From a virus (lineage: Duplodnaviria; Caudoviricetes), in IMG/VR virus record IMGVR_UViG_3300005805_000063, positions 1 to 64,000 of that record: a DNA stretch of 64,000 bases; one strand, given 5' to 3'. This document shows, in pieces, positions 1-64,000 of this stretch. How positions within the stretch are numbered: position 1 is the first letter of the stretch; every line of letters begins with the position of its first letter. The position numbers were made by a program, and so were the translations under genes. The notes below the pieces were generated by a model, which was given only the letters and a program-made list of their open reading frames with translations, was not told the origin of the DNA and did not search any database.

Positions 1-1257
1 AAGTTCGTAGTTACCTGCGGTCCAATAGCCACCATTGTCCCATTGTGCTGAAGTTGTGGGCTGTGTCTGTTGGGTGGAAAACCGCATCTTAACGGTCAAT
101 CTATCAGGGTTTGCACCTGCGCCTGTAGTGTATGTGTCCCAGTCAGGTACGTTGGTGTTTCCTTGTGTACCAGCAGTGATAGACTTGTTAAACTCCAATG
201 ATCCTACCCACTCAAGTTTAGTGAGAGGCTTGGTTGCTGGCCATTGTAGAAAGATAGGAGCAGTTTCCAATGTTCCCGCTGTTGGGGAGGAGGTTATTGT
301 GTAGGAGTTGTTTGCTATTAATGTCAATCCTGAGATTGTAGCACCTGAAGTAAATTCCGTACTTGTTGCTGATTTGTATACTGCATACTCAGTACCTCCT
401 ATGTTTGTACAATCTTCAGCCGCTTTAATATGAGGCGAATCAAACTGAAGTGTAAAATTCAATCTTTGCGGATCATTAAATTTAGGTTCTGATGAAAAGG
501 AATAGGTATTAAAAGTTGGATAATCTATTCTGTGTTGTGCAAAAGTTTGAAGAAGCCCATTTGAATTTACACCAGATACTGATCCATTAAAAAACATGGC
601 TATTTTGCCTTGAATATTGTTATATGCAGTGACATATCCATAAACAGAATACGCAGAGGAAAATGAGACCGTACTATTAGGGTCAACATAACTACTTTTA
701 AATGATGCATAAGAAGCAAAAAAAGGATTACCCTGAAAATATATTGAGGAGTTTATTATTATTGATTTATAAATAGCGAATGAATGGGTAAGTGCTGGAT
801 TATTACGAACATTAACAAAAATACATCTTTCATAATTATTACCCTGTGATCCGAAAGCATTGAGAGCGGATGTTGTTAAACTTCCGATGTATAAGTAACT
901 ACCCGTAAAAAGTCCGGTTACATTCACAAATGACGGACTACTAAAACAAGCAATAAAATTTCTAAGTGCAATATTTCTAACATTAGATGCTCCAATCTGA
1001 AAGCCATATATTCCATCTCCATCAACAATTACAATTCCATCTCCTAATACTTGCGATAAGTTACCCCCATTATAAAATACTGATTCTTTATAGCAGCCAC
1101 TTCCAATAATCAGACGTGTATAGGTTGAAGTGATGGCATTTAAACCCCCTTGAATGGTCAACTTGGGGGTTTCTGGCGAAAAGCCGTTATTAGAATCGCT
1201 GCCTTCTTTGCTGACATAGATACTATTATCAGCTAATACTCTAAAATTATTAGGCAT
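1..1257 (-). CDS. Tail spike / receptor-binding protein with pectin-lyase-like (beta-helix) N-terminus; partial, runs off window start; paralog of 1257..2723
   Basis: Not in the ORF track because it lacks a stop in the window. ATG at 1257 overlaps the upstream TAA (TAATG). My translation reads MPNNFRVLADNSIYVSKEGSDSNNGFSPETPKLTIQGG... through ...PTTSAQWDNGGYWTAGNYEL, matching both ends of the 488-aa neighbour (YYVSVDGSDSNNG; AQWDNGGYWTAG). Confidence 0.8.
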   Translation of the reverse strand, partial: MPNNFRVLADNSIYVSKEGSDSNNGFSPETPKLTIQGGLNAITSTYTRLIIGSGCYKESVFYNGGNLSQVLGDGIVIVDGDGIYGFQIGASNVRNIALRNFIACFSSPSFVNVTGLFTGSYLYIGSLTTSALNAFGSQGNNYERCIFVNVRNNPALTHSFAIYKSIIINSSIYFQGNPFFASYASFKSSYVDPNSTVSFSSAYSVYGYVTAYNNIQGKIAMFFNGSVSGVNSNGLLQTFAQHRIDYPTFNTYSFSSEPKFNDPQRLNFTLQFDSPHIKAAEDCTNIGGTEYAVYKSATSTEFTSGATISGLTLIANNSYTITSSPTAGTLETAPIFLQWPATKPLTKLEWVGSLEFNKSITAGTQGNTNVPDWDTYTTGAGANPDRLTVKMRFSTQQTQPTTSAQWDNGGYWTAGNYEL

Positions 1258-2723
1258 TATACGTAGTCGTTTCTGAGTTTAACCTTCAATTGAATCCATG
1301 TCACATTCAGTGATGTAGCTGTCACCCCGCTGTTAAACGAAGGATGACCATTACCCAAGAATGCGTTATCTATAGTTGGCTTGGTGTTCCATTCAAATGT
1401 TCCATAAGTACCCGCTGTCCAGTATCCACCGTTGTCCCACTGAGCATCTGCGCTAGGCTGAGAGGTTTGAGTAGAGTACCTCATATAGTAGACAAGCCTG
1501 TCAGGATTAGCACCCGTTACGTTAGGAGGTTGAGCAGTGCTATCGTAAACCTCCTGATCAGGTACGTTTCTGTTACCTGCTGTTCCACCTGTTATAGACT
1601 TATTAAACTCTAGCAGGCCATTATAGGATATCTTCTGAAGCACCTTGGCAGTTGCGCTGATTAGAATCGGTGCAGAAACCACCTCACCTGTTGTACCTCC
1701 GCTTATGCTCCAGTCATTTCCTGTAAATGCAAGTCCGGTTACGCTTACTGCGCTTGTGTTGAATTCCGCTCCTTTGGCTGCGTATCGGTTAGCATATTTG
1801 GTTCCCCCTATGTTAGTCCCATCTGATGCCCTGCCTATATGAGGACTTGTGACCTGAAGGGTGAAATCCTGAGCTTCTATGTTGTTGAACTTAGGATCTG
1901 CTGAGAATGAGTTTACGTTATAGGTAGGATAGAGTATTCTGTGAGTTGCAAAGCTGAATGCTGCTCCGTTAGTATAGGGTCTGCCAAATGGAGTGCTTAC
2001 TCCTCCGTCTCCTGTTGATGTCGTGATTGAGAGATCATAATACCTTCCGTATACATCCTGATAAACGCCAGTGGTTACGGTGCTGGCGGAGTTCATTATA
2101 ATACTGCATCGAATATTATTATAATTAAAATTTGCAGCTGATATATTTACAGATGATAAAAAACAACTTTCATTGAAATATGAGTTTATTATTTGATTAT
2201 TTGATGTAAAAATTGAATTTACGTAAATAGATCCAATAGAGAAGGTGGTAAAACTAACATTTCCAACAGATGTTCCTGTTAGGTTTATTACAATGCTATT
2301 AATAAGATAGAAATTTACGTAAGCCCCTGACAAGAAAATATTATACAATTTACACCGATAGAATTGTATAGTAGGACCAGATGCTCCACCAAGATATGCA
2401 GTAATTTGATTATAGTTTAAAAAGACTATATCATAAAATCTTATTGTTCCATTAACACTAAAAGAAATCGTTGAGTTCTGAGATGGACTTTCAAAAACCA
2501 CATTTCCATCGGCAAAGAAATCCATATTTACAACAGTCGAAGATTTTAATAAGGCTTCTTTATAAACTCCGGCTCCAATAATGATTGTCCTTGATCCTGT
2601 TGTTGCAAGGTTCAAAGCTGCCTGCACAGTCCTCTTAGGCGTATCCTTGGTCAGACCATTATTAGAATCTGAGCCATCAACGCTGACGTAGTAGTCCCCG
2701 GTAAGCTTGAAATTATATGCCAT
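1257..2723 (-). CDS. Tail spike / receptor-binding protein, DUF1565/pectin-lyase-like N-terminal motif
   Basis: 488 aa. YYVSVDGSDSNNGLTKDTPKRTVQAAL is the typical start of right-handed beta-helix proteins. Asn/Ser/Thr-rich centre; located in the tail gene array. Confidence 0.7.
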   Translation of the reverse strand: MAYNFKLTGDYYVSVDGSDSNNGLTKDTPKRTVQAALNLATTGSRTIIIGAGVYKEALLKSSTVVNMDFFADGNVVFESPSQNSTISFSVNGTIRFYDIVFLNYNQITAYLGGASGPTIQFYRCKLYNIFLSGAYVNFYLINSIVINLTGTSVGNVSFTTFSIGSIYVNSIFTSNNQIINSYFNESCFLSSVNISAANFNYNNIRCSIIMNSASTVTTGVYQDVYGRYYDLSITTSTGDGGVSTPFGRPYTNGAAFSFATHRILYPTYNVNSFSADPKFNNIEAQDFTLQVTSPHIGRASDGTNIGGTKYANRYAAKGAEFNTSAVSVTGLAFTGNDWSISGGTTGEVVSAPILISATAKVLQKISYNGLLEFNKSITGGTAGNRNVPDQEVYDSTAQPPNVTGANPDRLVYYMRYSTQTSQPSADAQWDNGGYWTAGTYGTFEWNTKPTIDNAFLGNGHPSFNSGVTATSLNVTWIQLKVKLRNDYV

Positions 2724-3232
2724 TATACCCTGTTATGAACTACGTTGAATGAACCTGTCGTATATCCTGCGTTGTAGGTAATTCTCCATCCCAGTACATC
2801 GTTAGCAGCTATGGATAGTGTACCTGTCCATACTCCACTTGTAAAAGTCAATGCTATGTAACTACCTGCGTTAATCTTATACTCCACCGTATTAATACCT
2901 GCTGACTTTACAACCTTGGTTATTGTAGATGCAAACAACCATGTGTCCTGATCCATGGTAGTAACAGTCTCGAAGCGATACTGGGTATCCTGCTGTCTTG
3001 TTACCACTACCCTGTTATTGACTGCATCGTCTGCTACGCTATGACCTACGAACTTGAGCTTAGGACGCTCAGTGTACTCTACGTTGTCTTGGTCTACTAT
3101 CTTTACAAAGGAGCGAGTATTTGCATTATAAATATCCCAGGTTGTTCCATTCCATATCCATGAGGCACCAGAAGTGGTGTCTGTAAATATCTGACTTAGA
3201 GTGGGACTATTTGGAAAGTCTATTGCGGGCAT
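2723..3232 (-). CDS. Small tail-fibre-associated structural protein
   Basis: 169 aa. N-terminal FPNSP...WIWNGTTW motif common in phage fibre proteins; shares a short module with 7213..7770 and 10074..11789. Confidence 0.6.
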   Translation of the reverse strand: MPAIDFPNSPTLSQIFTDTTSGASWIWNGTTWDIYNANTRSFVKIVDQDNVEYTERPKLKFVGHSVADDAVNNRVVVTRQQDTQYRFETVTTMDQDTWLFASTITKVVKSAGINTVEYKINAGSYIALTFTSGVWTGTLSIAANDVLGWRITYNAGYTTGSFNVVHNRV

Positions 3233-3251
3233 ACCTACAAATTTATCTTAT

Positions 3252-5096
3252 TTATATGTCAAATGCAGAGATTTGAGAACCTGTTGTCTGTACAGTTGCG
3301 GCATTTTTAAGCCTTTCTCCAATGGACCCACTTGTCACCATAAGGCTAGTTAGCCTGTCCCAAACAGCTGCTCCTGCCGCATCTCCTGTTATTACAGCCA
3401 ATCCCTTAACATTATCAACATCGACTCCATAGGCTACGTTCAGCGGAGAAGGAACCGCACAGGTTCCTGTATATACCCCCGCCCCATAAGTAGTTCCCAA
3501 TCTGACATCTGCCGGATACGGTTGACCTGAGCTTGTGATTTGATCCGATGAATAAAGTACAACGGGTGTTGTACCATCTTCTTTTCTAAAAGTCCATGTT
3601 CTTCCTGTACTGCCGGTAAAGAATAGCTTCCATGTTACAAACAACATTGCTCCATTAACTGCATTTGTGAGACTGGTAGCATTTGTTGTCACGCTTGAAG
3701 ATGAATTACTTACACTATATACCACGCAATATCCTGAACTTGAAATTAATCCAGTATGATTCACTACTGCATATCCATTTATACAAGCCGTAGAACCAGA
3801 TGCTATTAGATTTCCAGTTACATTTACGGCAATAACTGAAGTAGAAGGATTATAAATTGCAGTTGTCAATGTTGCATCAATATTGCCAATAACATTTATT
3901 GTTGGAGATCCACTGGCAATATAAATTGGACAGTTTCCTAACGATGCTGGAGATATACCATAAAGACTTCCTGTTATTGTAATCGTAGGACTTCCACTGT
4001 TTATCCAAATTCCAGCTCTGGTGCTAGTTCCAGTTTGATAAATAATATTTCCTGTAACATTTACAGTGCAACTAGATGTTATGAATAAACCATGACAGTT
4101 GTTATTTGAATTTGTAGTAGTAATATTACCTACAACATTAAGTGTTCCTAATCCACTTACTGTAACTGAACCTAATCCAGATCCATAATTAAAAAGATAA
4201 GCACTAATATTACCATTGATATTAAGCGTTCCTGTTCCACTATGATTCAATCCATAAGTCGATGCTCCTCCTCCTCCATAAATAGCTCCTGTATTTATTG
4301 TAGATGTTCCGCTACCTGCATAGGTAATAAATGAGCCAGCTGCTACACGATAACCTTGAATATCTGTTGTAGCATTAATTGTATAACCTGATGGTAAGAC
4401 CAAGACCCCATCTGTAATAAAACTAGTTGTAGTACAATAAGGAGAATTAGAGGACTCGGTCATCTCTAATTCCTCAATTATTGGAGTAACAGCCCCAAAA
4501 GTAATTGATACATTTATTCTATATCTTGTATATGAGGTAGTATTTGATAAAATAGAACTTATGTATATAGTTGACGATGGTATTGATAAAGTTGTAATTG
4601 TATCTAAAATAGACCAAGTAACGCCATCATTTGAACCCTCAAAAGTCCAAGAATAGGGTGCATAAAGAGTATTAGAATTAATTTTAAAACTGTATCTTTT
4701 TACAGTTTTTCCAGAATTAAAATAAAATCCCAACCATCCTGTATTATTAGTATTGGATTGCCAATAATTACCATTAACTTGAGTTCTATTAAAAGCATAC
4801 CAAGCAGTTGTAGCAGAATTATTGGAAATAACAGAACCTGTACCTACCGGATCCGTATTGCTTGTCATAACGGGAATAAGAGAATCCGGAAGCATTTGGT
4901 AAAGAGCAGTACTAAAAGAACTCCACCCTTCCGGCATTACCCAAGTTGACCTTAAAGAGTTTACTGTTATGTTTTGGTCAACGGTAACGGTCTTTCCAAG
5001 AAAATACACATTGTCTCCTGAAGTCGGCACTACTCCATTTTCCCAAGTAGATGTGCTTGACCAGTTCCCGTCAGCAATTGCAACTCTTATTGCCAT
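3252..5096 (-). CDS. Tail fibre/receptor-binding protein with F5/8 type C (discoidin/CBM32-like) domain
   Basis: 614 aa. WQSN...GWLGFYF...KRYSF...WTFEGSNDGVTW...YTRYRINV is a discoidin-like signature, followed by Gly/Thr/Asn beta-rich repeats. Paralog of 5096..6901. Confidence 0.7.
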   Translation of the reverse strand: MAIRVAIADGNWSSTSTWENGVVPTSGDNVYFLGKTVTVDQNITVNSLRSTWVMPEGWSSFSTALYQMLPDSLIPVMTSNTDPVGTGSVISNNSATTAWYAFNRTQVNGNYWQSNTNNTGWLGFYFNSGKTVKRYSFKINSNTLYAPYSWTFEGSNDGVTWSILDTITTLSIPSSTIYISSILSNTTSYTRYRINVSITFGAVTPIIEELEMTESSNSPYCTTTSFITDGVLVLPSGYTINATTDIQGYRVAAGSFITYAGSGTSTINTGAIYGGGGASTYGLNHSGTGTLNINGNISAYLFNYGSGLGSVTVSGLGTLNVVGNITTTNSNNNCHGLFITSSCTVNVTGNIIYQTGTSTRAGIWINSGSPTITITGSLYGISPASLGNCPIYIASGSPTINVIGNIDATLTTAIYNPSTSVIAVNVTGNLIASGSTACINGYAVVNHTGLISSSGYCVVYSVSNSSSSVTTNATSLTNAVNGAMLFVTWKLFFTGSTGRTWTFRKEDGTTPVVLYSSDQITSSGQPYPADVRLGTTYGAGVYTGTCAVPSPLNVAYGVDVDNVKGLAVITGDAAGAAVWDRLTSLMVTSGSIGERLKNAATVQTTGSQISAFDI

Positions 5097-6901
5097 TATG
5101 ATAACAGATTTTGTATTTGTTGACCAAGCGTTTCAGGAGAAAGAGTATTTTTTAGTCTTGCTCCTATTGAATTGGCATTGGTAATATTTGTAGTTAAATA
5201 ATCCCACACTGCTGCGGGTACTTGACCGGGAGTTAGAAAAGCAGTTCCTTGTGTATTATCTACATTAACACCAAGTGTTACATTATTAACGCTTGGTATT
5301 TTCATTGTTCCGGTCATTGCTCCTGAATTATACGAAACTCCATATCTTACATCGGATGTCAGTGGATAATCTGGAGCATATGTTGAGGTGTATAAGGTTC
5401 GAGTTTGGGTTAGTGCGCTGTTATATAGTTTTATATATGTTGGTGTGTTTTTAAAATATAATCTACCAACCTGAACAGGAAATACACCAGTTGTTTGTGA
5501 TGCAATTAGAGGTCCTGAAAGTTTACAGGTTCCAACTAGATTAAAAAATGCAGGATACGTACCTCCGTAAATTGTACCAGTATGGTCTACATTACAGGTT
5601 ACGTTTGTGTCTGAGTACAAAAGCCACTGTGCGCTTGACCCAGAAAAAATATCTCCGGTAATATTTATATTTTGAACAGTACCAGATCCAGTAATTCGCA
5701 GCACGATGCCGGCACCTGACATGTAAAGATTACCGGTTATGTTAATGTTGGTAGAAACATAGGAAAGTATTAAATAATTATTTCCACCAGCATAATTAAG
5801 ATTACCTGTAATGTTTAATGTTTTTGCAATACCAGTAAATATTAGTATTGCAGTAGCATTATTAAGATTTAAATATACTTCACCTACAATATTAGCAGTA
5901 CCACCGGTAAGGTAGAATGCGGTTCCTGTCTGATATCCTGACCCAGTAGAGTCAATTACTCTTCCTGTACTTGAATTATTATATATAAGATTTATTGTCC
6001 CAGAGTTTGTTTTTACTATTGTTTGAGGAGCTGTATTATATATTCCTCCCATTCCAACCGTTCCATAGAAATTTAAAATAGCGGGCGATGGAGCATCGCA
6101 ATATATTGCTCGATAGTTAATACCGTAAACAGGCTGGCTAACGGAAATAGTACTTGTTCCAGAAGTCTCTGTAAACTTTATTGTTTCATTTTGATAACCT
6201 GCTATAAGATAAGTTAGATTTAATGTAACTCCGGCTTTTAGAAAAAATGTATTTGTGTAAGTAGCATAGTCAGTAGTTGTTAACTCTGTCATATCAAATC
6301 TGCTAATAACTATCTGTTGGTTCAGCGATGCAACAGAAGTCATATTGATTCGATATCTTGTATAAGCAGTTGTATTTGATACTAATGCACTTATGTAAAT
6401 TCCAAAACTAGTTCCTCCGGTATAGTTAGTTACAGTCTGTAGTACCGTCCATGTTGTTCCATCATTGCTTCCCTCAAACGTCCAGTCTTTTGGCCAATAT
6501 ATGTTGTTATTGGGCATTGACACAAAAGCATATCTCTTGATTACCTTAGCAGTAGTGAAATAATATCCTAACCATCCGGTATTAGCTACGTTAGATTGCC
6601 AATATATATGCGACCTGAAATTAAATTTAGAAAAAGCACCCGGAGCAGATGTGCCGCCCTGTGAACCTGATGCCAAAACAGTTCCGGTAGAACTTGTTGT
6701 AAGTCCTAAGTGGTCATCAATTAAACTATCTTGGAAAAATCTATAAGGTGTATTGCAAAGACTGTAGACTGTTACGTCTTGGTCTATATTCACATCAAAC
6801 GAACCACCAACTACCTCATCTGTTACGCTCGGCAAGGTGCCGTTGTTCCAAATGGCAGGATTGCTCCAGTTACCAGCAGCTATGGGAAACTTCAGTGCCA
6901 T
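5096..6901 (-). CDS. Tail fibre/receptor-binding protein with F5/8 type C (discoidin-like) domain; paralog of 3252..5096
   Basis: 601 aa. Shares N-terminal GNWS...W.NG..P, WTFEGSNDGTTW, YTRYRIN and C-terminal DVRYGV...AVWD...SIGARLKN with the neighbour. Confidence 0.7.
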   Translation of the reverse strand: MALKFPIAAGNWSNPAIWNNGTLPSVTDEVVGGSFDVNIDQDVTVYSLCNTPYRFFQDSLIDDHLGLTTSSTGTVLASGSQGGTSAPGAFSKFNFRSHIYWQSNVANTGWLGYYFTTAKVIKRYAFVSMPNNNIYWPKDWTFEGSNDGTTWTVLQTVTNYTGGTSFGIYISALVSNTTAYTRYRINMTSVASLNQQIVISRFDMTELTTTDYATYTNTFFLKAGVTLNLTYLIAGYQNETIKFTETSGTSTISVSQPVYGINYRAIYCDAPSPAILNFYGTVGMGGIYNTAPQTIVKTNSGTINLIYNNSSTGRVIDSTGSGYQTGTAFYLTGGTANIVGEVYLNLNNATAILIFTGIAKTLNITGNLNYAGGNNYLILSYVSTNINITGNLYMSGAGIVLRITGSGTVQNINITGDIFSGSSAQWLLYSDTNVTCNVDHTGTIYGGTYPAFFNLVGTCKLSGPLIASQTTGVFPVQVGRLYFKNTPTYIKLYNSALTQTRTLYTSTYAPDYPLTSDVRYGVSYNSGAMTGTMKIPSVNNVTLGVNVDNTQGTAFLTPGQVPAAVWDYLTTNITNANSIGARLKNTLSPETLGQQIQNLLS

Positions 6902-7206
6902 TAGAGATTCTTGTCAATAATAAATTGCTGAAGTGCAGACATGATAGACTGCGTAACAGTCTGTGCAGCTGGGTCGTTTGCAAACTCTTTAAAAATATCC
7001 ATGTACACAACTGCCTTTGAGTCTTCATATAGAAACTCAAATCCTCCTCCTTCCTCAGCTGTCTTCTCCCTATAGGGTGTCAGACGCATGGATACACTGC
7101 CTCCAATATCATTTGGATTTAAAAGAGGAGATACTGCTAAATTAATTGTACAATAAGGGTATTGCTTTCCGTCTTTTTCAACAGGTGTAGATAGTGATAA
7201 AGGCAT
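6901..7206 (-). CDS. Small conserved-type protein next to fibre genes (possible fibre chaperone/assembly factor)
   Basis: 101 aa, translationally coupled (TAATG) to the fibre gene; globular composition (YPY..INLAVSP..GSVSMRLTPYR). Confidence 0.5.
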   Translation of the reverse strand: MPLSLSTPVEKDGKQYPYCTINLAVSPLLNPNDIGGSVSMRLTPYREKTAEEGGGFEFLYEDSKAVVYMDIFKEFANDPAAQTVTQSIMSALQQFIIDKNL

Positions 7207-7212
7207 AAGTTA

Positions 7213-7770
7213 TTATGTATAAGTGTGAGTTAATCTTCCAGTCCATGTAACATTCAATGCCGTTGCCGTGGATGTGACGCTTCCATTTGAAGCAACTAAA
7301 ATTCTAACAATTTTCCATACGGCAGATGATTCAGAACTTCCGTAAGGAGCCGTTCCACAATAGGAATAACTGCTTACAAAATCATGTCTTCTTGCTCTAA
7401 TGGAACTATTTACAACTCCATATTCTACCCAAAAACTATCGTAGTATTTGTACGTCTTCCATGTATTTGTATTGGTCCAAACATCACCCACAACTGGACT
7501 TGTAGGCGCAGTTGTACCTGCAAACGTATCGGCAGGACGGGTAACTACCGTTGCGTTATTCCCAGCATCGTCTGTTACAAGCATCCGCTGGAAATTCAGA
7601 TTGGTGCGCTGTGTCTCGTTTACACCTGCATCTTGGATGGTGTGGCCTACAGATGCATTTGCATCAACATAGGTTTTTATTGCTTTTTGTGAAGGAACAA
7701 GTAAATCACTATTAGCCGACAACGACGGGTCGGTATCTATCGGTACGCCTTTGGTAGTTCCCTGAGCCAT
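7213..7770 (-). CDS. Tail fibre-associated structural protein
   Basis: 185 aa. Contains IDTDPSLSANSDLLVPSQKAIKTYVD (fibre-type motif), the shared GHTI..TQR..LNF module and a C-terminal YCGTAPYGSSESSAVWKI motif. Confidence 0.6.
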   Translation of the reverse strand: MAQGTTKGVPIDTDPSLSANSDLLVPSQKAIKTYVDANASVGHTIQDAGVNETQRTNLNFQRMLVTDDAGNNATVVTRPADTFAGTTAPTSPVVGDVWTNTNTWKTYKYYDSFWVEYGVVNSSIRARRHDFVSSYSYCGTAPYGSSESSAVWKIVRILVASNGSVTSTATALNVTWTGRLTHTYT

Positions 7771-9017
7771 TATCTTATCTCTCTGAATTTAATAGATGCC
7801 AGACAGTTTTGTGCTCCGCTTACAGACTTTGCAATTATACTGATAGTACCCAATGAACGAACTGCACCGGCAGCATCAAGTGTTATTGGATACCTGCTTG
7901 CAACTGTTGTGTTAACTACTCCTTTTGCACCACCTGATGAAGCAGCCCATCCTCCATCTATTACAATTGCAGGAGAACCAGATGCAGTGCCTGAGGCATA
8001 CTCAACGCCTGAGTAGGTGGTATTTACATCTGCCCATGTAGGTGATGTGATTGCTTGGCCAATGACCAACTGCCAATAGACTGGCTGATTGCCGTTATTG
8101 AATATCTCAGTATCTATATAGGCAACACGCATCCTGTTAGTTATACCATTAAAGGTTGTTTTAGGACGCAGACTTATCAAATGTGTAAATACAGTATCTG
8201 ATACAGATACCGTACCGCTTGCCTGTTGAAAGGAATATCCAAACAGATTCACATCTTCAGTACCACCCTCAGATACTACAGCACAACAGATAAAATTCAT
8301 TGTTGTACTAACTGTACCTGTACAGGTCATTCCGCAGCGTGCAGGAAGATTGGCAGTCTGAATATAGGGAGATGCAACCAAGTTTGCATGTGTAAACTGA
8401 TGGGCATATATGATTTTACCTCCAATGTCAAATCCCATCCGTACACGACCGACATATAATGCCTGAAAGTCAATTATGAGAATCTGAGTCTTTGTAACAT
8501 CCAATGTCAATCCACTTGGACCTGTGCCATCAAGTTTATCAAGATTCCATGATGACTGAGCAACTGTTTGATTACCTGCAGATGATGCAGAATAGATTGC
8601 AAATTCTTTTGTAGTTCCATTAAGTCTGAACTCAAATCCATTGACTCCGTCTGACAGACCTGCAAACTTCAGTGTGTCCGCCACACCGCCATTCATATTG
8701 AATGTAATCAGTGTCAGCTGTGATTTTGAAGGCTGATAGGGCAGATACTCAAAAGTCTGCATATAAGCCTTACCACCCGTTGGGGTAGAGCTGAATGTCA
8801 TCAGCGCACATCGGTTGGTAGTATCATGGGTTATTGTAGCACCTGTTCCGTTTGTTATCTGCTCAAGCAAAAGCGGATTGAGACTATAAGTAAACTGAGA
8901 AGAGAAAAGAGTAAGTGGGTTGCTGATTCGCAACCTGCTAAAAGCATCAAGATTGGCACTATCCTTAATGCTTACATCCGTATCAACTATGCTGTATCCT
9001 GAATATCCCTGTGCCAT
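7770..9017 (-). CDS. Putative virion structural protein (beta-rich, lectin-like)
   Basis: 415 aa. DAFSRLRISNPLTLFSS N-terminus of the kind seen in environmental phage structural genes; embedded in the coupled tail array. Confidence 0.5.
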   Translation of the reverse strand: MAQGYSGYSIVDTDVSIKDSANLDAFSRLRISNPLTLFSSQFTYSLNPLLLEQITNGTGATITHDTTNRCALMTFSSTPTGGKAYMQTFEYLPYQPSKSQLTLITFNMNGGVADTLKFAGLSDGVNGFEFRLNGTTKEFAIYSASSAGNQTVAQSSWNLDKLDGTGPSGLTLDVTKTQILIIDFQALYVGRVRMGFDIGGKIIYAHQFTHANLVASPYIQTANLPARCGMTCTGTVSTTMNFICCAVVSEGGTEDVNLFGYSFQQASGTVSVSDTVFTHLISLRPKTTFNGITNRMRVAYIDTEIFNNGNQPVYWQLVIGQAITSPTWADVNTTYSGVEYASGTASGSPAIVIDGGWAASSGGAKGVVNTTVASRYPITLDAAGAVRSLGTISIIAKSVSGAQNCLASIKFREIR

Positions 9018-9018
9018 A

Positions 9019-9348
9019 TCAGCTTATTTCAGTTCCCCATATTTGAAACGATAAACTGGCGTTTCCGGAGTAAACCCGCACCTTATCAGTCGTTGCCAAA
9101 GTTACGCCAATTGTGGCAATAAAAGTATCGTTTCCTGCAAGGGTAACGTCATAATACAGGTAATCCTTGTTGGTTGTTGCCGCACCCGCCTGCGAAATAC
9201 TGACCCTAAAGGTGGTTGCGGTTGTCCCCCGGTTGCATATGGATATAGAGCTGCAGACAGAGGACGTTGCAGCCGGTACAGTATACAGGTCTGTCTCTGT
9301 GGTTGCAGAGGGACTGGACTGTCCAAGTATTTTATAAACATTTGCCAT
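9019..9348 (-). CDS. Small putative virion structural protein
   Basis: 109 aa. YKILGQSSPSATTETDLYTVP N-terminus; all-beta composition; coupled to the upstream gene by TAATG. Confidence 0.55.
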   Translation of the reverse strand: MANVYKILGQSSPSATTETDLYTVPAATSSVCSSISICNRGTTATTFRVSISQAGAATTNKDYLYYDVTLAGNDTFIATIGVTLATTDKVRVYSGNASLSFQIWGTEIS

Positions 9349-9674
9349 TATGCGCCCATTAACAGAAAGTGTTGTTCATATCCTGTAACAGCGGTTCCAG
9401 GAGTTCCGGTTCCCCCTTCAACAGTTGCCCAGCTACCATCGTCCCTGAGATATTTGGTTCCATCAGGAGTACCGCTAATTTGCAATTTGGAAAGTGCGAT
9501 TGGAGAAGTAAAGAATATCTCATCTGGCGGAATCTCTGTATACGCACCATCCTCTATCTTATAATACTTGGAAGTATCAATGCAATAAATAAGCGAGTCA
9601 AGACCAAAATCAAGACTTCGTTCAGCTTCAGTATCGCACTCATAAAAATGCCTGAACCTTATCCTTACTGCCAT
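9348..9674 (-). CDS. Small tail-fibre-associated protein
   Basis: 108 aa. SGTPDGTKYLRDDGSWA fibre-repeat motif and C-terminal FLLMGA. Confidence 0.55.
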   Translation of the reverse strand: MAVRIRFRHFYECDTEAERSLDFGLDSLIYCIDTSKYYKIEDGAYTEIPPDEIFFTSPIALSKLQISGTPDGTKYLRDDGSWATVEGGTGTPGTAVTGYEQHFLLMGA

Positions 9675-9675
9675 A

Positions 9676-10074
9676 TCAGTTCATTATCAGAGTAAATCCT
9701 CCGTACCAGTCAACATTTTGTACAAGTGTAGATGGAGTGCGGATGTTCATAAACAAGTTTGTACCTGTTACACTGAACTGTATCTGACAAGATGCAAAAG
9801 GATGACCTGACTCAGAACCTGTTGTAAAAGTCATCAGATATACAATTGAGCCTACGGTAGATACAGTTCCTGATACCCGCTTTCCTTTCCACACTGCTGT
9901 CGCAGAACCAATTTGTCCAATAGTTCCACTTGTAGTCCTTCCAACAATGAATATGTTATTGATTATAAAGTCACAATCAGAAGGTACGTTGCAGCTTACC
10001 AAGTTTGTAACTCCGTTGAATCCTGAAGCGGTACTTACCTCCGCACTTACAGGTATGATACTTTTTAATCCCAT
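9676..10074 (-). CDS. Hypothetical protein (tail module)
   Basis: 132-aa ORF tiling perfectly between neighbours, with TAATG coupling at 10074. Confidence 0.6.
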   Translation of the reverse strand: MGLKSIIPVSAEVSTASGFNGVTNLVSCNVPSDCDFIINNIFIVGRTTSGTIGQIGSATAVWKGKRVSGTVSTVGSIVYLMTFTTGSESGHPFASCQIQFSVTGTNLFMNIRTPSTLVQNVDWYGGFTLIMN

Positions 10075-11789
10075 TATGACAAACCTTTAATGTTTCCTGC
10101 ACTATCCATTATGCGTAATTCGTAATTGCTATTTATTAATTCTACCCACATGTATACTCCATTGGTAGGTGCAGATGAAGGTGGTGTAGTGGCAACTCCG
10201 ATGTACATGATTTTTGAACCTCCGCCGAATGTGGGAGATGAACCAAACATCGAAACGTTTGCAGAGTTCATATTGAGATAGAATGACCCTGTAATGTTTG
10301 TGTTTTCGGTGAGTGCGCCTCCGAGCTTGGCAAGAGTTTCTGTAGTATTATCCGCAGCAGTAAGACCATTTGTAAACGTCAGTGCTGTACGCTGGGTCAA
10401 CGCAGTAACACCATTATATATTGTATGACCGTTGCCAGTCGAACCGATAGAGGATGCTGAGCGATACCTGATAATACCTGTCGAATCGCGAACAAGAATC
10501 TGAGTAAGTGAATCATCGTTTGAAAGAGCGGTTAGCAGATTCAATGTACCAGTGAGATAGTTTGCCGTATTAGTAGCATCGCCAATGGTAACTGTATTAG
10601 AACCTCCTCCTACAGCATCAGCTCCGATTACAATCTCTTTGGTATATCCGTTTCCTGAGGCAGATGCATTTGCTCCTATGAACAATGACTTTGTAGCCGC
10701 AGTCATTGGTTGGTTTGAAGGATACTTTGCCCCTGCATTGTAGCCAATTGCCGTGTTATGGGAACTGGACATCAGTTGAGAAAGCGACAAAGCTCCAAGA
10801 GCTGTATTATAACTTCCTGAATTTACAGATTCTCCTGAAGAGAATCCAATTAGTGTATTTGATGCACCCGTGTTGTTAAATGTTCCTGCACCTGCTCCAA
10901 AAAAACTATTGTAGAATCCGGAATCCATGCTGGAACCGGAAGCAATTCCCATTGCTGTATTAGATATGCCAGGAGACAGTGGGTTGTCCAAAGGACTTCC
11001 AAAATAAATACTTGCTTTATCTGCAGGGGTTGTTATTGAAATTGGATAAGCCGAGGTCGATAATCCAAAATTCAGAACCTTGTTTGTTGCGTCCCAGTTA
11101 AAGGATGCGTCTTGTGAGTATGTACCACTTGCCCCTGCAAATATTACGCGACCTTCCGTAAATACAGTTGAAGTACCTGTTCCCCCATTGGCTACAGGGA
11201 GAATACCTGTGACTTTATTAGATACTGCTGTAAGAGAAAGCGGACCAACTGTCAATACTCCTGTATTTGACAACACGCCGTCTCCGGACATGGTGACTTG
11301 TGTAGCTACTCCGCTTGCATTGCCAAGCCATATTTTGCCGGCAGCAAGTGAGGTTGAGAGCGTGCTTTCAACAAGTGCAATTGTACCAGTTGCATTAGGC
11401 AATGTATAGGTACGATTTGCAGTTAACGAAGAAAACAGGAATTCCCCATCAAAGTCACTTGCAGGAGTGTTAAATAAAAACCCCGTGCGTGCGGAGTTTG
11501 TTTTTAAGTAACCGGTAACGGCACCATCCTCTTCAATCTCGAAACCAACCCCGTTTCCAGATGATGCCGCACCGGTCACATTTAATCTTACAGTCTTTGG
11601 TATCATTTTCCAACCAAAGTACCCAAGGTCATTCCAAAGACCTGGTCCAATCTTTACACCAATGATTTCAGTACCGGCTGCATTAAGCTCATACGCAACT
11701 TCTCCCCTATTAAGCAGGGGATTGCGGGTTGACCAATCAGTCCGTATAAAAGACGGAAACCTGAAGTATTTAATCAGTCTTAAACTCAT
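10074..11789 (-). CDS. Tail fibre protein with Mtd-N-like N-terminal domain and YadA-head-like Gly/Asn repeats
   Basis: 571 aa. WSTRNPLLNRGEVAYE...KIGPGLWNDLGYF resembles the major-tropism-determinant N-terminal domain. Also LPVANGGTG and repeated NTAMG/NSFFG/NTLIG/NTALG/NTAIG units. Confidence 0.7.
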   Translation of the reverse strand: MSLRLIKYFRFPSFIRTDWSTRNPLLNRGEVAYELNAAGTEIIGVKIGPGLWNDLGYFGWKMIPKTVRLNVTGAASSGNGVGFEIEEDGAVTGYLKTNSARTGFLFNTPASDFDGEFLFSSLTANRTYTLPNATGTIALVESTLSTSLAAGKIWLGNASGVATQVTMSGDGVLSNTGVLTVGPLSLTAVSNKVTGILPVANGGTGTSTVFTEGRVIFAGASGTYSQDASFNWDATNKVLNFGLSTSAYPISITTPADKASIYFGSPLDNPLSPGISNTAMGIASGSSMDSGFYNSFFGAGAGTFNNTGASNTLIGFSSGESVNSGSYNTALGALSLSQLMSSSHNTAIGYNAGAKYPSNQPMTAATKSLFIGANASASGNGYTKEIVIGADAVGGGSNTVTIGDATNTANYLTGTLNLLTALSNDDSLTQILVRDSTGIIRYRSASSIGSTGNGHTIYNGVTALTQRTALTFTNGLTAADNTTETLAKLGGALTENTNITGSFYLNMNSANVSMFGSSPTFGGGSKIMYIGVATTPPSSAPTNGVYMWVELINSNYELRIMDSAGNIKGLS

Positions 11790-12535
11790 GTCCTTCCGGT
11801 AAAGTAATCGGTTATTGTTTCAGTATCAAGTTGTCCGGCCCAAATATCGTAATCAGTGGCTTCTGCAACGTTGCTTAAATTATACCATATGATTTGTCCG
11901 GCCAGTCCGGCGGGTAGACCTGAACCACTACCTGTCCCGCCACCACTTATAGTAGATGCTATTTTCAGGTAGTGTCCCGTAAAATTTATACCCGGTGCTT
12001 GGTTTATGTGGTTGTAATAACGCAGATGTTCAATCTCAGAAATCAAATCCCAATCCGTCCACGTTTTATCAGACCCAATTGACATGTGGTTGTACCACCC
12101 AATTTCTACATTACCACCTGCCGTATAAGTACCAAAAGAAGTGCTGTTTATTGCACTTCCGCTAGTTTCATCGTACAGTTCAAATGTGTTTTCGTATATG
12201 TTTTTGGCAACGTACTTTGAACCGTTTAGCTGGGTCATACCCCGTACGTTCTTAATGTAGACAATATCATTTTCGGAGAGATTGCCTATATCCTCAACTT
12301 CAACAACGCAAACACTTTGTTTGGATATTGCCGTGATTTCCAAGGTGCCTTTTCTGATAAGCCATTTGCCCTCATAGAGAAGGTCCATGAATAGGGCAAG
12401 CTCAAGTCTTGACCTTGACATTTCTTCATACTTGTAAGACCCTTGGTCTTCAAGTGTGTTCATCTCGTTGGATATCTCAGCTATTCTGTTCTGAGCATCT
12501 CTGAGATAGTTTGCTATGTATTCGCTTAGTGTCAT
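11786..12535 (-). CDS. Virion structural protein containing an E1-FCCH-like beta domain
   Basis: 249 aa. ITAIS...VVEV...L...DIVYIKNVRGMTQLNG..Y.......TFELY....INSTSFGTYTAGG fits the FCCH-like pattern found in phage structural proteins. Confidence 0.6.
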   Translation of the reverse strand: MTLSEYIANYLRDAQNRIAEISNEMNTLEDQGSYKYEEMSRSRLELALFMDLLYEGKWLIRKGTLEITAISKQSVCVVEVEDIGNLSENDIVYIKNVRGMTQLNGSKYVAKNIYENTFELYDETSGSAINSTSFGTYTAGGNVEIGWYNHMSIGSDKTWTDWDLISEIEHLRYYNHINQAPGINFTGHYLKIASTISGGGTGSGSGLPAGLAGQIIWYNLSNVAEATDYDIWAGQLDTETITDYFTGRT

Positions 12536-12536
12536 A

Positions 12537-13694
12537 TTATGCCAATAGTCCTATGTTTTTCAAAGCCTGTACGACTTGCATCATGGTATATCCACCATAC
12601 GTTGTTGCAGCATATACCGGTTGAGCAGTGCTGTTTATGGAAAGTGTTGCAGAACTTACAGCTGTAGTTGGCTGTACAATTGGAGTGGCATTCCAAAATG
12701 CAAGTTTCTGTGTGGTTGCAGTTCCAATCTTAGTACCAGTTGTAGTATTAAGTGCCACATTTCCAGCATCTCCAATAATGATTCCACTGCTAAAGGTTTT
12801 TATTCCTGCAAATGTTTGAGCAGATGTGGATATCAAACCTGTTACTGTATCAGATGCAGTGGGAATATATATGGTATGCACGGCTGTTCCACCAATTACA
12901 GAAGTTCCAACTGTAACTGATGAACCACTGTTTACAGCAATAATTGATTGGAATTGAGCAGTCTCACTATTTATGGAAGTGATAGCACTAGTGACATAAG
13001 AAGGAGTAAAATACTCTAGTCCAGTGGCACCTGCATTGACCCTTATCAGCTGATTTGCAGTTCCAATTGAGGTGAGTCCGGTTCCTCCCTTGGTAGTTGA
13101 GATTGCAGTGGCATTCCAGGTTCCTGTGGATATTGTACCACAGGTTGTCAGATTAGATGAACCTGTCCAAGTAGATAATGCTGTGTTCTCAACCAATGAT
13201 AATCCAATATCTGCTTTGGTTACTGTATCCCATGCGGGTGCTGCAGATACTGTTCCTGTTCCAGTCTGTCTGAGGAATTTGCGAGTTGTAGTTGTATTGC
13301 CCGCAAGGCGTGTATTGTTTGACCCTGTATGATACAGGACGTCGCCGAGAGTGGTGAGTGGGGACAGAGCATTAAATGCTCCCAGTGCAGTTGATTGCCC
13401 TGTCCCTCCGCGGGTGATACTTAGAGTTCCTGACCAGCCAAGTGTATGGGTTGATGAGGAGGAAGTAATAGTGACATTTGTGTCATTGGCAAACGTCTGT
13501 ACAGAGGAGGTCAGGCCATTGAGAGAACTAATACTTCCGGTGCTTAAAACCGAGAACCTGAACTTAAACAGGTCTGCGGTGGACATGTCCTCAATGGCCA
13601 TTCCATCTCCTCCTATGAGGAGGACATCCTTCTGACCGAGATAACCATCGGTCAGCGGGATGATGTTACCGTAGTATTTGTTTTCTGAGCTCAT
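12537..13694 (-). CDS. Tail fibre protein
   Basis: 385 aa, Thr/Ser/Gly-rich with GGTG fibre repeats (LSITRGGTGQST, ISTTKGGTGLTS) and C-terminal TKIGTATTQKLAFW...ALKNIGLLA. Confidence 0.7.
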   Translation of the reverse strand: MSSENKYYGNIIPLTDGYLGQKDVLLIGGDGMAIEDMSTADLFKFRFSVLSTGSISSLNGLTSSVQTFANDTNVTITSSSSTHTLGWSGTLSITRGGTGQSTALGAFNALSPLTTLGDVLYHTGSNNTRLAGNTTTTRKFLRQTGTGTVSAAPAWDTVTKADIGLSLVENTALSTWTGSSNLTTCGTISTGTWNATAISTTKGGTGLTSIGTANQLIRVNAGATGLEYFTPSYVTSAITSINSETAQFQSIIAVNSGSSVTVGTSVIGGTAVHTIYIPTASDTVTGLISTSAQTFAGIKTFSSGIIIGDAGNVALNTTTGTKIGTATTQKLAFWNATPIVQPTTAVSSATLSINSTAQPVYAATTYGGYTMMQVVQALKNIGLLA

Positions 13695-14407
13695 CAGTTA
13701 CCTGAGATTTTATATTTATCAAGAAGTGATTCTACCTGATTCTGTGCTTCGGCTGTCAGGTCAGACCAAAAAGTATAGTATGCTCCGCGAATATCCTCGT
13801 GCAGTTTCAGGATTTCCTGGAAGAGCGGCTCAGCATCATCGCAGTCCTTCTCACGCTCGACCCGATATGACTTATACAGGGACTGAGCCTCAATTGCCAA
13901 AAGAGGAGTTGTAATGTCAGTAAATACTGTGGACAAAGTTCCGTTCTCGTAAGGAATGGCTATATATTCAGTAGAGGGTACTAAGCTATAGGTACCTCCG
14001 ATTCTATAATAGATTCCGGGAGTGTCTCCAAGACCTGCATAAAGATAGTATTCTCCGTTTGCAGCGGTTCCTCCACCAATGTAATTCACATGGTCTGTTG
14101 ATACAGGAAGTCTGACCAAACAAATGTCAAGCACTCCGTCCAGTGCAAACGTAAATACAAACTCAGTTTCCTCTGTATTAGGCAGTGTATTATCATACAC
14201 ATAATACGATGACCCTGTGAAGAGTTGCTCTCCTGAGCTGGACTGTCGGATGACCAAACAAACCAAACAGCTTTGTGCCCGGGTATAGTTGGGGCTACCC
14301 CATCCAGTGGGGTTGGTGGTTGCATTATACGCTCCTGTTTTATCGGTTACGTATATTTTGCTACCGTCATTGAGAATCGAATATTCGGATTTAAGTGTTA
14401 GTGCCAT
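13694..14407 (-). CDS. Putative tail hub / fibre attachment structural protein
   Basis: 237 aa. DKTGAYNATTNPTGWGSPN motif; first gene of the fibre block, after the cargo genes. Confidence 0.45.
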   Translation of the reverse strand: MALTLKSEYSILNDGSKIYVTDKTGAYNATTNPTGWGSPNYTRAQSCLVCLVIRQSSSGEQLFTGSSYYVYDNTLPNTEETEFVFTFALDGVLDICLVRLPVSTDHVNYIGGGTAANGEYYLYAGLGDTPGIYYRIGGTYSLVPSTEYIAIPYENGTLSTVFTDITTPLLAIEAQSLYKSYRVEREKDCDDAEPLFQEILKLHEDIRGAYYTFWSDLTAEAQNQVESLLDKYKISGN

Positions 14408-14409
14408 TT

Positions 14410-17400
14410 TTATTTATTTGAGATTTCGAAATCTTCGTTATAAGTTATTTCATATAGTTTATCAAGTTCCCGTGCAATTGGAATTGATTTCATTAGTGGT
14501 TCCGGGTCCATTTCATAAAGAGAACGGAATACCCTTTTTCCAGTTGCTTCAAAATAAGCCAATCCTATTGGAGTCCATACAAATGAAGGATTTGCAAATA
14601 AGTTTGTAAGAGTCATCAGGTCATCTAATGCATTTCGATAAACTTTTGAAGCCGCTTGTCCACGAAAATTATCTTTATCCTCTTCCCAAGGCCATTCAAT
14701 TGCCATCAATGCAAGTGAAAGTGCAACAATTGCAAGGTCACTTAAACTTCTGGTGATATTGTTTTTTTGTACGGTTGTTAAAGGAACCTTTTGCTCTTTA
14801 GTACGGCGAAGATTATCAAAAAGAGCAAGCCAACTCATTATTATTCCCTCTAGTTGGTCTCCTTTCCAAAAGGCATAAGTATTTCCTTCAGCGTCTTGTT
14901 CAAATGCATATTGTCCAATTGTGGCAGATTCTGGTACTTTTTCTAAACCAATACCTAAAGTATATCTATCAAATTTAGCAGTAAGCCAGTTTTTGCTTGC
15001 TAAAAAAGCTTTTCCGGTCCACATGAAATTCATAAGTGAACGAGACTCCCGGTCGTTTGTACCAAGAAGATAATTGGCATGATTCCGTATGGAATTAATC
15101 ATATTATCATCATACCCATCTGAGAGTTTTGCTCCCGTTTCATCTCCATTATTTGAAGCAATTACATTTCTTAAAGCTTTCTTTTGCTGAGGTGTAAGCT
15201 TACTTGCAGAGTTGAATCGCTGGTCTTTTGATTCATCATAAATGAGTTCTCCATTTACTATACTATAAGCATCCCAGCTTCCATCTTCAATCATTTGTGC
15301 AATCATAAGATGCATCCTTGATTGATAGTCCGCCCCTGATAAAAGACTAAACATATATTTACTACGAAGCAGAAACTTATCACCTGATTTATGGTAACCA
15401 TTGAGCATGGAGCCAATATCATCGTTAAACATCCTGAACTTACGCATAAGCAAGGATATTTTGTCATAAGCCTGAGGGTCGTAAAAACGACTGCTAAAAA
15501 CTTTTGAAACTTCTAGAATTGCACGTGTTCTTGAGGATGCGCTAAAACGATTGGATTTTGAAAGAGAGTTTGCAATACTCTCAGACAGAATTGTCAATTC
15601 GTTTCCAAGATATGAAGTTGCAGCAGTAAAAGGGTTAAATGCGTAAAGTCCTACAGAAGAAACTCTTGATGCAATCCTGCTGATTTTATTAAGTGTAGTG
15701 TTTGCATCAACGTCTCTGTTGTCAAGATTGACCGTTTTAACAATGTTAATCCAGTCAATATTTCCATCTAACCTTCCTTCCAAAAGATTGCTATTGTACC
15801 ATTGATAGATACTATTTGCAGCTTTGAGAGACGACCCAAGATTATTAAATACCTCATGTCTGAGACTTTCAACTACAAAAATATCCATGATGGATTCAAG
15901 GTCCGTACTCCATTGAGAGTAATCATCAACATTGACAAATCCATCATTCTGAATTCCCAGCAAAGCATCTCGCTTATCATCAGTCAGTGTATTTGACTGA
16001 CTGTGAAAAATGTTCACATCTGATGCTTTTCTGTCCTCTCCCATTCCAAAGCTGGAATCAAAATCAAGCAAAAGGTCATTTATTAAATCGCGGTACCTTC
16101 CGGGAACTCCGCTATTCTTCATGCTTTGAATCCTGTTGGAGACAGACGCTCTGACAAGTGGAACTGCTCCGTCAACCTCCCATTTGATATTATTCTTATC
16201 AGCCAGCTTTTTGATTATCTTCTTTGAAACAATTATAAGATTCTGAGCAGCTGGTGAAAGTGCCTTAAATTCATCAGAGTTTTCAGGATGAAATTTAAAT
16301 GTATTAAACTCAATTTCTTTTATCCCTTCTGGAGTTTGTATTTTCTTCTTTTCCTTTACAAACAATTCGTTATAACTGTTTGCTGTATTTCCGGGATTGA
16401 ACAATTCTGTTCCAATGTATCCTTCAAGTCCAAGGATATTAAAGGTAAGACCTTTTTCATCATAGAACTTTTTCAATGCGTTATTAAACTCATCCTTATA
16501 CTCTGTCCAAAATCCCTGTGAGAGTTTATTAGCAGCAGTATGAAGTTTTGCATTGAGTTTCTGAAGCAGTGGATTGCCTACATTCTGAGGAAGACTGACA
16601 TTCTTATTAAATACATTTACAGGCAGTAGACTCGCATCCATCTCCTGCATTTGGAAGTAAAAGTTAGCAAGAAGAAAAGTCGAATCGTCAGTATTGACGT
16701 TCTTACCCATGTTGACATAATTCTTAAAGTATGCTTCAACTTTCTTCAGCATTTCAGCCCGCTTGCTTTGGTCTTTTGAAAGATTATCAAGCTGATTTGC
16801 AAGTGCTCCTATATTATCATCTTCCTCTTTACGTGAGCGGATGTAGTTTATAAGAACGTCCAACCAGTTTGCACGATAGGATTTATAGTCAAGAAGAGAT
16901 TTATTATTAATTGTATCGAGCAAAGATTTTGCATTCCCAAAGATGCTCTCAACAAGTATAGGGTCATTTTTAATTGACTTGATTGTTTCAAGTCCTTCCT
17001 TAATATCAATTGTATCTCCAAAGACAGACCCGGTTCCAATTCCATAAACCATGTTAAGACCAAATCCAATATCTGAATTTGCCTCTTTTAGTTTCATTGC
17101 AATTAGAACACCTTCAAATTTACGCGCATCTCCAAGTGTGTTTTTAAAAGGACTATTTATCCTGTCTGTTCTGATTTTATCTCCAAATTTTCCAAAGAGA
17201 GAATCATTTCCATATCCTTCTGTAGAAAACCTTTTGTTCAGATTTTCAGCCCCGATATAAATTAGATGTCTGGTTTTTCCATCTTCAATGACTATCCAAT
17301 TCTTTTTATCTTCAAATCCTTTAATGTCTGACAGATTTGAAACTTTGATATCTGTACGTTTGATAAAAGGACGAAGGGATGTTTCAATAATTCTTAACTT

Positions 17401-18654
17401 ATCTCCAATAGACCTGAGATATTTTACATCTCCACTTTCAAGATAATTTGAAACACCAAGTGCCAAGTCATTATTTATCTTCTCAGATTTTTTGATGTAT
17501 TCATCAATTATCTGTTGTTGCTGAAGAACAGGGTCGGAACTTGTAAATGAATGGTGATTTCCCGCAGAATCAAAATATCCAAATATCCCACCTCGATATC
17601 CCGTTTTAACACGTTTGGCTTTTTCTGAAGGACTTGAAACATGTGTTGCTATTGACCCTGTAAGAGTTGTGAAGACGTCCGAGCTGTCGTCTTTGCCAAT
17701 AATTGCAGCCGATGATGGTGCAAAGGAAGATTTTCCAAAGATGATGTCCAGCTGGCGTGTTGCATAAGAATCCATTTTCCATGACTTGATAGATTCCATA
17801 GGAAGGACTTTTCCATCAGAGTAGCCACGAGAAATATCATTATCATCAACAAACTTAAGTTCAATTGGAACAATGAAATGGTCGCTGACAGGTTGATTAT
17901 CAGCCCATTCAGTCATCCGTCCATAACCCATTGTTTGTACAGAATATCGCTTTGCCTTGTAAGAGTTATATGCAAATGGGTCCCAAATCTTAACTCCAGA
18001 TTCCTCTTTTTCCTTAGTGCGATAAACTGTCTTTAAGTCTACAATGTATTTACGTCCTTCCGGAGAATAAATAATTAAATCAGATCTTCCGGCCATTCTT
18101 GCCCCCTCACCTGAGTTTTCTGCATAAAGCATTTTTTCAGAAACCAATTTGCCCATTTTGGACAAACGCTCTTTAAGGTCGGTAAGCTGCTTTAATAAAT
18201 TAGAAGGTATTCCTTTTTCTGCAATAAACTTCTTAAGATTCTCATCATTAACAGGGTCTGAACTTTCTACAACTTTTTGAAATAAGTTGTGAATTAATGT
18301 GCCAGACTCAGAGAAAACACTAAGTTTTTCAATATTCCTTTTTGTGACTTTTATATTCAACTCAGGAATTGTATCAACCATTTCAGACATTGAAGCAATA
18401 CTGATTGAATCATCGCCTCTCCAACTATACTTATGGTTTACATCATCATACTCAATGTTTTTAACAGCATTTTCAATGGCATCTATTTTATCCTGAATTG
18501 GACGGTTAAATGTCTCAAAGGCTTTTTCAATACCCTGACCCGGATGCAGGTCTTCATGTGCTCTCCACATACGGTAGGCGGCACGTGTATCTCCATTAAG
18601 CAGGTTTACCAGCTTGTTGTATTCGGGACCTATTGGAGGACAGATTGAAGCCAT
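14410..18654 (-). CDS. Large ejected (cargo) virion protein with N-terminal PD-(D/E)XK nuclease domain
   Basis: 1414 aa, immediately after the vRNAP gene. EKMLY...MAGRSDLIIY...KYIVDLKT...YSVQTMGY gives RecB/Cas4-type motifs II-IV; the rest is largely helical. Confidence 0.65.
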   Translation of the reverse strand: MASICPPIGPEYNKLVNLLNGDTRAAYRMWRAHEDLHPGQGIEKAFETFNRPIQDKIDAIENAVKNIEYDDVNHKYSWRGDDSISIASMSEMVDTIPELNIKVTKRNIEKLSVFSESGTLIHNLFQKVVESSDPVNDENLKKFIAEKGIPSNLLKQLTDLKERLSKMGKLVSEKMLYAENSGEGARMAGRSDLIIYSPEGRKYIVDLKTVYRTKEKEESGVKIWDPFAYNSYKAKRYSVQTMGYGRMTEWADNQPVSDHFIVPIELKFVDDNDISRGYSDGKVLPMESIKSWKMDSYATRQLDIIFGKSSFAPSSAAIIGKDDSSDVFTTLTGSIATHVSSPSEKAKRVKTGYRGGIFGYFDSAGNHHSFTSSDPVLQQQQIIDEYIKKSEKINNDLALGVSNYLESGDVKYLRSIGDKLRIIETSLRPFIKRTDIKVSNLSDIKGFEDKKNWIVIEDGKTRHLIYIGAENLNKRFSTEGYGNDSLFGKFGDKIRTDRINSPFKNTLGDARKFEGVLIAMKLKEANSDIGFGLNMVYGIGTGSVFGDTIDIKEGLETIKSIKNDPILVESIFGNAKSLLDTINNKSLLDYKSYRANWLDVLINYIRSRKEEDDNIGALANQLDNLSKDQSKRAEMLKKVEAYFKNYVNMGKNVNTDDSTFLLANFYFQMQEMDASLLPVNVFNKNVSLPQNVGNPLLQKLNAKLHTAANKLSQGFWTEYKDEFNNALKKFYDEKGLTFNILGLEGYIGTELFNPGNTANSYNELFVKEKKKIQTPEGIKEIEFNTFKFHPENSDEFKALSPAAQNLIIVSKKIIKKLADKNNIKWEVDGAVPLVRASVSNRIQSMKNSGVPGRYRDLINDLLLDFDSSFGMGEDRKASDVNIFHSQSNTLTDDKRDALLGIQNDGFVNVDDYSQWSTDLESIMDIFVVESLRHEVFNNLGSSLKAANSIYQWYNSNLLEGRLDGNIDWINIVKTVNLDNRDVDANTTLNKISRIASRVSSVGLYAFNPFTAATSYLGNELTILSESIANSLSKSNRFSASSRTRAILEVSKVFSSRFYDPQAYDKISLLMRKFRMFNDDIGSMLNGYHKSGDKFLLRSKYMFSLLSGADYQSRMHLMIAQMIEDGSWDAYSIVNGELIYDESKDQRFNSASKLTPQQKKALRNVIASNNGDETGAKLSDGYDDNMINSIRNHANYLLGTNDRESRSLMNFMWTGKAFLASKNWLTAKFDRYTLGIGLEKVPESATIGQYAFEQDAEGNTYAFWKGDQLEGIIMSWLALFDNLRRTKEQKVPLTTVQKNNITRSLSDLAIVALSLALMAIEWPWEEDKDNFRGQAASKVYRNALDDLMTLTNLFANPSFVWTPIGLAYFEATGKRVFRSLYEMDPEPLMKSIPIARELDKLYEITYNEDFEISNK

Positions 18655-18660
18655 ATTCTA

Positions 18661-21600
18661 CTATCTTGGATTTACGTAACTTCCGCTTACCTCATCGTAG
18701 ACTTTAATTGAGCATTTTGCCATGTTGTTCTCAGTCTCTTTATTAGTCGTATAAGGGACAAACTTGTTTTTTCCAACATTCATTAATGCCCTCTGAATCC
18801 GGTCGTTTACAGGCATTTGACTGTTTTTAAACGCAAGATACTCATATTCTATATTAAAATTTTCGTATTGCTCAAGCGTTTCAAAGGCATTATAGGGCAA
18901 GGCAGTCGAGTAGGTGCCATCGGCTAATTTGACCGGGGAAGTCCACCTTTTCATTCTGAAATTGACTTCTAATACCTTTTTATCAACCCGGACAACAGGA
19001 TTGTTATTAACCATAATAACAGCTGCTGCGTAAGGAGATATCGATAATTTATTGATATAAGTCACATACTCAACATTGATAGGCTCCTTAAAATCCTTTG
19101 AGATATAAGTTTTCTTTCCTACCAATTTTGCAGGGTTCTTTTCAAACTTAAAGTCTGAATAAGGTATTGCAAGATTATTTAATTTGGCCCTGCCATGTTC
19201 ATTTGCAATTTCCTGATTAATTGCATCTGCAAGACTCTTGTTAGGAATGTTAACTTCATAATCAAGGAAATTGATATAATCTGATTTATCATCGATTGAC
19301 ATCAGACTGGTAAATGAGCCTTTTGAATTTCTATCTCTTGTTACAATGAGATTGTAAATAAACAGACGTTTGCGGTCAATAGGCTCAAGTCTCTGAAATT
19401 CTTCCATGTATAACGCACGCAAGTCATCATTCATGTCATAGAAATCATACATCCTGATTTTTGATTCTTTTGTAAAATCATTGGTATCCAAAGTCAAATC
19501 CTTTATGAATTCGTTATCTGGATATTTTGACTTAAGATTCAAAAGACTGTTGTTGACTTCATTAATAAACTGAATCCGACCCTCGTATGAACCGAGATTT
19601 GCAGTTGTAATCAAAGAGGTATCTCTTGAGTTCAGATAGGCGTGAATGTACATTCCATGAACAGTGTTATAATCCCTTGTAAAGTTTTTTGGATTATAAC
19701 GATAATTAATTGAAACGCCTTCCTTAGGCTCTGAAAGCAAAGCCTCATTTCTCAAATTCTCACTAGTCACAGCATATATAGTATTATACGCTTTGATGTC
19801 CTTAAACATATTATGAGCCTGAGCGATTGCTTCCTGATATGCACGCATGTGAGGAGCATTGTCAAATATCTCAAGAATATTGTTGTCGTGATTTCCAGTA
19901 GCAATCAGAGAATCATACAATTTTATCTGCCTCTCAGCATAGCTGCGGTCATCTGAGAAGAATCTTTCAAAATTAAATGGTTCGGTCTGTAAACCTGCTT
20001 TTGAGTAAGACATGTTTACATAATTCTCAAGAGTCAGGATATGAGATGCAATATCTTCCATCGTGATAGGGATATCACGATTAATAAGACTTTGGGTCAA
20101 TACATCCCATTCTGTTTTATACAAATACAACTTCTGCATCTCAAGGGGTTGACTGTTAATGTTAAACCCTTTAGTTGAGTTGTATTCTTTTGACTTCCTT
20201 ATTGCATCAAAGAATGGTTTTTTTGCATTGATATATTCAGCAATTTGGGAAATGCTCATTCCTGTAGATACAAGATAGCTTATGTACGGAGCAGTAATTT
20301 GGTCAAATGACAGAGGACCAAGTACTCCTTCGTTTGCATTATCAACAGCTGCAGAAATCAGAGATGCAAAATTCTCCCAAATCTTATCCGGTTCGCCGGA
20401 GAAATCTTTTCCTTCTTTAATTTCCTTAAGTCTCTTTGCAAGATAGATGACATTATATGCTTTTGCACCATTTGCAAATATGCCTACAAGATTTTTACCA
20501 CCTGCCTGATTCATTTCGTGGATTTGCAGAAGCGACATCAGATGGTCAAACTTAAGTTTCTGCTCTTCAGAAGAACCTTCAAGAATAACTTCTTTCAAAG
20601 CTCGTAACTCTGTCATTACATCTTCCAATGTAGTGTTAAGTTCAATGAGTGATTTTGAATCGGACAAAACATCATTCATTGCTCGTGCAAGCTCGTTCTT
20701 CTGAGCTATCTTTTGGATAGCTTTCAAATCCTCTTTTGAGAAATTCTTAACTGATTTAATCTCATTAAGATTAGATTCAAAAGGAATCAATCCGGTAGGG
20801 CGTACATTCTTTACAACAAATTGAGAGTAATTGGGATTTCTAGGATCATAGGTCTTAATCTCACGACCTCCTTTAACGGTCGGGTCAACCATAGTATATT
20901 CCTTAATACTCTGATAGGTTACATATGAACCTTTGTCATAGTCTTGGTCAGCACCCTGTACAGTAAACAATTCGGCAGGTACCATAACTGAATTCATCGA
21001 CCCTTGGAAGAATCCTGCAATTACAGTCGAAACGGCAGAGTGCTTTCCAGATGTAGGAATCCTTGCCATTACTCCTTCAAGACGTGTCCTGAAAGACTCA
21101 TACATCAGTTTTGCCCTCTTCTTTTTGTTATCAGAAATTATCTTTGAATTGAATTCGTCTGGAGTTAACAGTTTTTGCAAGAAATACCTCTCATTGATTT
21201 CGTCAATTGGAATATTATTGGCAATAACATCATCCAATTCAAAGTCCTCAAACATTTCGGCAGGAAGAAGGATTTCGGCAAATCCCTTTGACCATTTATC
21301 ATTCCTAAGTGAGTTGTTTATTGTTTCTTGGTCAATCCCAGTTTCATACATCTCAGTCAGTGAAACTCCATCCTCACGAACAGGAGACTGCCATTTAAGT
21401 CTGCGTGAAGTGATTTTATATTTTTGTGTATCTAAGTTTCTAACTTGAGATTTAAGAAGAATCCGTTTTACAGGCGATTTTGTAGTTATATTGGCTTGTG
21501 GTTGAGCAAATGTATTAGCGTATACATCACGTATAGCTTGTTTACCTTGTTCAGTAATTTGTCTAGTTCCAATTCCAGCAAAATTCTTTTTAAGAACAGG

Positions 21601-24600
21601 TACTGCAGACTGAACAAACATCTGACCGTTCCAAGTATACCAGTTGTTATCTTTTTGGTTAAATACATGGATTTCACGGTTATTAGCCTGACCCATAGCA
21701 ACCGCCCAACCAGTACCACCCTCTACAGTTTTCATATCCTCACTAATAGGAGCAACAGCTACAATCTGTTCAGAGTTTTTAACTTGAAACCAGTTACGGG
21801 CAAGAAGGTTAATTGTCTCAGTTTTCTGAGGATTTTTACCAAGTACTACCGCAGCTTTACGCATCTCAGCAATACCTTCCTGAAGCTGCTCTTTAGTAAG
21901 AAGTACATTACCTTTAGGAGTCTTATTTCCATAGTAGTAATGCTGATGATTTACAACCCCGACTTTTCTACCCTCATCGTCCCATATAGAATCTGCACCT
22001 AAAGCACCACCAGAGTGGTTAGTGTACTCGGCTGGATTATTTATTTCATATATAGTAGGTTTAACAGCAGATTGACCAGCTTGTGGTTGAGATAAAGCAG
22101 CTAGTTCTGCATCATATTTAGCGTTTATTACATCTTCTATTGTAAATGCAGCATAGACCTGTCCACCCATTAATCTAATGGTAGCACCTTCTGGTAAATT
22201 AATCTGTTTACCATCAATAGTAAATTCAACCCTATTATCTTCTTTACTAGCTTTAATATAAGTAATATTCCAGCCGAAATTATCTTTAAAAAATTTACCT
22301 ATTTTAGATAGTTTCTGTTCGACAGTTACACCTTCTGGAGCAATTACTTCACCATACTCTTTGGTTAAAGTTTTACTTTTTTCTATATCAGCTTTCTTAT
22401 CAGAAACAGAAACTTTACTACGTTCAATAATAACTCCATTAATAAAATCAGGTATATCTACCATACCACGCATAGAGCCATCCGCTTTTACAACTTTTCC
22501 ATTTCTAAAATAAGTTACTCTTCCATTTGGTTCAATTAATTTATCGCCTTCTTGAAGTTGTTTTTTAAAATTTTCTGCTATCTCATTATTTTTGTCTGCT
22601 TCTACAGAAGATAACGCTTTACCACTTTTACCTTTAGCTCCACCAAGTTCACGAAATGTAAAATAACGTGGTATTTCTATTCTTTCTATATCAGCTTTCT
22701 TAGCTTCTACTTCCGCATACTGAGAGTATAGTTGTTGAGCTTGTTGTTTATTTTTTAACTGCACTTCAAAGTAAGAACCTTTATCAATAGCGTAACCTTT
22801 GTCTAATAAAGATTTCCAAACTTTATTTGCAGATTTATTAATATCTGCTTTGCCAAAAGCTTCTGATTTTAAGGTTTTACCTTCTTTAGCTAATTGTTCT
22901 GCTAAAGCAATATATACTTTTGTTCCATACCCTTTACCTTGAAATTCCTTTTCAAGTTCTACACCAGCCATACCTATAGAAGATGATATATAACCATTTT
23001 TATCTACAGATATTACACCTGCATATTTCCCATTTATTTTAATAGGATACGATGTTGCCTCAAAATTATCAGGATTAAATCTTGGTTCATCTAATTGTAT
23101 TTCAGAAGTATTAGGCGCGGCTTCTTCTGTAGATATCTCTTCAACTTCATAAACATCCATCAAAGAAGGATGGATTACAAAATGACCACCTTGTAACCCA
23201 AAGGCAACCGCTGAGTTACGGATGTTAGTTGCAATTGTTTGAGTATACTTTGGAGCAATTGTCCTGTCATTAATTGACAGACGATTTACTGAAGCAGCAT
23301 CGGTTCGATAATTAGACCCATCAGTTGAGAGTAAATCCTCTCTCATGATTTCGCTAAAATATTTTACCCTTTCAGCAACTTTCATTTTACTAAGTTCCTG
23401 AATATATGACTTTGTCATATCAGACAAAGTATCATAGAACTTCTTCAGAACCGGAGAGTTGACCCAGTTAATTGCTATGGCGTTGACTAATTGGGTCAGT
23501 ACATTTACCTCCATTCCTTGAGACGGGTCTTTGGCACCATCTTGCTGGATACCCTTCATTGTAATATCAATGGTGGATACCTTAGGATTTGGGTCTGAAA
23601 GTTTGTTTACTCCTCGCTGACCAGTCTTTTCAGAAGATTGAAAAATAGCTTCATCAACAATATAGTCTTGAAAACCATTCTCAACCATTATGTCCATTGC
23701 CTTTTCAAAAATACCTTCTTGCTTTGTTGCATTTGAAAAATTAGGATTCATTCCTAATGCAATGATAAGCTGATAAGCATTTGACACAGATTCGCCATTG
23801 ACCTGAATGACTTCGGGGAAAGTCATAGCAGAGGTCATCTGAACAAATTTTTCTATTACAAATTCGTTTCCGTTTTCAAGAATATACGGAGTGATTTCAA
23901 ATTCGGCATTCTTAACAAATGATTTTGTTCCTGATTCAAAATCATTTGAATGAGTGATGTTCTTCATAACAGGACCTACAAAAGGACCTGCGTCAAGTGC
24001 ACTTGAGTAATTCTGTTTTATTCTGGTAAATGGTGTTACCAGTGTAGCACCATCCATCCATTTTTGAGATACAATTTGACCGTTTGAAAACTTAAGTACA
24101 TTATTAATAGGGTCTTCAAAACGCATTACATTTGCAACCCTTGAAAGCTTTTTACCTTCATACATCAATGAGTATGGAAGAGGCTTTCCAGGATTTTGTT
24201 GCCTGAACAATGCAACGTCAGCTGCCCAATTTTTATTCCTCAGTATAAAATACGACTCGGGAGAAATCAAAGACTTAGAGCGTTTTACCATGTCGATAAA
24301 AGCTTTCTGTCCTGACTCCTTATACTGGTATTTTGGACCATTCATTAAATGCTGAAACTCTCCACTAAAGAGTAGCCAGTTGGCGTAGAAGGTTTTAATA
24401 AACTCTTCCGGAGTAGCCTTACTAGAAGTTATAGCTATTTGGTTGTAAAGAGTTACGCCACCACCTCTTTGATTCTTTGAATATTCAACAACTTTCTGTG
24501 CATCTGCAAGAATACGGTCTATAAAAGCCTGTTTATTTGCAGGATTCATGTACATATTAATGTCATCAATCAATTCTTGTTTGATTGACAAAGGTCCTTT

Positions 24601-27600
24601 TACAGACTTCTCATTGTAATGCACACCGGATACCATATTAGGGTACGATATCAAGGTGTTGATTTGGTCTTCAGTAAGTTTTGAAAGTATAGAATTAAGT
24701 TCTCCAATGCTTTTTGCAGAAATTCCAACTTCGCGATAGTCATTCAAAATTTTGAATTCCAAACCAGCATAATACTTGGTTCTGCTATCAAACAAATCTC
24801 CAAGTGTTTTTTCTGCTGGCTGCAGGAAATTATTTGAATAGAAAATTGGAGATATCTCCTGACTTGCATCTGCATAAACTGTAATCGGGAAAGTAGCTTC
24901 GTTTCTTCCGTTTTCAATCTGAGTTACATACCCCTCAATCAAATAGAGGTCAAGAAGTTCAGGAACAGTTAGCTGACTTACCGACTTAGTAAATTCAAAT
25001 CCGTTTTTATTAATTTTAAATCCAAGATGTGTAAACGGAGGCTTTGAAGAAATTCCATAGGAGGAGTTTCCATCCACCAAAAGATTTGTCTGAAGTAGTG
25101 GACTTTTCTGAGCACTTGAAACAACATGTTTCAAATGGAAAATAGGAGCACTATCTCGAAGACCGTACTGACGTTTTCCAGTCCCATCTTTAAATGAGAA
25201 GTCATTTCCTAATCCTTTTGCAGAAACAAACTGCTCAATTATTTTATCCATTACCAATCCAAGGGACGGCAAAGAGGCCTGCTTTTTATTGTAGTTCTTT
25301 ACAGAAGCAAAGAAGTAATCCTGAATCTGACCAAGAATTGTAGGGTCTACTGCAATGGCATCTTGAAGCATTTCAGATGTAAATCCTTCAAATCCCATGC
25401 CCTTGAGCATGCGTAAAGCATTCTCGGGAGTTACATTTTTTTCAACTGTATAGAGTTGACCATTGAGATTTACATCACCGTTAGAAACTGAAATTCTTCC
25501 TGTGCTAAGGATTCTTGCGAACTTGTCCAGGAATTGAGTTTTGATGTACTGAGGATTAAATCCACCAATTGGAAGCTTAGCCGTTCTTTGCTCACTAGAT
25601 GTATTCTCGTCATAATAAACGTTAACATCTACAAATCCAGGTGAATAAACTTGACCTTTGGTAAGAAAGCTGAGTATTGCGTTGGTTAAATTCTGACCAG
25701 CAGGCGTCTCTACTCCACGAGTAGAGTAAGTAAGGTTATTGGTTTGTGACCCTGTAACAGATGAGGGTTCTGGGGATTTTGAGAAGAATCGCTTATAGAT
25801 GGCCTTTGCCTCTGGCAATGAGGAGTTGCTTAAAACTTCTGCAATTTCATCCAATGTTCTAATGGCCTGTCCGTCTGAATTTGTGTTATTCTTAATCAGC
25901 TTAAGGACATTGGATATATTCTTAGAGGTGATGTAATTTCCATTTGCAAGTCTGGTATTGTACAGATAAGTTTTTACAATGGAGTTCATGCCATCTCCAA
26001 GGAGATTCTCCATTTCTTTTTCTGCAAAAGAACCGGATTTTGACAGGTCATTTCCGTAGTAATACTCGTCTTTTGAACTATTATATTTTATAGAAGGAAA
26101 GTACTGTGCCAGTAATCCATTGAAATTGCTTCCCAAAGCATACTGAATTCGAGACTCAGTATTTGTCTTTTGGGACATGAGATTGCCATTTGACAAATAA
26201 ATCTTTTTCAGATTTGTCATTGCCTCGTTTGCATCAAGGATTCTGGGAGTTCCGCCTTCAGGAACTGTCAGAACAAGATGGCTTGCAACAACATCCTTCT
26301 TGAATTTATCAATTGCTTTTCTTGCAAGGTTAGGTTGATTTGGAAATTCCCTCCTTCTGAATTCAACAATTGAAATCGGATTTACTGAGATGGCCGGTCC
26401 TTGTACAGATTCTTGTACACTTTGTTGTACAGTTTGTTGTACAGTTTTACCAACTGGTTGAACCGGAGCAGCTTCCTTATTTTGAGTAGATATCTCAGAA
26501 AGAACTGCCTCAATTGGAATCTGTATCTTAGGAAGATCCAATTTAAAGTAGTTTGCAGAAATAACCCTATTGAGGAAATTTTCCTGATATGGTACAGATT
26601 GAGCATAAAGATTTTGCTCAAATCCTGAACTACCTTTTGACAAAACCGGACTAAACCGAAGACCTCTTGAGAAGGCTTTATTCTCCATCATAGCCATTAA
26701 GAGTTTCCTCTTAGGCTCTGAGTTCATATTTAAAAGTTTCTTTGCGTCCTTCTCAAGAGAGATTTTAACATAATCATCTAGCAAATACTCAACTGGATAT
26801 CCGCCCTCAACTCTTATCTTTTTACCATTGGCAAGAATTACTTCATGCGCTTTTCTTTCGACATCCATCTTCTTCAAGAACATGTCTACTTGAGGGTCTT
26901 TTTTAGACAGCTCTTGTTTTACATTATTGAAAATCTCTTCGTAAAGACGTTTGCCCTTTGACCTAGGTGATTGCCAAAATGAATTGTAGAGATTTTTAAA
27001 TTCAGCACTTGTTGCTTCGTAGTAGCCTTTCTGATTTCTACTATAAAACGGAGAAAGTAATTCAACAATTTGGTCCAAGCTCAATGACTCACGATTTAGA
27101 GTCATTGTTTTGATGTCGTCTCCTAAAACATCAAATTCATTGTTATACATCTGCCTGGCCGAGTGTTTATAACTCAGTGCAACAAATGGCTCTCCTTTCA
27201 GTACGGATACTTTTCCTTTTGAATTAATTATGTCAGCCGTTGCTATTAAAATAGGACTTACAGCAATTCCTTTTGACTTTGCCTCTGATAAGATATTTGA
27301 GTATGTCTTTTTATCAACGGCTTCAGATTGCTTATTTCCATCCGGAGATACATTTTTTGAAGAAGATTCATTTTCAATAAAAGGGTGAAAGAACTGACCC
27401 GCCCGTAATATATTATTTGAAACCGGATATGTTGCTACAATATCCTTTGTTTCACCTTGCGTAATAATATTAAGATTTCGCAAGGTTGTTTCAACCTTCT
27501 CACCTCCGGCACGATATATTACACCAAGCACAGCCCGCTTGTTATCCGGAGTAACTGCTTCAAGAAAGATTGCGTACTTTCCATTGAATTTGGAGGAATC

Positions 27601-30600
27601 AATTCTTGCATCTGCAACATATCCCGGAGAACCTATTTTGGCAATTGTAACCTGATAGTTTGAGTTATCGCGGACGCTTGGATTAAACAGAATTGATTTC
27701 TTTATTTCCAACTCACCCTGAACATCATAGAATGTATTTAACAATACCCTGTTTTCGGTATTGGTCATTGCATTCATTATCCTGCGGTAATCAGCCATCT
27801 CCAAATCATCCTGACTTACAGGGCTAGGAGCAGAAGTTTCAGTTGTTGTTGGTGTCTGAACAACTGGAGGAACGGCCTGAGAAGGAGTTTTGATTGTCTC
27901 CGCAGGATTAAAAGAAGAATCAATTGTTTGGCCTTGAAGGATGCTGTCAATTTCACCAAGCATGGTCTGCTGTGAAATTTCAGGAGGTGTCATTGGCTTA
28001 AATTCCTTAACTACCCCCTCAACAGAGCTTACAGGCATTGAAGGAGATGCGTAAACAATCACACCTTTCTTTGCCCGTGTAACGGCTGTATATACTTCTT
28101 TCTGACGGATACTTGAGCCAAATATTTCACCATCAGAAGTATCAACAACCACATAATCCCATTCATCACCTTGAGATTGTACGCTATCAAGTACATTCAG
28201 TGAAAGTGCACTTGCAGAAGATACAGCTGTATTTTCAGGATTAGCATTGATGTAAACCATTGAAGAGAGATTCTTTTCACTCTTCAGTTTTGTTGCCAAG
28301 TCAACTACTAATTTTTCAAGTTCTTCTTTATTGCTTACAAAGCGGACTCCGTTAAAATCCTTATCGTAATTCAGAGCAATATTTGAAGGAAGAGCATTGG
28401 AAAACTGGGAATTCCTTAAAGCATTTTCAAGAGCTTTTAAAGGATTGTTTACAGACCTGAATGAGAATGTCAGCCTCGGAGTTGATGGTACAGAAATTAC
28501 AGGACTTGTAATTGAGTAAGTAGTTTTGCTGTTTTTCTCCCTAAATCCATTTTGTGCTTCATCATAAGTATAAATTAAATGAACTGGATTATTTGGACGG
28601 GATTGATTTACTCTTAAAAGCTCAGTGTTGATTTTATTCAATTCACTTGCACTCAGCAAAGCGGCTTCATCAAATATGATTGCAGATACATTTTTAACCT
28701 CATTGGATTTCAAGATATCAATAAGGCTTGAATCAGAATGCTGAATAAAATCAGGCTTTCCTTTAAAGAACTTTTCTACATCACTACGAACCTTCTGTAT
28801 TTTCTTTCCTGAAGGGTCTTTATAAGCAGTTACAATGACATTTCCACCTGTCATTTTATTTATCATAGCTGCGATAAAAGGAATTTCCGTAACCGTTTTA
28901 CCTGTTCCGGGGCCTCCGTTTACTGCAGAAGTATAACTTAAATGAAACAGTTCTCTGCTAGAATTTTTTACCCTGAAGTCATAATTACCAGCCATTGCAT
29001 TTCGCAATGCCAATTCTGCAACAAGCTGATGTTCCCTGGTAGGGGTTTTGACATCGGGTTTAAGTTCAGCAATTACCTCGCGTGCTGCCTGAACAAACTT
29101 TGTTGGGTCGTTTGAAAGAACAGCACGAGCGTAATCATAGGTATTCTTTGCCAAAATACCTTCATCGGATAACAATTCCGGGTCACCTCCCTTAAATGTC
29201 TTTTGAAGTTTCTGCAGTACTTCGGTTCTCTGACTTCTAACAAAGTCAAACATCTTTTTATCAACCTGAAGTGACTCTCGACGATAGCTGATATAATCTT
29301 GCTTATCAAGAGCTTCCTGCATTTCTACTTCATGCTCAGAGAAGATTTCGCCTATTTTTGGAATATCAGTCTCAAGAAGCTTTACAAAATTCTGTAAAAC
29401 ATTAAACTGCTTCTCAAGTGACTTTATATAAACCTGAAGAATCCTTGCATCGGTATTCTTTTCATTTTCATCAGAAAGAGCTTTGAGTTGTGCAAACTGG
29501 CCTTTCAGAGTGGCCAATGTCAACAGTGCATTCTTAGTATCATATACTTCTGCGCTGATAATTTCATTGTAACCTTTCTTATTCTTAAGAGCGTAGTTAC
29601 CTAATACTTGGGAAATCCTGTCGTCAATTACCTGTATAATACGGTCAGGCTCAGGGCTTACAAACATTTTAGAAAGCCTGTCAGACTCTTCTTTAGGAGT
29701 TCCGGTTAATTGACCAGCAGCTCTGGCAAGCTCTTCCAATTTAGATTCTAAAGGAACGGTTGATTTACCATTCTCAAAATCATAATATAAATGAGAGTCA
29801 CCCTCAATATCAGGAGCTGTTTTATAAGTTTTCTTTTGAGAAACTTTATTTACTAATTCCTCGGCTGCAAACAAAGGAGCAACTTTTGCATACCACTCCT
29901 CATTCTTATAAGGTTCAACTGCTCTTTTTAATACTTCCTGTGAGAATCGGAAACTAAATTCCGGATTTGACGTATGTACAAGAGAAGCATCAAAATCTTC
30001 ATCATCTGCAAAGATTTCATTAATGATGTTATCAACTCCTGAGTTTTTATAATTTTCTACTTCCTGATTTCTGCGGGCATTTGCCTCATCCAAAAGACGC
30101 TGTTTGGCATCTGGAGTTATGTCAAGCTCATTAAAGTTGTCCAAATTTGCTTTGGCTGAGTTTTGAATAAGCTCTTGATTTCGCTTTGAAACCTCAGATT
30201 TCAACCTGTCACGATTGTTCCTTGAATCAGTATTCATCAAGGTGAATAACTTACCATTAAAATGGTCGTTATTTCGTAATCCAAATTCAGTCAGACCTTC
30301 AATTCCCAAATCTGAGGAGTCAATAACTGTTGATTTCAGATGTGGATTACTCTCGACATTATAGAGACCTTCAGTAATATATCTTGAAACCTGAGACCCG
30401 GAATTAAATTCAGAAATCTCAGCTTTTTTAGCCTCGACTTGTTTGGTGAGATTTTCAATCAGCTGTTTGTCATCTGCTTTTTCTGCATTTTCAAGCTGAT
30501 TGGTAAGAGTTGCTAGTTCATTTTGCAGGATGATTTTATCCCTGCCAATTGAACTGGATTTTAATATATCCGCAAAAATGCCTGCTTTCTTCTCATTGTT

Positions 30601-32265
30601 TTTAATAGCATCCGTAATACCCGCCCTGTCACGGATAGTGGACATTGTGTTTAGAATCTCTCTGAGAGCAGTTGCATTTCTTGTGTTCTCGTCTCCCGTT
30701 TTTCCATCTTTTGACAAACGACCTGCTTTTTCCCAATCGTTAATCATTTTATGTACAAAACCTTCGTCATTAAAAGCAACAGCTGCTTCAAATGAATCAA
30801 CTAATTCCCTATCATAGTTTGATAACTTTTTAAGAATGGGGTGTGCAATAGCACCGCCAAATGCACCTCCAGCACCTGACTGAAGAATTGCTTCAACTTC
30901 CCTTCCCAAATCCCACTGAAAGCGACCCTGTAGAGGTAGCAGCTCCGCCATTACATTATGCAGACCTCTGATACCAGTATCTACAGTTTGTTCTCCCATT
31001 TCCTCAATACCTTCAAGGAATGAGGTTTTAACATAAGGCTTTGATGAAAGAGATATCAAAGCACTTTCAAACGTTCTGCCTACTCGATTTTGAAAAGATT
31101 TTAATGCAGATTCGGTGAATCCTTTCTTTGCAATTGTAACTCCATAGTCTTGAGCAAGTTTTGGAGCTATTATCTTTTCAAGCTCAAGAGGCCTGATTCC
31201 GCGAACAATCATGTCGCTTAATCCTGACAACTTATATATTGCAGCTGCATTTGCACCATATAGAATTGCAGTTTCAACAGGACTGAGATTATTTTCCCGT
31301 GAAATTTGAGCCATGGGGCCTGCTGCCATTCCAGTCATGTAAATTCGACCGGCTGCTGATGCAGTTTTTGCAGAGCCAGAAAGTGCTCCTGCAACTTTTC
31401 CAACTGCACCCATGCTAAACAACTGCATGACAGAATCAAGACCAAGTTCTGCCAAGTGTACAGGACTAAAGAAGTTTTCTTTGGTTCTATCACTAGAGGG
31501 AAGGAGATTTTGTTTCAGTTGATTTTGTATGCCAGAAACATCTGCTCCAAAAACCCTTGGAAACTCAAGCAATGAGCTGCTTGTACTATTTATAAAATTT
31601 GGAACAGATTTAACTACTGTATAAAATCCCTCAGACAGATAACTGGGATTTAAACCATAAATGCCCATGTTATGGGCAAAAGAATCATAGCTTTCATCAA
31701 AGCTTCTGAACTCCTCATCGGCCTTAATTGGTTCCCAATAAGTACGATTGTGAGAGTCTCTTTTATAATTACCAAATTCATCCTTGGCAAGCTTAATATC
31801 TCCCTTATACTGGGCTACAGGTATATATTCATCTCCTATTTTTACACCTGTTTTAATTGCTTGCTCCCGCTCACTAAATTTCTTGGGAGAATAGTAATCT
31901 CCAAAGTTATTTCTTCCAAAAGGGTCTTCTATCTGAGTTTTTGTTGAAAAACCAATAAGAGGTTTACGAGACCACTTATCTGTTGCAACATCTATATTGA
32001 AGTCAAGTTCGTAATCGGACTTTTTTGTCTGATTGTAAACTTCTTTTTGCTTAGAGTAAAAATCAATAAAAGAGTTCTTATCATTCTTAAAATGCTCCTG
32101 AACAACAGGAGTTTTCCAGTATGTATCGAGATTCTCATCAAAGTTGAAATCAGACGCCTTTACCCCAGCAGCCATCAGCTGAGATGGAGTTTTCAGTTGT
32201 CCCGAGATGGCAGATGCAATCCAGTCTGGTTTCGGAGCTTGAGGAATTTGATTTTCATCTCCCAT
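18661..32265 (-). CDS. Giant virion-packaged RNA polymerase (crAss/phi14:2 gp66-like) fused to an SF1 helicase, with inserted GNAT-like and SLOG-like domains
   Basis: 4534 aa. Catalytic DxDxD as VQGADQDYDK (nt 20935-20949), preceded by ARIPTSG. Beta-like motifs DMVKRSK, WMDGATLVTP and FVKNAEF. Helicase motifs GGPGTGKT, IIFDEA, YDEAQ, SQGDEWDYV and YTAVTRAK. Occupies the cargo position after the muzzle gene. Confidence 0.85.
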   Translation of the reverse strand: MGDENQIPQAPKPDWIASAISGQLKTPSQLMAAGVKASDFNFDENLDTYWKTPVVQEHFKNDKNSFIDFYSKQKEVYNQTKKSDYELDFNIDVATDKWSRKPLIGFSTKTQIEDPFGRNNFGDYYSPKKFSEREQAIKTGVKIGDEYIPVAQYKGDIKLAKDEFGNYKRDSHNRTYWEPIKADEEFRSFDESYDSFAHNMGIYGLNPSYLSEGFYTVVKSVPNFINSTSSSLLEFPRVFGADVSGIQNQLKQNLLPSSDRTKENFFSPVHLAELGLDSVMQLFSMGAVGKVAGALSGSAKTASAAGRIYMTGMAAGPMAQISRENNLSPVETAILYGANAAAIYKLSGLSDMIVRGIRPLELEKIIAPKLAQDYGVTIAKKGFTESALKSFQNRVGRTFESALISLSSKPYVKTSFLEGIEEMGEQTVDTGIRGLHNVMAELLPLQGRFQWDLGREVEAILQSGAGGAFGGAIAHPILKKLSNYDRELVDSFEAAVAFNDEGFVHKMINDWEKAGRLSKDGKTGDENTRNATALREILNTMSTIRDRAGITDAIKNNEKKAGIFADILKSSSIGRDKIILQNELATLTNQLENAEKADDKQLIENLTKQVEAKKAEISEFNSGSQVSRYITEGLYNVESNPHLKSTVIDSSDLGIEGLTEFGLRNNDHFNGKLFTLMNTDSRNNRDRLKSEVSKRNQELIQNSAKANLDNFNELDITPDAKQRLLDEANARRNQEVENYKNSGVDNIINEIFADDEDFDASLVHTSNPEFSFRFSQEVLKRAVEPYKNEEWYAKVAPLFAAEELVNKVSQKKTYKTAPDIEGDSHLYYDFENGKSTVPLESKLEELARAAGQLTGTPKEESDRLSKMFVSPEPDRIIQVIDDRISQVLGNYALKNKKGYNEIISAEVYDTKNALLTLATLKGQFAQLKALSDENEKNTDARILQVYIKSLEKQFNVLQNFVKLLETDIPKIGEIFSEHEVEMQEALDKQDYISYRRESLQVDKKMFDFVRSQRTEVLQKLQKTFKGGDPELLSDEGILAKNTYDYARAVLSNDPTKFVQAAREVIAELKPDVKTPTREHQLVAELALRNAMAGNYDFRVKNSSRELFHLSYTSAVNGGPGTGKTVTEIPFIAAMINKMTGGNVIVTAYKDPSGKKIQKVRSDVEKFFKGKPDFIQHSDSSLIDILKSNEVKNVSAIIFDEAALLSASELNKINTELLRVNQSRPNNPVHLIYTYDEAQNGFREKNSKTTYSITSPVISVPSTPRLTFSFRSVNNPLKALENALRNSQFSNALPSNIALNYDKDFNGVRFVSNKEELEKLVVDLATKLKSEKNLSSMVYINANPENTAVSSASALSLNVLDSVQSQGDEWDYVVVDTSDGEIFGSSIRQKEVYTAVTRAKKGVIVYASPSMPVSSVEGVVKEFKPMTPPEISQQTMLGEIDSILQGQTIDSSFNPAETIKTPSQAVPPVVQTPTTTETSAPSPVSQDDLEMADYRRIMNAMTNTENRVLLNTFYDVQGELEIKKSILFNPSVRDNSNYQVTIAKIGSPGYVADARIDSSKFNGKYAIFLEAVTPDNKRAVLGVIYRAGGEKVETTLRNLNIITQGETKDIVATYPVSNNILRAGQFFHPFIENESSSKNVSPDGNKQSEAVDKKTYSNILSEAKSKGIAVSPILIATADIINSKGKVSVLKGEPFVALSYKHSARQMYNNEFDVLGDDIKTMTLNRESLSLDQIVELLSPFYSRNQKGYYEATSAEFKNLYNSFWQSPRSKGKRLYEEIFNNVKQELSKKDPQVDMFLKKMDVERKAHEVILANGKKIRVEGGYPVEYLLDDYVKISLEKDAKKLLNMNSEPKRKLLMAMMENKAFSRGLRFSPVLSKGSSGFEQNLYAQSVPYQENFLNRVISANYFKLDLPKIQIPIEAVLSEISTQNKEAAPVQPVGKTVQQTVQQSVQESVQGPAISVNPISIVEFRRREFPNQPNLARKAIDKFKKDVVASHLVLTVPEGGTPRILDANEAMTNLKKIYLSNGNLMSQKTNTESRIQYALGSNFNGLLAQYFPSIKYNSSKDEYYYGNDLSKSGSFAEKEMENLLGDGMNSIVKTYLYNTRLANGNYITSKNISNVLKLIKNNTNSDGQAIRTLDEIAEVLSNSSLPEAKAIYKRFFSKSPEPSSVTGSQTNNLTYSTRGVETPAGQNLTNAILSFLTKGQVYSPGFVDVNVYYDENTSSEQRTAKLPIGGFNPQYIKTQFLDKFARILSTGRISVSNGDVNLNGQLYTVEKNVTPENALRMLKGMGFEGFTSEMLQDAIAVDPTILGQIQDYFFASVKNYNKKQASLPSLGLVMDKIIEQFVSAKGLGNDFSFKDGTGKRQYGLRDSAPIFHLKHVVSSAQKSPLLQTNLLVDGNSSYGISSKPPFTHLGFKINKNGFEFTKSVSQLTVPELLDLYLIEGYVTQIENGRNEATFPITVYADASQEISPIFYSNNFLQPAEKTLGDLFDSRTKYYAGLEFKILNDYREVGISAKSIGELNSILSKLTEDQINTLISYPNMVSGVHYNEKSVKGPLSIKQELIDDINMYMNPANKQAFIDRILADAQKVVEYSKNQRGGGVTLYNQIAITSSKATPEEFIKTFYANWLLFSGEFQHLMNGPKYQYKESGQKAFIDMVKRSKSLISPESYFILRNKNWAADVALFRQQNPGKPLPYSLMYEGKKLSRVANVMRFEDPINNVLKFSNGQIVSQKWMDGATLVTPFTRIKQNYSSALDAGPFVGPVMKNITHSNDFESGTKSFVKNAEFEITPYILENGNEFVIEKFVQMTSAMTFPEVIQVNGESVSNAYQLIIALGMNPNFSNATKQEGIFEKAMDIMVENGFQDYIVDEAIFQSSEKTGQRGVNKLSDPNPKVSTIDITMKGIQQDGAKDPSQGMEVNVLTQLVNAIAINWVNSPVLKKFYDTLSDMTKSYIQELSKMKVAERVKYFSEIMREDLLSTDGSNYRTDAASVNRLSINDRTIAPKYTQTIATNIRNSAVAFGLQGGHFVIHPSLMDVYEVEEISTEEAAPNTSEIQLDEPRFNPDNFEATSYPIKINGKYAGVISVDKNGYISSSIGMAGVELEKEFQGKGYGTKVYIALAEQLAKEGKTLKSEAFGKADINKSANKVWKSLLDKGYAIDKGSYFEVQLKNKQQAQQLYSQYAEVEAKKADIERIEIPRYFTFRELGGAKGKSGKALSSVEADKNNEIAENFKKQLQEGDKLIEPNGRVTYFRNGKVVKADGSMRGMVDIPDFINGVIIERSKVSVSDKKADIEKSKTLTKEYGEVIAPEGVTVEQKLSKIGKFFKDNFGWNITYIKASKEDNRVEFTIDGKQINLPEGATIRLMGGQVYAAFTIEDVINAKYDAELAALSQPQAGQSAVKPTIYEINNPAEYTNHSGGALGADSIWDDEGRKVGVVNHQHYYYGNKTPKGNVLLTKEQLQEGIAEMRKAAVVLGKNPQKTETINLLARNWFQVKNSEQIVAVAPISEDMKTVEGGTGWAVAMGQANNREIHVFNQKDNNWYTWNGQMFVQSAVPVLKKNFAGIGTRQITEQGKQAIRDVYANTFAQPQANITTKSPVKRILLKSQVRNLDTQKYKITSRRLKWQSPVREDGVSLTEMYETGIDQETINNSLRNDKWSKGFAEILLPAEMFEDFELDDVIANNIPIDEINERYFLQKLLTPDEFNSKIISDNKKKRAKLMYESFRTRLEGVMARIPTSGKHSAVSTVIAGFFQGSMNSVMVPAELFTVQGADQDYDKGSYVTYQSIKEYTMVDPTVKGGREIKTYDPRNPNYSQFVVKNVRPTGLIPFESNLNEIKSVKNFSKEDLKAIQKIAQKNELARAMNDVLSDSKSLIELNTTLEDVMTELRALKEVILEGSSEEQKLKFDHLMSLLQIHEMNQAGGKNLVGIFANGAKAYNVIYLAKRLKEIKEGKDFSGEPDKIWENFASLISAAVDNANEGVLGPLSFDQITAPYISYLVSTGMSISQIAEYINAKKPFFDAIRKSKEYNSTKGFNINSQPLEMQKLYLYKTEWDVLTQSLINRDIPITMEDIASHILTLENYVNMSYSKAGLQTEPFNFERFFSDDRSYAERQIKLYDSLIATGNHDNNILEIFDNAPHMRAYQEAIAQAHNMFKDIKAYNTIYAVTSENLRNEALLSEPKEGVSINYRYNPKNFTRDYNTVHGMYIHAYLNSRDTSLITTANLGSYEGRIQFINEVNNSLLNLKSKYPDNEFIKDLTLDTNDFTKESKIRMYDFYDMNDDLRALYMEEFQRLEPIDRKRLFIYNLIVTRDRNSKGSFTSLMSIDDKSDYINFLDYEVNIPNKSLADAINQEIANEHGRAKLNNLAIPYSDFKFEKNPAKLVGKKTYISKDFKEPINVEYVTYINKLSISPYAAAVIMVNNNPVVRVDKKVLEVNFRMKRWTSPVKLADGTYSTALPYNAFETLEQYENFNIEYEYLAFKNSQMPVNDRIQRALMNVGKNKFVPYTTNKETENNMAKCSIKVYDEVSGSYVNPR
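22380..22702. repeat. Pair of exact 20-bp direct repeats (TTTCTATATCAGCTTTCTTA; encodes part of KKADIE) 303 bp apart, in frame, inside the vRNAP insert
   Basis: Read directly at 22380-22399 and 22683-22702. Confidence 0.85.
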
Positions 32266-32273
32266 GTTATGCT

Positions 32274-34016
32274 TTAATTATTTTGGTTGAGGGTTTCAAA
32301 TGTTGCAAAACGCCGTTTGTTTGCTTCAATAAACTCGTTTGTACCAACTTCATCTCCGGTAGGATAGTAATTATTAGCCTTTGGCTCATATCCCGCAGGA
32401 ATACCGGACAGTTTATTAAACAGTTTGGGGTCGGTATACTCACCAAAGATAGGAAATTCCCAAACATCATTATTAAATGCACTACGCCAAAAAGATTCAT
32501 TTTCTCTAGAACCAGATGTTGTATGCAGTTTTAATTCATTTATTGTATTGTCATCTACCTGACTTGGAGCATATCCTATTGAGGTAAGGAAATTATATAC
32601 CTGCTTATAGTCATCAGATGTTCTATCCCCTTGAAATTGACCTTTAAGTATTACTGCACTAGATACTGGATTTTTAGTATCTTCTCTTGCACCAATTACT
32701 TCCTTTAAACCTTTTCCAGAATTGCTTATAAGTGTAGAACCTAAGAAATCCGGCTTTGCAACAATTTCGCTGAAGAGCTTTTGCATAGCGGGAGGAATTG
32801 GGACTAGTTTCCCAGCATTAGGACCATCAACCGCTGGAATGTACATGTTCTGAGCTCCAATTGCCTGAGTTGCATATAAATCATTAAAGTTCCTTTTTGC
32901 AACAGGAGACTCGTCATCTCTAACTTTAACGGATGTTTTAGATTTATCTAAAATAGTAGAAGGGTCAACTCGATGATATGGAACTTCAGACTTTCTACCG
33001 CCAAATCCAAAGTCAATATATTCAGAAGGTCTTCCTAAACCTCCGGTTGCCTGCAATTCAAAATGACTTATGGGAGCCAATCCCTGTAATTCCTTGGAGG
33101 CTTGGAGACTAGTGCTTACTCCAACTCCCCTTTCTTGTACATATTGAGACTCGGCAATTTCTTTGATAAAATTCAAAAAGTATTGATTTGCCTGTTCTTC
33201 ACTTGGTTTTACACCTTCATTTAACGCCTTAGTTACATAAGCACCATAAATTGTATTTTTCTCCTGAACAGAAAGTCCAATTCCGTTTAATAAAAGATTT
33301 GCCTTTTTTGCAATAGAAGCTCGATTGTCTTTTGTGGTAACATTGTAAAGATTTCCAACAGCTTCATCTTTTACATAACCTTTTGTATCTAAAAAGTTAT
33401 TTACAGAATTACGAACATCTTCCATTTTAGCCATGTTCATGGCAAATGGCTCATCTTTATTAACAAAGCCTCTTACTGATGTTAAATGATTATATTGTTC
33501 AGCACCTGTTATGGGAGTATATTCATTTTCATTAAATAAGAAGGCAGATACATTTTCTACTGCTTTTGTTTTCTTATTAATTGCTTTTATACGACCTGAA
33601 TCGTAATTGTAATATGGAAGATTTCCCTTTTCAGATTCCTTTTTATATTCTTCTTGAGAAAGCTTAAATGCATTTTGAGCGTAATTAAGTTTTGGATTGT
33701 TTACATAATACTGTAATCCTTTTACTTTATCTTTCCCTTCCCTGCTAAAAGCATAAAAAGGATTCTCATTATACTTATTTAAGTAATCGGTTATTTGAGA
33801 CTGTATCTCAGAAGTAACAAGCGATGCACTAGCTGGGTCAAGGTCATACTTACTTACCGTATCCATCAATTTTGCATAGTCAGGGGTAAGCTGAGCAGCT
33901 TCTGCTAAAAGCTGAGACCTACCCTGACGCGCAATTGCATTTCTAATTCCTTTTCTTGATGGACCTGTAACCCTGAAGCCTTGTGCAGGAGGAATCAAAG
34001 AATCTAAATCAGCCAT
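32274..34016 (-). CDS. Putative ejected/cargo virion protein
   Basis: 580 aa with a helical N-terminus; lies between the small cargo genes and the vRNAP, as in crAss-like gene order. Confidence 0.55.
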   Translation of the reverse strand: MADLDSLIPPAQGFRVTGPSRKGIRNAIARQGRSQLLAEAAQLTPDYAKLMDTVSKYDLDPASASLVTSEIQSQITDYLNKYNENPFYAFSREGKDKVKGLQYYVNNPKLNYAQNAFKLSQEEYKKESEKGNLPYYNYDSGRIKAINKKTKAVENVSAFLFNENEYTPITGAEQYNHLTSVRGFVNKDEPFAMNMAKMEDVRNSVNNFLDTKGYVKDEAVGNLYNVTTKDNRASIAKKANLLLNGIGLSVQEKNTIYGAYVTKALNEGVKPSEEQANQYFLNFIKEIAESQYVQERGVGVSTSLQASKELQGLAPISHFELQATGGLGRPSEYIDFGFGGRKSEVPYHRVDPSTILDKSKTSVKVRDDESPVAKRNFNDLYATQAIGAQNMYIPAVDGPNAGKLVPIPPAMQKLFSEIVAKPDFLGSTLISNSGKGLKEVIGAREDTKNPVSSAVILKGQFQGDRTSDDYKQVYNFLTSIGYAPSQVDDNTINELKLHTTSGSRENESFWRSAFNNDVWEFPIFGEYTDPKLFNKLSGIPAGYEPKANNYYPTGDEVGTNEFIEANKRRFATFETLNQNN

Positions 34017-34017
34017 A

Positions 34018-36282
34018 TTATTTCCTTAACAGATTTGCCGCTTTGAGTTTCATTCCCTTCTTGCCCTTTGTAGGTTCCTTTGTAGGTTGCGGAAGCATTG
34101 AATTAAAATATTGTTGAGCTGATTTAACATTTTCAGGACCATATCGCTCTGGATTTTTCAATACTTCCATTGCCATATCTCGCTGTGATTGTGCTTTATC
34201 AGCTGCTCCATAACGCATCCTGTCAACAAGATTTGCAAATGCAGTTTCGTAACCCTGTTGCTTATTCGCAAAATTTTGAGCACCAGTCTGCCAATCAAAA
34301 TATGACTTTCTACCCGCTTGCTCAGCTGCCATTTGAGCATTAAACATATCTGCCTTGTTTTGCATTTCCATTGCTTGGGCTGCAGTTTGTCTCTTTTGCA
34401 ATGCATTTTGAGTCTGCCACTGATTTTGAATCTGTTTGTTCTGAGCCTCTGCCATGTTTCCGTACATAAGCTTTTCCCTTGAATCGGCAGTCATACGGTC
34501 ATAAGCAGGTTGAACATTCATTACTTGTGGCTTGGGAAGATCCGATGGTACAGGAGTCCTGAAATTGACTTTCTGAACAGGACCCATTTTGATTTTAGGC
34601 ATCTTTTGAGTTGATGCTAAAAGAGGAGCTCCTACAATAAGACCAGTCTCGAGTGCATTTCCCCAATCAAATTTGTTTTGACTCTTTCCTCCGCCCATTG
34701 ATTCACTCGTATACAATCCACTTCTACTAATCTGACCGGCTGTTTCTGCAAGTTGTAGTCCGAATTGTCCTTTAGGAAGAATGCCTCCAAATTTCCTCAT
34801 GTGCATACCTCCTTCTTCGGCCATTCTGCGAGAAGCTTCTTCAGTCCTTTTAATATTGGCATTTATTTGAGCTTGATTTCGCCTTGCTTGTGCAGCTTTT
34901 TGTTTTACATATTTATCAGCTGCAATCTCCCTTCTAATTTCAGTTCTTGTCTTTGGAGCTTTTGTTGCATACTCACCCATAATAGGCTTTTGGGGGCGAG
35001 GCTGTGCTTTTGGCAGCCCAAGAAGTTCTTTAGAAGTTACTGGCTGAGAAGTAGGAGTTGTAATTGTCTGTCCGGATGAGGGATTATAATTAACACCTCG
35101 TTCTCTTGCCATACGGCTTATTTTTGGTTCTGGAAGTCCCAAAGGTTGTTTTGCAGCAGGAGTTACAGGAGCCGAAGGTTTTACAGGACTTGTTTTAGGA
35201 GCAGATTTAAAAAATGAGGCAGCTTTATTAAATCCTTGTTTTGCAGCTTGTTGAAAACCTTTATTTTTTATCAAATTATAGGCAGACTTTGTCAACTGAG
35301 GAAGTTGTGTAATTCCTTTTGCAATTGGTCCTGCTGTAAATGCTGTTACTGCTGCATTAACAATCTCTGCTTTTCTTTCATCTGAAAGTTCTTTAAAAGC
35401 ATCGCTTACAATAATATCCCTATTTTTATAAGGATATGTTTTTTTAAGCTGAATCATTTTATCATATAGCTTTTGATTAAATTCTTTTGCAGGACTATAT
35501 GATTTTTGAGTAAGAACATTTCCGTAATATCCCATGCCCTTATGGGCATTTTCTACAAATAAACTCTCTGCCGGATAGACAGCACGACTTCTAAAAAACT
35601 CATCATCTGATAGTTGTTTGCCCATGTGAGCAAAATGAGCGTCTTCCTCACCGGTAAAGTCTGATTCGGGTCTTTTTAATAAATCCGGAATCTGAACTTT
35701 TGTAGGCTTTACACTAGGTCTTTTCTTAGGTTCTGTAGGGGGAGTATTCAAATCCCCAGATTTTGGTTTATCGCCGTCTCCAGATTTTGGAGGTTCATTG
35801 TCTCCAGATTTTAGAGATTCATTGTCTCCAGATTTTGGTTTATCGCCATCTTGAGAAACAGTAGAAGTAGTAGTGGGAGCCGACTTTCCAATTAAAGTCG
35901 AAGTGAGACCAGCAAGATAGTTGACATTACGTCCAAGGCCCATCAATCTTGCAGGAGTTGTTTTATCCCGCATTCCTGTTGTGCGAGTGGAGGTAGGTTG
36001 AGGAGTTGCACCAGCATCCGTTTTGAAAATGGTATTAAACCTTTTTCCAGATTGATTGAATACAATATCCGCATTTTCATTTGTTTGAAAATGCTCAAGG
36101 CCTTTTACTGCCCTTCTGATATCCCTCTTTGAAAAACCAGCCTCTTCTCCAAGAGTTTGGATATCCTCTGCATTGACATCAGAAATATTCTTATTAAACT
36201 TCTTGCTAAGAAGTTCTGCTGCAGATATGCCTTCGGTGGCTAATCCGGTTTTTCTTGAACTACTTCCAAACTTCTTTGCCAT
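34018..36282 (-). CDS. Putative ejected/cargo virion protein (low-complexity, Lys/Pro/Gln-rich)
   Basis: 754 aa; xxGG linker motifs, a possible membrane-interacting segment (GLIVGAPLLAS), Q/A-rich coiled coil and C-terminal KGKKGMKLK. Confidence 0.55.
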   Translation of the reverse strand: MAKKFGSSSRKTGLATEGISAAELLSKKFNKNISDVNAEDIQTLGEEAGFSKRDIRRAVKGLEHFQTNENADIVFNQSGKRFNTIFKTDAGATPQPTSTRTTGMRDKTTPARLMGLGRNVNYLAGLTSTLIGKSAPTTTSTVSQDGDKPKSGDNESLKSGDNEPPKSGDGDKPKSGDLNTPPTEPKKRPSVKPTKVQIPDLLKRPESDFTGEEDAHFAHMGKQLSDDEFFRSRAVYPAESLFVENAHKGMGYYGNVLTQKSYSPAKEFNQKLYDKMIQLKKTYPYKNRDIIVSDAFKELSDERKAEIVNAAVTAFTAGPIAKGITQLPQLTKSAYNLIKNKGFQQAAKQGFNKAASFFKSAPKTSPVKPSAPVTPAAKQPLGLPEPKISRMARERGVNYNPSSGQTITTPTSQPVTSKELLGLPKAQPRPQKPIMGEYATKAPKTRTEIRREIAADKYVKQKAAQARRNQAQINANIKRTEEASRRMAEEGGMHMRKFGGILPKGQFGLQLAETAGQISRSGLYTSESMGGGKSQNKFDWGNALETGLIVGAPLLASTQKMPKIKMGPVQKVNFRTPVPSDLPKPQVMNVQPAYDRMTADSREKLMYGNMAEAQNKQIQNQWQTQNALQKRQTAAQAMEMQNKADMFNAQMAAEQAGRKSYFDWQTGAQNFANKQQGYETAFANLVDRMRYGAADKAQSQRDMAMEVLKNPERYGPENVKSAQQYFNSMLPQPTKEPTKGKKGMKLKAANLLRK
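35753..35850. repeat. In-frame 24-bp tandem repeat, 4 copies (KSGD-N/G-xxx octapeptide)
   Basis: CCAGATTTT recurs at 35756, 35780, 35804 and 35828; the protein reads GDKPKSGDNESLKSGDNEPPKSGDGDKPKSGD. Confidence 0.85.
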
Positions 36283-36285
36283 AAC

Positions 36286-36843
36286 TTAAATGGTTTCCAT
36301 TGTATCGGGTTCCTGACCAAATTGATTAGCGGCTTCTGCAGCCCGTGCTTCCGGAGCCTCTCCTGCAGCCATTTCTTGTTCTTGTGCCGCCTGACTTTCT
36401 TCTTGGCTTGAAATCATTTCCACTACTGCAAAGCCAAGTTGCATAGCCATCTGCTGAGCGGTCTGCTCATCGCCTGATTCCATAGCCTGTGCAATCTGCA
36501 TGGCAGCTTGCTCAAGCATCTGAGTATGCTCGCGTGAGAATACGCGCTCGCCACCTTCAATCTCTGCTACCGGTTCACCGGTATCCTCCTGCTGTACCTG
36601 AATACCACCTTCAGAGTGACTAGGTCCTTGTGCAAGACCACCATCCTGAAGAGGCTGCATGTAACCACCATTCTGCATATGAGCAGAAGTCATACCACGA
36701 GCAAGTTCGTACCGCATGCTTGACTCATTCGATACTTTGCCTCCATCACCGTATACCTTGCGGATGACACTTTCGTCACCAGAGATTTCGGTGGTCTTCT
36801 TAATAGTAAATTTAGGCTTTTCAGCCTTTGCTTGATTCATCAT
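36286..36843 (-). CDS. Small cargo/ejection-type protein
   Basis: 185 aa. GGLAQGPSHSEGGI...EIEGGERVF motif of the kind seen in crAss-like cargo proteins; Q/A/E-rich tail. Confidence 0.55.
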   Translation of the reverse strand: MMNQAKAEKPKFTIKKTTEISGDESVIRKVYGDGGKVSNESSMRYELARGMTSAHMQNGGYMQPLQDGGLAQGPSHSEGGIQVQQEDTGEPVAEIEGGERVFSREHTQMLEQAAMQIAQAMESGDEQTAQQMAMQLGFAVVEMISSQEESQAAQEQEMAAGEAPEARAAEAANQFGQEPDTMETI

Positions 36844-37358
36844 TTTTTCGAGTATTTAGTTTTGAATTTCATTCCTTTCTTTCCATAAGCCGGAGCCTGG
36901 TATTTGGGCATTTTGTTATAGCTGAGTGCCCCCTCAGTTGCGTTATTAATTGTTTGTCCTGTCAAACGTGCGGATTCATAATCCCTTTTCGCACGCCTTT
37001 CAGCTCCTTGTCCAAATGGTATAAAATTAGCAGCCATTCCTAATCCCTTTAGTCCAAGTCCAACTGCAGTACCTATACCGGGTACAAGCATTGCCAAATC
37101 TCCGGCAGCACTCAGACCGCCTGAAATCTGTTTTTTGGTAGCTTGATTCTTAGCTAAAGTCTTATTGTAATTATTTGCTGCAACGTTTGCCCAAGGATTT
37201 CCATCTTCAAAATCAATGGTGGAATTACTCCTTGCACCAAAGGCATTTCCCAAAACATCAAAGCCAGCACCAATTCCTTTCATTGATGACTGACTTAGAA
37301 AACCTCCTTTTTGATACTTAAAAGGCTTTTTAGCAAATTTTGATTTGGCTGTTTTCAT
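36840..37358 (-). CDS. Small ejection protein with glycine-rich hydrophobic helices (possible membrane channel former)
   Basis: 172 aa. GGLSAAGDLAMLVPGIGTAVGLGLKGLG segment; directly after the muzzle gene, the position of cargo protein 1 in crAss-like phages. Confidence 0.5.
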   Translation of the reverse strand: MKTAKSKFAKKPFKYQKGGFLSQSSMKGIGAGFDVLGNAFGARSNSTIDFEDGNPWANVAANNYNKTLAKNQATKKQISGGLSAAGDLAMLVPGIGTAVGLGLKGLGMAANFIPFGQGAERRAKRDYESARLTGQTINNATEGALSYNKMPKYQAPAYGKKGMKFKTKYSKK

Positions 37359-37363
37359 GCAGT

Positions 37364-40300
37364 TTACGACCTCGAATATCGGAAATAAGTTAATATACTA
37401 GCAAGTTCCAAAGGCTTATTCTTGACCGAGTCAAAAGAGTAAGTCAATCGAATAATTACATGTTTATCTCTGATGCGACCTTCTATTTCCCAAGTAGTGT
37501 ATGGGTCATCGTTTCCAGAATTAAATACAGACCTGACAGGCGCATGAACAACATATCTACGGTCCCTGTAAACGATGGGGGATTTCTCGAGATAACTGTT
37601 AACCTCATTCAGCACAACTCCATACTGACCATAATCTGTTGTTGCAGTATCCAGAGTAAACTCAATATCATTCTCCTGATTGTAGGTATATACCTCAATC
37701 TTATCAGGAGCAACCTCATTTGATACCAGGTTGAAGTAGTCAATTATTTTTGCAATGGTCACTCCGCGATTGACTACAACCTCAACAATGGTTTGAGTTT
37801 CCTGATTGTATAACTGATAGTTTGTAATATCAGGACTATTATGTTTGTGTGCCTGATTGCCAATAAAGCTGTAGAACTCTTTTCCTCTGCGTGCAAATAA
37901 ATCAACATCATTCATTGTATAGAATGAGGTGAATTTGCCTACAATCTCGCTATAGCACAAAGTCCAATCTTGTGTCTTGAATATGACTTCATTGTTGCTA
38001 ATATCATACCCGGATGCTGGCAGGCTTGCATCATGAAGATTAAGCCATGTTGATATTTGGGCCTCATCAGATATTACACGCAGACCATCTTGTACAGCCC
38101 AGATTTTCTTTTTTGCTTGGTCAATACCATATACAGCACCAGGAGTCTGAACAAGCGTCATGTTATCCTGCGCTCCAATCTCCCTTGATAGATAGGTCAG
38201 GATTGGAGGAAGTACTGTTGTAGGCTCTACAAAGATTGCGCCCGCGCCATCCTTACCAGTTTCAATACGCTGGTTGATACCTCCAATTCCTATACCATGC
38301 TGGAATACAACAAGTACATTCCCTCGATGGTTGAACATGGCTATAATAGGACCCATTGAGGTATCGTAATCCTTATAGCTGTTTTGCAAGAAAGACCTGT
38401 ATCCGTTTCTAAAACTGTTCGGTATATGACGCTCGCTATGATATATGCGATTCATAAACCGTGTTTTCTCTGAAACAATAAGATCTGAAATATTAAAGAA
38501 ACTCTTTAGTGTAGAAGTTACACTGTATCCTGGAGAATGAGCAATTGTTTCAGGAAGGCGTACTTTACGATAGTTTGTAACATCTCCTAAAGTCTTGTAA
38601 GGAAAGAAACTCCTCTCTTCAAGTTCAGAAGAATCGTATTGTTTTTGCTGTCGAAGGTGAAGATTATATTTTGATTCTTGCCACCAAGTAATAATTAATC
38701 CAGAATCAATATTCCATCTGTTTTTTGCTTCTCCACTTCCAGTAAGAAAATTTGATGGATTCCTTTCGGGCGTCTGAGAAAGTCTACGACTAACTTCTGA
38801 TATATAAGAATCCCCGCCGTAGACCGGAATAATATTTGAGATTGCAGCTGCTTGTGACCAGCTGTAACGACGAGTTACTTGTTTATAAGTAAGATTATCA
38901 ATTGAAGTATATAAATCATCAGGTGCTGCTGGATTTTGCTGAGGGTATATATTTACAAGAAACCCAGCGTTTACAGGATTTGCTCCAAACAATGAATCGT
39001 CATACGGATAATTTGCAAATCCTGAGACACAATCAACCGTTGAACCATAGGGTAGCGGAGTGAGAATATTATTGATGTTGCTCGCGCTAGGATAGTATAA
39101 ATATCTTGGACCAATTGGATTGGTACTGGCACTTCCCCCATCATAGGTTAAAGTTGCCCCTGATATTTTTACACCAAAATAACTATTATACGCCTGATTT
39201 ACCCAATATTCTTTATCGCCTGTATCTCCGACAAAACTTTGAGTTTTAAGAGCTACTGTTAATTTAGATACAAAATCGCTTCCTGTTGCAAGACTTTCCT
39301 CAGGGACAAACGAAAGTTTTTCTACAAGCTGAGCATTTGAAGCATAGGTTGAAAAATCAACCATCTTGTAATAGGGAGCAAATCTTCTATATGTTGCATT
39401 GCTAGATGCATCTGTAAAATATGGAAAAGAGGTGGATGCATTAATGGAACCTAACGGCTGTGCTGCAAATTGCAGTTTCATTAATTGCCGAAGACCTGCA
39501 CCATCTCTTTGAAGAGATGTCACGTATTCTGGCTGATTCATTAATGCTTCTCCAGATATCAAAGCCCAATGCCTCAGAACCGGAGTTCCTCCTGATATTT
39601 CAGAACTGAATATATTTCCAATCAGACTGTGTTGAAATGGAGAATTGTACCTTAAAGATACAGGCATCAATCCAGCACTCATTTCTCCAAAAGAATCTAT
39701 TGCAACACTATCCGTAAATCCATTATAGTAGTAAGCTTCTACAATAGAATCAAAATTGATAAGATGTTTAAAAACAGATAGATTATAAAGAGATGTGTCT
39801 CTGTCTTTGTAATATGGAGTAAGACTATTATTTGAATCAATTGCTTCAGTTGCAGGTGCTTTAATTGTTGGTACAAGTAATCCCTGAGTAAGCATATTTG
39901 GCCTTCTTTCTGCACGTACAAAAAAGAATCCAGCGGCTTGATTTGTTATTGTAGAACTTGATGCTAAAGAAGATACATTGACTGAAAGATATTTTGCACT
40001 CAGACTGACCATTGCTGAGTTAAATGGAGGTACAGAATTTGAATCTTCAAATGTTACAAGTCCCTTTCCATCATTTATTGCAGCAGATGTCTTATTCTTT
40101 GAGCTTATTGGAAATACAGGAGATGTACTTCCATCATTCATTATAAAGACAATTCCAAAAGCGTAGGTCTCTCCGCCCATGTACCCGAGATACTTGTAGG
40201 TATTTTCAGGGTTTGCATAGCCTTGGAGAGAACCTGTAAGTTGGAGAGTTTTGTAGGTAAGTGTAGGGGAAAGATTTCCAGCGGCACTTCTGAGAGAAGT

Positions 40301-41389
40301 ATATGTGATTTCACGCTGTTTTACATCTCCTAAGAGATAATAACCCCCAACCTGAGTAGAAGCACTCGCCGACTGAATAGTTGCGTACTCAATATCAACT
40401 TCCGATTGTGCAACTTCAGTAACTTCCTCATATCCGGTGTGTACAAATTCCATTGCACTGCCGGTAATTTCAATAGGCTCTACAAATTCAAGGTATTGTT
40501 GCAGAAGTCCGTCCTGACCAGCTGAGTAGAGAACATATATTTTAAGATACCTGAAATTAGTATCAATATTACTCAGAGAGAGTCGTACTCTTTTATTGGT
40601 GACTTGAGTTTCATCGCCACCTTCTACATTTGTCTGACTGGTACCAAAAAATACCTGACATATCGATGATTGTTCTATAACAGAGGTTCTGTTAAAATTC
40701 TCAGTCATGTAATAAAATACATACTGGTAGTTACCGGGTTTTAACTTACCTCCGCTTTCAATTGCACCGTAATCGACAACAAGAACTTGGGATGTATAAG
40801 GAATTAAAGAAGTCTCTTTTTCAACTGTACTTGTAGTGTATGAATTTGAGGCTTCTATTGCATCCCTGTTGGCAATTATTTCAAAAGTAAATGCCTCAAA
40901 CTTTGAGTTGACAATCCTTGGTTTTAAGTCTTTGATTGTAAAGCAAAGATTGACAGAGTTATCAAAGTCCTGCTGAACTTCAAGTTTTTGGATTACAGGC
41001 TTAGTGGTCGAAGTTGTTCCAAATAGATTTGTCCTGAATGGACCTAGATTGAAATTATTGAAAGGACGATATGTATTGTCAAATCCTGAACCACCATATA
41101 TGGGAGACGGATAAGAACCTAGTTCAATATATCCGTTGCTCTCATTCCAAGAAATGATATACAGGACATTTGCATATTCCTGAGCCGCTATTGCCTGATA
41201 TCCTGAAGTTAGCTGAAACGCCTCATCCGTACCCTGTAAATTGGTGACTACGTACGAGGACGACTGGTGGTTTACAATTCTGAGATTTTGGCCAAAACGC
41301 AGCGTGTCTGAAGGCAAGACCATGTCCGAGGGGTCAATGGCCATACCTTTTGTAAAGGTATTTGACTGTACGTCTTGGTTTACTCTCAT
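37364..41389 (-). CDS. Muzzle / tail stabilisation protein (crAss-like, P22 gp10-related)
   Basis: 1341 aa. N-terminal NTFTKGMAIDPSD...LRFGQNLR and internal GYMGGETYAFGIVFIMNDGSTSPVFP; beta-propeller-like composition; follows a ring-protein gene. Confidence 0.8.
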   Translation of the reverse strand: MRVNQDVQSNTFTKGMAIDPSDMVLPSDTLRFGQNLRIVNHQSSSYVVTNLQGTDEAFQLTSGYQAIAAQEYANVLYIISWNESNGYIELGSYPSPIYGGSGFDNTYRPFNNFNLGPFRTNLFGTTSTTKPVIQKLEVQQDFDNSVNLCFTIKDLKPRIVNSKFEAFTFEIIANRDAIEASNSYTTSTVEKETSLIPYTSQVLVVDYGAIESGGKLKPGNYQYVFYYMTENFNRTSVIEQSSICQVFFGTSQTNVEGGDETQVTNKRVRLSLSNIDTNFRYLKIYVLYSAGQDGLLQQYLEFVEPIEITGSAMEFVHTGYEEVTEVAQSEVDIEYATIQSASASTQVGGYYLLGDVKQREITYTSLRSAAGNLSPTLTYKTLQLTGSLQGYANPENTYKYLGYMGGETYAFGIVFIMNDGSTSPVFPISSKNKTSAAINDGKGLVTFEDSNSVPPFNSAMVSLSAKYLSVNVSSLASSSTITNQAAGFFFVRAERRPNMLTQGLLVPTIKAPATEAIDSNNSLTPYYKDRDTSLYNLSVFKHLINFDSIVEAYYYNGFTDSVAIDSFGEMSAGLMPVSLRYNSPFQHSLIGNIFSSEISGGTPVLRHWALISGEALMNQPEYVTSLQRDGAGLRQLMKLQFAAQPLGSINASTSFPYFTDASSNATYRRFAPYYKMVDFSTYASNAQLVEKLSFVPEESLATGSDFVSKLTVALKTQSFVGDTGDKEYWVNQAYNSYFGVKISGATLTYDGGSASTNPIGPRYLYYPSASNINNILTPLPYGSTVDCVSGFANYPYDDSLFGANPVNAGFLVNIYPQQNPAAPDDLYTSIDNLTYKQVTRRYSWSQAAAISNIIPVYGGDSYISEVSRRLSQTPERNPSNFLTGSGEAKNRWNIDSGLIITWWQESKYNLHLRQQKQYDSSELEERSFFPYKTLGDVTNYRKVRLPETIAHSPGYSVTSTLKSFFNISDLIVSEKTRFMNRIYHSERHIPNSFRNGYRSFLQNSYKDYDTSMGPIIAMFNHRGNVLVVFQHGIGIGGINQRIETGKDGAGAIFVEPTTVLPPILTYLSREIGAQDNMTLVQTPGAVYGIDQAKKKIWAVQDGLRVISDEAQISTWLNLHDASLPASGYDISNNEVIFKTQDWTLCYSEIVGKFTSFYTMNDVDLFARRGKEFYSFIGNQAHKHNSPDITNYQLYNQETQTIVEVVVNRGVTIAKIIDYFNLVSNEVAPDKIEVYTYNQENDIEFTLDTATTDYGQYGVVLNEVNSYLEKSPIVYRDRRYVVHAPVRSVFNSGNDDPYTTWEIEGRIRDKHVIIRLTYSFDSVKNKPLELASILTYFRYSRS

Positions 41390-41391
41390 AT

Positions 41392-42102
41392 TTATGCAGG
41401 AAGACCAAAGACCTTGCGGTCCATACTGGTCATAATGTTGAAGAGATTATCACGTTCATTTGCAGTCAGAGATTCCATAATCATGCTCTGATTTGCCTGA
41501 GCCATGTTGCGTTCTTTCCATTGTTCAACCATTTGCATGGTTTGACCATCGGTTTGTTTCAAAAGAAACAGCGGCTGGTAATATACGTACAATGCATAGT
41601 ACAGACATCCGTAGAAAGCCGGCTCTGGAACCATTGGAAACTTCTCATCATCAAGTTTGATTTCAGTTACCTCAAGGGCAACTTGAATATCTGTTTCGTT
41701 GAACTTGACACAAGGACAATCCCATACAAAATCAATAAATGGTCCTTTGAAGGCGGGGATATAATTATCCTTCAGGAGCTTGATTTCGTTGTTAGTAATA
41801 TTTGACTCATCGTACTTGAAAATCAGTTGCGGGGGGTAGTAAACATCATCAGTGACGATTGTCATACCATCCCCTACAACGGGCTGGTCCAAACGAACTG
41901 CACCACGCACCTTCCACACATTACCGGGCATGTTGATACAGTAGTTTGTAACCTGAGCCTGATATACCGACCGTTGAAGTGCGATATATCCCATTTTCTT
42001 AAGCGCATCGGCGCAAGCCTGTACAAGCTCGAACATATCCATGTCGACCTTGAACTGGGACTTAAGCCTTGCCGCTACAGCACGTATTGAGAAGTATTGC
42101 AT
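41392..42102 (-). CDS. Tail ring (head-tail adaptor/tubular) protein
   Basis: 236 aa directly upstream of the muzzle gene, as in crAss-like gene order; ring-like size and the ending LFNIMTSMDRK. Confidence 0.65.
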   Translation of the reverse strand: MQYFSIRAVAARLKSQFKVDMDMFELVQACADALKKMGYIALQRSVYQAQVTNYCINMPGNVWKVRGAVRLDQPVVGDGMTIVTDDVYYPPQLIFKYDESNITNNEIKLLKDNYIPAFKGPFIDFVWDCPCVKFNETDIQVALEVTEIKLDDEKFPMVPEPAFYGCLYYALYVYYQPLFLLKQTDGQTMQMVEQWKERNMAQANQSMIMESLTANERDNLFNIMTSMDRKVFGLPA

Positions 42103-42105
42103 GTA

Positions 42106-44880
42106 TTAGCACATTTTACTGAACTTGGTCTTACCACCCATACGATATTCAGGAGCAGAAGTAGATTTATTTTCTCTTTCTTCTTTAAGTCTCTTACGCG
42201 CTTGACGAACATATCTCATAGGAACTCCCATAGCAGAAGGGTGACGTCTATCTGGAGCAAAAGGAAGTATGGGATTATCAGTACCATTATCTATCCAATT
42301 ATCTTGAATGGCATCTCCTCCAAGAGCTATTGGTCCCAATAGACCAAACGCGGTTGACATTCTCTCACCAACTGATTTGCTATTTCCAGGAAAATTAGGA
42401 AGTGCATTGACTAATTGAGAGGCAAACTCAAATCCAGCGTTTCCTTTTGAATTATTAACATTATAATTAATATCATTTCCTTTTAATGCAAGATTTAGTG
42501 GCAGGCCTTTCCATCCTCCAAACCATTTTAGACCTGCCTCTGCCATGTTTTCCAATCGACTATCTCCAAAATTTTTACGCCTTTCTGTTCGATTCCAATT
42601 CAAACTTTTCTCTGCAAACTTTTCTGCCTTTGCTCGTTTTTGTTCTTCGCTTAATTTTGGAGGAATAATTGGAATTAGTTTTTTTGACATAGGCATTTTT
42701 AAACCCACTTGTCCAGAAGGAACTTTAGGAAGTTCTTGAAAGTTTCCAACAGCTCCAAAAGGAATAACATCTTTAGATGTTTTTTGCTTTCCTACAAATT
42801 GTGGAATTCCTCCTTTTGATACAATATATGCTTTCATTGCATTTGTCATATCTCCAATTTGAGGATTACTTTCATAAATTCCTTTTACAGTTGATAAATC
42901 ATTAGGAGTAAACTTATTTTTTGCTTTTGAAAACATAAAATTATCATAGTCTGATTTATTTGTAAACCTTGGGTCACTTGATTCGTAGTTTACAAAAAAA
43001 TTTGAAGGACTTGATGAAGTTGACTCAACTGGTTCCTTTCCATAATTTGCATTTATTTGGGTTAATTCGGCAGGAGGAAAGGAGTAACCAGTACCCCTTG
43101 AAGCAATTAGATTTCTATCCTCTCCAAGAAATTTTATTCCACTTTGCCCAAGAAGAGGTTTCTTTACACCTCCTTGAAAGACGGGAGCAGTTGCTTTAGC
43201 ACGGTTGCTTTCACCATACCAACTCTGCTGAGGATTTTTGTTAAGGTCCTGAACAGCATCTCCAGCCTGTACCCAATGGTCAGGACGACTCAGCATATGG
43301 CCACCCATTTTGTAGCTTTTTGCAGGGATAGTTTTATCTCCAAACGTAGAGTTAGGAAAATCGCCACCCTCAAACATACGAGCCTTAGGGCTTGAGTCTT
43401 CGGTAAAATTCATCATCCCGGCTGCAGAACTCCTGTCCGTACGGAGAGGCGTGCTGATACGAGCCTTCGGACTTCCCATTTGACCGCCAAGTGCCATTTT
43501 AAGTGTATCAATAGAACCTCCAAATTGATGCTTCCATTTAGCAGCATTACGGGCAAAGTTTGCACGCTTGACAAGCGTGGGTGAGTATTTCTCTTTGTTT
43601 GCAAGAACCTTGCTTGCAAATGCCTGTACTCCCATTCCTGCCCTGTTTGCAGAGGCAGTGAATTTGCCCCTGTTTTCAGGCTTGATGTGGATGCCACTCT
43701 TTCCATAGAGTTGACCGCCATTTTTAAATGGCAAAGCCCAAAGACCATTGCTCAGGGGTTTCTTGTGCGCATCGGCAGCATCATAGGGTACGTTTCCAAA
43801 CTTTTCCATAGTTCCTCCTTCTTTGTGTTGCGGTAAAAGATATTTTGAAATTTTATAAGCGTGTGTAGTTGGCATAGGATATTCTGTTACTGATTTTGCA
43901 CCCGGGAAATGGTACTCCTGTTCCGGTTGCATAATTACTTGTTGTTTTTTATCTGTCTCGGCAAATACGGGATATGGTACTCCTTTCATTGTAATATCGT
44001 TTCCGGGTATTGTTGTGACTTTACCTGGATGAGCCCATTGACCACGTGGGTCTACAATCGAGCCACCTTTTTGGTTAAACCAAAGCATGCCTCCGCGGCC
44101 AAACTTGTTTTTTTGTTCTCTATAAAACTTTACGTGAGGATTTACTTTTGATGCACTGTCATATTCTCTGTTGAATTTTGGGTCCTTTCTTAAAAGGATT
44201 TTTTCAACATACTGCCTTGGTTCAGTTGAAAAATGCTTAATCCAATCAGTATTTTTATAAATATCTATGCCTTTGCTTTTTAATTCATTTAGCTTCCTTA
44301 GAGTTGCAGTTGCACCTTGGTTGTAGGCAATTAAAGTCTTTGCCAATCTGACATTTTCTGGCTGATTCTCTACATTTATCCAAGGTCTATTATACAAACT
44401 GTTCATTATATTAGTTTGCATTCTTATTGCAATCTCTGGATTGAATAAGTCCTTTTGGCTATACTTTGTATGATATCTTTGATTATAATCTCTTCGTGCG
44501 ATATCTTTGATTTGTGCCCAACCAGCAGCTTTTGAGTCTTTGTTAAAAGCATTGGGATTATATGTACTTTCTTTATAACCCTGACTTTCTAAAATTTTAT
44601 AAGGAACTTTAGTAGATGGTACAGGTTTTTCTTTAGATGAAGTCTTTACTGGCTGTTTTTCATCTTCAGACTCAAATGGATTTATATAATCGATAGCCGA
44701 GCTAATTCCTTTCTTGATATAGTCAAGAATACCGCCACCAGTCTGCAAGTTTTTTATCTTACGCTCTTGCGCAAGCATTTCCTTAGTTGGCTTCTTTCCA
44801 CTTCCCTTGTTGGCACGAATATTATCCCACAGACCTCTGCGAGAATATGAGCCATCCTTACGTTTGATAAGGTCACTCAT
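42106..44880 (-). CDS. Mosaic virion protein containing an SLT-type lytic transglycosylase domain
   Basis: 924 aa. YKESTYNPNA (catalytic Glu), AAGWAQI, AYNQG and EPRQYVEKIL follow the SLT pattern at about 44180-44600. Additional short modules are separated by xxGG linkers. Confidence 0.7.
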   Translation of the reverse strand: MSDLIKRKDGSYSRRGLWDNIRANKGSGKKPTKEMLAQERKIKNLQTGGGILDYIKKGISSAIDYINPFESEDEKQPVKTSSKEKPVPSTKVPYKILESQGYKESTYNPNAFNKDSKAAGWAQIKDIARRDYNQRYHTKYSQKDLFNPEIAIRMQTNIMNSLYNRPWINVENQPENVRLAKTLIAYNQGATATLRKLNELKSKGIDIYKNTDWIKHFSTEPRQYVEKILLRKDPKFNREYDSASKVNPHVKFYREQKNKFGRGGMLWFNQKGGSIVDPRGQWAHPGKVTTIPGNDITMKGVPYPVFAETDKKQQVIMQPEQEYHFPGAKSVTEYPMPTTHAYKISKYLLPQHKEGGTMEKFGNVPYDAADAHKKPLSNGLWALPFKNGGQLYGKSGIHIKPENRGKFTASANRAGMGVQAFASKVLANKEKYSPTLVKRANFARNAAKWKHQFGGSIDTLKMALGGQMGSPKARISTPLRTDRSSAAGMMNFTEDSSPKARMFEGGDFPNSTFGDKTIPAKSYKMGGHMLSRPDHWVQAGDAVQDLNKNPQQSWYGESNRAKATAPVFQGGVKKPLLGQSGIKFLGEDRNLIASRGTGYSFPPAELTQINANYGKEPVESTSSSPSNFFVNYESSDPRFTNKSDYDNFMFSKAKNKFTPNDLSTVKGIYESNPQIGDMTNAMKAYIVSKGGIPQFVGKQKTSKDVIPFGAVGNFQELPKVPSGQVGLKMPMSKKLIPIIPPKLSEEQKRAKAEKFAEKSLNWNRTERRKNFGDSRLENMAEAGLKWFGGWKGLPLNLALKGNDINYNVNNSKGNAGFEFASQLVNALPNFPGNSKSVGERMSTAFGLLGPIALGGDAIQDNWIDNGTDNPILPFAPDRRHPSAMGVPMRYVRQARKRLKEERENKSTSAPEYRMGGKTKFSKMC

Positions 44881-45328
44881 GGCTAATATGATAGTTTTGA
44901 CCTGACATAATTCTCGCCTGCAATTCTTTCCTCTTCCTTCTCGACAGTCTTACGCCAAAGTTACCTTTTATTCCATTAATTACAACACTGTACTTTTTGC
45001 CGTCAGAATGCCAGTTTGCATGGCGATTATTTGGCTTTGTGTCACCGGCAATCATCCATTTGTTGCCATCAAGCGTTTCAATCCTGTCCCCGTTAATGAG
45101 GCAGTCGCTGAGATGAGTTGTAAGCATTTTACAAAACTTGCCATAAACCATACCTGCCCACCGCACTCTCCGCCTTCCAGCATTATTGTAAGGATAGATT
45201 TTTTCTAACTCCTTACGATTATCATTCAACATATCAACCATTGGTTTGGTTGAAGCAATGTCCTGTGGAGTAGTTTCCTTATAGTAAACTACTCTACCAC
45301 AAGGCAGAATATGTTGACGCTTTTTCAT
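44873..45328 (-). CDS. IHF/HU-like DNA-binding protein (divergent)
   Basis: 151 aa, basic. YGKFCKMLTTHLSDCLINGDRI resembles the HU/IHF helix-to-beta transition; IHF-like genes occupy this position in crAss-like phages. Confidence 0.45.
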   Translation of the reverse strand: MKKRQHILPCGRVVYYKETTPQDIASTKPMVDMLNDNRKELEKIYPYNNAGRRRVRWAGMVYGKFCKMLTTHLSDCLINGDRIETLDGNKWMIAGDTKPNNRHANWHSDGKKYSVVINGIKGNFGVRLSRRKRKELQARIMSGQNYHISHE

Positions 45329-45654
45329 TCCGGTAACGTCATCGGCATTTTTTTATAATACCGGCGAGCATTTTTCTGCATCTTATTTTTACGAATAAGA
45401 TAGTCCGCCGTAAGTACCTTTTCGCCATTGGCTAATTCGTTACAAAGTGAAACTTCGTCCAAACGATTATATATGGCTGTAATATCCCTTTGCCAAAGCA
45501 TAAACCTGCCTTCACCGCTTTTGGCGGTTTTCTCAGCATGTTTGAAGAATGCTTTTGTCATGCGGTAAACCACATGACGCGGCAACTCTACCCCTTCATC
45601 CCGAAGCTTATCTCTAAGCTCTTGGGAAAATTCACTTAGTTGCAGGTCCCGCAC
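45325..45654 (-). CDS. IHF/HU-like DNA-binding protein (start codon uncertain: GTG 45654 or CTG 45645)
   Basis: LSEFSQELRDKLRDEGVELPRHVVYRMTKAFFKHAEKTAKSG resembles HU helices 1-2. The track start at 45732 is a TTG overlapping the upstream gene by about 100 nt. Confidence 0.45.
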   Translation of the reverse strand: MRDLQLSEFSQELRDKLRDEGVELPRHVVYRMTKAFFKHAEKTAKSGEGRFMLWQRDITAIYNRLDEVSLCNELANGEKVLTADYLIRKNKMQKNARRYYKKMPMTLPE

Positions 45655-46270
45655 CCGGCAAATCGGTTTGTGTGTTTGCCTGAGGGCGTACCCTGTACAT
45701 GGTGCGGATGTATGATTCTGCGGTCTTGCCAATTAATGTATCAACAAGTCCTGCAGGAAAAGGATAATCACTTGTCTCAGAATCATAGTCTCCGTACAAT
45801 TCAATATCTGACGGGTCTTCAAAAACAGCCGTGATTTTGATTGTTTGCGGAGATACATTTTTGAAAGTGATTTTGCCTTCGTTGTAGCAGGCAATCGGCA
45901 TCTTTCCTGTAAACTGTTCATGTACGACATTTTCAATGTCACCGCCAGTTACAAAATGATAGCCCGACCTGTCATCACGACCACCTATATAAAGACAAGC
46001 AGGTTCTCCACTTAATTGGATAACCATCCTTGGAACTATAATATATGGTGAACGGTTGGCATCGCGTTCCACTTTCAAATTTGAGATTGTCTGAGTGTAT
46101 CCTTGATAAGGGCGACGAAAGTTTGACCTTGCGTCAATCTCCATAATCATACGCACACGCAGGGTATCGAGTTCATCCCCAACCTGCTCGCGTGATAAAG
46201 AGGTATTGGTGACCCCCTCGGCGGAGGTCACCAATTCCATTACAGATGATATAATCTCTAACTCAGTCAT
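45632..46270 (-). CDS. Tail ring protein
   Basis: 212 aa; ITAVFEDPS...DYPFPAGLVD motif typical of crAss-like ring proteins; syntenic position. Confidence 0.65.
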   Translation of the reverse strand: MTELEIISSVMELVTSAEGVTNTSLSREQVGDELDTLRVRMIMEIDARSNFRRPYQGYTQTISNLKVERDANRSPYIIVPRMVIQLSGEPACLYIGGRDDRSGYHFVTGGDIENVVHEQFTGKMPIACYNEGKITFKNVSPQTIKITAVFEDPSDIELYGDYDSETSDYPFPAGLVDTLIGKTAESYIRTMYRVRPQANTQTDLPGAGPATK

Positions 46271-47139
46271 TAAGCAATCAAGTCAGTATCGACAGTCGTC
46301 AGGGCAGTATCGAGAGTAAGACCACTCTTAACATACAACCTTACACCGTAAATCTGGTTATTATGAGCTTCGTTAGGAACAGGAGTATTACCGTAGCTTG
46401 CGGTAATAGAAGGACTTACAACTTCAAAGTAGTAAACATTGTAGCTGGCACCAGGAAGAGGCATCCAGTTGATGTTCTGGTCAATGTTGAAGTTTTTAGC
46501 CCAGTTCACATTCTTAACGGCATCGTAGGTACCGATAGGAAGAGCACCTACAACAAGCGTAGGAGTAGGAAGCGTATAATCTACAGAATAGAGTTGGATA
46601 CGAGTTCCTACTTTTTTGGAGGTAATAACCAACGTATCAGTTGCTGCAGTATACGTTACAGTAGCCCAAGCATTGGGGTCTGCATTGATGGCAGCGGCAA
46701 TTGCATTACCTACACCATCAACAGTAGTCTGAGCTGCAGAAACCTGATAACGCTTTTCGATAGGACGGTTTTGGTACTGAACGGGAGTCAGGTCAAGGGT
46801 ATCCTCAACAAGACGAAATACAGTTCCAGCTGCACAAGTGGTGCCAGTCAGAACGTAGGTTGCACTGCCCTGAGTACCGGCAGACGCAGCTGTACGAATC
46901 ATCTTAGCAGCACCGGTAGCACCATTGAAGTAAGAACCTTTTCCACCACGTGCAGTTGCAGCAGCAGCGGCAGTAGAATTAACCCAGATAACTTCGTTAA
47001 GGAAACCATCAAGGATAAGACCGCCTGTACCAGCAGTTGCATCAATATCGTTGGAAGCATATGCGGTGCCGTCATCTTCGAGAGCGACAACCTGAGAGTC
47101 AGCATTTACGATGATCTCTTTTACGGGAATTTGAAACAT
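46270..47139 (-). CDS. Auxiliary capsid (decoration) protein
   Basis: 289 aa, Ala/Thr/Gly-rich beta protein with strong codon bias like the MCP; syntenic with the crAss-like auxiliary capsid gene. Confidence 0.55.
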   Translation of the reverse strand: MFQIPVKEIIVNADSQVVALEDDGTAYASNDIDATAGTGGLILDGFLNEVIWVNSTAAAAATARGGKGSYFNGATGAAKMIRTAASAGTQGSATYVLTGTTCAAGTVFRLVEDTLDLTPVQYQNRPIEKRYQVSAAQTTVDGVGNAIAAAINADPNAWATVTYTAATDTLVITSKKVGTRIQLYSVDYTLPTPTLVVGALPIGTYDAVKNVNWAKNFNIDQNINWMPLPGASYNVYYFEVVSPSITASYGNTPVPNEAHNNQIYGVRLYVKSGLTLDTALTTVDTDLIA

Positions 47140-47169
47140 GTTACTTGAAATTTAAAAGTTAAAACTTGG

Positions 47170-47901
47170 TTATTGTTGCGCAGCACTTTCTTGCATGGCT
47201 ATCGGAGTCCTTGCGGATTCGATATTTTCTAAGAAGAGAGACCTGCACACATTGGCGATTTGATAGTATATATTATTACGAGTTGTTCCGGTGTTGAATT
47301 CCAAGTAACTCGGTGTAAACACTGAGGGAGATGTCAATGCAACCGATACAGGCTGCTTGACATAATCCACAAAAGCATTTGCCGTTGAACCCAGAGACAC
47401 AACATCTACAACTGAAGAATCAAACAAGATTTTAATCTTGATGTTCTGAGATGCGCCTGACGGCTCGGAGTAAATCTCATAATAAAACCTACGGAAGTTC
47501 GGTTTACCGTATGCGCTTCTGTTACGAAATCCTTTTTGACCAGATTTCATCCTTTCGGGCCAGAATTCATAGATAGTCGAACTATCAGAGGCACTATACT
47601 TTTTATACCTACCAATGTTTTGCTTGAACCTAACCTTGATTTTGAGGCTTAAGAGATGCCGGAAATCTCCCGGCATCTCTATCACCCCATTTGAATCAAT
47701 CGTAAGACCGGTATTGGGTACAATGAATGACGCGAGGTCTTCACTGTCTTTTACAATAAGGTCAATACGCAGGTAGTTACTGTCAATATACTGGGATATC
47801 GCTTTATTATAAAAGTAGTTGAAGTCAGTGGGAGTAAAAGTCGGAGACTCGTACTTGTCCAGTTCCCTCAAAATATCACGATATGCGTCCAGTGGTGTCA
47901 T
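47170..47901 (-). CDS. Tail ring protein
   Basis: 243 aa. ELDKYESPTFTPTDFNYFYNKAISQY N-terminus typical of crAss-like ring/adaptor proteins. Confidence 0.65.
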   Translation of the reverse strand: MTPLDAYRDILRELDKYESPTFTPTDFNYFYNKAISQYIDSNYLRIDLIVKDSEDLASFIVPNTGLTIDSNGVIEMPGDFRHLLSLKIKVRFKQNIGRYKKYSASDSSTIYEFWPERMKSGQKGFRNRSAYGKPNFRRFYYEIYSEPSGASQNIKIKILFDSSVVDVVSLGSTANAFVDYVKQPVSVALTSPSVFTPSYLEFNTGTTRNNIYYQIANVCRSLFLENIESARTPIAMQESAAQQ

Positions 47902-48722
47902 CAGTCAACCTTGGTTTTGGTTTTCTCAGCCAGCATTGCCTTCATAGCCCGTACGCGCTCGGCGTTTTCCGGGTTAATCAGGTAATTAACAACCATTTCT
48001 TCGTTGTGACCAAGGGTCACGCCGTCCTTACCTCCAAAATAGAACACCCCGTCACGTTCCCGTTCAATTACTTTCCATTTGACGATATCTTTTACAAAGA
48101 CTGAAGCATTGACTTTTGCTTTATTGGCAGGGTCAATCACTGCAAGAACCGCTTCAGGATTGGTATTTGATTTACTCAACAACCAATCAAGAATCTGTTC
48201 AGGTGAGAAACTAGCAGCACCTTCCAGTCCCAACGCTTTTGCTATGCGCACTTGGTCTTGCTGAGAAAGCTTCCGCACAGCAGGCCGTGCTTCATCAATC
48301 TTTGCTGATTTATCAATGCGCTCTTTTGCTTCTTTACGTTCATTGGCAACATAGAAGACCTTATCCCTGTTTCCGGCACCAAGCGATTTGTCAAGTGCAA
48401 TGTAGGGATGGTTTTTAAGCCACTTCCAAATTGCAGCATCGTAAGGGTCAGACAGGTTAAGGGTTTTTCCTTCTTCAATAACCACTTTGGTTTCATGGTC
48501 AAAGATGAAAGGAAGCTTCCGTTTATCTTCTTCAGTCAAAAGTTCATAATATCCAAACGGGCCTTGTCCAGTCCACAGCTTTCCAGACTTGTCCTGTAGA
48601 GGGCGGCAAGTCACAGCCTGCTGGGTACGGGGACGAAAGGCACAAAAAGTAATTACACCGGTATCTTCTGTCGTTGACAGGGTTTTTTGGAGTTCGGTTT
48701 CCATGGTTGTTATGCTTTGCAT
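47901..48722 (-). CDS. Conserved crAss-like protein downstream of the major capsid gene
   Basis: 273 aa. LNLSDPYDAAIWKWLKNHPYIA and LINPEN motifs; conserved position after the MCP. Confidence 0.6.
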   Translation of the reverse strand: MQSITTMETELQKTLSTTEDTGVITFCAFRPRTQQAVTCRPLQDKSGKLWTGQGPFGYYELLTEEDKRKLPFIFDHETKVVIEEGKTLNLSDPYDAAIWKWLKNHPYIALDKSLGAGNRDKVFYVANERKEAKERIDKSAKIDEARPAVRKLSQQDQVRIAKALGLEGAASFSPEQILDWLLSKSNTNPEAVLAVIDPANKAKVNASVFVKDIVKWKVIERERDGVFYFGGKDGVTLGHNEEMVVNYLINPENAERVRAMKAMLAEKTKTKVD

Positions 48723-48736
48723 AGGTTAGTTAAAAA

Positions 48737-50197
48737 TTAATACACTTTCTTCTCGAGCATCATCGAAGAGTACGGGTTGTGGAGAACCACGCCCATGCTT
48801 CCGATAATGGTCTTTGAAGAACCATCCAGCGTAGAGCTTGCCATGCCGGAAGTCTTTCCGTCTTCGCCACCGATACCCGCTACGAGTCCAGTGATGAAGG
48901 AACGACCGTCTTTAGCAATCAATTGGATGTTCTTTACACCATCATAGGTAGACATGTCGATGAACAGGAACTTGCTGGACTCAAGCGGCTTACCGTTGCT
49001 GTCCTTAACGGACGGGTTAGCCGGGTGGTCAAACACACCGTTTACGTTCACAACAATGGTGTTACCCTGGAAGGTGTAAGCATTGTACTCAGCACCCAGT
49101 TGCAGTTTGCCATTCTTGGTCTGCACGTAGGTGTTGGGCTGCAGCTGCCAGCCTGCCTTATGCTCAGCGCGCATGATGCGACCGAATTCCTTGTAGCCTT
49201 CACGACCAGTGGTCATGAGCCAAGTGTTTCCGGTAGGCTTCGGAGCACGGAGAGAGAGGTCAGACATTGCATCCTCGAGCAGGCCGATGGTCAGCGTGCT
49301 GTAGGTTTGCTTTTGGCTGTCTGCAATCTGAGCAATAAGACCGTCACCCTTAACAATGTCTTGGCCAGTCTTAGGGTCTTGCAGGAAGCAACGACCATTA
49401 GCATCCATCGTGGTACGACCATAGATGAGTTCCATTTCCTTGTTCAGGTGGAACTGCTCCATAGCAGCACGGAAGAGTTCATCGGTCACATAGTTCAGCT
49501 TAACAGCCTTACCGTTGTGAGCAACAACGTCTTCGATGAGATACTTGGTGGCAGCAGCATCGGCAGACCAAGTCCAGTCGTAACGGACTTTGGTCAGATA
49601 GTTGACATGCTCCTCGTATGCCTGAGTGGTAGCCAGATAGCCACGGTCAGACATTTCAGGGAATGCTTTACCGGCAGGGCCAGAATCACGGCCGGCAAAC
49701 ATCAGTTCATTGTTTACAGATTCACTGATGTTATTGGTGTTCAAACGAACAGTGTATTCCCACTTACCTTCACCAATAAATACAGGACCAGCTGTTACAA
49801 AGAGAAGGCTGTTGTCCTCAAGTTTGATGATGTCATAAGGGTTGTAATAAGCACTGTTGAAAGCAACAATAAACTCAGCTCCGTTTACACCACTGGTTCC
49901 TGAGCCAAGAACACCGCCGGTATTGCGGTCTGCAAACTTAACGCGAGGGACCTGATGACCACGGATCCTCCACTTGTACTGCTTTTCATTGATACCTACA
50001 AAGCTGTCAGACTGAGCCTTGATGTCATAGATTTCCCCGAGACCTTCGGTGAGGAAGGAAATGGAGTGCTGAGGGAAAAGACGGATGGTCTTTGCCGCCA
50101 GGTTAGGAGCAACCGCGAACAGCTTCTCGAGCTCACGCATGGTGGCCGTGTTGCGAGTGTTCAGCAGGTTATTGGAAATTCTCGATACGATTCTCAT
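48737..50197 (-). CDS. Major capsid protein (crAss-like, HK97 fold)
   Basis: 486 aa. YKWRIRG, FPEMSDRG, NYLTKVRYDW, ELIYGR and GDGLIAQI motifs; strong codon bias; follows the portal and scaffold genes. Confidence 0.9.
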   Translation of the reverse strand: MRIVSRISNNLLNTRNTATMRELEKLFAVAPNLAAKTIRLFPQHSISFLTEGLGEIYDIKAQSDSFVGINEKQYKWRIRGHQVPRVKFADRNTGGVLGSGTSGVNGAEFIVAFNSAYYNPYDIIKLEDNSLLFVTAGPVFIGEGKWEYTVRLNTNNISESVNNELMFAGRDSGPAGKAFPEMSDRGYLATTQAYEEHVNYLTKVRYDWTWSADAAATKYLIEDVVAHNGKAVKLNYVTDELFRAAMEQFHLNKEMELIYGRTTMDANGRCFLQDPKTGQDIVKGDGLIAQIADSQKQTYSTLTIGLLEDAMSDLSLRAPKPTGNTWLMTTGREGYKEFGRIMRAEHKAGWQLQPNTYVQTKNGKLQLGAEYNAYTFQGNTIVVNVNGVFDHPANPSVKDSNGKPLESSKFLFIDMSTYDGVKNIQLIAKDGRSFITGLVAGIGGEDGKTSGMASSTLDGSSKTIIGSMGVVLHNPYSSMMLEKKVY

Positions 50198-50225
50198 TTT
50201 TTTTGTTTGTTAAAAATTAAAAAAA

Positions 50226-51299
50226 TCAGAACCTGTTCAATACAGTCGGGTCAAACGGGTCGATATCAACACCACGTCCACTGCTCGATTGCAACTTCTC
50301 TGGAGTGTCAAATATCTTATCCATTACCCGACTTCTTGCACGGTTCTTTTGGATAGAAGCACTGTTTTGAATCATGTCCTTCATAAAGGCAACTCCGAGT
50401 GCTGCGAGTACGACCCCTTCGTCACTTTGCAACGCGTGGTCAAGCGCAGTAAACCCTTCATTGTCTCTAACAGTAGTGATTTGAAAGATGGCTTCCTTCA
50501 TCTTATCATTTAGCGGTACACCATACACTTGGTTGATATTGCCTAGATATTGGCCGTATCTCTGCAACTCTTCCTGCTCACGCACAGCCCTTTCTTCCTG
50601 TTCTCTCTTCGCCATCTCTGCTTTCTGTTGCTCTTGGATACCTTGCTCCTCTTGCAACTGCTCGCGTAGCGATTTGATAAAAGGTTCGAACTGTCCGTTC
50701 TGCTTAAGCGAATCCACCATCGACTGAATTGCCGTTTCAGACGATTTTGGAAATCGCTTCTTAAAGTCTGATACAGCAAGGTCATTATCATCCATCCCTT
50801 CGGGGGATGATGCAAACCCGTTGTACAGGTCTTTAAGGGATTTACCCTCCTGTTTGGCTCGCAGGACTTCCTGTATTTCAGGGTCCTGTAACATCGCTTC
50901 AATTTCCTGATACTCGGAAAGTTTTGCATTCACACCTTCGGTCATCCTTTGGATGATTCCTTCAAGGGCTTCAGCCTCCTGTTCCTTTGTCAGTTCATTG
51001 ATTCCCTCAAGATTCAGACCAAACTCAAACTTCTCATCCAAGTAGTGAAGTACACTTGGATATTCAGTCTGCTTTTCTTCAGTCTGTTCTTCCTGTTGCT
51101 CATCGGTATCCATATTTGCAGGCTCACCGATTGCATTGGGATTCTGTTTTTTAGGAACCTCTTGTTGAGATTCCTGCTTCTTCTCTTCTGCCGGTTGATT
51201 TCCCAGCAACTCATTCAACTGCTCTTCCGAATCAATCGTCGGAATCGATGACAAGATGTCCGCTCCTTGAGCCAATCCGTCTTCCTGTACTAATTCCAT
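50226..51299 (-). CDS. Acidic coiled-coil protein, probable capsid scaffolding protein
   Basis: 357 aa, very E/Q-rich, located between portal and MCP. Confidence 0.6.
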   Translation of the reverse strand: MELVQEDGLAQGADILSSIPTIDSEEQLNELLGNQPAEEKKQESQQEVPKKQNPNAIGEPANMDTDEQQEEQTEEKQTEYPSVLHYLDEKFEFGLNLEGINELTKEQEAEALEGIIQRMTEGVNAKLSEYQEIEAMLQDPEIQEVLRAKQEGKSLKDLYNGFASSPEGMDDNDLAVSDFKKRFPKSSETAIQSMVDSLKQNGQFEPFIKSLREQLQEEQGIQEQQKAEMAKREQEERAVREQEELQRYGQYLGNINQVYGVPLNDKMKEAIFQITTVRDNEGFTALDHALQSDEGVVLAALGVAFMKDMIQNSASIQKNRARSRVMDKIFDTPEKLQSSSGRGVDIDPFDPTVLNRF

Positions 51300-51311
51300 G
51301 TCTTTGACATT

Positions 51312-53582
51312 TTATTTATTCTTGATTTCTGCAGACTTGACGGCATTTTGCCTTGCATATACCTCAAGCTGCTTTGCTTCCAGTTCAACTCTCTTTTTCT
51401 CCAAATCAAGTTTGGATACATCAACTTCCTTCTTTTGCGCCAGTGCCTGCTGCTCAATCTCCAGTTCGCGCTGGTTCTTGGCAATGTTTGCCTGAATCTC
51501 AGCAGACTGTGCTTTAAGCTTCTGTATTTCAGCTTCGCCCTTGGCCTGTGCCAGCTGAGCCTGAAGCTGTTGCATCTGCTCCTGCTGTTCCTGCATCTGT
51601 GCGCGCCGATTGACAACTGACACTTCAATGTCACGGATGATTTCAGCAAGACCTGTTTTCTTGAACAACGGCAGCGCATCTTCAATCTGAAGCATGCCCT
51701 GCTTGATAAGTTCTGCAGACATTGCCTTCAGTTCTGCAACAGAACGACGGTCAGAAGACTTATTGGTGATATGAATTCCCCAATCGGCAAAGGGGAAGTT
51801 CCCTTCGTCCAGTTTAAAAATCTGTTGCTGACGTTTTGCATCAGTATAATGTCCAACCAGCCCATTCTTGTAAGCAACGCGGGCAGCATTTGCAAGATCT
51901 GTCAGCGCACGCTCAACAAACTCATCATGTTCATTGAACAGATACTCAGTAACCATTGAAGAATTCTGAATAGCCTGCTGCATTGTCGCTTTTCCATCAA
52001 AGTACTGGGTGGCCCCAAGCTGTTGACGATTGACACCCACAATTCGACCGGCAACGTCTTCAATGTGCTGAATCATTGAAAGAATTGCTTGGAGCCCCGC
52101 ACCCAGTGTTTCATCATAGGACGGAAACTGGTTGAATGTACGGTCAGCCCCTTCTTTTGCACGGTCAATAAAGGCAGTACCCAGCTTCTTGTAGTACATG
52201 AACATCTTAATATTGTCAGCAGGGTTGCCAGTCTTAAAGTCAGGCAGCTGTGACAGGTCCATATAAGAACCCCTAACGCCCGATAGGGCAATCAGGTTCT
52301 CTTTATGGAAGTGCAGGACGTCGTACAGGTCCTGGAGGTCTTTGGTTTCACCAATAAGTGAATAGGGCTTTACTTTCCCATTGAAAGTCAGGCCGTTAAA
52401 GGACAGATATACCTTGCTAGGCTCAGACATTGACCGTACGGGATGCTGAACCTTGCCAAGGTCAATATAAATATCATCGGCTACCCGGACGCCGGACCAC
52501 AAATCCTGTATATAGCCCGTTTGAACGAACTTTTTTCGGCTACTGGGGAGCTGCTTAAGAACCTCGTTACTCAAAATCTTGATAAACGGGGCGTCTTCAG
52601 CGTGCTTATTCTCGTTTTTCAGGTAGTGGATTTTGCGAATTGACTTCCATTCCACATAATAAACCGCCAATTTGTGGTTTACTGCGGCATTTACAAAAGC
52701 CTTTGACTGGTCATTCAGCAGGTTATCCGCCTCAGAGGGGTTGTTCAGACGATAGAAGGCGTTTTTGTGATACATGTTCAACCATGTCTCAATCTTCTTG
52801 ACGTCATCCTCCTTCATCCGCTCACCAAAGGTGTCGATGATTTCGGTAGGGGTCATCAGGCGTACGCGCACGCACCAGTCGCACTCGTTCACCCACTTGA
52901 CCTGATTGTCTGCATAGAACAGCTCATCCCCCTTCACCACCTCATACCGGGGGTCCTCACCAATACGATTGACATGGACCCTGTAATACTCGCGGCCAAC
53001 AATCATCTTGTCCAGAAAGTTCTCAGAAAACTTACGGTCAAGACGATGCTTGAGCATATACTGATGCAGGAAGTGCTGCACTCCAATTTCAGACTCGCTC
53101 TTGTACTCCTGACGATAGTAACGCTCAAGACGCTCCATCGCCTTATCCACATCCTCACCTGACTTAATCACTTCCGTGATTTCACTCAACAATTGAGAAG
53201 ATACATTGCGGATCTTCTCTTCAGTTGATTCGTTATCTTCAGAATGTGCAGAGAATTCAAACTGACGCTCTTCAGCTTCAGACAGAATACGGTTAATAAG
53301 CGGACGTGTGAGCGGAATGTGCTTTATCTTTCCCGCAGGGAATTCAATTCCATACGTGCGGGTCAAATGTTCAAATTGTTCTTCTGAACGAACTCCATTA
53401 TAAAGATTATAGAATTCGTCAGACTTCGTACGCCACCACATTGGTGACATTGAAATACACCAGTCTACGTTTTCAGAAGCCCACTCCTCATTTTTCTGCG
53501 ACTCTGGTACATTCTGCTTGGGTTTGAACCCGTATGAGAATGACCGAGGTGAAGAAACCGGTTGGGTAAATTGACCATTCAT
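51312..53582 (-). CDS. Portal protein (crAss-like)
   Basis: 756 aa. KIKHIPLTRPLINRILSE, YVEWKS, IQDLWSGVRV, GRIVGVNRQQLG and TEYLFNEH motifs; follows TerL. Confidence 0.9.
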   Translation of the reverse strand: MNGQFTQPVSSPRSFSYGFKPKQNVPESQKNEEWASENVDWCISMSPMWWRTKSDEFYNLYNGVRSEEQFEHLTRTYGIEFPAGKIKHIPLTRPLINRILSEAEERQFEFSAHSEDNESTEEKIRNVSSQLLSEITEVIKSGEDVDKAMERLERYYRQEYKSESEIGVQHFLHQYMLKHRLDRKFSENFLDKMIVGREYYRVHVNRIGEDPRYEVVKGDELFYADNQVKWVNECDWCVRVRLMTPTEIIDTFGERMKEDDVKKIETWLNMYHKNAFYRLNNPSEADNLLNDQSKAFVNAAVNHKLAVYYVEWKSIRKIHYLKNENKHAEDAPFIKILSNEVLKQLPSSRKKFVQTGYIQDLWSGVRVADDIYIDLGKVQHPVRSMSEPSKVYLSFNGLTFNGKVKPYSLIGETKDLQDLYDVLHFHKENLIALSGVRGSYMDLSQLPDFKTGNPADNIKMFMYYKKLGTAFIDRAKEGADRTFNQFPSYDETLGAGLQAILSMIQHIEDVAGRIVGVNRQQLGATQYFDGKATMQQAIQNSSMVTEYLFNEHDEFVERALTDLANAARVAYKNGLVGHYTDAKRQQQIFKLDEGNFPFADWGIHITNKSSDRRSVAELKAMSAELIKQGMLQIEDALPLFKKTGLAEIIRDIEVSVVNRRAQMQEQQEQMQQLQAQLAQAKGEAEIQKLKAQSAEIQANIAKNQRELEIEQQALAQKKEVDVSKLDLEKKRVELEAKQLEVYARQNAVKSAEIKNK

Positions 53583-53611
53583 ATCTCGAAGTTAGGCAAA
53601 TGTAAACATTT

Positions 53612-55570
53612 TTAATTAAATACAAGATTTCCTTTGGAATCTCGAATAAATTTCGGAAAGTGAACTGAGCTTGATTCTGCCGCTTTTGCAGCAATTTTAA
53701 ACATATCATCATCTGCAACAATTGTTATTGCAGCAGCCATTGTCTCGTCATATTGATTCTTATCTCTTCCTTCAAATGTAAATCCAAGCATGTCCCTGAT
53801 AAGGGAGGTGAAGAATATCTGGTCTGCATCCGTGCGCACGTATGAAACCAATCGCGATATCACGTGTCTTTTTACCTCGGACGGCATTGAAATTCCATAT
53901 CTGTTAGTAGTAAGACTTTCCTTCACCACTGTTGAATCCAATCTTGGACGACGATGAAGCATGTACTCAAACCCGTTTGTGATATAATGTTGAAGGATAC
54001 CTGTCTTGGTATACTCAACCAGTATCTTCGAGTTATAGTACATGTTGAGTTTAATCGTGTTCCAATAGAAATCAGTTGCGTCATCAGTACGCTCAACAAG
54101 CTTTGCAACAAATACCCTTGAGGTCTCGCTTGCATTGAAGAATCGCTTGTATACAATATTAGCCCCGCGCGATTTGCGATTCTTCCTTTCTGACTCACTC
54201 ATCTTACGGTCATCCTCTGCAACAGCATCAAAGGAGTCACATCCTGAAACATACAGATGATTCACCCTGCCGTGTTTCCAGTCTTTGCGTGACCATGCCG
54301 GATGCTCCAATATTTCAAACACTCCTTCCGGGTCCTGCTCCCAGCGTACACCTGTTATCTTACTTCCATCACGTTCCCATTCAAGATTCCCACGCTGCAC
54401 CATGTTCTTGATTGCAGGGTTCCTCTCTATCTCGGAATATCTGCGTTCCAATATATCAACCGGAAACACACCATGACCTGATACCTGAAATGCCTCATCC
54501 GGGTCATACGGAAACTCTGAAGACAATTGCCTGTATAGTTCGGCATTTGCCTTTACACGTTCACGCTGACGGTCAAGGTCAGCCTTTGCACCTTCCACAT
54601 CAGACACTCCGGACTTCTCATAGAACCCAGTGTACTTTGCATACGAAGGAATGAACTTACCTATCTTCCGCTCCTTATACTCATAAGCACGCAAGCCATA
54701 CTCCTCAGGATTGTTGAACATCACCTTTGCATCGGTTGATCCTCCCGAATCCATTTCACCACCCGTTCCGATAAACATGGCAAATGTCATCTTGATTGAA
54801 CCCCGTCTCCAGGAAGGCTGTGTCTTTTTAAAGCATTCAATCAATGAAGCCGCACCTGTCCATGAACCCACCTCTTCAAATATATGTATGTTCGGACGTG
54901 TACCCCGTGTCTTACCTGCATCAGAATCGTATACCACTTTGCGTATCATTGATGCAGAGTCCATATTCACAAAGCGATTGGTCTCTTCATCACGCATACT
55001 GTATCCTGACTGCTTCAGCACACTGGTATCCTTGAGCAGTGACCGGCGTATCTCTGCCGGCTGGGAGTTCAATCCCATCTCTATCTTTTCCCAAAGCAAT
55101 GCAGCAAACCTTTCTGTTGATGCACTGATGATTGATTCACTCACATCCTTGAATGTGAATTCATGCTCCACTATTGTAGAGACACTGAAAGACTTTCCAA
55201 ATCCCCGACCGGTTATCAGCATGATGCCCTCGTTTCCATTGGTGCGACACCAGTGAATATCTTCAAACAGCTGCTGGTCTTCGTAAGAATAATACGGATG
55301 CTCGACCACAACATTGTTTGTCTTGATGTCAAGCATGTTTATCTTCTTAAAATTAAGATGATAATAATACGCGGGCGTCACGGAATATCCGCCGTCCGAC
55401 CATCCTTCCAGACATCTGCGCGTCTGCTCTTCCCACCACTGAATATAATCCAGTGAATCAGGATGCAGGTTCGGCATGAACCTTCCTTCAAAAAAGGATT
55501 TTGGCAGAATACAATCAGGTTGATTGTATATTGTTATTTCAGATGATTTAGAAGTTTTCCTCATCATCAA
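53612..55570 (-). CDS. terL: Terminase large subunit
   Basis: 652 aa. Walker A TGRGFGKS, Walker B IHIFEE, FIGTGG, nuclease domain YVSGCDSFD, ILVEYT and YDETMAA. Confidence 0.93.
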   Translation of the reverse strand: MMMRKTSKSSEITIYNQPDCILPKSFFEGRFMPNLHPDSLDYIQWWEEQTRRCLEGWSDGGYSVTPAYYYHLNFKKINMLDIKTNNVVVEHPYYSYEDQQLFEDIHWCRTNGNEGIMLITGRGFGKSFSVSTIVEHEFTFKDVSESIISASTERFAALLWEKIEMGLNSQPAEIRRSLLKDTSVLKQSGYSMRDEETNRFVNMDSASMIRKVVYDSDAGKTRGTRPNIHIFEEVGSWTGAASLIECFKKTQPSWRRGSIKMTFAMFIGTGGEMDSGGSTDAKVMFNNPEEYGLRAYEYKERKIGKFIPSYAKYTGFYEKSGVSDVEGAKADLDRQRERVKANAELYRQLSSEFPYDPDEAFQVSGHGVFPVDILERRYSEIERNPAIKNMVQRGNLEWERDGSKITGVRWEQDPEGVFEILEHPAWSRKDWKHGRVNHLYVSGCDSFDAVAEDDRKMSESERKNRKSRGANIVYKRFFNASETSRVFVAKLVERTDDATDFYWNTIKLNMYYNSKILVEYTKTGILQHYITNGFEYMLHRRPRLDSTVVKESLTTNRYGISMPSEVKRHVISRLVSYVRTDADQIFFTSLIRDMLGFTFEGRDKNQYDETMAAAITIVADDDMFKIAAKAAESSSVHFPKFIRDSKGNLVFN

Positions 55571-56198
55571 TTATTTCGCGTCGCCCCGCCTCTTCCTTTG
55601 CCCTTGACGCTTTGCCCATCTCAGCTCTGCGCTTCTCCAAGAACGAAACCTGACGCTGACCTCTTACGGCTCCCGTTGAGTTCTGTTTCATGATGGAATT
55701 CTTCAGAGCCTCGCGTGCAGCATTTATCTTGGTCATGTCCTGCATCATCTTATTAAGAATCGGAAAGTTGGACACATAATCCACTCCTCCCCGAACGGCC
55801 ACCTTCTCAATCTCAATCTTGGTGTTATCAATCAGCCGGTTTATCTCATATATCTTCTTATCAAACGCCCGGACACTGGCTTGCTCGGGGGTGTCATAAG
55901 CCAACTGATACCGCACAATTGCATCTTCCAAGTACTTATCATCAAACTTACCCTTGAACTTGTGAGTATAATCTCCATACAGTTCCCGTTTGGCCAATGC
56001 CATTACCTCAGTAGGGTCGGACTTTGCAAAAGGTGCGTTTTCATCCATCTGCGCGCAGATATGGATATAAGTCAGCATCTTGATAGCCTCCACCTTATTC
56101 TTGGATTTGTCCTTCTCCCATATCTCACGCAGGGGCTCCAGCGTTATAGAAAGCGGGTCGACAATTACGCTGTGTTTTTCAAGATTGAATTTAAGCAT
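55548..56198 (-). CDS. Probable terminase small subunit
   Basis: 216 aa, helical, overlapping the TerL start; position typical of TerS. Confidence 0.5.
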   Translation of the reverse strand: MLKFNLEKHSVIVDPLSITLEPLREIWEKDKSKNKVEAIKMLTYIHICAQMDENAPFAKSDPTEVMALAKRELYGDYTHKFKGKFDDKYLEDAIVRYQLAYDTPEQASVRAFDKKIYEINRLIDNTKIEIEKVAVRGGVDYVSNFPILNKMMQDMTKINAAREALKNSIMKQNSTGAVRGQRQVSFLEKRRAEMGKASRAKEEAGRREIIDDEENF

Positions 56199-57009
56199 TG
56201 CGCTGTTTGATATGATGTTTCACCAGTTTCACCGCTTCCTTGCGCATATACTCCACGGGATACATGGCAATTGTGTCAAACGTCTCCTTATTCACATGCT
56301 CAATTGCCAAATTACCAATATTGTATCCTGTCTGCTCCAGCATCAAAGCATACAGGGATATCTGCAGACTGTATACGTAAAAATTCGCATTGGGCACAGA
56401 AGAAAGCGGTGCCAGCAAAGTCTGTGACTGAAAAGCAGTCTTACTTATTTCCTTTGAAGTCTTGTAATCCTTGATATGAACGGTCTTGCCAACCTTCATT
56501 ACCCAATCAACCTGACCGGCAATCTTCCACTCATCATTATAAATCATCAACTCCGGATACAATCCATTGTTTGAGAAATCCTGTGCAGCAAGCAGGTCTA
56601 TCCCGGACAAAACCTTCAACTCGGTCATGTCCGGGCTATAGACTATCTTCTCCTTGACGTGCTGCTCCTTCATCTTATGATACTCCGTACCCTTGGAAAG
56701 GGCCAGCTCTTTGCTGGATTCCCATTCGGCCAGTATCTCCCGCTTCTTCTCAATCACCTGACGGCGATAGGGGAAGTCCTTATCAATAGAGCGGGCAAAG
56801 ACAACAACATTCTCCCATCCGCCAGCCTTCTTCTTATACGAATCCCACTCTCCCGTATCAGAGAGAACAGCCTTCAATGCCTTATACGCAGACCAGTAGT
56901 CCGCATCAAACGGCGGCGTGTACTTCTTAATGAGGGTGGTCACCGATGTGTACACCTCTCCCGAAGTTGAGGTGTACCTGTGGGCTTCTTCATTAAACGT
57001 AACGGGCAT
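56191..57009 (-). CDS. PD-(D/E)XK exonuclease (RecB/Cas4-like fold)
   Basis: 272 aa. FNEEAHRY, SVTTLI, KGTEYH, IAGQVDWV...IKDYKT and YSLQISLYALML. Confidence 0.85.
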   Translation of the reverse strand: MPVTFNEEAHRYTSTSGEVYTSVTTLIKKYTPPFDADYWSAYKALKAVLSDTGEWDSYKKKAGGWENVVVFARSIDKDFPYRRQVIEKKREILAEWESSKELALSKGTEYHKMKEQHVKEKIVYSPDMTELKVLSGIDLLAAQDFSNNGLYPELMIYNDEWKIAGQVDWVMKVGKTVHIKDYKTSKEISKTAFQSQTLLAPLSSVPNANFYVYSLQISLYALMLEQTGYNIGNLAIEHVNKETFDTIAMYPVEYMRKEAVKLVKHHIKQRNA

Positions 57010-57012
57010 GAA

Positions 57013-57372
57013 TCAGGATAAGGTGAGCAAATAGCGGGTCTTGTTGACAGACGCACGCAGATCATCCAGCATATTCACCAGATCCGTGCGACCCTCAAGC
57101 TCCTTGCGCAGCTGTGAAATATAAGAATCAACGCCATCCAAATACTTAAATACCTGATTGACATCCTTATAATCCTCATACTTACCATCCACCTTGGGAG
57201 CTGCAACCCTTGGACCATTCATCATGTGCTTTTCCAGAAAGTCATCAGTGAAATCAGTGACCGTATCATAAAACGAACCCAGTGCCAAGTGCATGGCGTA
57301 ACCCTTGGTCTGGAGATGCCATACTTTAATCTGGTTGGCACAGAAGAACATCTTTGACAAAAACTCTTTCAT
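57013..57372 (-). CDS. Ferritin/Dps-like four-helix protein (DUF5856-type)
   Basis: 119 aa. WHLQTKGYAMHLALGSFYD...NKTRYLLTLS pattern. Confidence 0.7.
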   Translation of the reverse strand: MKEFLSKMFFCANQIKVWHLQTKGYAMHLALGSFYDTVTDFTDDFLEKHMMNGPRVAAPKVDGKYEDYKDVNQVFKYLDGVDSYISQLRKELEGRTDLVNMLDDLRASVNKTRYLLTLS

Positions 57373-57448
57373 CTTACTTGTTATTTAAGTTTACTTCAAA
57401 ACTACATTATCAGGAACAATATTTCCTAAACCTGTCTGATAGCAGGCC

Positions 57449-57682
57449 TTAATCGTAATTTCCGGGAAATCGATAAACCCACCCACTATATTTATCTGCC
57501 GCTCGCGAGTCAGTTGAAGATACTCTTGGGTGGAGACCGTCCACTTTTTTATCCCGGTTGCTTTCGACCTTTTCCTTATTTTCATCTTCAGTATTTCCGT
57601 GCTCATTTTCAATTTGGATTAACAGTTCAACATATTCCTTCATCCTTCTAAGGAAGGCCAATCGTCTTGCATCATAACTCAT
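57449..57682 (-). CDS. Hypothetical protein
   Basis: ATG at 57682 overlaps the upstream stop, giving 77 aa (MSYDARRLAFLRR...). An overlapping frame at 57391..57612 is an alternative. Confidence 0.35.
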   Translation of the reverse strand: MSYDARRLAFLRRMKEYVELLIQIENEHGNTEDENKEKVESNRDKKVDGLHPRVSSTDSRAADKYSGWVYRFPGNYD

Positions 57683-57899
57683 TGTCAGAAAATTTAGATT
57701 TAAAAATCTCTTCAATGGCCCTGTCCACGGACAGGTTCATACCATTCTTATACATATCCAGTTCAGTCAAACAGGCCATGCCAAACTCCAGCATCTGACG
57801 ACGCTCCTTCTCCAGCCATTCCTTTGACTCCCGGTCAAATCTTTCATTGCGACCGGACTTGGCCACTTCATCAACTATTTCCTTGAGGACTGTTTTCAT
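57672..57899 (-). CDS. Hypothetical protein
   Basis: 75-aa helical ORF tiling between neighbours. Confidence 0.5.
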   Translation of the reverse strand: MKTVLKEIVDEVAKSGRNERFDRESKEWLEKERRQMLEFGMACLTELDMYKNGMNLSVDRAIEEIFKSKFSDNEL

Positions 57900-58386
57900 C
57901 TATCATTTGTGGGTTTATTCCTAAATCCAATTCAGCATACTTCTTAAACTTCGGGGCATCAGCCTCCCGGGTCTCAGCCTCAATCTCCTTGACTGACCTC
58001 ACCCGGTCAGCCACATCAGACGACCAAAACAACTTAGGGTTGACCCTGTAAACGCCGCGGGAAATGCGGATAATAATCCCGACATCCGTCAGCTCCCTTA
58101 TCGCAGCCTTCAGGGTACTCTCACTATAAGACTTTGGCCGGGCTATAGAACCCAATGCCTTATTAAACTCCGCATACATCCGGTTGGAATACGCAAACCC
58201 ATTATCCTCACTTACCCGACCCATGACCCACAATATAAAATCCTTGGAACACGATGAAGAAAGAGAAGCCACCTGATTAAATGCAGCATTATAAAACTGA
58301 AAATAATCCATGTCCAAATCCACATACCCTTGCTTGGTCTTTTGGACAACCTCCTGCGTTTCGAAGAATACCCTGCGCCGTTTCAT
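57871..58386 (-). CDS. RepL-like winged-helix replication initiator / DNA-binding protein
   Basis: 171 aa. SESTLKAAIRELTDVGIIIRISRGVYRVNPKLFW is a wHTH ending in the YxxNP motif of plasmid RepL-like proteins; first gene of the minus-strand module. Confidence 0.7.
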   Translation of the reverse strand: MKRRRVFFETQEVVQKTKQGYVDLDMDYFQFYNAAFNQVASLSSSCSKDFILWVMGRVSEDNGFAYSNRMYAEFNKALGSIARPKSYSESTLKAAIRELTDVGIIIRISRGVYRVNPKLFWSSDVADRVRSVKEIEAETREADAPKFKKYAELDLGINPQMIDENSPQGNS

Positions 58387-58509
58387 AGTACAATATTATA
58401 TACTTTCTTGAGATAGTACATTATACTATACGATATTAATAATTTTTAAGAAAGTTCTTGCAAATACAACTTTTAAATACCATAGGTTTTTAGGGGGTCC
58501 AACGGAGAT

Positions 58510-58572
58510 AGTATACTGGGGATATACTTGAAGTATACCGGGGATATACTCTGAGTATACTGGGGATATACT
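58510..58572. repeat. Three 19-bp direct repeats AGTATAC(T/C)GGGGATATACT at 22-bp period (iteron/operator-like)
   Basis: Copies at 58510-58528, 58532-58550 and 58554-58572. Each has internal inverted arms AGTATA/TATACT. Confidence 0.9.
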
Positions 58573-58949
58573 ATCTAAAAGCTCTTGTCCCTGATAACCA
58601 AGCAGTTAACTGTTTTTCCCTCTCTCTATATGTCCAGCATACTTGCACAGCAAGTATTTCAGGCTGCTGGACCGGCGAAGCCGCCCCCAAGATTGGGGGT
58701 AGGGGGCTGATAGTGTACCACTTACATCCATAATCGGCATTATACTACCCATCACTCCACCTCATTGTACACTATAAGGTACATTATCTTGTACACCCAG
58801 TTTAACATATCCTCCATCAATCAACTATCAGTTCACTGTAAAAAATAAATTTTTCTGTGCGGTGAAAAATAAAATTTTTATGTGGTGGATGCGGGGAGGG
58901 TACACCCCCAGACCCGCCCTAGCCATGCCCGGTTTAAACAAACATCAAC

Positions 58950-59294
58950 ATGGCACACAACATGTCTGGCGGCGAGTTCAAGGAACTTGCTACCAAAATC
59001 TCTGCTAGTAAAGCATCTGTACTTCCTCCGTTGTACAAGCCCGTCAAGGTCACTGAGACTGACGTTGAACTGGCTTCACTTCCTGAGGACCAGTACAAAC
59101 GCCGCGTATACACATTCGACGGTGTGACCGTCCGTTGCGCTATCGACACCTCTGTACCATCTGATGCTAATCGCATCACCGTGGTATACTGTGAGTCTGT
59201 CGAAGACCTCGAGGTCACCGTGCGTGGCAAGAAAGTCGTCTATCCCAAAGGCATGGGTGCATTCCGCATCTATCCTGCTGGGATAACAATCTAA
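58950..59294 (+). CDS. Hypothetical protein, first gene of the plus-strand block
   Basis: 114-aa ORF with biased, GC-richer codon usage and its own terminator. Confidence 0.75.
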   Translation: MAHNMSGGEFKELATKISASKASVLPPLYKPVKVTETDVELASLPEDQYKRRVYTFDGVTVRCAIDTSVPSDANRITVVYCESVEDLEVTVRGKKVVYPKGMGAFRIYPAGITI

Positions 59295-59301
59295 TCTGGT
59301 A

Positions 59302-59336
59302 TGGGTGCCGACTACGGTCGGTACCCAACCTTTTTT
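59302..59336 (+). terminator. Intrinsic terminator
   Basis: Stem TGGGTGCCGAC/GTCGGTACCCA with a C-TACG-G (UNCG) tetraloop, followed by ACC-TTTTTT, 8 nt after the stop. Confidence 0.85.
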
Positions 59337-59430
59337 GCTTGCTTGTCAATCACCAACCAACCTCATTTAAACCAACTGAAACTCACATCTTTTTTATATA
59401 TATTCTTAACTGCAAACTAAACCCAAATCC

Positions 59431-59601
59431 ATGATTACTGTAATTGCACGAAGCACAAAGTTTTTGTACATAAACAAAAACAATAGACTTATTTCTGTAA
59501 TGCTTAACCATTCAAAAGAAGAAATTAATAATGAGTTTTTCTCTCTACCTTTCTTCAGTAATGAAGATGAAGTAAGAAAGGCTTTTCCTGAGCTTATGTA
59601 A
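59431..59601 (+). CDS. Small hypothetical protein (56 aa)
   Basis: My translation is MITVIARSTKFLY...KAFPELM*. It is preceded by the leader ACTAAACCCAAATCCATG and followed by a hairpin. Confidence 0.55.
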   Translation: MITVIARSTKFLYINKNNRLISVMLNHSKEEINNEFFSLPFFSNEDEVRKAFPELM

Positions 59602-59603
59602 GA

Positions 59604-59632
59604 ACTAAAGGGGTGAAATTCCCCTTTTTAGT
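59604..59632 (+). terminator. Terminator-like hairpin
   Basis: AAAGGGG-TGAAATT-CCCCTTTTT immediately after the stop at 59601. Confidence 0.6.
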
Positions 59633-59659
59633 AATGCACCATAACTCACGTGGATATAA

Positions 59660-60065
59660 AGACTTCTTAGTAAAGGCTCATAGTTAACTATGTACTATTG
59701 GCGGGACTAAGATGTGAAACCACACTGATAATCAATTAGGAGATGAAAACGTCCACCTACATTATCAGTCTCCCAAGGGTGAGCAGTTGTAATAATAGAA
59801 TCAGAACCGGGAATAAGTCATGTTTTGAACTCCCCTGAGATTATTACAACTGAGTGCAGAGGGAAGCAAAAATCCTAACCTCAATGAGCACAAGGTCAGG
59901 TCTGGAGTTAACCAGTTAAAGTCTCCCGCAAGAGAAGTCTCAGTCAGGCACTTGACAATAAAATAAAAAGGTGAAAACGACCTTTTTGCGTAAGGTTAAC
60001 CAGTGTAGTGTCACACTGCTTACGATTTCCCTTATTATACTTTCCACCGTTATTCTTTAATAACG
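59660..60065 (+). ncRNA. Candidate large structured non-coding RNA (unassigned family)
   Basis: No convincing ORF. Nested helices: AGACTTCT/AGAAGTCT (59660-67/59933-40), GCGGGA/TCCCGC (59701-06/59924-29), ACTGATAAT/ATTATCAGT (59724-32/59761-69) and a perfect 13-bp CAGTTGTAATAAT/ATTATTACAACTG (59784-96/59840-52). Several GAAA loops and further 3' hairpins. Strand is inferred from the flanking genes. Confidence 0.6.
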
Positions 60066-60109
60066 CAAACCATATTATACTTTCCTTTAATAACAACTAA
60101 CCCAAATCC

Positions 60110-60280
60110 ATGAAAACGTTCAATTACATCATCGCAAACCTCCTGATGCTTGGTTGCATTTGGAGTCTGTTCACAAGTAATGATTCAGTATCGCTGAATC
60201 CAGGCTTTATCCTGCTGCTTGTTGCTATCATCTTTTTCCTGTTTGCCCTTATCGAAGAAGAAAAAGAAAAAAGGAGATGA
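60110..60280 (+). CDS. Small membrane protein (56 aa, two hydrophobic helices)
   Basis: MKTFNYIIANLLMLGCIWSLF...FILLLVAIIFFLFALIEEEKEKRR*; same leader motif as 59431; ATGA overlap with the next ORF. Confidence 0.65.
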   Translation: MKTFNYIIANLLMLGCIWSLFTSNDSVSLNPGFILLLVAIIFFLFALIEEEKEKRR

Positions 60281-60465
60281 GCACAGACCAACCTGACCTG
60301 TTCAATCTGGTAGAGTACCAGCGCAGAAATGGCTTTTGGACTCCGTTCAAAACCCATATTGTCAACCGTCCATACGGTATCTGCAAAGCCCGTAAAAACG
60401 AGCTTGAATCAGATACTAGCCAAGTAAGTGTCAAATTCTTCAAAATCGAGAAACCAAAACGATAA
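60277..60465 (+). CDS. Small hypothetical protein
   Basis: 62 aa, coupled by an ATGA overlap. Confidence 0.6.
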   Translation: MSTDQPDLFNLVEYQRRNGFWTPFKTHIVNRPYGICKARKNELESDTSQVSVKFFKIEKPKR

Positions 60466-60467
60466 CC

Positions 60468-60596
60468 ATGAAACTCTCAATTGCATCCCTTACACAGCGA
60501 CTGACTTACATTAAGACCCAGTCGATTCAACGCCAGCAAGCACTCATGCTCAGGATTACTGACCGTGGATTTTGGCGTTTTGCAGCACAATCATGA
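60468..60596 (+). CDS. Small hypothetical protein (42 aa)
   Basis: AACC-ATG context two nt after the upstream stop; MKLSIASLTQRLTYIK... Confidence 0.4.
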   Translation: MKLSIASLTQRLTYIKTQSIQRQQALMLRITDRGFWRFAAQS

Positions 60597-60625
60597 GCTG
60601 TCATCCCCGCTGCCAAAGATGGGGT

Positions 60626-60778
60626 ATGACAACATGCAAATGCTTTAGAAGTACCCCAAGGGGTCAGGAAATGTATAATCAGGACCGAATGGAATTCCTG
60701 ATTATGTGGTTCTTGGCTCCTTTGGGGGTTTCTTTAGCCATCATTGCCGTCTTCTTTACCATATTATCCTATTACTAG
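60626..60778 (+). CDS. Small membrane protein
   Basis: C-terminal hydrophobic helix (FLIMWFLAPLGVSLAIIAVFFTILSYY); start uncertain. Confidence 0.35.
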   Translation: MTTCKCFRSTPRGQEMYNQDRMEFLIMWFLAPLGVSLAIIAVFFTILSYY

Positions 60779-60792
60779 GACAATACAACCCC

Positions 60793-60990
60793 ATGACCTC
60801 ACAATCTCACAACCCCACAATCATGATTGTATTCCGTACACGTTCCATTAAACTAGAGTTCATTCCCACGCTTTTGATGGTTGGATTCGTCATTGAAAGG
60901 GACTTTCGCTATACCAACATTGCATTTGCGATACCTTTCTTTATCTTTATCATCGAAATCAAGCGGGATTGGCGAGCCAAGCTGTTCTGA
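60793..60990 (+). CDS. Small hydrophobic protein
   Basis: In-frame ATGs at 60793 and 60823 with A/C-rich leaders; part of track ORF 60706..60990. Confidence 0.45.
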   Translation: MTSQSHNPTIMIVFRTRSIKLEFIPTLLMVGFVIERDFRYTNIAFAIPFFIFIIEIKRDWRAKLF

Positions 60991-61081
60991 TTTTATCATT
61001 TGAAGTTGATGCGGCTGCCTTTAATGGCAAGATGTTATTTAATGGGTTTAGGAGCATCGCCGCATCTATTTTTACAATACC

Positions 61082-61279
61082 ATGCAAAAAGACATAACAC
61101 TCATCATCACCAATCCGCGTAACAGCGAAGAGTCAATTGAAATCGAGGTAACCTACAACACATCATCCAATACCGTTGAGTATTGGTCAAGTGAAGAAAG
61201 CGTTGAAGATATTCCCTATTGGCTAGACTACGATATCATTCAGGACACACTGAGTGAGCATCTCAAATCAAAATCATAA
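61082..61279 (+). CDS. Small acidic hypothetical protein
   Basis: 65 aa with an ACAATACC-ATG leader. Confidence 0.6.
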   Translation: MQKDITLIITNPRNSEESIEIEVTYNTSSNTVEYWSSEESVEDIPYWLDYDIIQDTLSEHLKSKS

Positions 61280-61283
61280 ACCA

Positions 61284-61535
61284 ATGGCAAAGAAAAAGAA
61301 GACTCACATAACTGACCGGGATTTAATCAATCTTGGTTTTGTGAAAGTCAAGTTTGAACACGAGCGTGATGAATACTATTACGAATACGAGTTCAAGAAC
61401 GTCCAGATTGTCCTTCTCAGTGATTTTCATAAAAAAGGCAAATGGAAAGTCAATATTTACGAAGGAGGTCTCAAATACTTCTCATCTCTTGAAGACTTGA
61501 CAGCATTTATGGAAATCATTAAAAGAATGAAATGA
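61284..61535 (+). CDS. Hypothetical protein
   Basis: ATG at 61284 just after the upstream stop; ITDRDLINLGFVK...YYYEYEF is a pattern common in small Bacteroidota-phage proteins. Confidence 0.65.
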   Translation: MAKKKKTHITDRDLINLGFVKVKFEHERDEYYYEYEFKNVQIVLLSDFHKKGKWKVNIYEGGLKYFSSLEDLTAFMEIIKRMK

Positions 61536-61873
61536 CCATGAAAGGTAAAATAGTAAAGATTGAAGACAATCAATACTGGGTTGAAATACCCGGTCATGCT
61601 CCTTTTCAGCTTGAGCCAAGCGATGTTCCATTAGTTGATGCAGTGCTTGGCGAGTCTGAGTTTGAGATTGTTGAGCATGATAAAATCAGCGGCGTTGTCA
61701 AATACGCCAAACTTAAAACCAATAACATTACCCGTCTTGAGGTAGTCAACCATGCCAAAAACACAATGAAGATTGGCAGGGTGATGACCCTTTATAAAGA
61801 GATGGGGGATTTCTCTCAGATTGAGCTGTCCTATCAGGACAATGGTCGAACCTTGAAGATATTCTTGGATTAA
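61532..61873 (+). CDS. Hypothetical protein
   Basis: 113 aa, ATGA-coupled; the C-terminal part reads ITRLEVVNH...ELSYQDNGRTLKIFLD. Confidence 0.65.
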   Translation: MTMKGKIVKIEDNQYWVEIPGHAPFQLEPSDVPLVDAVLGESEFEIVEHDKISGVVKYAKLKTNNITRLEVVNHAKNTMKIGRVMTLYKEMGDFSQIELSYQDNGRTLKIFLD

Positions 61874-61878
61874 CCATT

Positions 61879-61951
<73 letters not shown>

Positions 61952-61965
61952 CTTAAAACAACAAT

Positions 61966-62226
61966 ATGTCAAAAACACAAAGAATGAAGGATTTTGTGAT
62001 TGACTTGGCAAATCTCAACAGGGAACTTCACTATCATTTGAATCAAAAACATCCCAATTGGATTACAGTACACAAAATCAAGCGTAAAATTGCTAAAATT
62101 GAGAATTACATCATTAAACCAACAAAAACCATGAAAGACGAACCTTTTTTCGATGTAGAATTGGTATTTAAGATTGCACTTGTTGCTACAGTTTTTACAC
62201 TGCTTTTTCTTATAGCCTCGTTGTGA
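61966..62226 (+). CDS. Hypothetical protein with C-terminal transmembrane helix
   Basis: 86 aa; an internal AAAACC-ATG could be a second start. Confidence 0.55.
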   Translation: MSKTQRMKDFVIDLANLNRELHYHLNQKHPNWITVHKIKRKIAKIENYIIKPTKTMKDEPFFDVELVFKIALVATVFTLLFLIASL

Positions 62227-62348
62227 TGATATTCTTTGTATTGTTTTTTATTGCTATTATTGTCTCAATTTCCGTACTCTGGGGAACAGGAATAGCCGAA
62301 ATGGCCGAGAAACACCCGGATTATGAGGGAGATGATTTTTTAGAATAA
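62226..62348 (+). CDS. Small membrane protein (40 aa)
   Basis: TGATG-coupled; MIFFVLFFIAIIVSISVLWGTGIAEMAEKHPDYEGDDFLE*. Confidence 0.55.
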   Translation: MIFFVLFFIAIIVSISVLWGTGIAEMAEKHPDYEGDDFLE

Positions 62349-62353
62349 ACAAT

Positions 62354-62602
62354 ATGAAAGACTTCATCAAACAGTTGTTCAGCGATGACAACAAAATCAA
62401 CGAAAAATCAGTCGTTGGATTCCTTGCCTTTTCAATGATGGTTATTACCCTACTTGCTGATATCGTTACGGGATTGTATAGCAGGGAAATGCCAATTCAT
62501 GAATTTGTATTTGATGGATTTCTCATCACCTGTTTGGGTGCGTTGGGAATTGCATCTGTTGACAAATGGATAAATAACAAAGGCGGAGGCACAGCTGTAT
62601 GA
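62354..62602 (+). CDS. Putative holin (two transmembrane helices)
   Basis: 82 aa with two hydrophobic segments; ATGA overlap with the endolysin. Confidence 0.55.
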   Translation: MKDFIKQLFSDDNKINEKSVVGFLAFSMMVITLLADIVTGLYSREMPIHEFVFDGFLITCLGALGIASVDKWINNKGGGTAV

Positions 62603-63222
62603 TGGATACCTCAAAACTCAAGGGACATGTTCCGGATGGATTGCTCCTGCTCTTGCCGGATGTAATCAATAAGTTTGAAATCAATAATCCCTTGCGTCTT
62701 GCACATTTTTTGGCCCAATGCGGCCATGAATCAGGCAATTTTAAAGTTACCCGTGAAAACCTTAACTACTCTGCAGAGGGGCTGGTGAAAATATTCCCGA
62801 AATATTTTCCCACCCTTCCTGCAGCGGTTCCGTTTGCCAAGCAAGCTGAAAAGATTGCCAATAAAGTCTATGCTAATCGCATGGGCAATGGTGATGAAGC
62901 ATCAGGAGATGGCTTTAAGTTCCGTGGTCGCGGATACATACAGCTGACTGGTAAACAGAACTATACACTCTTTGGCCAGGCAATAAATGAGAATTTGGTT
63001 GCCAATCCTGATAAGGTGGCTGTTGACTATCCGCTTCTTTCTGCAGCATGGTTCTTTCACAAGAACGGACTGCATAAAATAGCCGATGAAAGCGCAACCG
63101 ACATTACCGTAACCAAGATTACGAAACGTGTGAATGGAGGCACAATAGGCCTTCAGGATAGAATAAAGCACTTCAAAGAGTATTATTCCTTACTTAACCC
63201 TGTTAATCCTGCACTGGTATGA
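62599..63222 (+). CDS. Endolysin, glycoside hydrolase family 19 (chitinase/lysozyme-like)
   Basis: LAHFLAQCGHESGNF, YANRMGNG, FRGRGYIQLTGKQNY, SAAWFF and ITKRVNGGTIGL. Confidence 0.93.
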   Translation: MMDTSKLKGHVPDGLLLLLPDVINKFEINNPLRLAHFLAQCGHESGNFKVTRENLNYSAEGLVKIFPKYFPTLPAAVPFAKQAEKIANKVYANRMGNGDEASGDGFKFRGRGYIQLTGKQNYTLFGQAINENLVANPDKVAVDYPLLSAAWFFHKNGLHKIADESATDITVTKITKRVNGGTIGLQDRIKHFKEYYSLLNPVNPALV

Positions 63223-63470
63223 ATTCAAAGCTTTTCAGTTTCTTTGGTTCCTTGCTAGTATTAGCCATTGCCATATCCATATTCTTCATGCTGATGACAA
63301 AGGAAATGCCCGCGTCAAACAGGGAGCTGTTGATATCCTTTGTATCAGTGCTTTTTGGAGCAATGGCAGGATCTATTAAAAAGGTGACAGGTGATGAAAA
63401 TGAAAGCGATACTGTAAAAGAACTGAAGACCAAAATAAAGGAACTTCAGGCAAAATTGAAGGAAAAATGA
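63219..63470 (+). CDS. Putative second holin/antiholin or spanin component
   Basis: 83 aa; two TM helices plus a charged coiled tail; ATGA-coupled to the endolysin. Confidence 0.5.
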   Translation: MNSKLFSFFGSLLVLAIAISIFFMLMTKEMPASNRELLISFVSVLFGAMAGSIKKVTGDENESDTVKELKTKIKELQAKLKEK

Positions 63471-63721
63471 GAGACGTGACGCTTATTCTTTTTGGCATAT
63501 TGATAGTTTTGGTCTTTGTCGTCTTCCAGTTTGATTATTTCCTCAAATCGGAAGAGATAAAGACAATCCAAAAGAATATTTATTATGACTCGATACTCCT
63601 TGAAGAGCAGAAAGAGCTTAAGAAAAAAGACAGTATCATCTTCAATGAAGAGAAGTCAATCAAGCAAAAGCTCAACAATCATGAGCAAAGACTTCATCGT
63701 ATTGAAAAAAATGACCTATAA
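63467..63721 (+). CDS. Membrane-anchored coiled-coil protein (possible inner spanin)
   Basis: 84 aa; single N-terminal TM helix followed by a coiled coil; inside the lysis cluster. Confidence 0.4.
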   Translation: MRDVTLILFGILIVLVFVVFQFDYFLKSEEIKTIQKNIYYDSILLEEQKELKKKDSIIFNEEKSIKQKLNNHEQRLHRIEKNDL

Positions 63722-63785
63722 AACTTACTCGCTCGTGATAATGAAATCAGGAGCGTCAACTATATTTCAAGTGAGTTATTAATTA

Positions 63786-64000
63786 ATGCGAATAATACAT
63801 CAGAGAACCAAAACCCTTAAAACAAAGGATAATGGTCGCAGTTCTGATGCAGTAAGTCCCAATTTTGTATACGGTTGTCTGGGTGGTTGCATGAAATCCT
63901 ACTGCTATGTAGGACGATACAACAATGACAAGGTGTATATAAACGAGAATGTTGACCAAATCATTGAGTCAGTCTATGATTGGGTTGAACCCAAGCCTTG
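63786..64000 (+). CDS. Spore photoproduct lyase (SplB)-like radical SAM protein, partial
   Basis: My translation is MRIIHQRTKTLKTKDNGRSSDAVSPNFVYGCLGGCMKSYCYVGRY..., an SplB-type GRSxD..P...GC...C...YCY pattern. It runs off the window end. Confidence 0.7.
   Translation, partial: MRIIHQRTKTLKTKDNGRSSDAVSPNFVYGCLGGCMKSYCYVGRYNNDKVYINENVDQIIESVYDWVEPKP

Follow-up and report, generated by a model that had tools for sequence, protein, structure and literature searches.

A crAss-type RNA polymerase that carries a string of four modules at the tip of a beta-hairpin is encoded in the viral DNA analyzed here, a stretch of 64,000 nucleotides referred to as the window (IMGVR_UViG_3300005805_000063:1-64000). 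With moderate confidence, the modules are read as coming from giant virion proteins of other phages and as likely accessory effectors. Among relatives, the same site is empty, holds a different block, or is where the gene is split. The polymerase is therefore likely to deliver exchangeable helper enzymes as well.

The polymerase and the giant reading frame

The polyprotein ORF spans 18661..32265 on the minus strand, as do all features below. Its 4534 residues comprise an N-terminal region, an SF1 helicase, a two-barrel RNA polymerase, and a C-terminal region. The helicase domain (28051..28932, aa 1112-1405) is found above threshold by the Pfam families SLFN-g3_helicase and UvrD_C_2, has profile matches to nsp13 and RecD, and is kept in all close homologs. 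The polymerase core (19282..24459, aa about 2603-4328), which the insert interrupts, superposes on residues 817-1969 of gp66 from Cellulophaga phage phi14:2 (PDB 6VR4). Its beta-like double-psi barrel (23890..24132, aa about 2712-2792, model strands 135-215) contains the invariant K2768 and K2785. The beta-prime-like barrel (20779..21066, aa 3734-3829, model strands 606-701) bears the invariant R-x-P...H-S and DxDxD motifs; D3773, D3775, D3777, R3735, P3737, H3742, and S3743 are unchanged in 13 homologs.

The fold was modeled on aa 2560-3759 of P0007, an insert-free homolog with flanks 39-44% identical to the window protein (pLDDT 87, pTM 0.85). This model matches 6vr4_A, the gp66 chain, over both barrels, the Connector, and the bridge helix region, with a Foldseek E of 1.9e-18 and a VIA Z of 14.4 (rmsd 3.5, 834 residues aligned), and QDE-1, RDR2, and cellular beta-prime rank below it. 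HMMER detects no sequence similarity between the window polymerase and gp66. The 4534-aa ORF is a homolog of the crAss-type two-barrel virion RNA polymerases embedded in a polyprotein. The invariant motifs and the fold match bear out the identity proposed in the initial annotation, which had also placed the catalytic motif (20935-21063) and the beta-like barrel (about 23890-24132) correctly.

The genomic setting is crAss-like. The terminase, portal, and capsid genes have crAss-like PHROG matches, and the terminase shares 24-26% identity with Crassvirales terminases. The gene order is identical to that of cr113_1, with a crAss-like structural block followed by giant genes, and a crAss muzzle gene is present in one relative. 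The gp66 gene likewise lies in a giant-gene block after the structural genes, and gp66 is also a single chain with two double-psi barrels, a DxDxD motif, and a Connector between the barrels. However, gp66 has 2180 residues and no recognizable accessory enzyme, whereas the window protein has 4534 residues, the SF1 helicase, and the four-module cassette.

The insertion site and its contents in relatives

By residue-level alignment, the cassette occupies 21469..23136 (aa 3044-3599), a net gain of about 551 aa over insert-free homologs. It is preceded by a conserved strand and the first hairpin strand (23137..23193, aa 3025-3043; model strands 445-454 and 461-466), in which G3026, G3027, H3032, and P3033 are invariant. 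The second hairpin strand and the next helix follow (21430..21468, aa 3600-3612), as placed by the alignment and the homolog model. Alignments to 12 full-length homologs end at aa 3041-3063 and restart at aa 3568-3636. The block first described, 21483-23130 (aa 3046-3594), is thus within a few codons of the stretch that has no counterpart in these homologs, and its description as an insertion between the two barrels holds. That it lies inside the catalytic core is true in part: it is between the barrels, but at a hairpin tip at the start of the beta-prime-like part that belongs to neither a barrel strand nor the catalytic loop. By linear offset, the insertion point falls in or just after the gp66 Connector domain. 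An intein was considered and rejected. Inteins begin with a Cys, Ser, or Thr nucleophile, are followed by another, and end in His-Asn, but the insert begins with Ile, ends with Val, and is followed by Lys; searches against Pfam and PHROG families gave no Hint or endonuclease family match.

The contents of the site were surveyed in 39 relatives that have both flanks. No insert is present in 29, and 8 have an insert of 40-120 aa. In the closest relative, a 410-aa cassette unrelated to the present one occupies the identical residue. One module of the P0002 cassette also occurs in the insert that P0048 has at this site, and one relative retains a 70-aa, linker-only remnant. In relative L072, the gene is split into 3179-aa and 1036-aa parts a few residues past the insertion hairpin, and six ORFs separate the two halves. 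The cassette is therefore a lineage-specific insert, and the arrangement with all four modules occurs on one contig. Since the site can be empty, hold 40-120 aa, hold an unrelated 410-aa cassette, or mark a gene split, the earlier term "interchangeable" is fair.

Gene boundaries also vary between relatives in the transcription block of crAss-like phages, to which the L072 split can be compared. The published variation consists of fusion of neighboring giant genes, or of introns, inteins, and recoding (PMC7886860; 10.1101/2020.03.07.982082). Unlike the present case, these descriptions of the RNA polymerase genes (Yutin et al. 2021, PMC7886860; 10.1101/2020.03.07.982082) do not report a cassette site between the barrels.

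The four modules, their junctions, and their composition

A GNAT-like domain, a SLOG-like domain, and two unassigned modules joined by linkers had been proposed for the insert. The first is upheld by a profile check above the Pfam threshold and the second by a PHROG 768 profile match and a high-confidence fold match. The other two recur as units in other proteins, as do the linkers.

Module 1 (22747..23112, aa 3052-3173) is a minimal GNAT acetyltransferase-like domain by Pfam and VIA. Acetyltransf_1 (PF00583; gathering cutoff 20.7 bits) matches aa 3060-3150 with 22.1 bits when the entire protein is searched and with 25.5 bits for a 700-aa piece. In GNAT enzymes, a Q/R-x-x-G-x-G/A loop follows strand 4. 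In the translation, this acetyl-CoA pyrophosphate-binding loop is found at about aa 3106-3111, inside the Pfam match. VIA aligns 88-104 residues of the module with many GNATs at Z 5.2-6.3, from a moderately confident model (pLDDT 52-89). In this model, helices are absent ahead of a three-strand sheet and the usual alpha1-alpha2 region is missing; module 1 could be inactive or a purely binding module. It is 89% identical to aa 1240-1361 of P0021, an unrelated giant protein.

Modules 2 and 3 are real units, each recurring alone in other giant proteins, and no fold was assignable to either when one was sought. Module 2 (22417..22680, aa 3196-3283, pLDDT 54-89) has 56-83% identity to segments of 13 other giant proteins and 31% in one more, and many of these proteins bear the crAss-type catalytic motif. 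Module 3 (22129..22356, aa 3304-3379, pLDDT 56-68) is 37-61% identical to segments of P0114, P0121, and P0122.

Module 4 (21493..22041, aa 3409-3591) is a SLOG-superfamily domain. PHROG 768 ("DprA-like") matches aa 3412-3546 with an E of 1e-10. The model has a pLDDT of 96-98, and its best VIA match is 3imk_A (Z 12.4, 141 of 158 residues aligned). The next matches (Z 5.7-6.8) are MCP 2iz5, the LOG-like 1rcu and 1weh, DprA (3maj, 3uqz, and 4ljk), YpsA 2nx2, and ShosA 8zva. Both glycine-rich loops, after strands 1 and 4, and the SLOG motifs are invariant across 40 relatives. When 40 members were scanned with the named Pfam SLOG families, none scored above threshold; sub-threshold matches were to DNA_processg_A (9 of 40), cpYpsA (4), LDcluster4 (3), and YAcAr (2). 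The family is its own branch of SLOG, PHROG 768.

The window copy of module 4 is 94% identical to aa 2343-2525 of P0015. The family is found in 32 giant proteins, 20 of which have the crAss-type catalytic motif, and in other giant proteins it can lie as far as 2245 aa upstream or 1446 aa downstream of that motif. In most other giant RNA polymerases with this domain, it is more than 650 aa away from the catalytic motif, and its location in the core is an exception. Other carriers are N4-like virion RNA polymerases, such as the ejected one of Klebsiella phage Pylas (Schitoviridae), in which aa 983-1160 are 49% identical to module 4. The Pylas protein is, by contrast, an unrelated T7-like single-subunit polymerase, and its SLOG domain is presumably in the N-terminal region, outside the catalytic core. 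More distant relatives, from a wide variety of phages, are for the most part separate genes of 185-250 aa.

Short junctions separate the modules. Helical junction 1 (22681..22746; helix at model residues 124-151) contains the first copy of a six-residue junction peptide at aa 3189-3194, and helical junction 2 (22357..22416; helix at model residues 248-264) contains the second at aa 3290-3295. A 23-nt direct repeat, 22680-22702 and 22377-22399, is identical at 22 of 23 positions, and its copies are 303 nt apart. Junction 3 (22093..22128, aa 3380-3391) is a conserved 12-residue peptide whose last 30 nt (22093-22122) are a shared DNA box that recurs almost unchanged at 118 sites in IMG/VR, where it is flanked by more than 40 different contexts.

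The cassette is recently acquired and compositionally foreign. Modules 1-3 together have a GC of 0.319 and a GC3 of 0.10-0.14, against about 0.37 and 0.30-0.33 in the cassette flanks, and no other part of the gene reaches such low values over the same length. The composition therefore supports the description of the insert as AT-rich for the GNAT-like module and modules 2 and 3. It does not for the SLOG part (GC 0.39, GC3 0.25), so the description is true for about two thirds of the insert. The P0002 cassette has a similar shift (GC3 0.128 versus 0.25-0.26). Segments of giant phage proteins that are otherwise unrelated match the modules at 73-94% identity, whereas identity between the flanks and the closest homolog reaches at most 67%. 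The donor proteins bear ART-PolyVal, NADAR/YbiA, AlkB-like, RadC, and ddrB-ParB domains, which is the repertoire described for polyvalent proteins (PMC5512222).

Proposed role and alternative explanations

The lineage would have acquired the minimal GNAT, the two further modules, and the SLOG domain from giant virion proteins of other phages, with helical junction peptides of a standard type linking the four. The polymerase would work with an empty site, with other modules, or as two polypeptides. With such a permissive site, the cassette would therefore ride on the polymerase, outside of its catalytic machinery. Packaging and ejection are documented only for phi14:2 and for the RNA polymerase-associated proteins of crAss001 (10.1101/2020.03.07.982082; PMC10172136). 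By homology to these, the window polymerase may be packaged in the capsid and ejected before gene expression, in which case the host would contain the modules as soon as infection begins. There, the GNAT may acylate a host or phage target, and the SLOG domain may bind or cleave a nucleotide-derived molecule; viral SLOG domains have been proposed to act on NAD-derived signals (PMC9503650).

Judging from the families involved, the most likely role of the cassette would be that of accessory effectors of the polyvalent-protein type, and an anti-defense or other effector function in conflict with the host may be expected. Polyvalent proteins of phages and conjugative elements, in which GNAT is a listed component, join many unrelated conflict-type enzymatic domains in one giant polypeptide that is believed to enter the recipient together with the DNA (Iyer et al. 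2017, PMC5512222). The window protein also combines several unrelated domains of this type: helicase, RNA polymerase, GNAT, SLOG, and the two further modules. Polyvalent proteins are a free-standing chain of beads, whereas the window cassette is threaded into a hairpin within the core of an essential enzyme, and that paper does not mention conserved junction peptides or their DNA boxes (PMC5512222).

Large domains in surface loops of a two-barrel core have a precedent in SI1-SI3 of the bacterial RNA polymerase beta and beta-prime subunits, which occur in some lineages only and leave function intact. SI1-SI3 consist of sandwich-barrel repeats without enzymatic function, of ancient origin and stable within each phylum, whereas the window cassette is a recent, compositionally foreign, enzyme-like string that differs between close relatives.

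The modules could instead serve the polymerase. The ligand of the SLOG domain would then be single-stranded DNA or a nucleotide, and the GNAT would either bind acyl-CoA or transfer acyl groups to the polymerase or to proteins on DNA. Both would aid or regulate early transcription of the incoming genome rather than attack host systems. Fusion of the SLOG family to two unrelated kinds of virion RNA polymerase, crAss-type and N4-type, occurred independently and may point to a need in transcription that both have in common. The structural matches of module 4 include DprA chains. Binding of single-stranded DNA, as known for DprA-type SLOG domains, would suit such a role, as would the transcription of single-stranded templates by gp66 in vitro (10.1101/2020.03.07.982082). 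This explanation is rather unlikely, as 29 of the 39 relatives do without the insert, the distant SLOG relatives are mostly free-standing genes, and the best structural match is not DprA. Moreover, the distance from the SLOG domain to the catalytic motif is variable, so there is no fixed active-site geometry.

A smaller chance still is given to a tolerated passenger, in which modules with standard junctions spread among giant phage proteins by recombination and persist wherever the protein is unbroken, with little or no benefit. The foreign composition, the patchy distribution, the linker-only remnant, the tolerance of a split with inserted genes, and the junction box at more than 100 sites in more than 40 contexts would all fit. 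Yet the frames have stayed open and the family motifs conserved in all four modules, and the motifs of the SLOG domain do not vary across 40 relatives. Capsid cargo space is limited (PMC10172136), so selection should act against carrying 60 kDa with each polymerase copy to no purpose. That the cassette is an assembly chimera, joining reads from different phages, is highly improbable. The arrangement is on one contig only, the cassette has short exact repeats and DNA boxes common to several phages, and its composition is unlike that of the flanks. However, both outer joins are in frame at one precise hairpin residue, the polymerase and donors share no sequence there, and in an independent sample that residue is the site of another cassette. 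The internal repeats are just 23 nt, and the final k-mers of common assemblers are longer.

For the preferred reading of the cassette as delivered accessory effectors, the junctions tentatively suggest a wider system. The short helical peptides, with a DNA box kept even at synonymous sites, may be standardized connectors that flank every accessory module in the giant virion proteins of crAss-like and related phages. When phages co-infect a cell, short-homology recombination may move modules from one protein to another; a maturation protease may cleave the peptides instead or as well. Modules could then be placed at any permissive point of ejected proteins, the RNA polymerase core included. In the Rhs and CDI polymorphic toxins, a short conserved peptide and its DNA mark the border where recombination swaps variable modules. 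The window junctions differ in that they lie on both sides of internal modules, several per protein, in phage virion proteins and with no immunity genes. If the connector reading is true, the polymerase would serve as a general delivery vehicle for effectors that act before phage gene expression and belong to a shared, rapidly changing pool.

Polymerase core and giant gene

The minus strand of the window contains a single unbroken ORF of 4534 codons (32265 to 18661) that is positioned after a crAss-like structural block, in which PHROG matches identify the terminase, portal, major head protein and a large virion protein. Its terminase shares 24-26% identity with the counterparts in Crassvirales phages. 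The source record is a linear IMG/VR virus contig of 86.6 kb with an estimated completeness of 56%. Upstream of the polymerase, the giant protein is fused to an SF1 helicase domain (UvrD/RecD/nsp13-like; 28051-28932, minus strand, aa 1112-1405) that is also conserved in the close homologs. Directly downstream of the giant gene is a gene for a 1414-aa protein (14410-18654, minus strand), the gene order being that of crAssphage cr113_1. This protein had no match in a PHROG search, and in all relatives examined the giant gene is followed by a counterpart of it (1381-1427 aa).

The C-terminal half has no relative among solved structures by HMMER, searched either as a single sequence or as a 13-homolog profile. 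Sequence searches of the PDB with the C-terminal 2235 aa and with a 700-aa piece returned nothing useful. A profile of 13 full-length homologs matched only helicases in the PDB and missed gp66, the virion RNA polymerase (RNAP) of Cellulophaga phage phi14:2, and the RNAP identity therefore rests on fold. In the 13 homologs, an R-x-P...H-S segment and a DxDxD motif (Asp 3773, 3775 and 3777) are invariant, as are two lysines in a block upstream of them. The fold was predicted for the equivalent 1200 residues (aa 2560-3759) of the insert-free homolog P0007 from a 23-row alignment, and the model has a mean pLDDT of 87 and a pTM of 0.85. Foldseek placed gp66 (6vr4_A) at the top, with an E-value of 1.9e-18, followed by QDE-1 and cellular beta-prime. 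VIA-align superposed model residues 26-1200 on gp66 residues 817-1969 (Z 14.4, rmsd 3.5 Å, 834 residues aligned), and the next matches were QDE-1, plant RDR2, P23-45 gp96 and the cellular largest subunits. These model matches identify the window protein as a gp66-type RNAP, with two barrels in a single chain. Virions of phi14:2 contain gp66, which transcribes early genes (preprint 10.1101/2020.03.07.982082). In crAss001, the RNAP-associated giant proteins are capsid cargo and must partially unfold for ejection (PMC10172136).

Insertion site and its states among relatives

The analysis establishes the layout of this virion-type RNAP, in which a foreign, modular and exchangeable cassette occupies a permissive hairpin located between the two barrels. 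Twelve full-length homologs (3940-4393 aa) align with the window protein over aa 1 to ~3044 and again from ~3590-3630 to the end, with no alignment between. In a residue-level alignment, the insert-free homologs show a conserved strand followed by a beta-hairpin whose turn has ~7 residues, and in the window protein this turn is occupied by residues 3044-3599 (21469-23136). In the P0007 model, the hairpin (strands 461-466 and 472-476, pLDDT ~90) follows the beta-like barrel (135-215) at a distance of 250 residues, and the catalytic barrel (606-701) has its first strand 130 residues further on. Alignments to cellular beta-prime start at model residue 442-445, the strand just preceding the hairpin. 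By linear offset, the site would fall in or just past the gp66 Connector domain (residues 1095-1238; catalytic motif at 1361). An intein is excluded by the residues at the insert junctions.

Used as a query against 1.84 billion representatives, the insert-free fragment found 67 relatives, 39 of them with both flanks. The length at the site is within ~40 residues of the insert-free form in 29 of these 39, and eight have 41-120 additional residues. The closest relative is P0002, with 67% identity over the N-terminal portion and 61% over the C-terminal one; it has 410 additional residues, compared with 551 in the window protein. The cassettes of these two proteins are bounded by the same residues but are unrelated in sequence. 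The 406-aa cassette of P0002 has no significant match in Pfam, PHROGs, PADLOC or NCBIfam, and a module within it shares 52% identity with a 120-aa insert at the same site in another giant phage protein, P0048. The 70-aa insert of P0003 consists only of linker-like sequence, including a variant of a junction peptide. In P0004 and P0009, the additional residues are found ~12 positions further on, past the short helix that follows the hairpin. As the initial annotation had anticipated, the site holds different content or none, and the insert is not common to all homologs.

At the insertion point of P0004 and P0009, a few residues past the hairpin and after the short helix, the gene of another relative (L072, 6001-21437) is split. 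Its halves are a 3179-aa N-terminal gene and a 1036-aa gene that matches the window protein over aa 3585-4522. Between them, six small ORFs occupy 2.8 kb; a PHROG 644 match was obtained for one of these, and another is weakly CarboxypepD_reg-like. Therefore, the covalent bond between the polymerase halves is dispensable, which accounts for the tolerance of large insertions at the site. The full-length family is represented in JGI metagenomes by one distant locus only. It was not found by a pattern scan of IMG/VR, and tblastn against 50,697 phage records gave matches through the SLOG part only.

Cassette modules and their distribution

The cassette has four modules, all encoded on the minus strand. 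Module 1 (aa 3052-3173) matches Pfam Acetyltransf_1 above threshold and has the acetyl-CoA loop, which bears out the GNAT-like domain first noticed in the sequence. Its model matches RimI, RimL, AAC(6') and many other GNATs by VIA (Z 5.2-6.3). It is named a minimal GNAT because the model, which is of moderate confidence, is without the alpha1-alpha2 helices. Modules 2 (aa 3196-3283, pLDDT 54-89) and 3 (aa 3304-3379, pLDDT 56-68) have nothing significant in Pfam, PHROGs, PADLOC or NCBIfam, no usable match in a protein atlas search and no related free-standing protein of 126-403 aa. The cassette fold was predicted from a composite alignment in which MAFFT misplaced several module-3 fragments, and the version used has four stray rows. 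Searches of VIA and BFVD with this multi-domain model, a weak test of single modules, gave no rows spanning module 2 or 3, and no new fold is claimed for either. Foldseek with the four-domain model found nothing in the PDB at E < 0.001, the weak rows being GNATs and 3imk.

Module 4 (aa 3409-3591, pLDDT 96-98) matches PHROG 768 at an E-value of 1e-10. By VIA it reaches Z 12.4 to 3imk_A, a putative molybdenum-carrier protein, far above the remaining rows (MCP, LOG-like, DprA, YpsA and ShosA); the SLOG-like assignment made from sequence is thus upheld. Sub-threshold matches of the family are to the DprA, cpYpsA, LDcluster4, YAcAr and nucleoside deoxyribosyltransferase models, and the family profile has no match among PDB sequences. 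Within the SLOG-coding stretch, a 185-codon antisense ORF (21445-22002, plus strand) is most likely a by-product of coding-strand composition.

The insert had also been described as AT-rich. This is true of modules 1-3, with GC3 of 0.12, 0.105 and 0.135 against 0.32 and 0.33 in the 545-aa flanks, but the SLOG module shows a smaller drop, to 0.25. Amino-acid composition does not explain the difference between cassette and flanks, and no other stretch of equal length in the gene has GC as low. The P0002 cassette has a comparable GC3 drop (0.128 versus 0.25-0.26). The low GC3 fits recent acquisition from lower-GC phages.

The modules are mobile, each being found singly in otherwise unrelated giant proteins. 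The GNAT module is 89% identical in P0021 and 88% identical in an IMG/VR contig. Module 2 is present in thirteen proteins at 56-83% identity and in one further at 31%, module 3 in five at 37-73%, and the SLOG module in P0015 at 94% and in thirty others at 34-73%. Many of the carriers have their own crAss-type catalytic motif. Several also have ART-PolyVal, NADAR/YbiA, AlkB-like, RadC or ddrB-ParB domains, the domain set known from polyvalent proteins (PMC5512222). All SLOG relatives in IMG/VR with more than 50% identity are part of giant ORFs; at greater distance, most are stand-alone genes of 185-250 aa. The domain is also carried by N4-like virion polymerases, as in Klebsiella phage Pylas (aa 983-1160 of the 3819-aa vRNAP, 49% identity). 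In crAssphage cr113_1, the 4328-aa RNAP protein (L005:4392-17378) has SLOG near its C-terminus (aa 4053-4241). That protein is annotated only as 'DprA-like', its catalytic motif is at ~aa 3222, and several standard stop codons in its gene are read through in the recoded genome.

We infer that the cassette modules are effectors because of the kinds of domain present, because such modules are common to polyvalent-type proteins, because their distribution is patchy and fast-changing, and because the SLOG family is fused repeatedly and position-independently to ejected polymerases of two unrelated kinds. For viral SLOG domains, chiefly those of the YpsA-like clade, a role in binding or cleaving the NAD-derived signals used by host immunity has been proposed (PMC9503650). 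The main rival to the effector reading is that the modules serve the polymerase, for example by binding DNA or nucleotides. A crAss-type motif is present in 20 of the 32 giant proteins that bear this SLOG domain. In 18 of these 20 the domain is 650-2245 residues from the motif. The two are close only in the window protein, where the domain is 360 residues upstream of the motif, and in P0031, where it is 72 residues downstream. In P0031 (3309 aa) the SLOG family is at aa 2256-2501, ~72 residues past DxDxD, and this placement may represent a second kind of core insertion.

It is possible that the cassette is a tolerated passenger, although the SLOG module speaks against this: two glycine-rich loops and two more motifs of it are invariant across 40 relatives. 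That the cassette is an artefact of assembly is remotely possible.

Junction box and significance

In the cassette model, the helices between modules bear two recurring peptides, and both border modules in many other giant proteins, at times in several copies per protein. The six-residue peptide is found at aa 3189 and aa 3290, bracketing module 2, and is encoded by a 23-nt direct repeat (22377-22399 and 22680-22702; 22 of 23 nt identical, 303 nt apart and in frame). The same codons encode it at similar junctions in giant proteins of other phages. The ten-residue peptide (aa 3382-3391) is encoded by a 30-nt box (22093-22122, minus strand) that is identical or nearly so in other loci, which were not selected for the box. 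In the 120 nt on each side, identity is mostly near-random (0.26-0.45), with one locus at 0.63 upstream.

A scan of IMG/VR for the ten-residue peptide in any codon version found 118 sites (L073-L190). Compared with the window 30-mer, 36 are identical, 36 differ at one position and 20 at two, so that 92 differ at no more than two positions. Codon choice in the box is position-specific, and third positions have an average pairwise identity of 0.82, compared with 0.48-0.65 for invariant SLOG peptides in the loci compared. In a near-exact scan (59 sites), the box is accompanied by 44 upstream and 45 downstream contexts, all distinct, on contigs with a GC of 0.235-0.41. Near-identical DNA in such varied contexts shows the box to be a single homologous DNA element, located next to dozens of different modules. 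Judged by its sequence, the box could be a short homology patch for module exchange, a structural connector, a protease site, or several of these together. The junction peptides do not match an L-x-E protease site of the T4 type; one of them would presumably match a site of the A-x-E type. No mention of the ten-residue peptide was found in the literature searched.

The transcription-block proteins of crAss phages were already known to be giant and multidomain (PMC7886860), as were polyvalent proteins that combine GNAT with other conflict domains (PMC5512222). No published description was found of a cassette site within the two-barrel core, of the series of site states (empty, short, alternative cassette, split), of one SLOG family recurrently fused to both kinds of virion RNAP, or of a conserved junction box.

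The site between the two RNAP barrels is permissive, tolerating from 0 to 550 residues or a chain break, and is useful for engineering and for understanding the interconversion of single-chain and split polymerases. Virion RNAPs are the earliest-acting phage proteins in the cell. If they carry exchangeable enzymes, counter-defence or host-modifying activities could be deployed ahead of any transcription, and the modules, two of them here without a known fold, would make a ready catalogue of candidates. The junction-box system is the part of the finding with the greatest upside: the box gives metagenome searches for such modules a simple sequence handle, and it makes domain shuffling of giant phage proteins a testable question.

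Follow-up and report, generated by a model that had tools for sequence, protein, structure and literature searches.

Codon-conserved linkers as putative joints for in-frame module exchange in giant polyvalent virion proteins of uncultured phages

The giant multi-domain proteins of phages and conjugative elements have been described as polyvalent proteins (Iyer, Burroughs, Anand, de Souza, Aravind 2017, PMC5512222). They combine helicase, GNAT, ART-PolyVal, PD-(D/E)xK, NADAR and similar domains into variable mosaics, and it is predicted that they pass into the host together with the DNA; the published account contains no occurrence of linkers and raises recombinational variability by analogy only (PMC5512222). 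In polymorphic toxins such as CdiA and Rhs, a short conserved pre-toxin motif is followed by a variable domain that is replaced in frame from cassettes (Zhang et al. 2012, PMC3482391). Only the C-terminal tip of these toxins is swapped, and the replacements come from adjacent orphan cassettes, each with an immunity gene. In T-even phages, recombination reportedly takes place at conserved motifs in the tail-fibre genes, and we know of no report that such motifs are codon-fixed across unrelated genes and phage groups. The virion RNA polymerase of crAss-like phages, of the Cellulophaga phage phi14:2 gp66 type, has two double-psi beta-barrel domains and a catalytic DxDxD motif.

The locus described here lies in an IMG/VR virus contig, of which a stretch of 64,000 nucleotides was analysed (the window), and its giant ORF, P0001 (4534 aa, 18661..32265, minus strand), shares features with each of these systems. 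Like polyvalent proteins, which combine 2-15 unrelated enzymatic or binding domains, P0001 is phage-encoded and joins an SF1 helicase, a GNAT module, a DprA/SLOG-like module, two small modules termed B and C, and a candidate polymerase motif. Unlike them, it has by Pfam none of the hallmark domains ART-PolyVal, MuF or zincin peptidase, and an ART-PolyVal domain is present in its linker-sharing relatives P0015 and P0016. Two codon-fixed junction elements, a measured enrichment of breakpoints, and a fixed hotspot in one backbone go beyond the polyvalent account. As with the pre-toxin motif, one of these elements, linker L1, stands directly before modules B and C in almost every homologue, and before module C without exception among those found. 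Unlike the toxin tips, the phage modules are internal, bounded on both sides and arranged in arrays, and their carriers are virion proteins of lytic-type phages; no orphan cassettes or immunity genes were seen beside the P0001 gene, whose neighbours are other large virion genes. The proposed use of short conserved stretches as crossover points for functional segments recalls T-even tail fibres and the mosaicism generated by phage recombinases, but the tail-fibre motifs are not known to form a two-part grammar flanking every module, as L1 and the second linker, L2, do.

The giant gene and its module array

We consider P0001 a putative virion RNA polymerase polyprotein of the crAss-like kind, comprising an SF1 helicase, a module array and an invariant DxDxD-type motif. 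In common with the phi14:2 gp66 type, it is giant, carries a helicase (Pfam hits at residues 1112-1405) and sits in a block of virion genes; portal, large terminase and virion structural genes all lie within the window. The candidate catalytic motif of the polymerase, GADQDYD (20935..20955, minus strand), is invariant across orthologues, as is the longer QGADQDxDKG in 7 orthologues of P0001. A profile search found no PDB polymerase, the solved crAss-like polymerase gave no sequence or fold match to P0001 (phmmer, profile search, tblastn, and AF2 with Foldseek), and residues 3590-4200 were modelled by AF2 at a pLDDT of only 64, with no fold match in Foldseek. By comparison with other crAss-like and N4-like phages, we infer that the modules may be delivered into the host with the virion polymerase, provided that the candidate motif does belong to a polymerase fold.

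The module array occupies residues 3045-3589 (21499..23133, minus strand) and consists of four modules: GNAT, B, C and DprA/SLOG-like. It is lineage-specific and fills a fixed insertion hotspot of the backbone, which in every orthologue is empty or otherwise filled; the array is absent from most of them. The orthologues carry at this place 404 unrelated aa (P0028), 44, 36 or about 0 aa, with both sides aligning, and the nucleotide identity between the genes for P0001 and P0028 ends at residue 3043 and returns at 3621.

The GNAT acetyltransferase module (residues 3052-3183; 22717..23112, minus strand) matches Pfam PF00583 at 22.1 bits against a cut-off of 20.7 over residues 3060-3150, and its FQGKGYG fits the Q/RxxGxG/A motif. 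Over 387 nt it is 88% identical in nucleotides to locus L001, with abrupt ends on both sides and a silent-site identity of 0.80; its left edge bears neither L1 nor L2. At the other end of the array, the DprA/SLOG-like module (residues 3412-3588; 21502..22032, minus strand) matches phrog_768 (E = 4e-9) and is 49% identical to a domain inside the virion RNAP of the N4-like Klebsiella phage Pylas and 43% identical to crAss-like phage proteins. It was the only part that a protein search brought up, and the DNA of the repeat region had no match in GenBank phages.

Module B (residues 3195-3289; 22399..22683, minus strand) is a small alpha/beta domain and forms a bracketed cassette that recurs in at least 25 giant proteins with differing neighbours. 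It was found free-standing once, as a 124-aa ORF in an unrelated T4-like region of small genes, and alignment scans of viral and metagenome contigs added few further loci. An AF2 model of a homologous module B unit has a pLDDT of 80, with both terminal helices above 90 and together matching antiparallel helical hairpins. Searches for a function gave no Pfam hit and no Foldseek match for the core, VIA-align matched the helical stalk only, and the ESM Atlas returned only unnamed viral clusters (score 0.88). Module C (residues 3296-3391; 22093..22380, minus strand) ends in L2, is 79.6% identical in nucleotides to locus L003, and in its homologues in P0022, P0046 and P0047 is always bounded by L1 and L2, again with differing neighbours. 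Across these comparisons, a wide range of contexts is seen for modules B, C and GNAT. The arrangement seen in the window is known from a single contig, and no empty-site relative or deletion variant, which would have the form GNAT-L1-C, was found in searches of homologues and of viral and metagenome contigs.

Two linkers conserved at the codon level

A preliminary description of the window had reported exact 20-bp direct repeats, 303 bp apart and in frame, bracketing one discrete module within the gene. The 20-mer occurs on the plus strand at 22380-22399 and 22683-22702, with no third copy in the window when up to 3 mismatches are allowed, and two matches arose in 0 of 100 dinucleotide shuffles; with one mismatch allowed, the repeat lengthens to 23 nt. 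On the coding minus strand it spells the six codons of K-K-A-D-I-E with an extra base at either end. The copies, in frame and 101 codons apart, correspond to residues 3189-3194 and 3290-3295. The window search and shuffles thus confirm the repeats, and the recurrence of residues 3195-3289 elsewhere as a unit bears out the bracketed module. As a feature of the gene the repeat is real, but its two copies belong to a widely shared linker and are not confined to this gene. The peptide AKYDAELAAL, likewise proposed as a linker, proved genuine and widespread, whereas QQAQQLYSQY belongs to the GNAT module, forming its C-terminal end and moving along with it.

To judge from sequence comparison, each of the two 20-mers represents the core of L1, a stereotyped linker between modules, and L1 and L2 mark module borders in the giant polyvalent virion proteins of AT-rich, uncultured phages. 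L1 is about 17 aa long, with KKADIE as its core and a consensus of roughly D-I-E-A-KKADIE-RRRQEEL. Both copies in the window are of a short form without the RRRQEEL half: copy 1 (22683..22710, minus strand; V-E-A-K-K-A-D-I-E) includes the 20-mer at 22683-22702, and copy 2 (22380..22399, minus strand) coincides with the second 20-mer and is the N-terminal boundary of module C, where the homology to L003 begins. Linkers cut off straight after KKADIE exist as well. L2, the second linker (INAKYDAELAAL type / INAKYDAELAALE), together with L1 parts the modules in the giant polyvalent proteins of many uncultured phages; the window copy (22093..22128, minus strand) reads I-N-A-K-Y-D-A-E-L-A-A-L and has the family codons.

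In the alignments, both linkers are conserved at the codon level across genes with unrelated flanks. All 69 exact matches of the 20-mer in IMG/VR encode KKADIE in frame; each lies in a giant ORF, as part of the wider L1 motif. An unbiased degenerate scan found one five-codon string at 64 of 79 L1 sites against 8.4 expected (binomial P ~4e-48, not corrected for phylogeny), whereas in control cellular genomes only 8 of 81 occurrences of the L1 pattern had that string. Third-position identity within L1 is 0.85-0.96 against a background of 0.38, to which the flanks drop at once, and the linker silent sites are kept even between orthologues whose flanks are at 30-45% protein identity; the first Lys codon varies freely. 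At 60 L2 sites, which were not selected on the L2 motif, codons are fixed by position. Ile is ATC at 43 of 54 sites (9% background) and Leu is CTA at 31 of 60 (9.5% background), both codons being rare in the same ORFs, and the Ala codons of the linker are likewise position-specific, with GCA at one position and GCT at three others. The codon strings, the third positions and the L2 codons thus extend to the whole family the earlier observation that silent-site identity in the repeat exceeds what the peptide needs.

With low-complexity filtering, neither blastn nor tblastn matched the linker junction to any GenBank phage, and Pfam was blank on six linker-bearing giant proteins. We found no paper on these linkers: the motif strings retrieved unrelated words only, and a search of the crAss-like and polyvalent literature brought up nothing on them.

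Homology breakpoints and probable module exchange

In comparisons between phages, nucleotide homology begins and ends at the linkers. Among 428 internal ends of homology blocks, 35% fell within 30 nt of a linker, compared with 1.7% for random positions; the remaining 65% lay away from linkers. Mosaic junctions resolved to the nucleotide are located at linker edges. In four independent cases (the window, L130, L140 and L142) a locally matched linker repeat brackets a module, and in L142 an E-to-K change is common to both flanking linkers. In the most recent exchange, with locus L143, copy 1 of L1 is the left breakpoint of a block of ~95% identity, and on the right the block breaks off about 25 nt short of copy 2. 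At silent sites the modules are much younger than the backbone gene, the backbone being 0.56 identical to its closest orthologue and module B 0.92 identical to L143. Assembly chimerism at the linkers was judged unlikely, the identical tracts of 20-50 nt being shorter than usual final assembly k-mers; against it also stand frames that remain open for thousands of codons and the recurrence of the L131-type arrangement in independent samples.

As homology between unrelated phages starts and stops at the linker, it is probably an in-frame joint for module swapping. We consider it fairly probable that the linkers are near-identical DNA joints that delimit cassettes at the hotspot, and that recombination exchanges modules between them in frame. 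They would supply 20-50 bp of near-identical DNA at which whole modules could be swapped, inserted or deleted with the frame kept, either between co-infecting phages or between linker copies of one gene, and repeated exchange may in turn homogenise the linker DNA. Phage recombinases are known to act on homologies that are short and diverged (De Paepe et al. 2014, PMC3945230); the phage record, which is only ~56% complete, yielded no gene for ERF, RecT or RecA. At the protein level, the AF2 model suggests that the linkers form the terminal helices of a unit, one at its N and one at its C end, and pair as an antiparallel stalk, so that each module would be a self-contained insertable domain. The modules vary among relatives, and the linkers mark homology breakpoints in the homologues; the in-frame cassette system envisaged in the preliminary description is largely supported by the family-wide linkers, the breakpoints, the module contexts and the hotspot. 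That the linker DNA is itself the recombination substrate, its homology causing the exchange, is our inference: selection for intact domains alone would also gather the surviving junctions at domain boundaries, and cause and effect are not separated here.

An account by peptide constraint alone would have the linkers serve as structural helices, as spacers or as protease sites; exchange would be illegitimate and independent of homology, and junctions would cluster only because recombinants within domains are purged. This account seems unlikely. It accords with the confident, paired helices of the AF2 model, with breakpoints that lie beside the linker and not inside it, and with the movement of the GNAT module with neither linker on its left. 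It is also favoured by the short-form and truncated linkers, which show that some joints did not arise by simple homologous crossover. It leaves unexplained the codon fixation, including the rare ATC and CTA and the position-specific GCA and GCT, and the fact that silent sites are more conserved in the linker than in truly homologous module B sequences (0.71).

A cis-acting role of the linker DNA or RNA, whether as a dedicated nuclease or recombinase site (integron-like, within ORFs), a translational-pause signal or an RNA-processing signal, is quite unlikely to be what fixes the nucleotides. That two separate linkers keep their silent sites so strongly, even beside diverged flanks, would fit such an element, as would the co-variation of flanking repeats within a genome. 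Against it, the bracketing repeats differ in length between genomes (12, 20 and 39 nt), which is not what a site-specific enzyme would leave; nor was any candidate for such an enzyme identified, and the first Lys codon is free to vary. Ten L2-spacer-L1 junctions gave no convincing single-stranded DNA structure (mean z ~-1.2 on either strand, with one outlier, by mononucleotide shuffle), so that the borders, unlike those of integron cassettes, have no structured attC-type site.

A one-off local event, whether a duplication (slipped or tandem) or an insertion that recently duplicated its target site, is very improbable. An exact repeat around a discrete 303-bp unit is what such an event might leave, and L130 has the same layout, an exact 39-nt repeat lying on either side of its module B, again at a 303-bp spacing. 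However, modules B and C are unrelated (E = 0.15), which led us to reject a tandem-duplication origin, and in other phages each copy of the repeat goes with a module of its own: copy 1 accompanies B in L143, and copy 2 accompanies C in L003 and P0046. Nothing resembling a transposase signature was seen, and the repeat length is not fixed as in transposon target-site duplications. Given the family-wide codon fixation, two identical copies are unsurprising, with odds of about 1 in 3. Chance, or codon bias on a short common peptide, is effectively refuted as a reading of the repeat: although the 20-mer is A-rich and made of frequent codons, the shuffles speak against such a reading, as do the low probability that two independent KKADIE peptides share all six codons (P ~0.03 under the codon usage of comparable ORFs) and the agreement in frame and context of all 69 other occurrences.

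Beyond in-frame exchange at near-identical DNA joints, a bolder form of the idea is doubtful but worth stating: L1 and L2 might constitute a dedicated, nucleotide-defined 'splice-site' grammar for cassette exchange within ORFs, an integron-like diversification system for ejected phage proteins. A large pool of uncultured phages, unrelated to one another, would draw on this system, and either selection for exchangeability would maintain it or a specialised enzyme would serve it.

Significance for phage biology

Polyvalent proteins of phages are thought to bring ready-made counter-defence enzymes into the host, and to our knowledge the fast turnover of their domain sets has so far had no mechanistic explanation. 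A pair of linkers conserved at the DNA level, where homology between unrelated phages begins and ends, offers a concrete, testable mechanism for in-frame module exchange. The linkers may also serve as search handles in metagenomes for small uncharacterised cassettes such as B, C and a 37-aa mini-module, and the cassettes that they delimit are candidate anti-defence or host-takeover domains. The helix stalk and the layout of the modules suggest a natural scaffold for engineered domain insertions. If the linkers do act in this way, they would be a rare case in which silent sites of a protein-coding gene are apparently conserved for exchangeability.

The giant ORF and its insertion hotspot

The window, which contains genes for a portal, a large terminase and virion structural proteins, belongs to an IMG/VR virus record of 86.6 kb from a crAss-like phage, and its minus strand carries a 4534-aa ORF (18661..32265). 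This ORF encodes an SF1 helicase domain (residues 1112–1405, Pfam) and a GADQDYD motif seen in the sequence. We treat it as a putative RNAP because every orthologue has QGADQDxDKG unchanged and the surrounding genes are consistent with this assignment; sequence and fold searches gave no confirmation of polymerase identity.

Seven orthologues (27–67% identity) align over the entire giant protein, with the exception of one site. At that site the closest relative, P0028, has an unrelated 404-aa array in place of window residues 3045–3589, with DNA identity between the two (69.5%) breaking off at residue 3043 and restarting at 3621; two other orthologues have only 44 aa (P0029) and 36 aa (P0030), and in P0031 and P0034 the site is essentially empty. 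The window has here, all on the minus strand, a GNAT domain (residues 3060–3150, above the Pfam cut-off), modules B (3195–3289) and C (3296–3391), which are unrelated to each other, and a DprA/SLOG-like domain (residues 3412–3588; window 21502–22032; phrog_768). Because the orthologues align on both sides but differ at this site, sequence comparison indicates that these four are an array specific to this lineage, inserted at a fixed hotspot. The DprA/SLOG-like module shares 49% identity with a domain that, in the N4-like Klebsiella phage Pylas (42419–42952), is annotated as part of the virion RNAP, and 43% with 'DprA-like' genes that stand alone in gut crAss-like phages; two unrelated types of virion polymerase thus carry one accessory domain. 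In another part of the giant ORF, a tandem repeat with a 12-nt period (family D1, window 26404–26447) encodes a VQQTVQQSVQESVQ-type low-complexity linker.

Module B is flanked by an exact 20-mer on the coding (minus) strand, at 22380–22399 and 22683–22702, and no third site in the window comes within three mismatches of it. The preliminary description had reported an exact in-frame 20-bp repeat with 303 bp spacing and proposed it as a pair of domain-swap sites; both copies were located, each in the frame of K-K-A-D-I-E (residues 3189–3194 and 3290–3295), 101 codons apart. Given the codon usage of comparable ORFs, the probability that two independent KKADIE peptides agree in all six codons is ~0.03.

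Linkers L1 and L2 and their codons

The exact 20-mer is present in 69 IMG/VR contigs, always in the KKADIE frame of a giant ORF (many exceed 2000 aa and extend past the end of the stored DNA) and always within a wider motif, ~D-I-E-A-KKADIE-RRRQEEL, which we named L1 and which a KYDAELAAL-type string often precedes. These ORFs had no similarity to the window protein outside the linker, Pfam found no domain in six of them, and searches of ~50,000 GenBank phage records with the linker junction (blastn and tblastn, low-complexity filter on) gave no match.

An unbiased scan with the fully degenerate back-translation of KKADIERR retrieved 79 distinct viral sites. A single five-codon string is used at 64 of them, where codon usage of the same ORFs predicts 8.4 (binomial P ~4e-48, uncorrected for relatedness of the sites). 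Third-position identity in a dereplicated set is 0.85–0.96 in the L1 core against a background of 0.38, to which it returns immediately on both flanks. Cellular genomes, used as a control for the same pattern, gave 81 matches, of which only 8 have the fixed codons; most of the 8 lie in giant phage-like ORFs binned into MAGs. Fixation in the second linker, L2 (I-N-A-K-Y-D-A-E-L-A-A-L-E), sampled at loci not chosen for it, is position-specific, with ATC for Ile at 43 of 54 sites (background 9%), CTA for Leu at 31 of 60 (background 9.5%), and Ala encoded by GCA at one position and GCT at the rest. Silent sites inside module B, whose copies are truly homologous, are less conserved than those of the linker, with an identity of 0.71. 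Such family-wide fixation bears out the earlier claim that synonymous-site identity exceeds what the peptide needs, and because of it the identity of the window's two copies is unsurprising by itself. Constraint on the peptide only, which would leave the silent-site pattern unexplained, is unlikely. A dedicated cis-element or site-specific system is distinctly unlikely, as ten L2-spacer-L1 junctions folded as ssDNA gave no convincing structured site and repeat length is not fixed. A clean indel of 10 residues separates the long and short forms of L1.

An L2-like string (QQINAKYDTELKTL) is kept at the almost empty hotspot of P0029 (~residues 3118–3135), possibly as a remnant or landing pad. Full L1 linkers also lie in giant ORFs on the MAG-binned contigs L176, L178, L183, L219 and L220 (Nitrososphaeraceae, Saccharibacteria, Saprospiraceae); these contigs are probably of phage origin, either mis-binned or host-associated, and their MAG taxa are possible host clues. 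About half of the linker-bearing giants P0002–P0027 have a cysteine among the ten C-terminal residues, in most cases among the final four (for example ...KLNC, ...KGCP, ...FKKC, ...DLDC), and the window protein has one 17 residues before its C-terminus (C4518), invariant in orthologues.

Module contexts and homology breakpoints

At least 25 giant proteins (2050–5640 aa) contain module B, at varying positions and always with different neighbours. With their ART-PolyVal, GNAT, PD-(D/E)xK, PIF1/UvrD helicase and NADAR domains, these giants are polyvalent proteins as defined in PMC5512222. Module C has similarly varied contexts and is bounded by L1 and L2 in every case. One free-standing module B is a 124-aa gene (L267 3999–4373; L268 6001–6375) among small accessory genes (FKBP, HAD_SAK_1, 2H-SAK, UVR-domain) of a T4-like phage that also encodes gp32. 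P0015 (2584 aa), which has a GNAT module 89% identical to that of the window and starts with an SU10-type portal-protein domain (residues 32–285, E = 1.6e-46), looks like a portal-polyvalent fusion. An IS605 OrfB/TnpB (Cas12f-like) gene (L141 1–491) lies directly upstream of a 3510-aa multi-linker gene, P0006.

Modules enclosed by linker repeats that match each other locally are also found, independently, in other loci. An exact 39-nt repeat in locus L130 (2968–3006, 3271–3309) surrounds module B, its copies spaced 303 bp apart as in the window, beside other neighbours, and a 37-aa mini-module within an L1 linker of L140 and L142 has 12-nt repeats on its flanks; in L142 both flanks have an E-to-K change that is absent from another L1 of the same gene. 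As each linker copy travels with its own module in other phages, a one-off local event is very improbable, and chance is negligible, two 20-mer matches having arisen in none of the dinucleotide shuffles of the window.

Of 428 internal homology-block ends in 124 loci with linkers, 35% fall no more than 30 nt from a linker core, compared with 1.7% of random positions, and three contig pairs (L041/L058, L017/L062, L024/L037) are ~90–95% identical up to one L1 edge, then unrelated. The window's GNAT matches L001 at 88% nucleotide identity over 387 nt, with both ends abrupt. Module C is 80% identical to L003, where homology begins at the linker and the layout is that of the window minus the 303-bp unit; no deletion variant of the window array itself lacking this unit was found. 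Module B with linker copy 1 is ~95% identical to L143 from the left L1 edge to the module end, the shared block stopping ~25 nt before linker copy 2, where L143 runs on into L2. Silent-site identity is 0.92 for module B (L143) and 0.80 for GNAT (L001) versus 0.56, equal to saturation, for the backbone and its closest orthologue; the modules therefore arrived long after the backbone diverged.

In an AF2 model of a long-form unit from L131 (10-sequence alignment; pLDDT 80, pTM 0.67), L1 and L2 form long helices at the N- and C-terminus, respectively (each with pLDDT >90), with a small alpha/beta core between them; window module B differs in having a short L1 and no L2. Foldseek gave no match to the model. 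The best VIA-align matches (Z ~7, rmsd ~2 Å, ~50 residues) are all antiparallel two-helix hairpins, and because these cover both model ends, L1 and L2 may pair into a stalk that brings the unit's termini together, as expected of an insertable domain.

Linker homology and module exchange

In T-even tail fibres, conserved junction motifs are known sites of exchange. Polymorphic toxins are another such case (PMC3482391). Polyvalent proteins and the mosaic make-up of these proteins have been described (PMC5512222), although linkers are not mentioned there. We found no description in the literature of the two codon-fixed linkers, the breakpoint enrichment or the hotspot.

We consider it probable that the linkers are shared-homology tracts for in-frame module exchange, insertion and deletion. 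Short, diverged homologies are known substrates of phage recombinases (PMC3945230). Against this account, no recombinase genes were found in the phage record, which is incomplete, nor was a deletion variant seen; one recent breakpoint lies beside, not inside, the second repeat, and truncated linkers occur; that linker DNA causes the exchange is something we infer in the face of many breakpoints away from linkers. Shared linker homology would allow modules to be swapped, gained or lost in frame between co-infecting phages or, by an alternative route, through recombination between linker copies inside one gene, and repeated exchange would in turn keep the linker DNA homogeneous.

What the first reader, a model, noticed from the sequence alone, without database searches (positions are those of the whole stretch)
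28050..28930. Complete superfamily-1 (RecD/UvrD-like) helicase fused into the 4534-aa virion RNA polymerase
Seen: motifs appear in correct order and spacing at about aa 1115-1395: I GGPGTGKT, II IIFDEA, III YDEAQ, V VQSQGDEWDYV and VI YTAVTRAK. Established: the phi14:2 vRNAP (gp66) is about half this size and transcribes single-stranded templates in vitro. Inference: a covalently linked helicase could supply ssDNA template or ratchet the genome into the cell, giving a one-chain unwinding-and-transcription machine.
Basis: partly seen in the sequence, partly recalled or inferred. Interest (0 to 1): 0.75.

Follow-up and report, generated by a model that had tools for sequence, protein, structure and literature searches.

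The report
Helicase inside crAss-like virion polymerase
A freshwater crAss-like phage, and about 30 uncultured relatives, carry an apparently active RecD/Dda-type DNA helicase in the same giant protein as their virion RNA polymerase, which may explain how this polymerase obtains the single-stranded DNA template it needs.

Summary
Residues 1054-1420 of the 4534-aa ORF (window 18661-32265, minus strand) form a complete superfamily-1 helicase core. Pfam SLFN-g3_helicase and UvrD_C_2 score above their cut-offs. An AlphaFold model (pLDDT 89.5) superposes on T4 Dda (Z 22.9), RecD and RecD2.

Walker A Lys, Walker B Asp-Glu, motif III Asp/Gln, motif IV Arg and motif VI Arg are invariant in 30 giant homologues that are as little as 21% identical. 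An ATPase-dead relic is therefore unlikely.

The C-terminal half is a true phi14:2 gp66-type RNA polymerase (profile E 1e-10, DQDYD motif). By gene order the giant equals phi14:2 g067 plus g066, so the helicase lies in the gp67-equivalent half, about 550 residues before the polymerase module.

An exhaustive search found this helicase type only in giant proteins, always at about residues 1050-1530. Five reference crassviruses lack it. The public crassvirus cr118_1, however, has a different, Dda-like helicase at the C-terminus of its polymerase giant, and this scan has noted similar joins in other genomes.

The template-supplying role is plausible but untested. I found no paper describing these joins. 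Verdict: a new variant of a known kind, of moderate interest.

The parts
18661..32265 (-). 4534-aa giant ORF (P0001). It equals phi14:2 g067 (1797 aa) plus g066 (2180 aa) fused, with a lineage-specific insert of about 550 aa.
   Evidence: synteny with phi14:2 g068-g067-g066-g065; full-length colinear homologues
28006..29106 (-). SF1 (RecD/Dda-like, SF1B-type) helicase core, aa 1054-1420: N-terminal helical Q-motif-like region plus two RecA-like domains
   Evidence: Pfam; AF2 model pLDDT 89.5; Foldseek and VIA-align; conservation
28894..28917 (-). Motif I / Walker A, GGPGTGKT (K1123 invariant in 30/30)
28663..28680 (-). Motif II / Walker B, IIFDEA (D1199 and E1200 invariant)
28552..28566 (-). 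Motif III, YDEAQ (D1235 and Q1238 invariant; family consensus GDxxQ or YDxxQ)
28453..28467 (-). Motif IV, FSFRS (R1270 invariant)
28150..28176 (-). Motif V, SQGDEWDYV (Q1365 and G1366 nearly invariant)
28069..28092 (-). Motif VI, YTAVTRAK (R1397 invariant; arginine finger by analogy with SF1 enzymes)
27796..27930 (-). Pro/Thr/Ser/Gln-rich disordered linker directly after the helicase (aa 1446-1490)
   Evidence: pLDDT 30-37
26491..27795 (-). Confidently folded alpha/beta region, aa 1491-1925, with no recognisable fold or family
26386..26490 (-). Gln/Val-rich disordered linker, aa 1926-1960; the likely boundary between the gp67-equivalent and gp66-equivalent parts
   Evidence: offset of the gp66 alignment
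18664..26385 (-). gp66-type two-barrel virion RNA polymerase module (aa 1961-4534)
   Evidence: Family profile against phi14:2 gp66 residues 1314-1667, E 1.1e-10, with RIPxxGxxS, DxDxD, GKxxVGixAN and NAxVDNAK blocks aligned
20935..20949 (-). Catalytic DxDxD motif DQDYD (aa 3773-3777), aligned to gp66 DFDID 1361-1365
21466..23118 (-). Lineage-specific insert of about 550 aa (aa 3050-3600) with a GNAT domain and a DprA/SLOG-like domain. It is absent from nearly all homologues and is not part of the helicase finding.
14410..18654 (-). 1414-aa gp65-equivalent downstream protein with an N-terminal RecB-family PD-(D/E)XK nuclease (aa 108-222)
   Evidence: Pfam PDDEXK_1 22.0 bits at the cut-off; AGxxD, DxKT and YSxQxxxY conserved in 7 clade members
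32274..34016 (-). 580-aa gp68-equivalent upstream protein (phi14:2 g068 is 579 aa)

Best explanation
The window is a freshwater crAss-like phage. Its 4534-aa gene fuses the phi14:2 gp67-equivalent virion protein (N half) to the gp66-type two-barrel virion RNA polymerase (C half). Within the gp67-equivalent half, aa 1054-1420 form a catalytically intact SF1 helicase of the RecD/Dda (SF1B) type. All of this is shown. The rest is inferred. The giant protein is packaged and ejected into the host ahead of or with the genome, as its phi14:2 and crAss001 counterparts are. Once refolded in the cytoplasm, the helicase uses ATP to load on and unwind the entering phage DNA, most likely 5'-to-3' from an end or a nick. 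This supplies the single-stranded template that gp66-type polymerases need. It would be a phage-encoded counterpart of the QDE-3 helicase/RPA help given to QDE-1, and of the host gyrase/SSB help given to N4 vRNAP. Tethering through flexible linkers keeps helicase and polymerase together at the entering DNA, whether or not the linkers are later cut.
For: Identity of the helicase: Pfam hits above cut-off; AF2 model pLDDT 89.5, pTM 0.88; best structural matches T4 Dda Z 22.9, DSH9 22.7, RecD 21.3, RecD2 20.4; nearest stand-alone sequence relatives are RecD/RecD2-type (AAA_30+AAA_19+SH3_13+UvrD_C_2). Likely activity: K1123, D1199/E1200, D1235, Q1238, R1270 and R1397 are invariant in 30 homologues down to 21% identity. 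The helicase blocks are as conserved as the RNAP catalytic blocks. Natural variants in three independent metagenome studies carry 4 synonymous and 4 conservative changes, none in a motif. Link to the polymerase: the family profile aligns to gp66 across the catalytic region, E 1.1e-10. The gene order g068-[g067+g066]-g065 is kept. In an exhaustive search of 1.84 billion representatives, every strong match is a giant protein with the helicase at about aa 1050-1530. 26 of the 30 giants, this one included, also carry the D[QL]DxD motif. A second, different (Dda-like, C-terminal) helicase is joined to the RNAP giant of crassvirus cr118_1, so the pairing arose more than once. Need for ssDNA: gp66 does not transcribe dsM13, transcribes native phi14:2 DNA weakly and ssDNA or denatured DNA efficiently; QDE-1 needs QDE-3 and RPA; N4 vRNAP needs host gyrase.
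Against: There are no biochemical data for any member, and no proteomics showing that the helicase part is in the virion or remains attached. Helicase and RNAP are separated by about 550 residues and two disordered linkers. In two relatives the frame is interrupted, so covalent linkage is not obligatory. phi14:2, crAss001 and three other reference crassviruses have no AAA_30 or UvrD_C_2 type helicase at all, so crAss-type vRNAPs can work without one. The core is compact (about 300 aa): no SH3_13 (RecD 2B) domain was reported for it by Pfam, and only about 280 of Dda's 439 residues align. It may therefore be a translocase rather than a strand-separating helicase. The Q-motif Gln is His in this phage.
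Confidence: 0.5

Rival explanations
1. Helicase-nuclease end-processing or anti-host machine. The injected RecD-like helicase works with the RecB-family PD-(D/E)XK nuclease at the N-terminus of the adjacent 1414-aa gp65-equivalent, as in RecBCD, AddAB or Dna2. Together they would resect DNA ends. The target would be either the entering phage genome (exposing ssDNA or blocking host RecBCD) or host DNA.
For: PDDEXK_1 hit at the cut-off. The catalytic AGxxD, DxKT and QxxxY motifs are conserved in 7 clade members. The two genes are adjacent and co-directional throughout the clade. Dna2 and RecD are among the structural matches.
Against: A structural-block PD-(D/E)XK nuclease is reported as a general feature of crAss-like phages, and five reference crassviruses have no such helicase. 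The nuclease therefore does not need this helicase. There is no evidence that the two proteins bind each other.
Confidence: 0.15
2. Genome-internalisation motor. The helicase is anchored at the cytoplasmic exit of the ejection channel and pulls the remaining phage DNA into the cell by ATP-driven translocation, independently of transcription.
For: Other podoviruses complete DNA entry enzymatically, and N4 vRNAP is proposed to pull the genome in. The helicase sits in an ejected cargo protein by synteny.
Against: SF1B enzymes track single strands, not duplex DNA (established knowledge of RecD2 and Dda). I found no hydrophobic segment above the usual transmembrane threshold in the giant protein. 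The polymerase itself could do the pulling.
Confidence: 0.12
3. RNA- or polymerase-directed helicase. The domain would act on the transcript or on stalled polymerase (release, termination, recycling), as nsp13 does with the coronavirus polymerase, Sen1/Upf1 with RNA, or HelD with bacterial RNAP.
For: nsp13 (Z about 20), Upf1, Sen1/SETX and HelD-RNAP complexes (Z 17.3) are all among the structural matches.
Against: The best structural and sequence matches are DNA helicases: Dda, RecD, RecD2 and Pif1. None of the accessory domains that define nsp13, Upf1 or HelD were detected.
Confidence: 0.1
4. Replication or recombination helicase that merely travels in the polyprotein. It would be cut out after ejection or after late synthesis and serve genome replication, with no functional tie to transcription.
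For: Disordered linkers flank the helicase-containing part. Polyprotein cleavage has been proposed for fused crAss giants. cr118_1's C-terminal helicase is an ordinary Dda-like replication-type helicase.
Against: The position is fixed inside the gp67-equivalent across about 30 diverged giants, and no stand-alone copies of this helicase type exist anywhere in 1.84 billion representatives. No conserved zincin protease motif is present in the neighbouring gp65-equivalent of this clade.
Confidence: 0.08
5. Inactive structural relic of a helicase, kept only as a folded spacer.
For: It diverges strongly from all cellular SF1 helicases (E no better than 4e-6). The Q-motif Gln is replaced by His here.
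Against: Every catalytic residue of motifs I, II, III, IV and VI is invariant over 30 sequences at 21-73% identity.
Confidence: 0.03

Closest known systems
Cellulophaga phage phi14:2 virion transcription block g068-g067-g066-g065 (gp66 = virion RNAP, Drobysheva et al., bioRxiv 10.1101/2020.03.07.982082 / Nature 2021)
   Same: Same gene order and sizes: 580 vs 579 aa, 1414 vs 1421 aa, and the giant roughly equals 1797+2180 aa. The catalytic region aligns by profile (E 1.1e-10) with a DxDxD motif. The phi14:2 proteins are virion components by mass spectrometry. Fused 'huge polyprotein' forms are already mentioned in that paper.
   Different: gp67 has no Walker A and no match to the helicase or to the N half of this family. 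The phi14:2 genome has no AAA_30 or UvrD_C_2 domain at all. The motif is DQDYD instead of DFDID. No conserved zincin motif is present in the gp65-equivalent here.
Crassvirus cr118_1 (Besingivirus coli, Suoliviridae) 4,946-aa CDS QOR58373.1, annotated 'DNA helicase' (GenBank MT774379.1)
   Same: A single giant ORF holds both the crAss-type RNAP (DFDID at aa 3209; my family profile hits aa 3169-3473, E 2e-14) and a complete SF1 helicase.
   Different: Its helicase lies at the C-terminus (aa 4464-4913), after the polymerase. It is an ordinary Dda-like helicase with 2,330 phage records matching by tblastn. The helicase here lies N-terminal to the polymerase, matches no GenBank phage record, and matches cr118_1's helicase only weakly (best stretch E 1.4e-5). 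The two are most likely independent acquisitions.
T4 Dda / RecD / RecD2 (SF1B DNA helicases)
   Same: Two RecA-like domains and all SF1 motifs. Structural Z 20-23 over about 280-300 residues. The nearest stand-alone sequence relatives have RecD2-type Pfam architecture.
   Different: Only 12-19% identity. The core is compact, with short hairpins in the model where those helicases carry their accessory domains. It is embedded in a 4534-aa chain and never found as a free protein.
QDE-1 with QDE-3 helicase and RPA (Neurospora RNAi); N4 vRNAP with host gyrase and SSB
   Same: Each is a polymerase that prefers single-stranded DNA templates and depends on a separate DNA-opening activity.
   Different: In those systems the helper is a separate protein, host-encoded in the case of N4. 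Here a helicase is encoded in the same reading frame. The functional link is inferred, not tested.

Membership tests
Superfamily 1 helicases (RecD/Dda-like, SF1B) | Walker A (motif I) GxxxxGK[ST] with catalytic Lys | tested here: met
   GGPGTGKT at aa 1117-1124; G1120 and K1123 invariant in 30/30
Superfamily 1 helicases (RecD/Dda-like, SF1B) | Walker B (motif II) DE | tested here: met
   IIFDEA; D1199 and E1200 invariant
Superfamily 1 helicases (RecD/Dda-like, SF1B) | Motifs III (GDxxQ), IV (Arg), V and VI (Arg finger) in order | tested here: met
   YDEAQ (D1235, Q1238), FSFRS (R1270), SQGDEWD, YTAVTRAK (R1397), all invariant or nearly so. The Gly of GDxxQ is Tyr in this subclade.
Superfamily 1 helicases (RecD/Dda-like, SF1B) | Two tandem RecA-like domains | tested here: met
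   AF2 model pLDDT 89.5; Z 22.9 to Dda, 21.3 to RecD, 20.4 to RecD2
Superfamily 1 helicases (RecD/Dda-like, SF1B) | Curated family score (Pfam gathering threshold) | tested here: met
   SLFN-g3_helicase 30.2 vs 24 and UvrD_C_2 27.9 vs 27.4. AAA_30 (16.1 vs 27) and AAA_19 are below threshold in this sequence but unmarked hits in relative P0019.
Superfamily 1 helicases (RecD/Dda-like, SF1B) | 5'-to-3' polarity, and the pin and 2B/SH3 accessory domains of SF1B | tested here: inconclusive
   Dda, RecD and RecD2 rank top, but UvrD (SF1A) scores Z 21.2, within the tie range. Pfam reported no SH3_13 domain. Polarity can only be measured biochemically.
Superfamily 1 helicases (RecD/Dda-like, SF1B) | ATP hydrolysis and strand separation | not testable with these tools
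   Inferred only from invariant catalytic residues
crAss-type two-barrel virion RNA polymerase (phi14:2 gp66 family) | DxDxD catalytic motif in a conserved block homologous to gp66 | tested here: met
   DQDYD at aa 3773-3777. The family profile aligns to gp66 residues 1314-1667 (E 1.1e-10) and to cr118_1 (E 2e-14).
crAss-type two-barrel virion RNA polymerase (phi14:2 gp66 family) | Position in the crassvirus structural/transcription block | tested here: met
   TerL, portal, MCP, crAss_MUZ (E 6.8e-65), SLT protein, then 754 aa, 580 aa, giant, 1414 aa. The same order holds in phi14:2 and in loci L003-L008 and L016.
crAss-type two-barrel virion RNA polymerase (phi14:2 gp66 family) | Two double-psi beta-barrels seen in a structure | not tested
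crAss-type two-barrel virion RNA polymerase (phi14:2 gp66 family) | Packaged in the virion and ejected | not testable with these tools
   Inferred from the phi14:2 and crAss001 proteomics reported

The most novel reading that the evidence does not exclude
This clade carries a self-sufficient injected 'template generator'. A virion-delivered RecD-like helicase, possibly working with the neighbouring RecB-family nuclease, opens or resects the entering genome. A two-barrel RNA polymerase that cannot melt duplex DNA then receives single-stranded template from its own polypeptide. Helicases have joined crAss-type polymerases at least twice independently, which would mark helicase assistance as a general and so far overlooked requirement of this polymerase family. 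It would mirror QDE-3/QDE-1 in eukaryotic RNA interference.
Probability: 0.3. Interest if true: 0.8.

Novelty: new variant of a known kind. Interest (0 to 1): 0.55.

Why it matters
How crAss-type virion RNA polymerases start transcription on double-stranded phage DNA is an open question. Purified gp66 works only on single-stranded or denatured DNA, and its structure is self-inhibited. Here a catalytically conserved helicase has stayed in the same gene as the polymerase throughout a whole clade. A different helicase joined the polymerase independently in a gut crassvirus. Together these give a concrete, testable candidate for the missing DNA-opening activity. They also offer a compact domain of about 370 residues that could be expressed and assayed without culturing the phage. 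The case further shows that the little-understood gp67-equivalent cargo protein can carry an enzyme.

Tried and rejected
1. tblastn of this helicase and of two divergent clade members against 50,697 GenBank phage records found no match. The RNAP catalytic region also gave no match. tblastn is therefore too insensitive here for its silence to mean much.

2. A single-sequence pattern scan of IMG/VR found nothing. The alignment-based scan gave one locus, L009.

3. phmmer of the giant against phi14:2 gp65-gp68 found nothing. Only the family profile detected gp66. gp67 stayed unmatched, so homology of the N half to gp67 rests on synteny and size alone.

4. The fold of aa 1440-2050 had pLDDT 80, but Foldseek found no match with E <= 0.001 and VIA-align wide found nothing with Z >= 5. 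The region after the helicase remains unassigned. This does not show that the fold is new.

5. A Kyte-Doolittle scan for transmembrane segments peaked at 1.23, below the usual 1.6. I dropped the idea of a membrane-anchored N-terminus.

6. I looked for a zincin HExxH in the gp65-equivalents. It is not conserved in this clade.

7. Sequencing runs: no RNA holder is listed, so there is nothing to say about expression.

8. Paper searches for a helicase in crAss virion RNAP proteins found no description. The library lacks most subscription papers, and Yutin 2018 and the Nature version of Drobysheva 2021 could not be opened.

9. I did not run complex prediction, because no specific binding claim is made.
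Full report
**What is in the window.** The window is a phage genome fragment; the whole record is 86,633 bp. On the minus strand it encodes terminase (53612-55570), portal (51312-53582), major head protein (48737-50197) and an SLT-domain protein (42106-44880). It also encodes a crassvirus muzzle protein (37364-41389; Pfam crAss_MUZ, E 6.8e-65). Downstream of these come ORFs of 754, 580, 4534 and 1414 aa. The terminase is only 24-26% identical to anything in GenBank, and all 131 matching records are crAss-like phages. The DNA recurs at about 99% identity in lake-water, freshwater and sediment metagenomes from three studies. This is therefore a distant, environmental crAss-like phage.

**The observation.**
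- Pfam gives SLFN-g3_helicase (aa 1115-1319, 30.2 bits, cut-off 24) and UvrD_C_2 (aa 1362-1405, 27.9 bits, cut-off 27.4), plus sub-threshold AAA_30 and AAA_19.
- RecD is the only PDB sequence match (E 7.6e-4).
- An AlphaFold model of aa 1050-1450, built with 29 homologues, has pLDDT 89.5 and pTM 0.88.
- Foldseek matches nsp13, Upf1, RecD2, RecD, Dda, Dna2 and Pif1 at E 1e-10 to 1e-13.
- VIA-align ranks T4 Dda (Z 22.9, 282 residues, rmsd 3.4), DSH9 (22.7), RecD (21.3), UvrD (21.2) and RecD2 (20.4) on top.

The domain is a complete two-RecA SF1 core spanning aa 1054-1420. It also has a motif IV (FSFRS) and an upstream Q-motif-like helix.

**Is it likely active?** An exhaustive phmmer search of 1.84 billion representative proteins found 50 hits. 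Every strong hit (E 1e-10 to 1e-186) is a giant protein of 2300-4884 aa with the helicase at about residues 1050-1530. Stand-alone helicases appear only from E 4e-6 upward, and they have RecD/RecD2-type Pfam architecture.

In an alignment of 30 giants that are 21-73% identical to the query domain, these residues are invariant: G1120, K1123 (Walker A), D1199/E1200 (Walker B), N1220, R1223, D1235 and Q1238 (motif III), R1270 (motif IV), G1306 and R1397 (motif VI). Q1365, G1366 and T1393 are nearly invariant. The helicase blocks are as conserved as the polymerase catalytic blocks.

Eight natural variants in independent metagenomes are four synonymous and four conservative changes, none in a motif. 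There is one blemish: the family's Q-motif glutamine is histidine in this phage and three others. An ATPase-dead relic is unlikely.

**Is it fused to the virion RNA polymerase?** Yes, with a qualification. Direct phmmer against phi14:2 proteins finds nothing. A profile of the giant family, however, aligns to gp66 residues 1314-1667 with E 1.1e-10. The matched blocks are RIPttGKHS/RIPNQGQSS, QGADqDiDKG/TGSDFDIDKM, GKxlvGiFAN/GKSGVGITAN and InAavDNAke/LNAFVDNAKD. The same profile hits the DFDID region of crassvirus cr118_1 at E 2e-14.

The gene order and sizes match phi14:2 as follows:

| This window | phi14:2 |
|---|---|
| 580 aa | g068, 579 aa |
| giant, 4534 aa | g067 (1797 aa) + g066 (2180 aa) |
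| 1414 aa | g065, 1421 aa |

The gp66 alignment offset places the junction near aa 1926-1960. This segment is Gln/Val-rich and AlphaFold leaves it disordered. The helicase therefore belongs to the gp67-equivalent half. It is followed by a Pro/Thr/Ser linker (aa 1446-1490) and by a confidently folded region with no recognisable fold (aa 1491-1925). phi14:2 gp67 itself has no Walker A and no match to the helicase.

**How widespread is it?**
- Within this clade it is universal. All 30 giants carry the helicase, and 26 also carry D[QL]DxD at aa 3174-3773.
- Six fetched loci show the same neighbourhood: Ring, Muzzle, a protein of about 600 aa, the giant, then a protein of about 1400 aa.
- In two relatives the frame is interrupted: 2697+1334 aa in L016, and 2300+461+... 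aa in L015. The pieces are colinear with the intact giants. I cannot tell real splits from assembly errors.
- Outside the clade, the helicase profile, Pfam AAA_30 and Pfam UvrD_C_2 find nothing in phi14:2, crAss001, cr106_1, cr273_1 or ProJPt-Bp1. Controls were positive.

Its 4,946-aa CDS QOR58373.1 is annotated 'DNA helicase'. It holds DFDID at aa 3209 and a complete helicase at aa 4464-4913 (AAA_30, 96.9 bits). That helicase is an ordinary Dda-like one, matching 2,330 phage records. It lies after the polymerase and resembles the present helicase only weakly.

Helicases have therefore been joined to crAss-type polymerase giants at least twice, at different positions. cr130_1 and cr272_1 gave no AAA_30 or PIF1 hit.

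**Mechanism.** The established facts come from the literature.
- gp66 does not transcribe double-stranded M13 DNA. It transcribes native phi14:2 DNA weakly and single-stranded or denatured DNA efficiently. Its structural relative QDE-1 needs the QDE-3 helicase and RPA.
- N4 vRNAP likewise needs host gyrase to expose single-stranded promoters.
- crAss001 packages its three RNAP-associated proteins as cargo that must unfold to pass through the tail.

From this I infer that the giant protein is ejected and refolds, and that its helicase opens the entering DNA for the tethered polymerase. This fits three observations: the conserved catalytic residues, the fixed position of the domain, and the recurrence of the pairing.

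It is untested, and there are reasons for caution.
- The polyprotein may be cleaved, as the phi14:2 authors proposed for fused forms. No conserved zincin motif exists in this clade's gp65-equivalent.
- Many crassviruses manage without such a helicase.
- The compact core lacks a detectable SH3/2B domain.

The main rival builds on the neighbouring gene. The 1414-aa protein starts with a RecB-family PD-(D/E)XK nuclease whose AGxxD, DxKT and QxxxY motifs are conserved in seven clade members. An injected helicase-nuclease pair is therefore conceivable. Other rivals are a DNA-entry motor, an RNA- or polymerase-recycling helicase (nsp13 or HelD analogy), a hitch-hiking replication helicase, and a dead relic.

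**Comparison and novelty.** Giant fused crAss transcription-block proteins are known. I found no paper that mentions a helicase in them, though the library is incomplete. GenBank already labels the cr118_1 giant 'DNA helicase', and this scan has reported similar joins in several other genomes.

What is new here is a deeply diverged helicase lineage found only inside giant virion proteins. It sits in the gp67-equivalent part and is conserved across a freshwater clade of about 30 representative clusters. I rate it a new variant of a known kind, with interest 0.55.

Noticed in passing
window 21466-23118 (aa 3050-3600 of the giant): An insert of about 550 aa splits the polymerase module and is absent from nearly all 29 homologues (occupancy 0.01-0.18). 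It carries a GNAT acetyltransferase (Pfam Acetyltransf_1 22.1 bits vs cut-off 20.7, aa 3060-3150) and a DprA/SLOG-like domain (PHROG 768, E 4e-9, aa 3412-3546). It could be an injected effector cassette.
   Followed up: partly
window 17989-18333 (aa 108-222 of the 1414-aa ORF at 14410-18654, minus strand): RecB-family PD-(D/E)XK nuclease at the N-terminus of the gp65-equivalent cargo protein. The AGxxD, DxKT and YSxQxxxY motifs are conserved in seven clade members. No conserved HExxH zincin motif was found, unlike phi14:2 gp65.
   Followed up: partly
L024:4382-19222 (GenBank MT774379.1 16381-31221, cr118_1): A public Suoliviridae crassvirus has a 4,946-aa CDS annotated only as 'DNA helicase'. 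It in fact contains the virion RNAP (DFDID at aa 3209) followed by a C-terminal Dda-like helicase (aa 4464-4913).
   Followed up: yes
L016:10001-22148 and L015:911-9514: In two relatives the giant frame is broken into colinear pieces: 2697+1334 aa with a 49-nt gap, and 2300+461+>=112 aa. These could be real splits, frameshifts or assembly errors.
   Followed up: partly
window 26491-27795 (aa 1491-1925): A confidently predicted alpha/beta region (block pLDDT mostly 85-95) between helicase and polymerase, with no PDB match by Foldseek or VIA-align and no Pfam or PHROG family.
   Followed up: yes
window 31200-31430 (aa ~279-350 of the giant): The best-conserved stretch of the N-terminal region (46% mean identity over aa 301-350) is a Gly/Ala/Met-rich, mildly hydrophobic segment. 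It falls below the usual transmembrane threshold (Kyte-Doolittle 1.14).
   Followed up: partly
whole record (G000, 86,633 bp): The phage occurs at about 99% identity in lake-water (2016), freshwater (2021) and sediment (2023) metagenomes. The record is listed as linear, with an estimated completeness of 56%.
   Followed up: no
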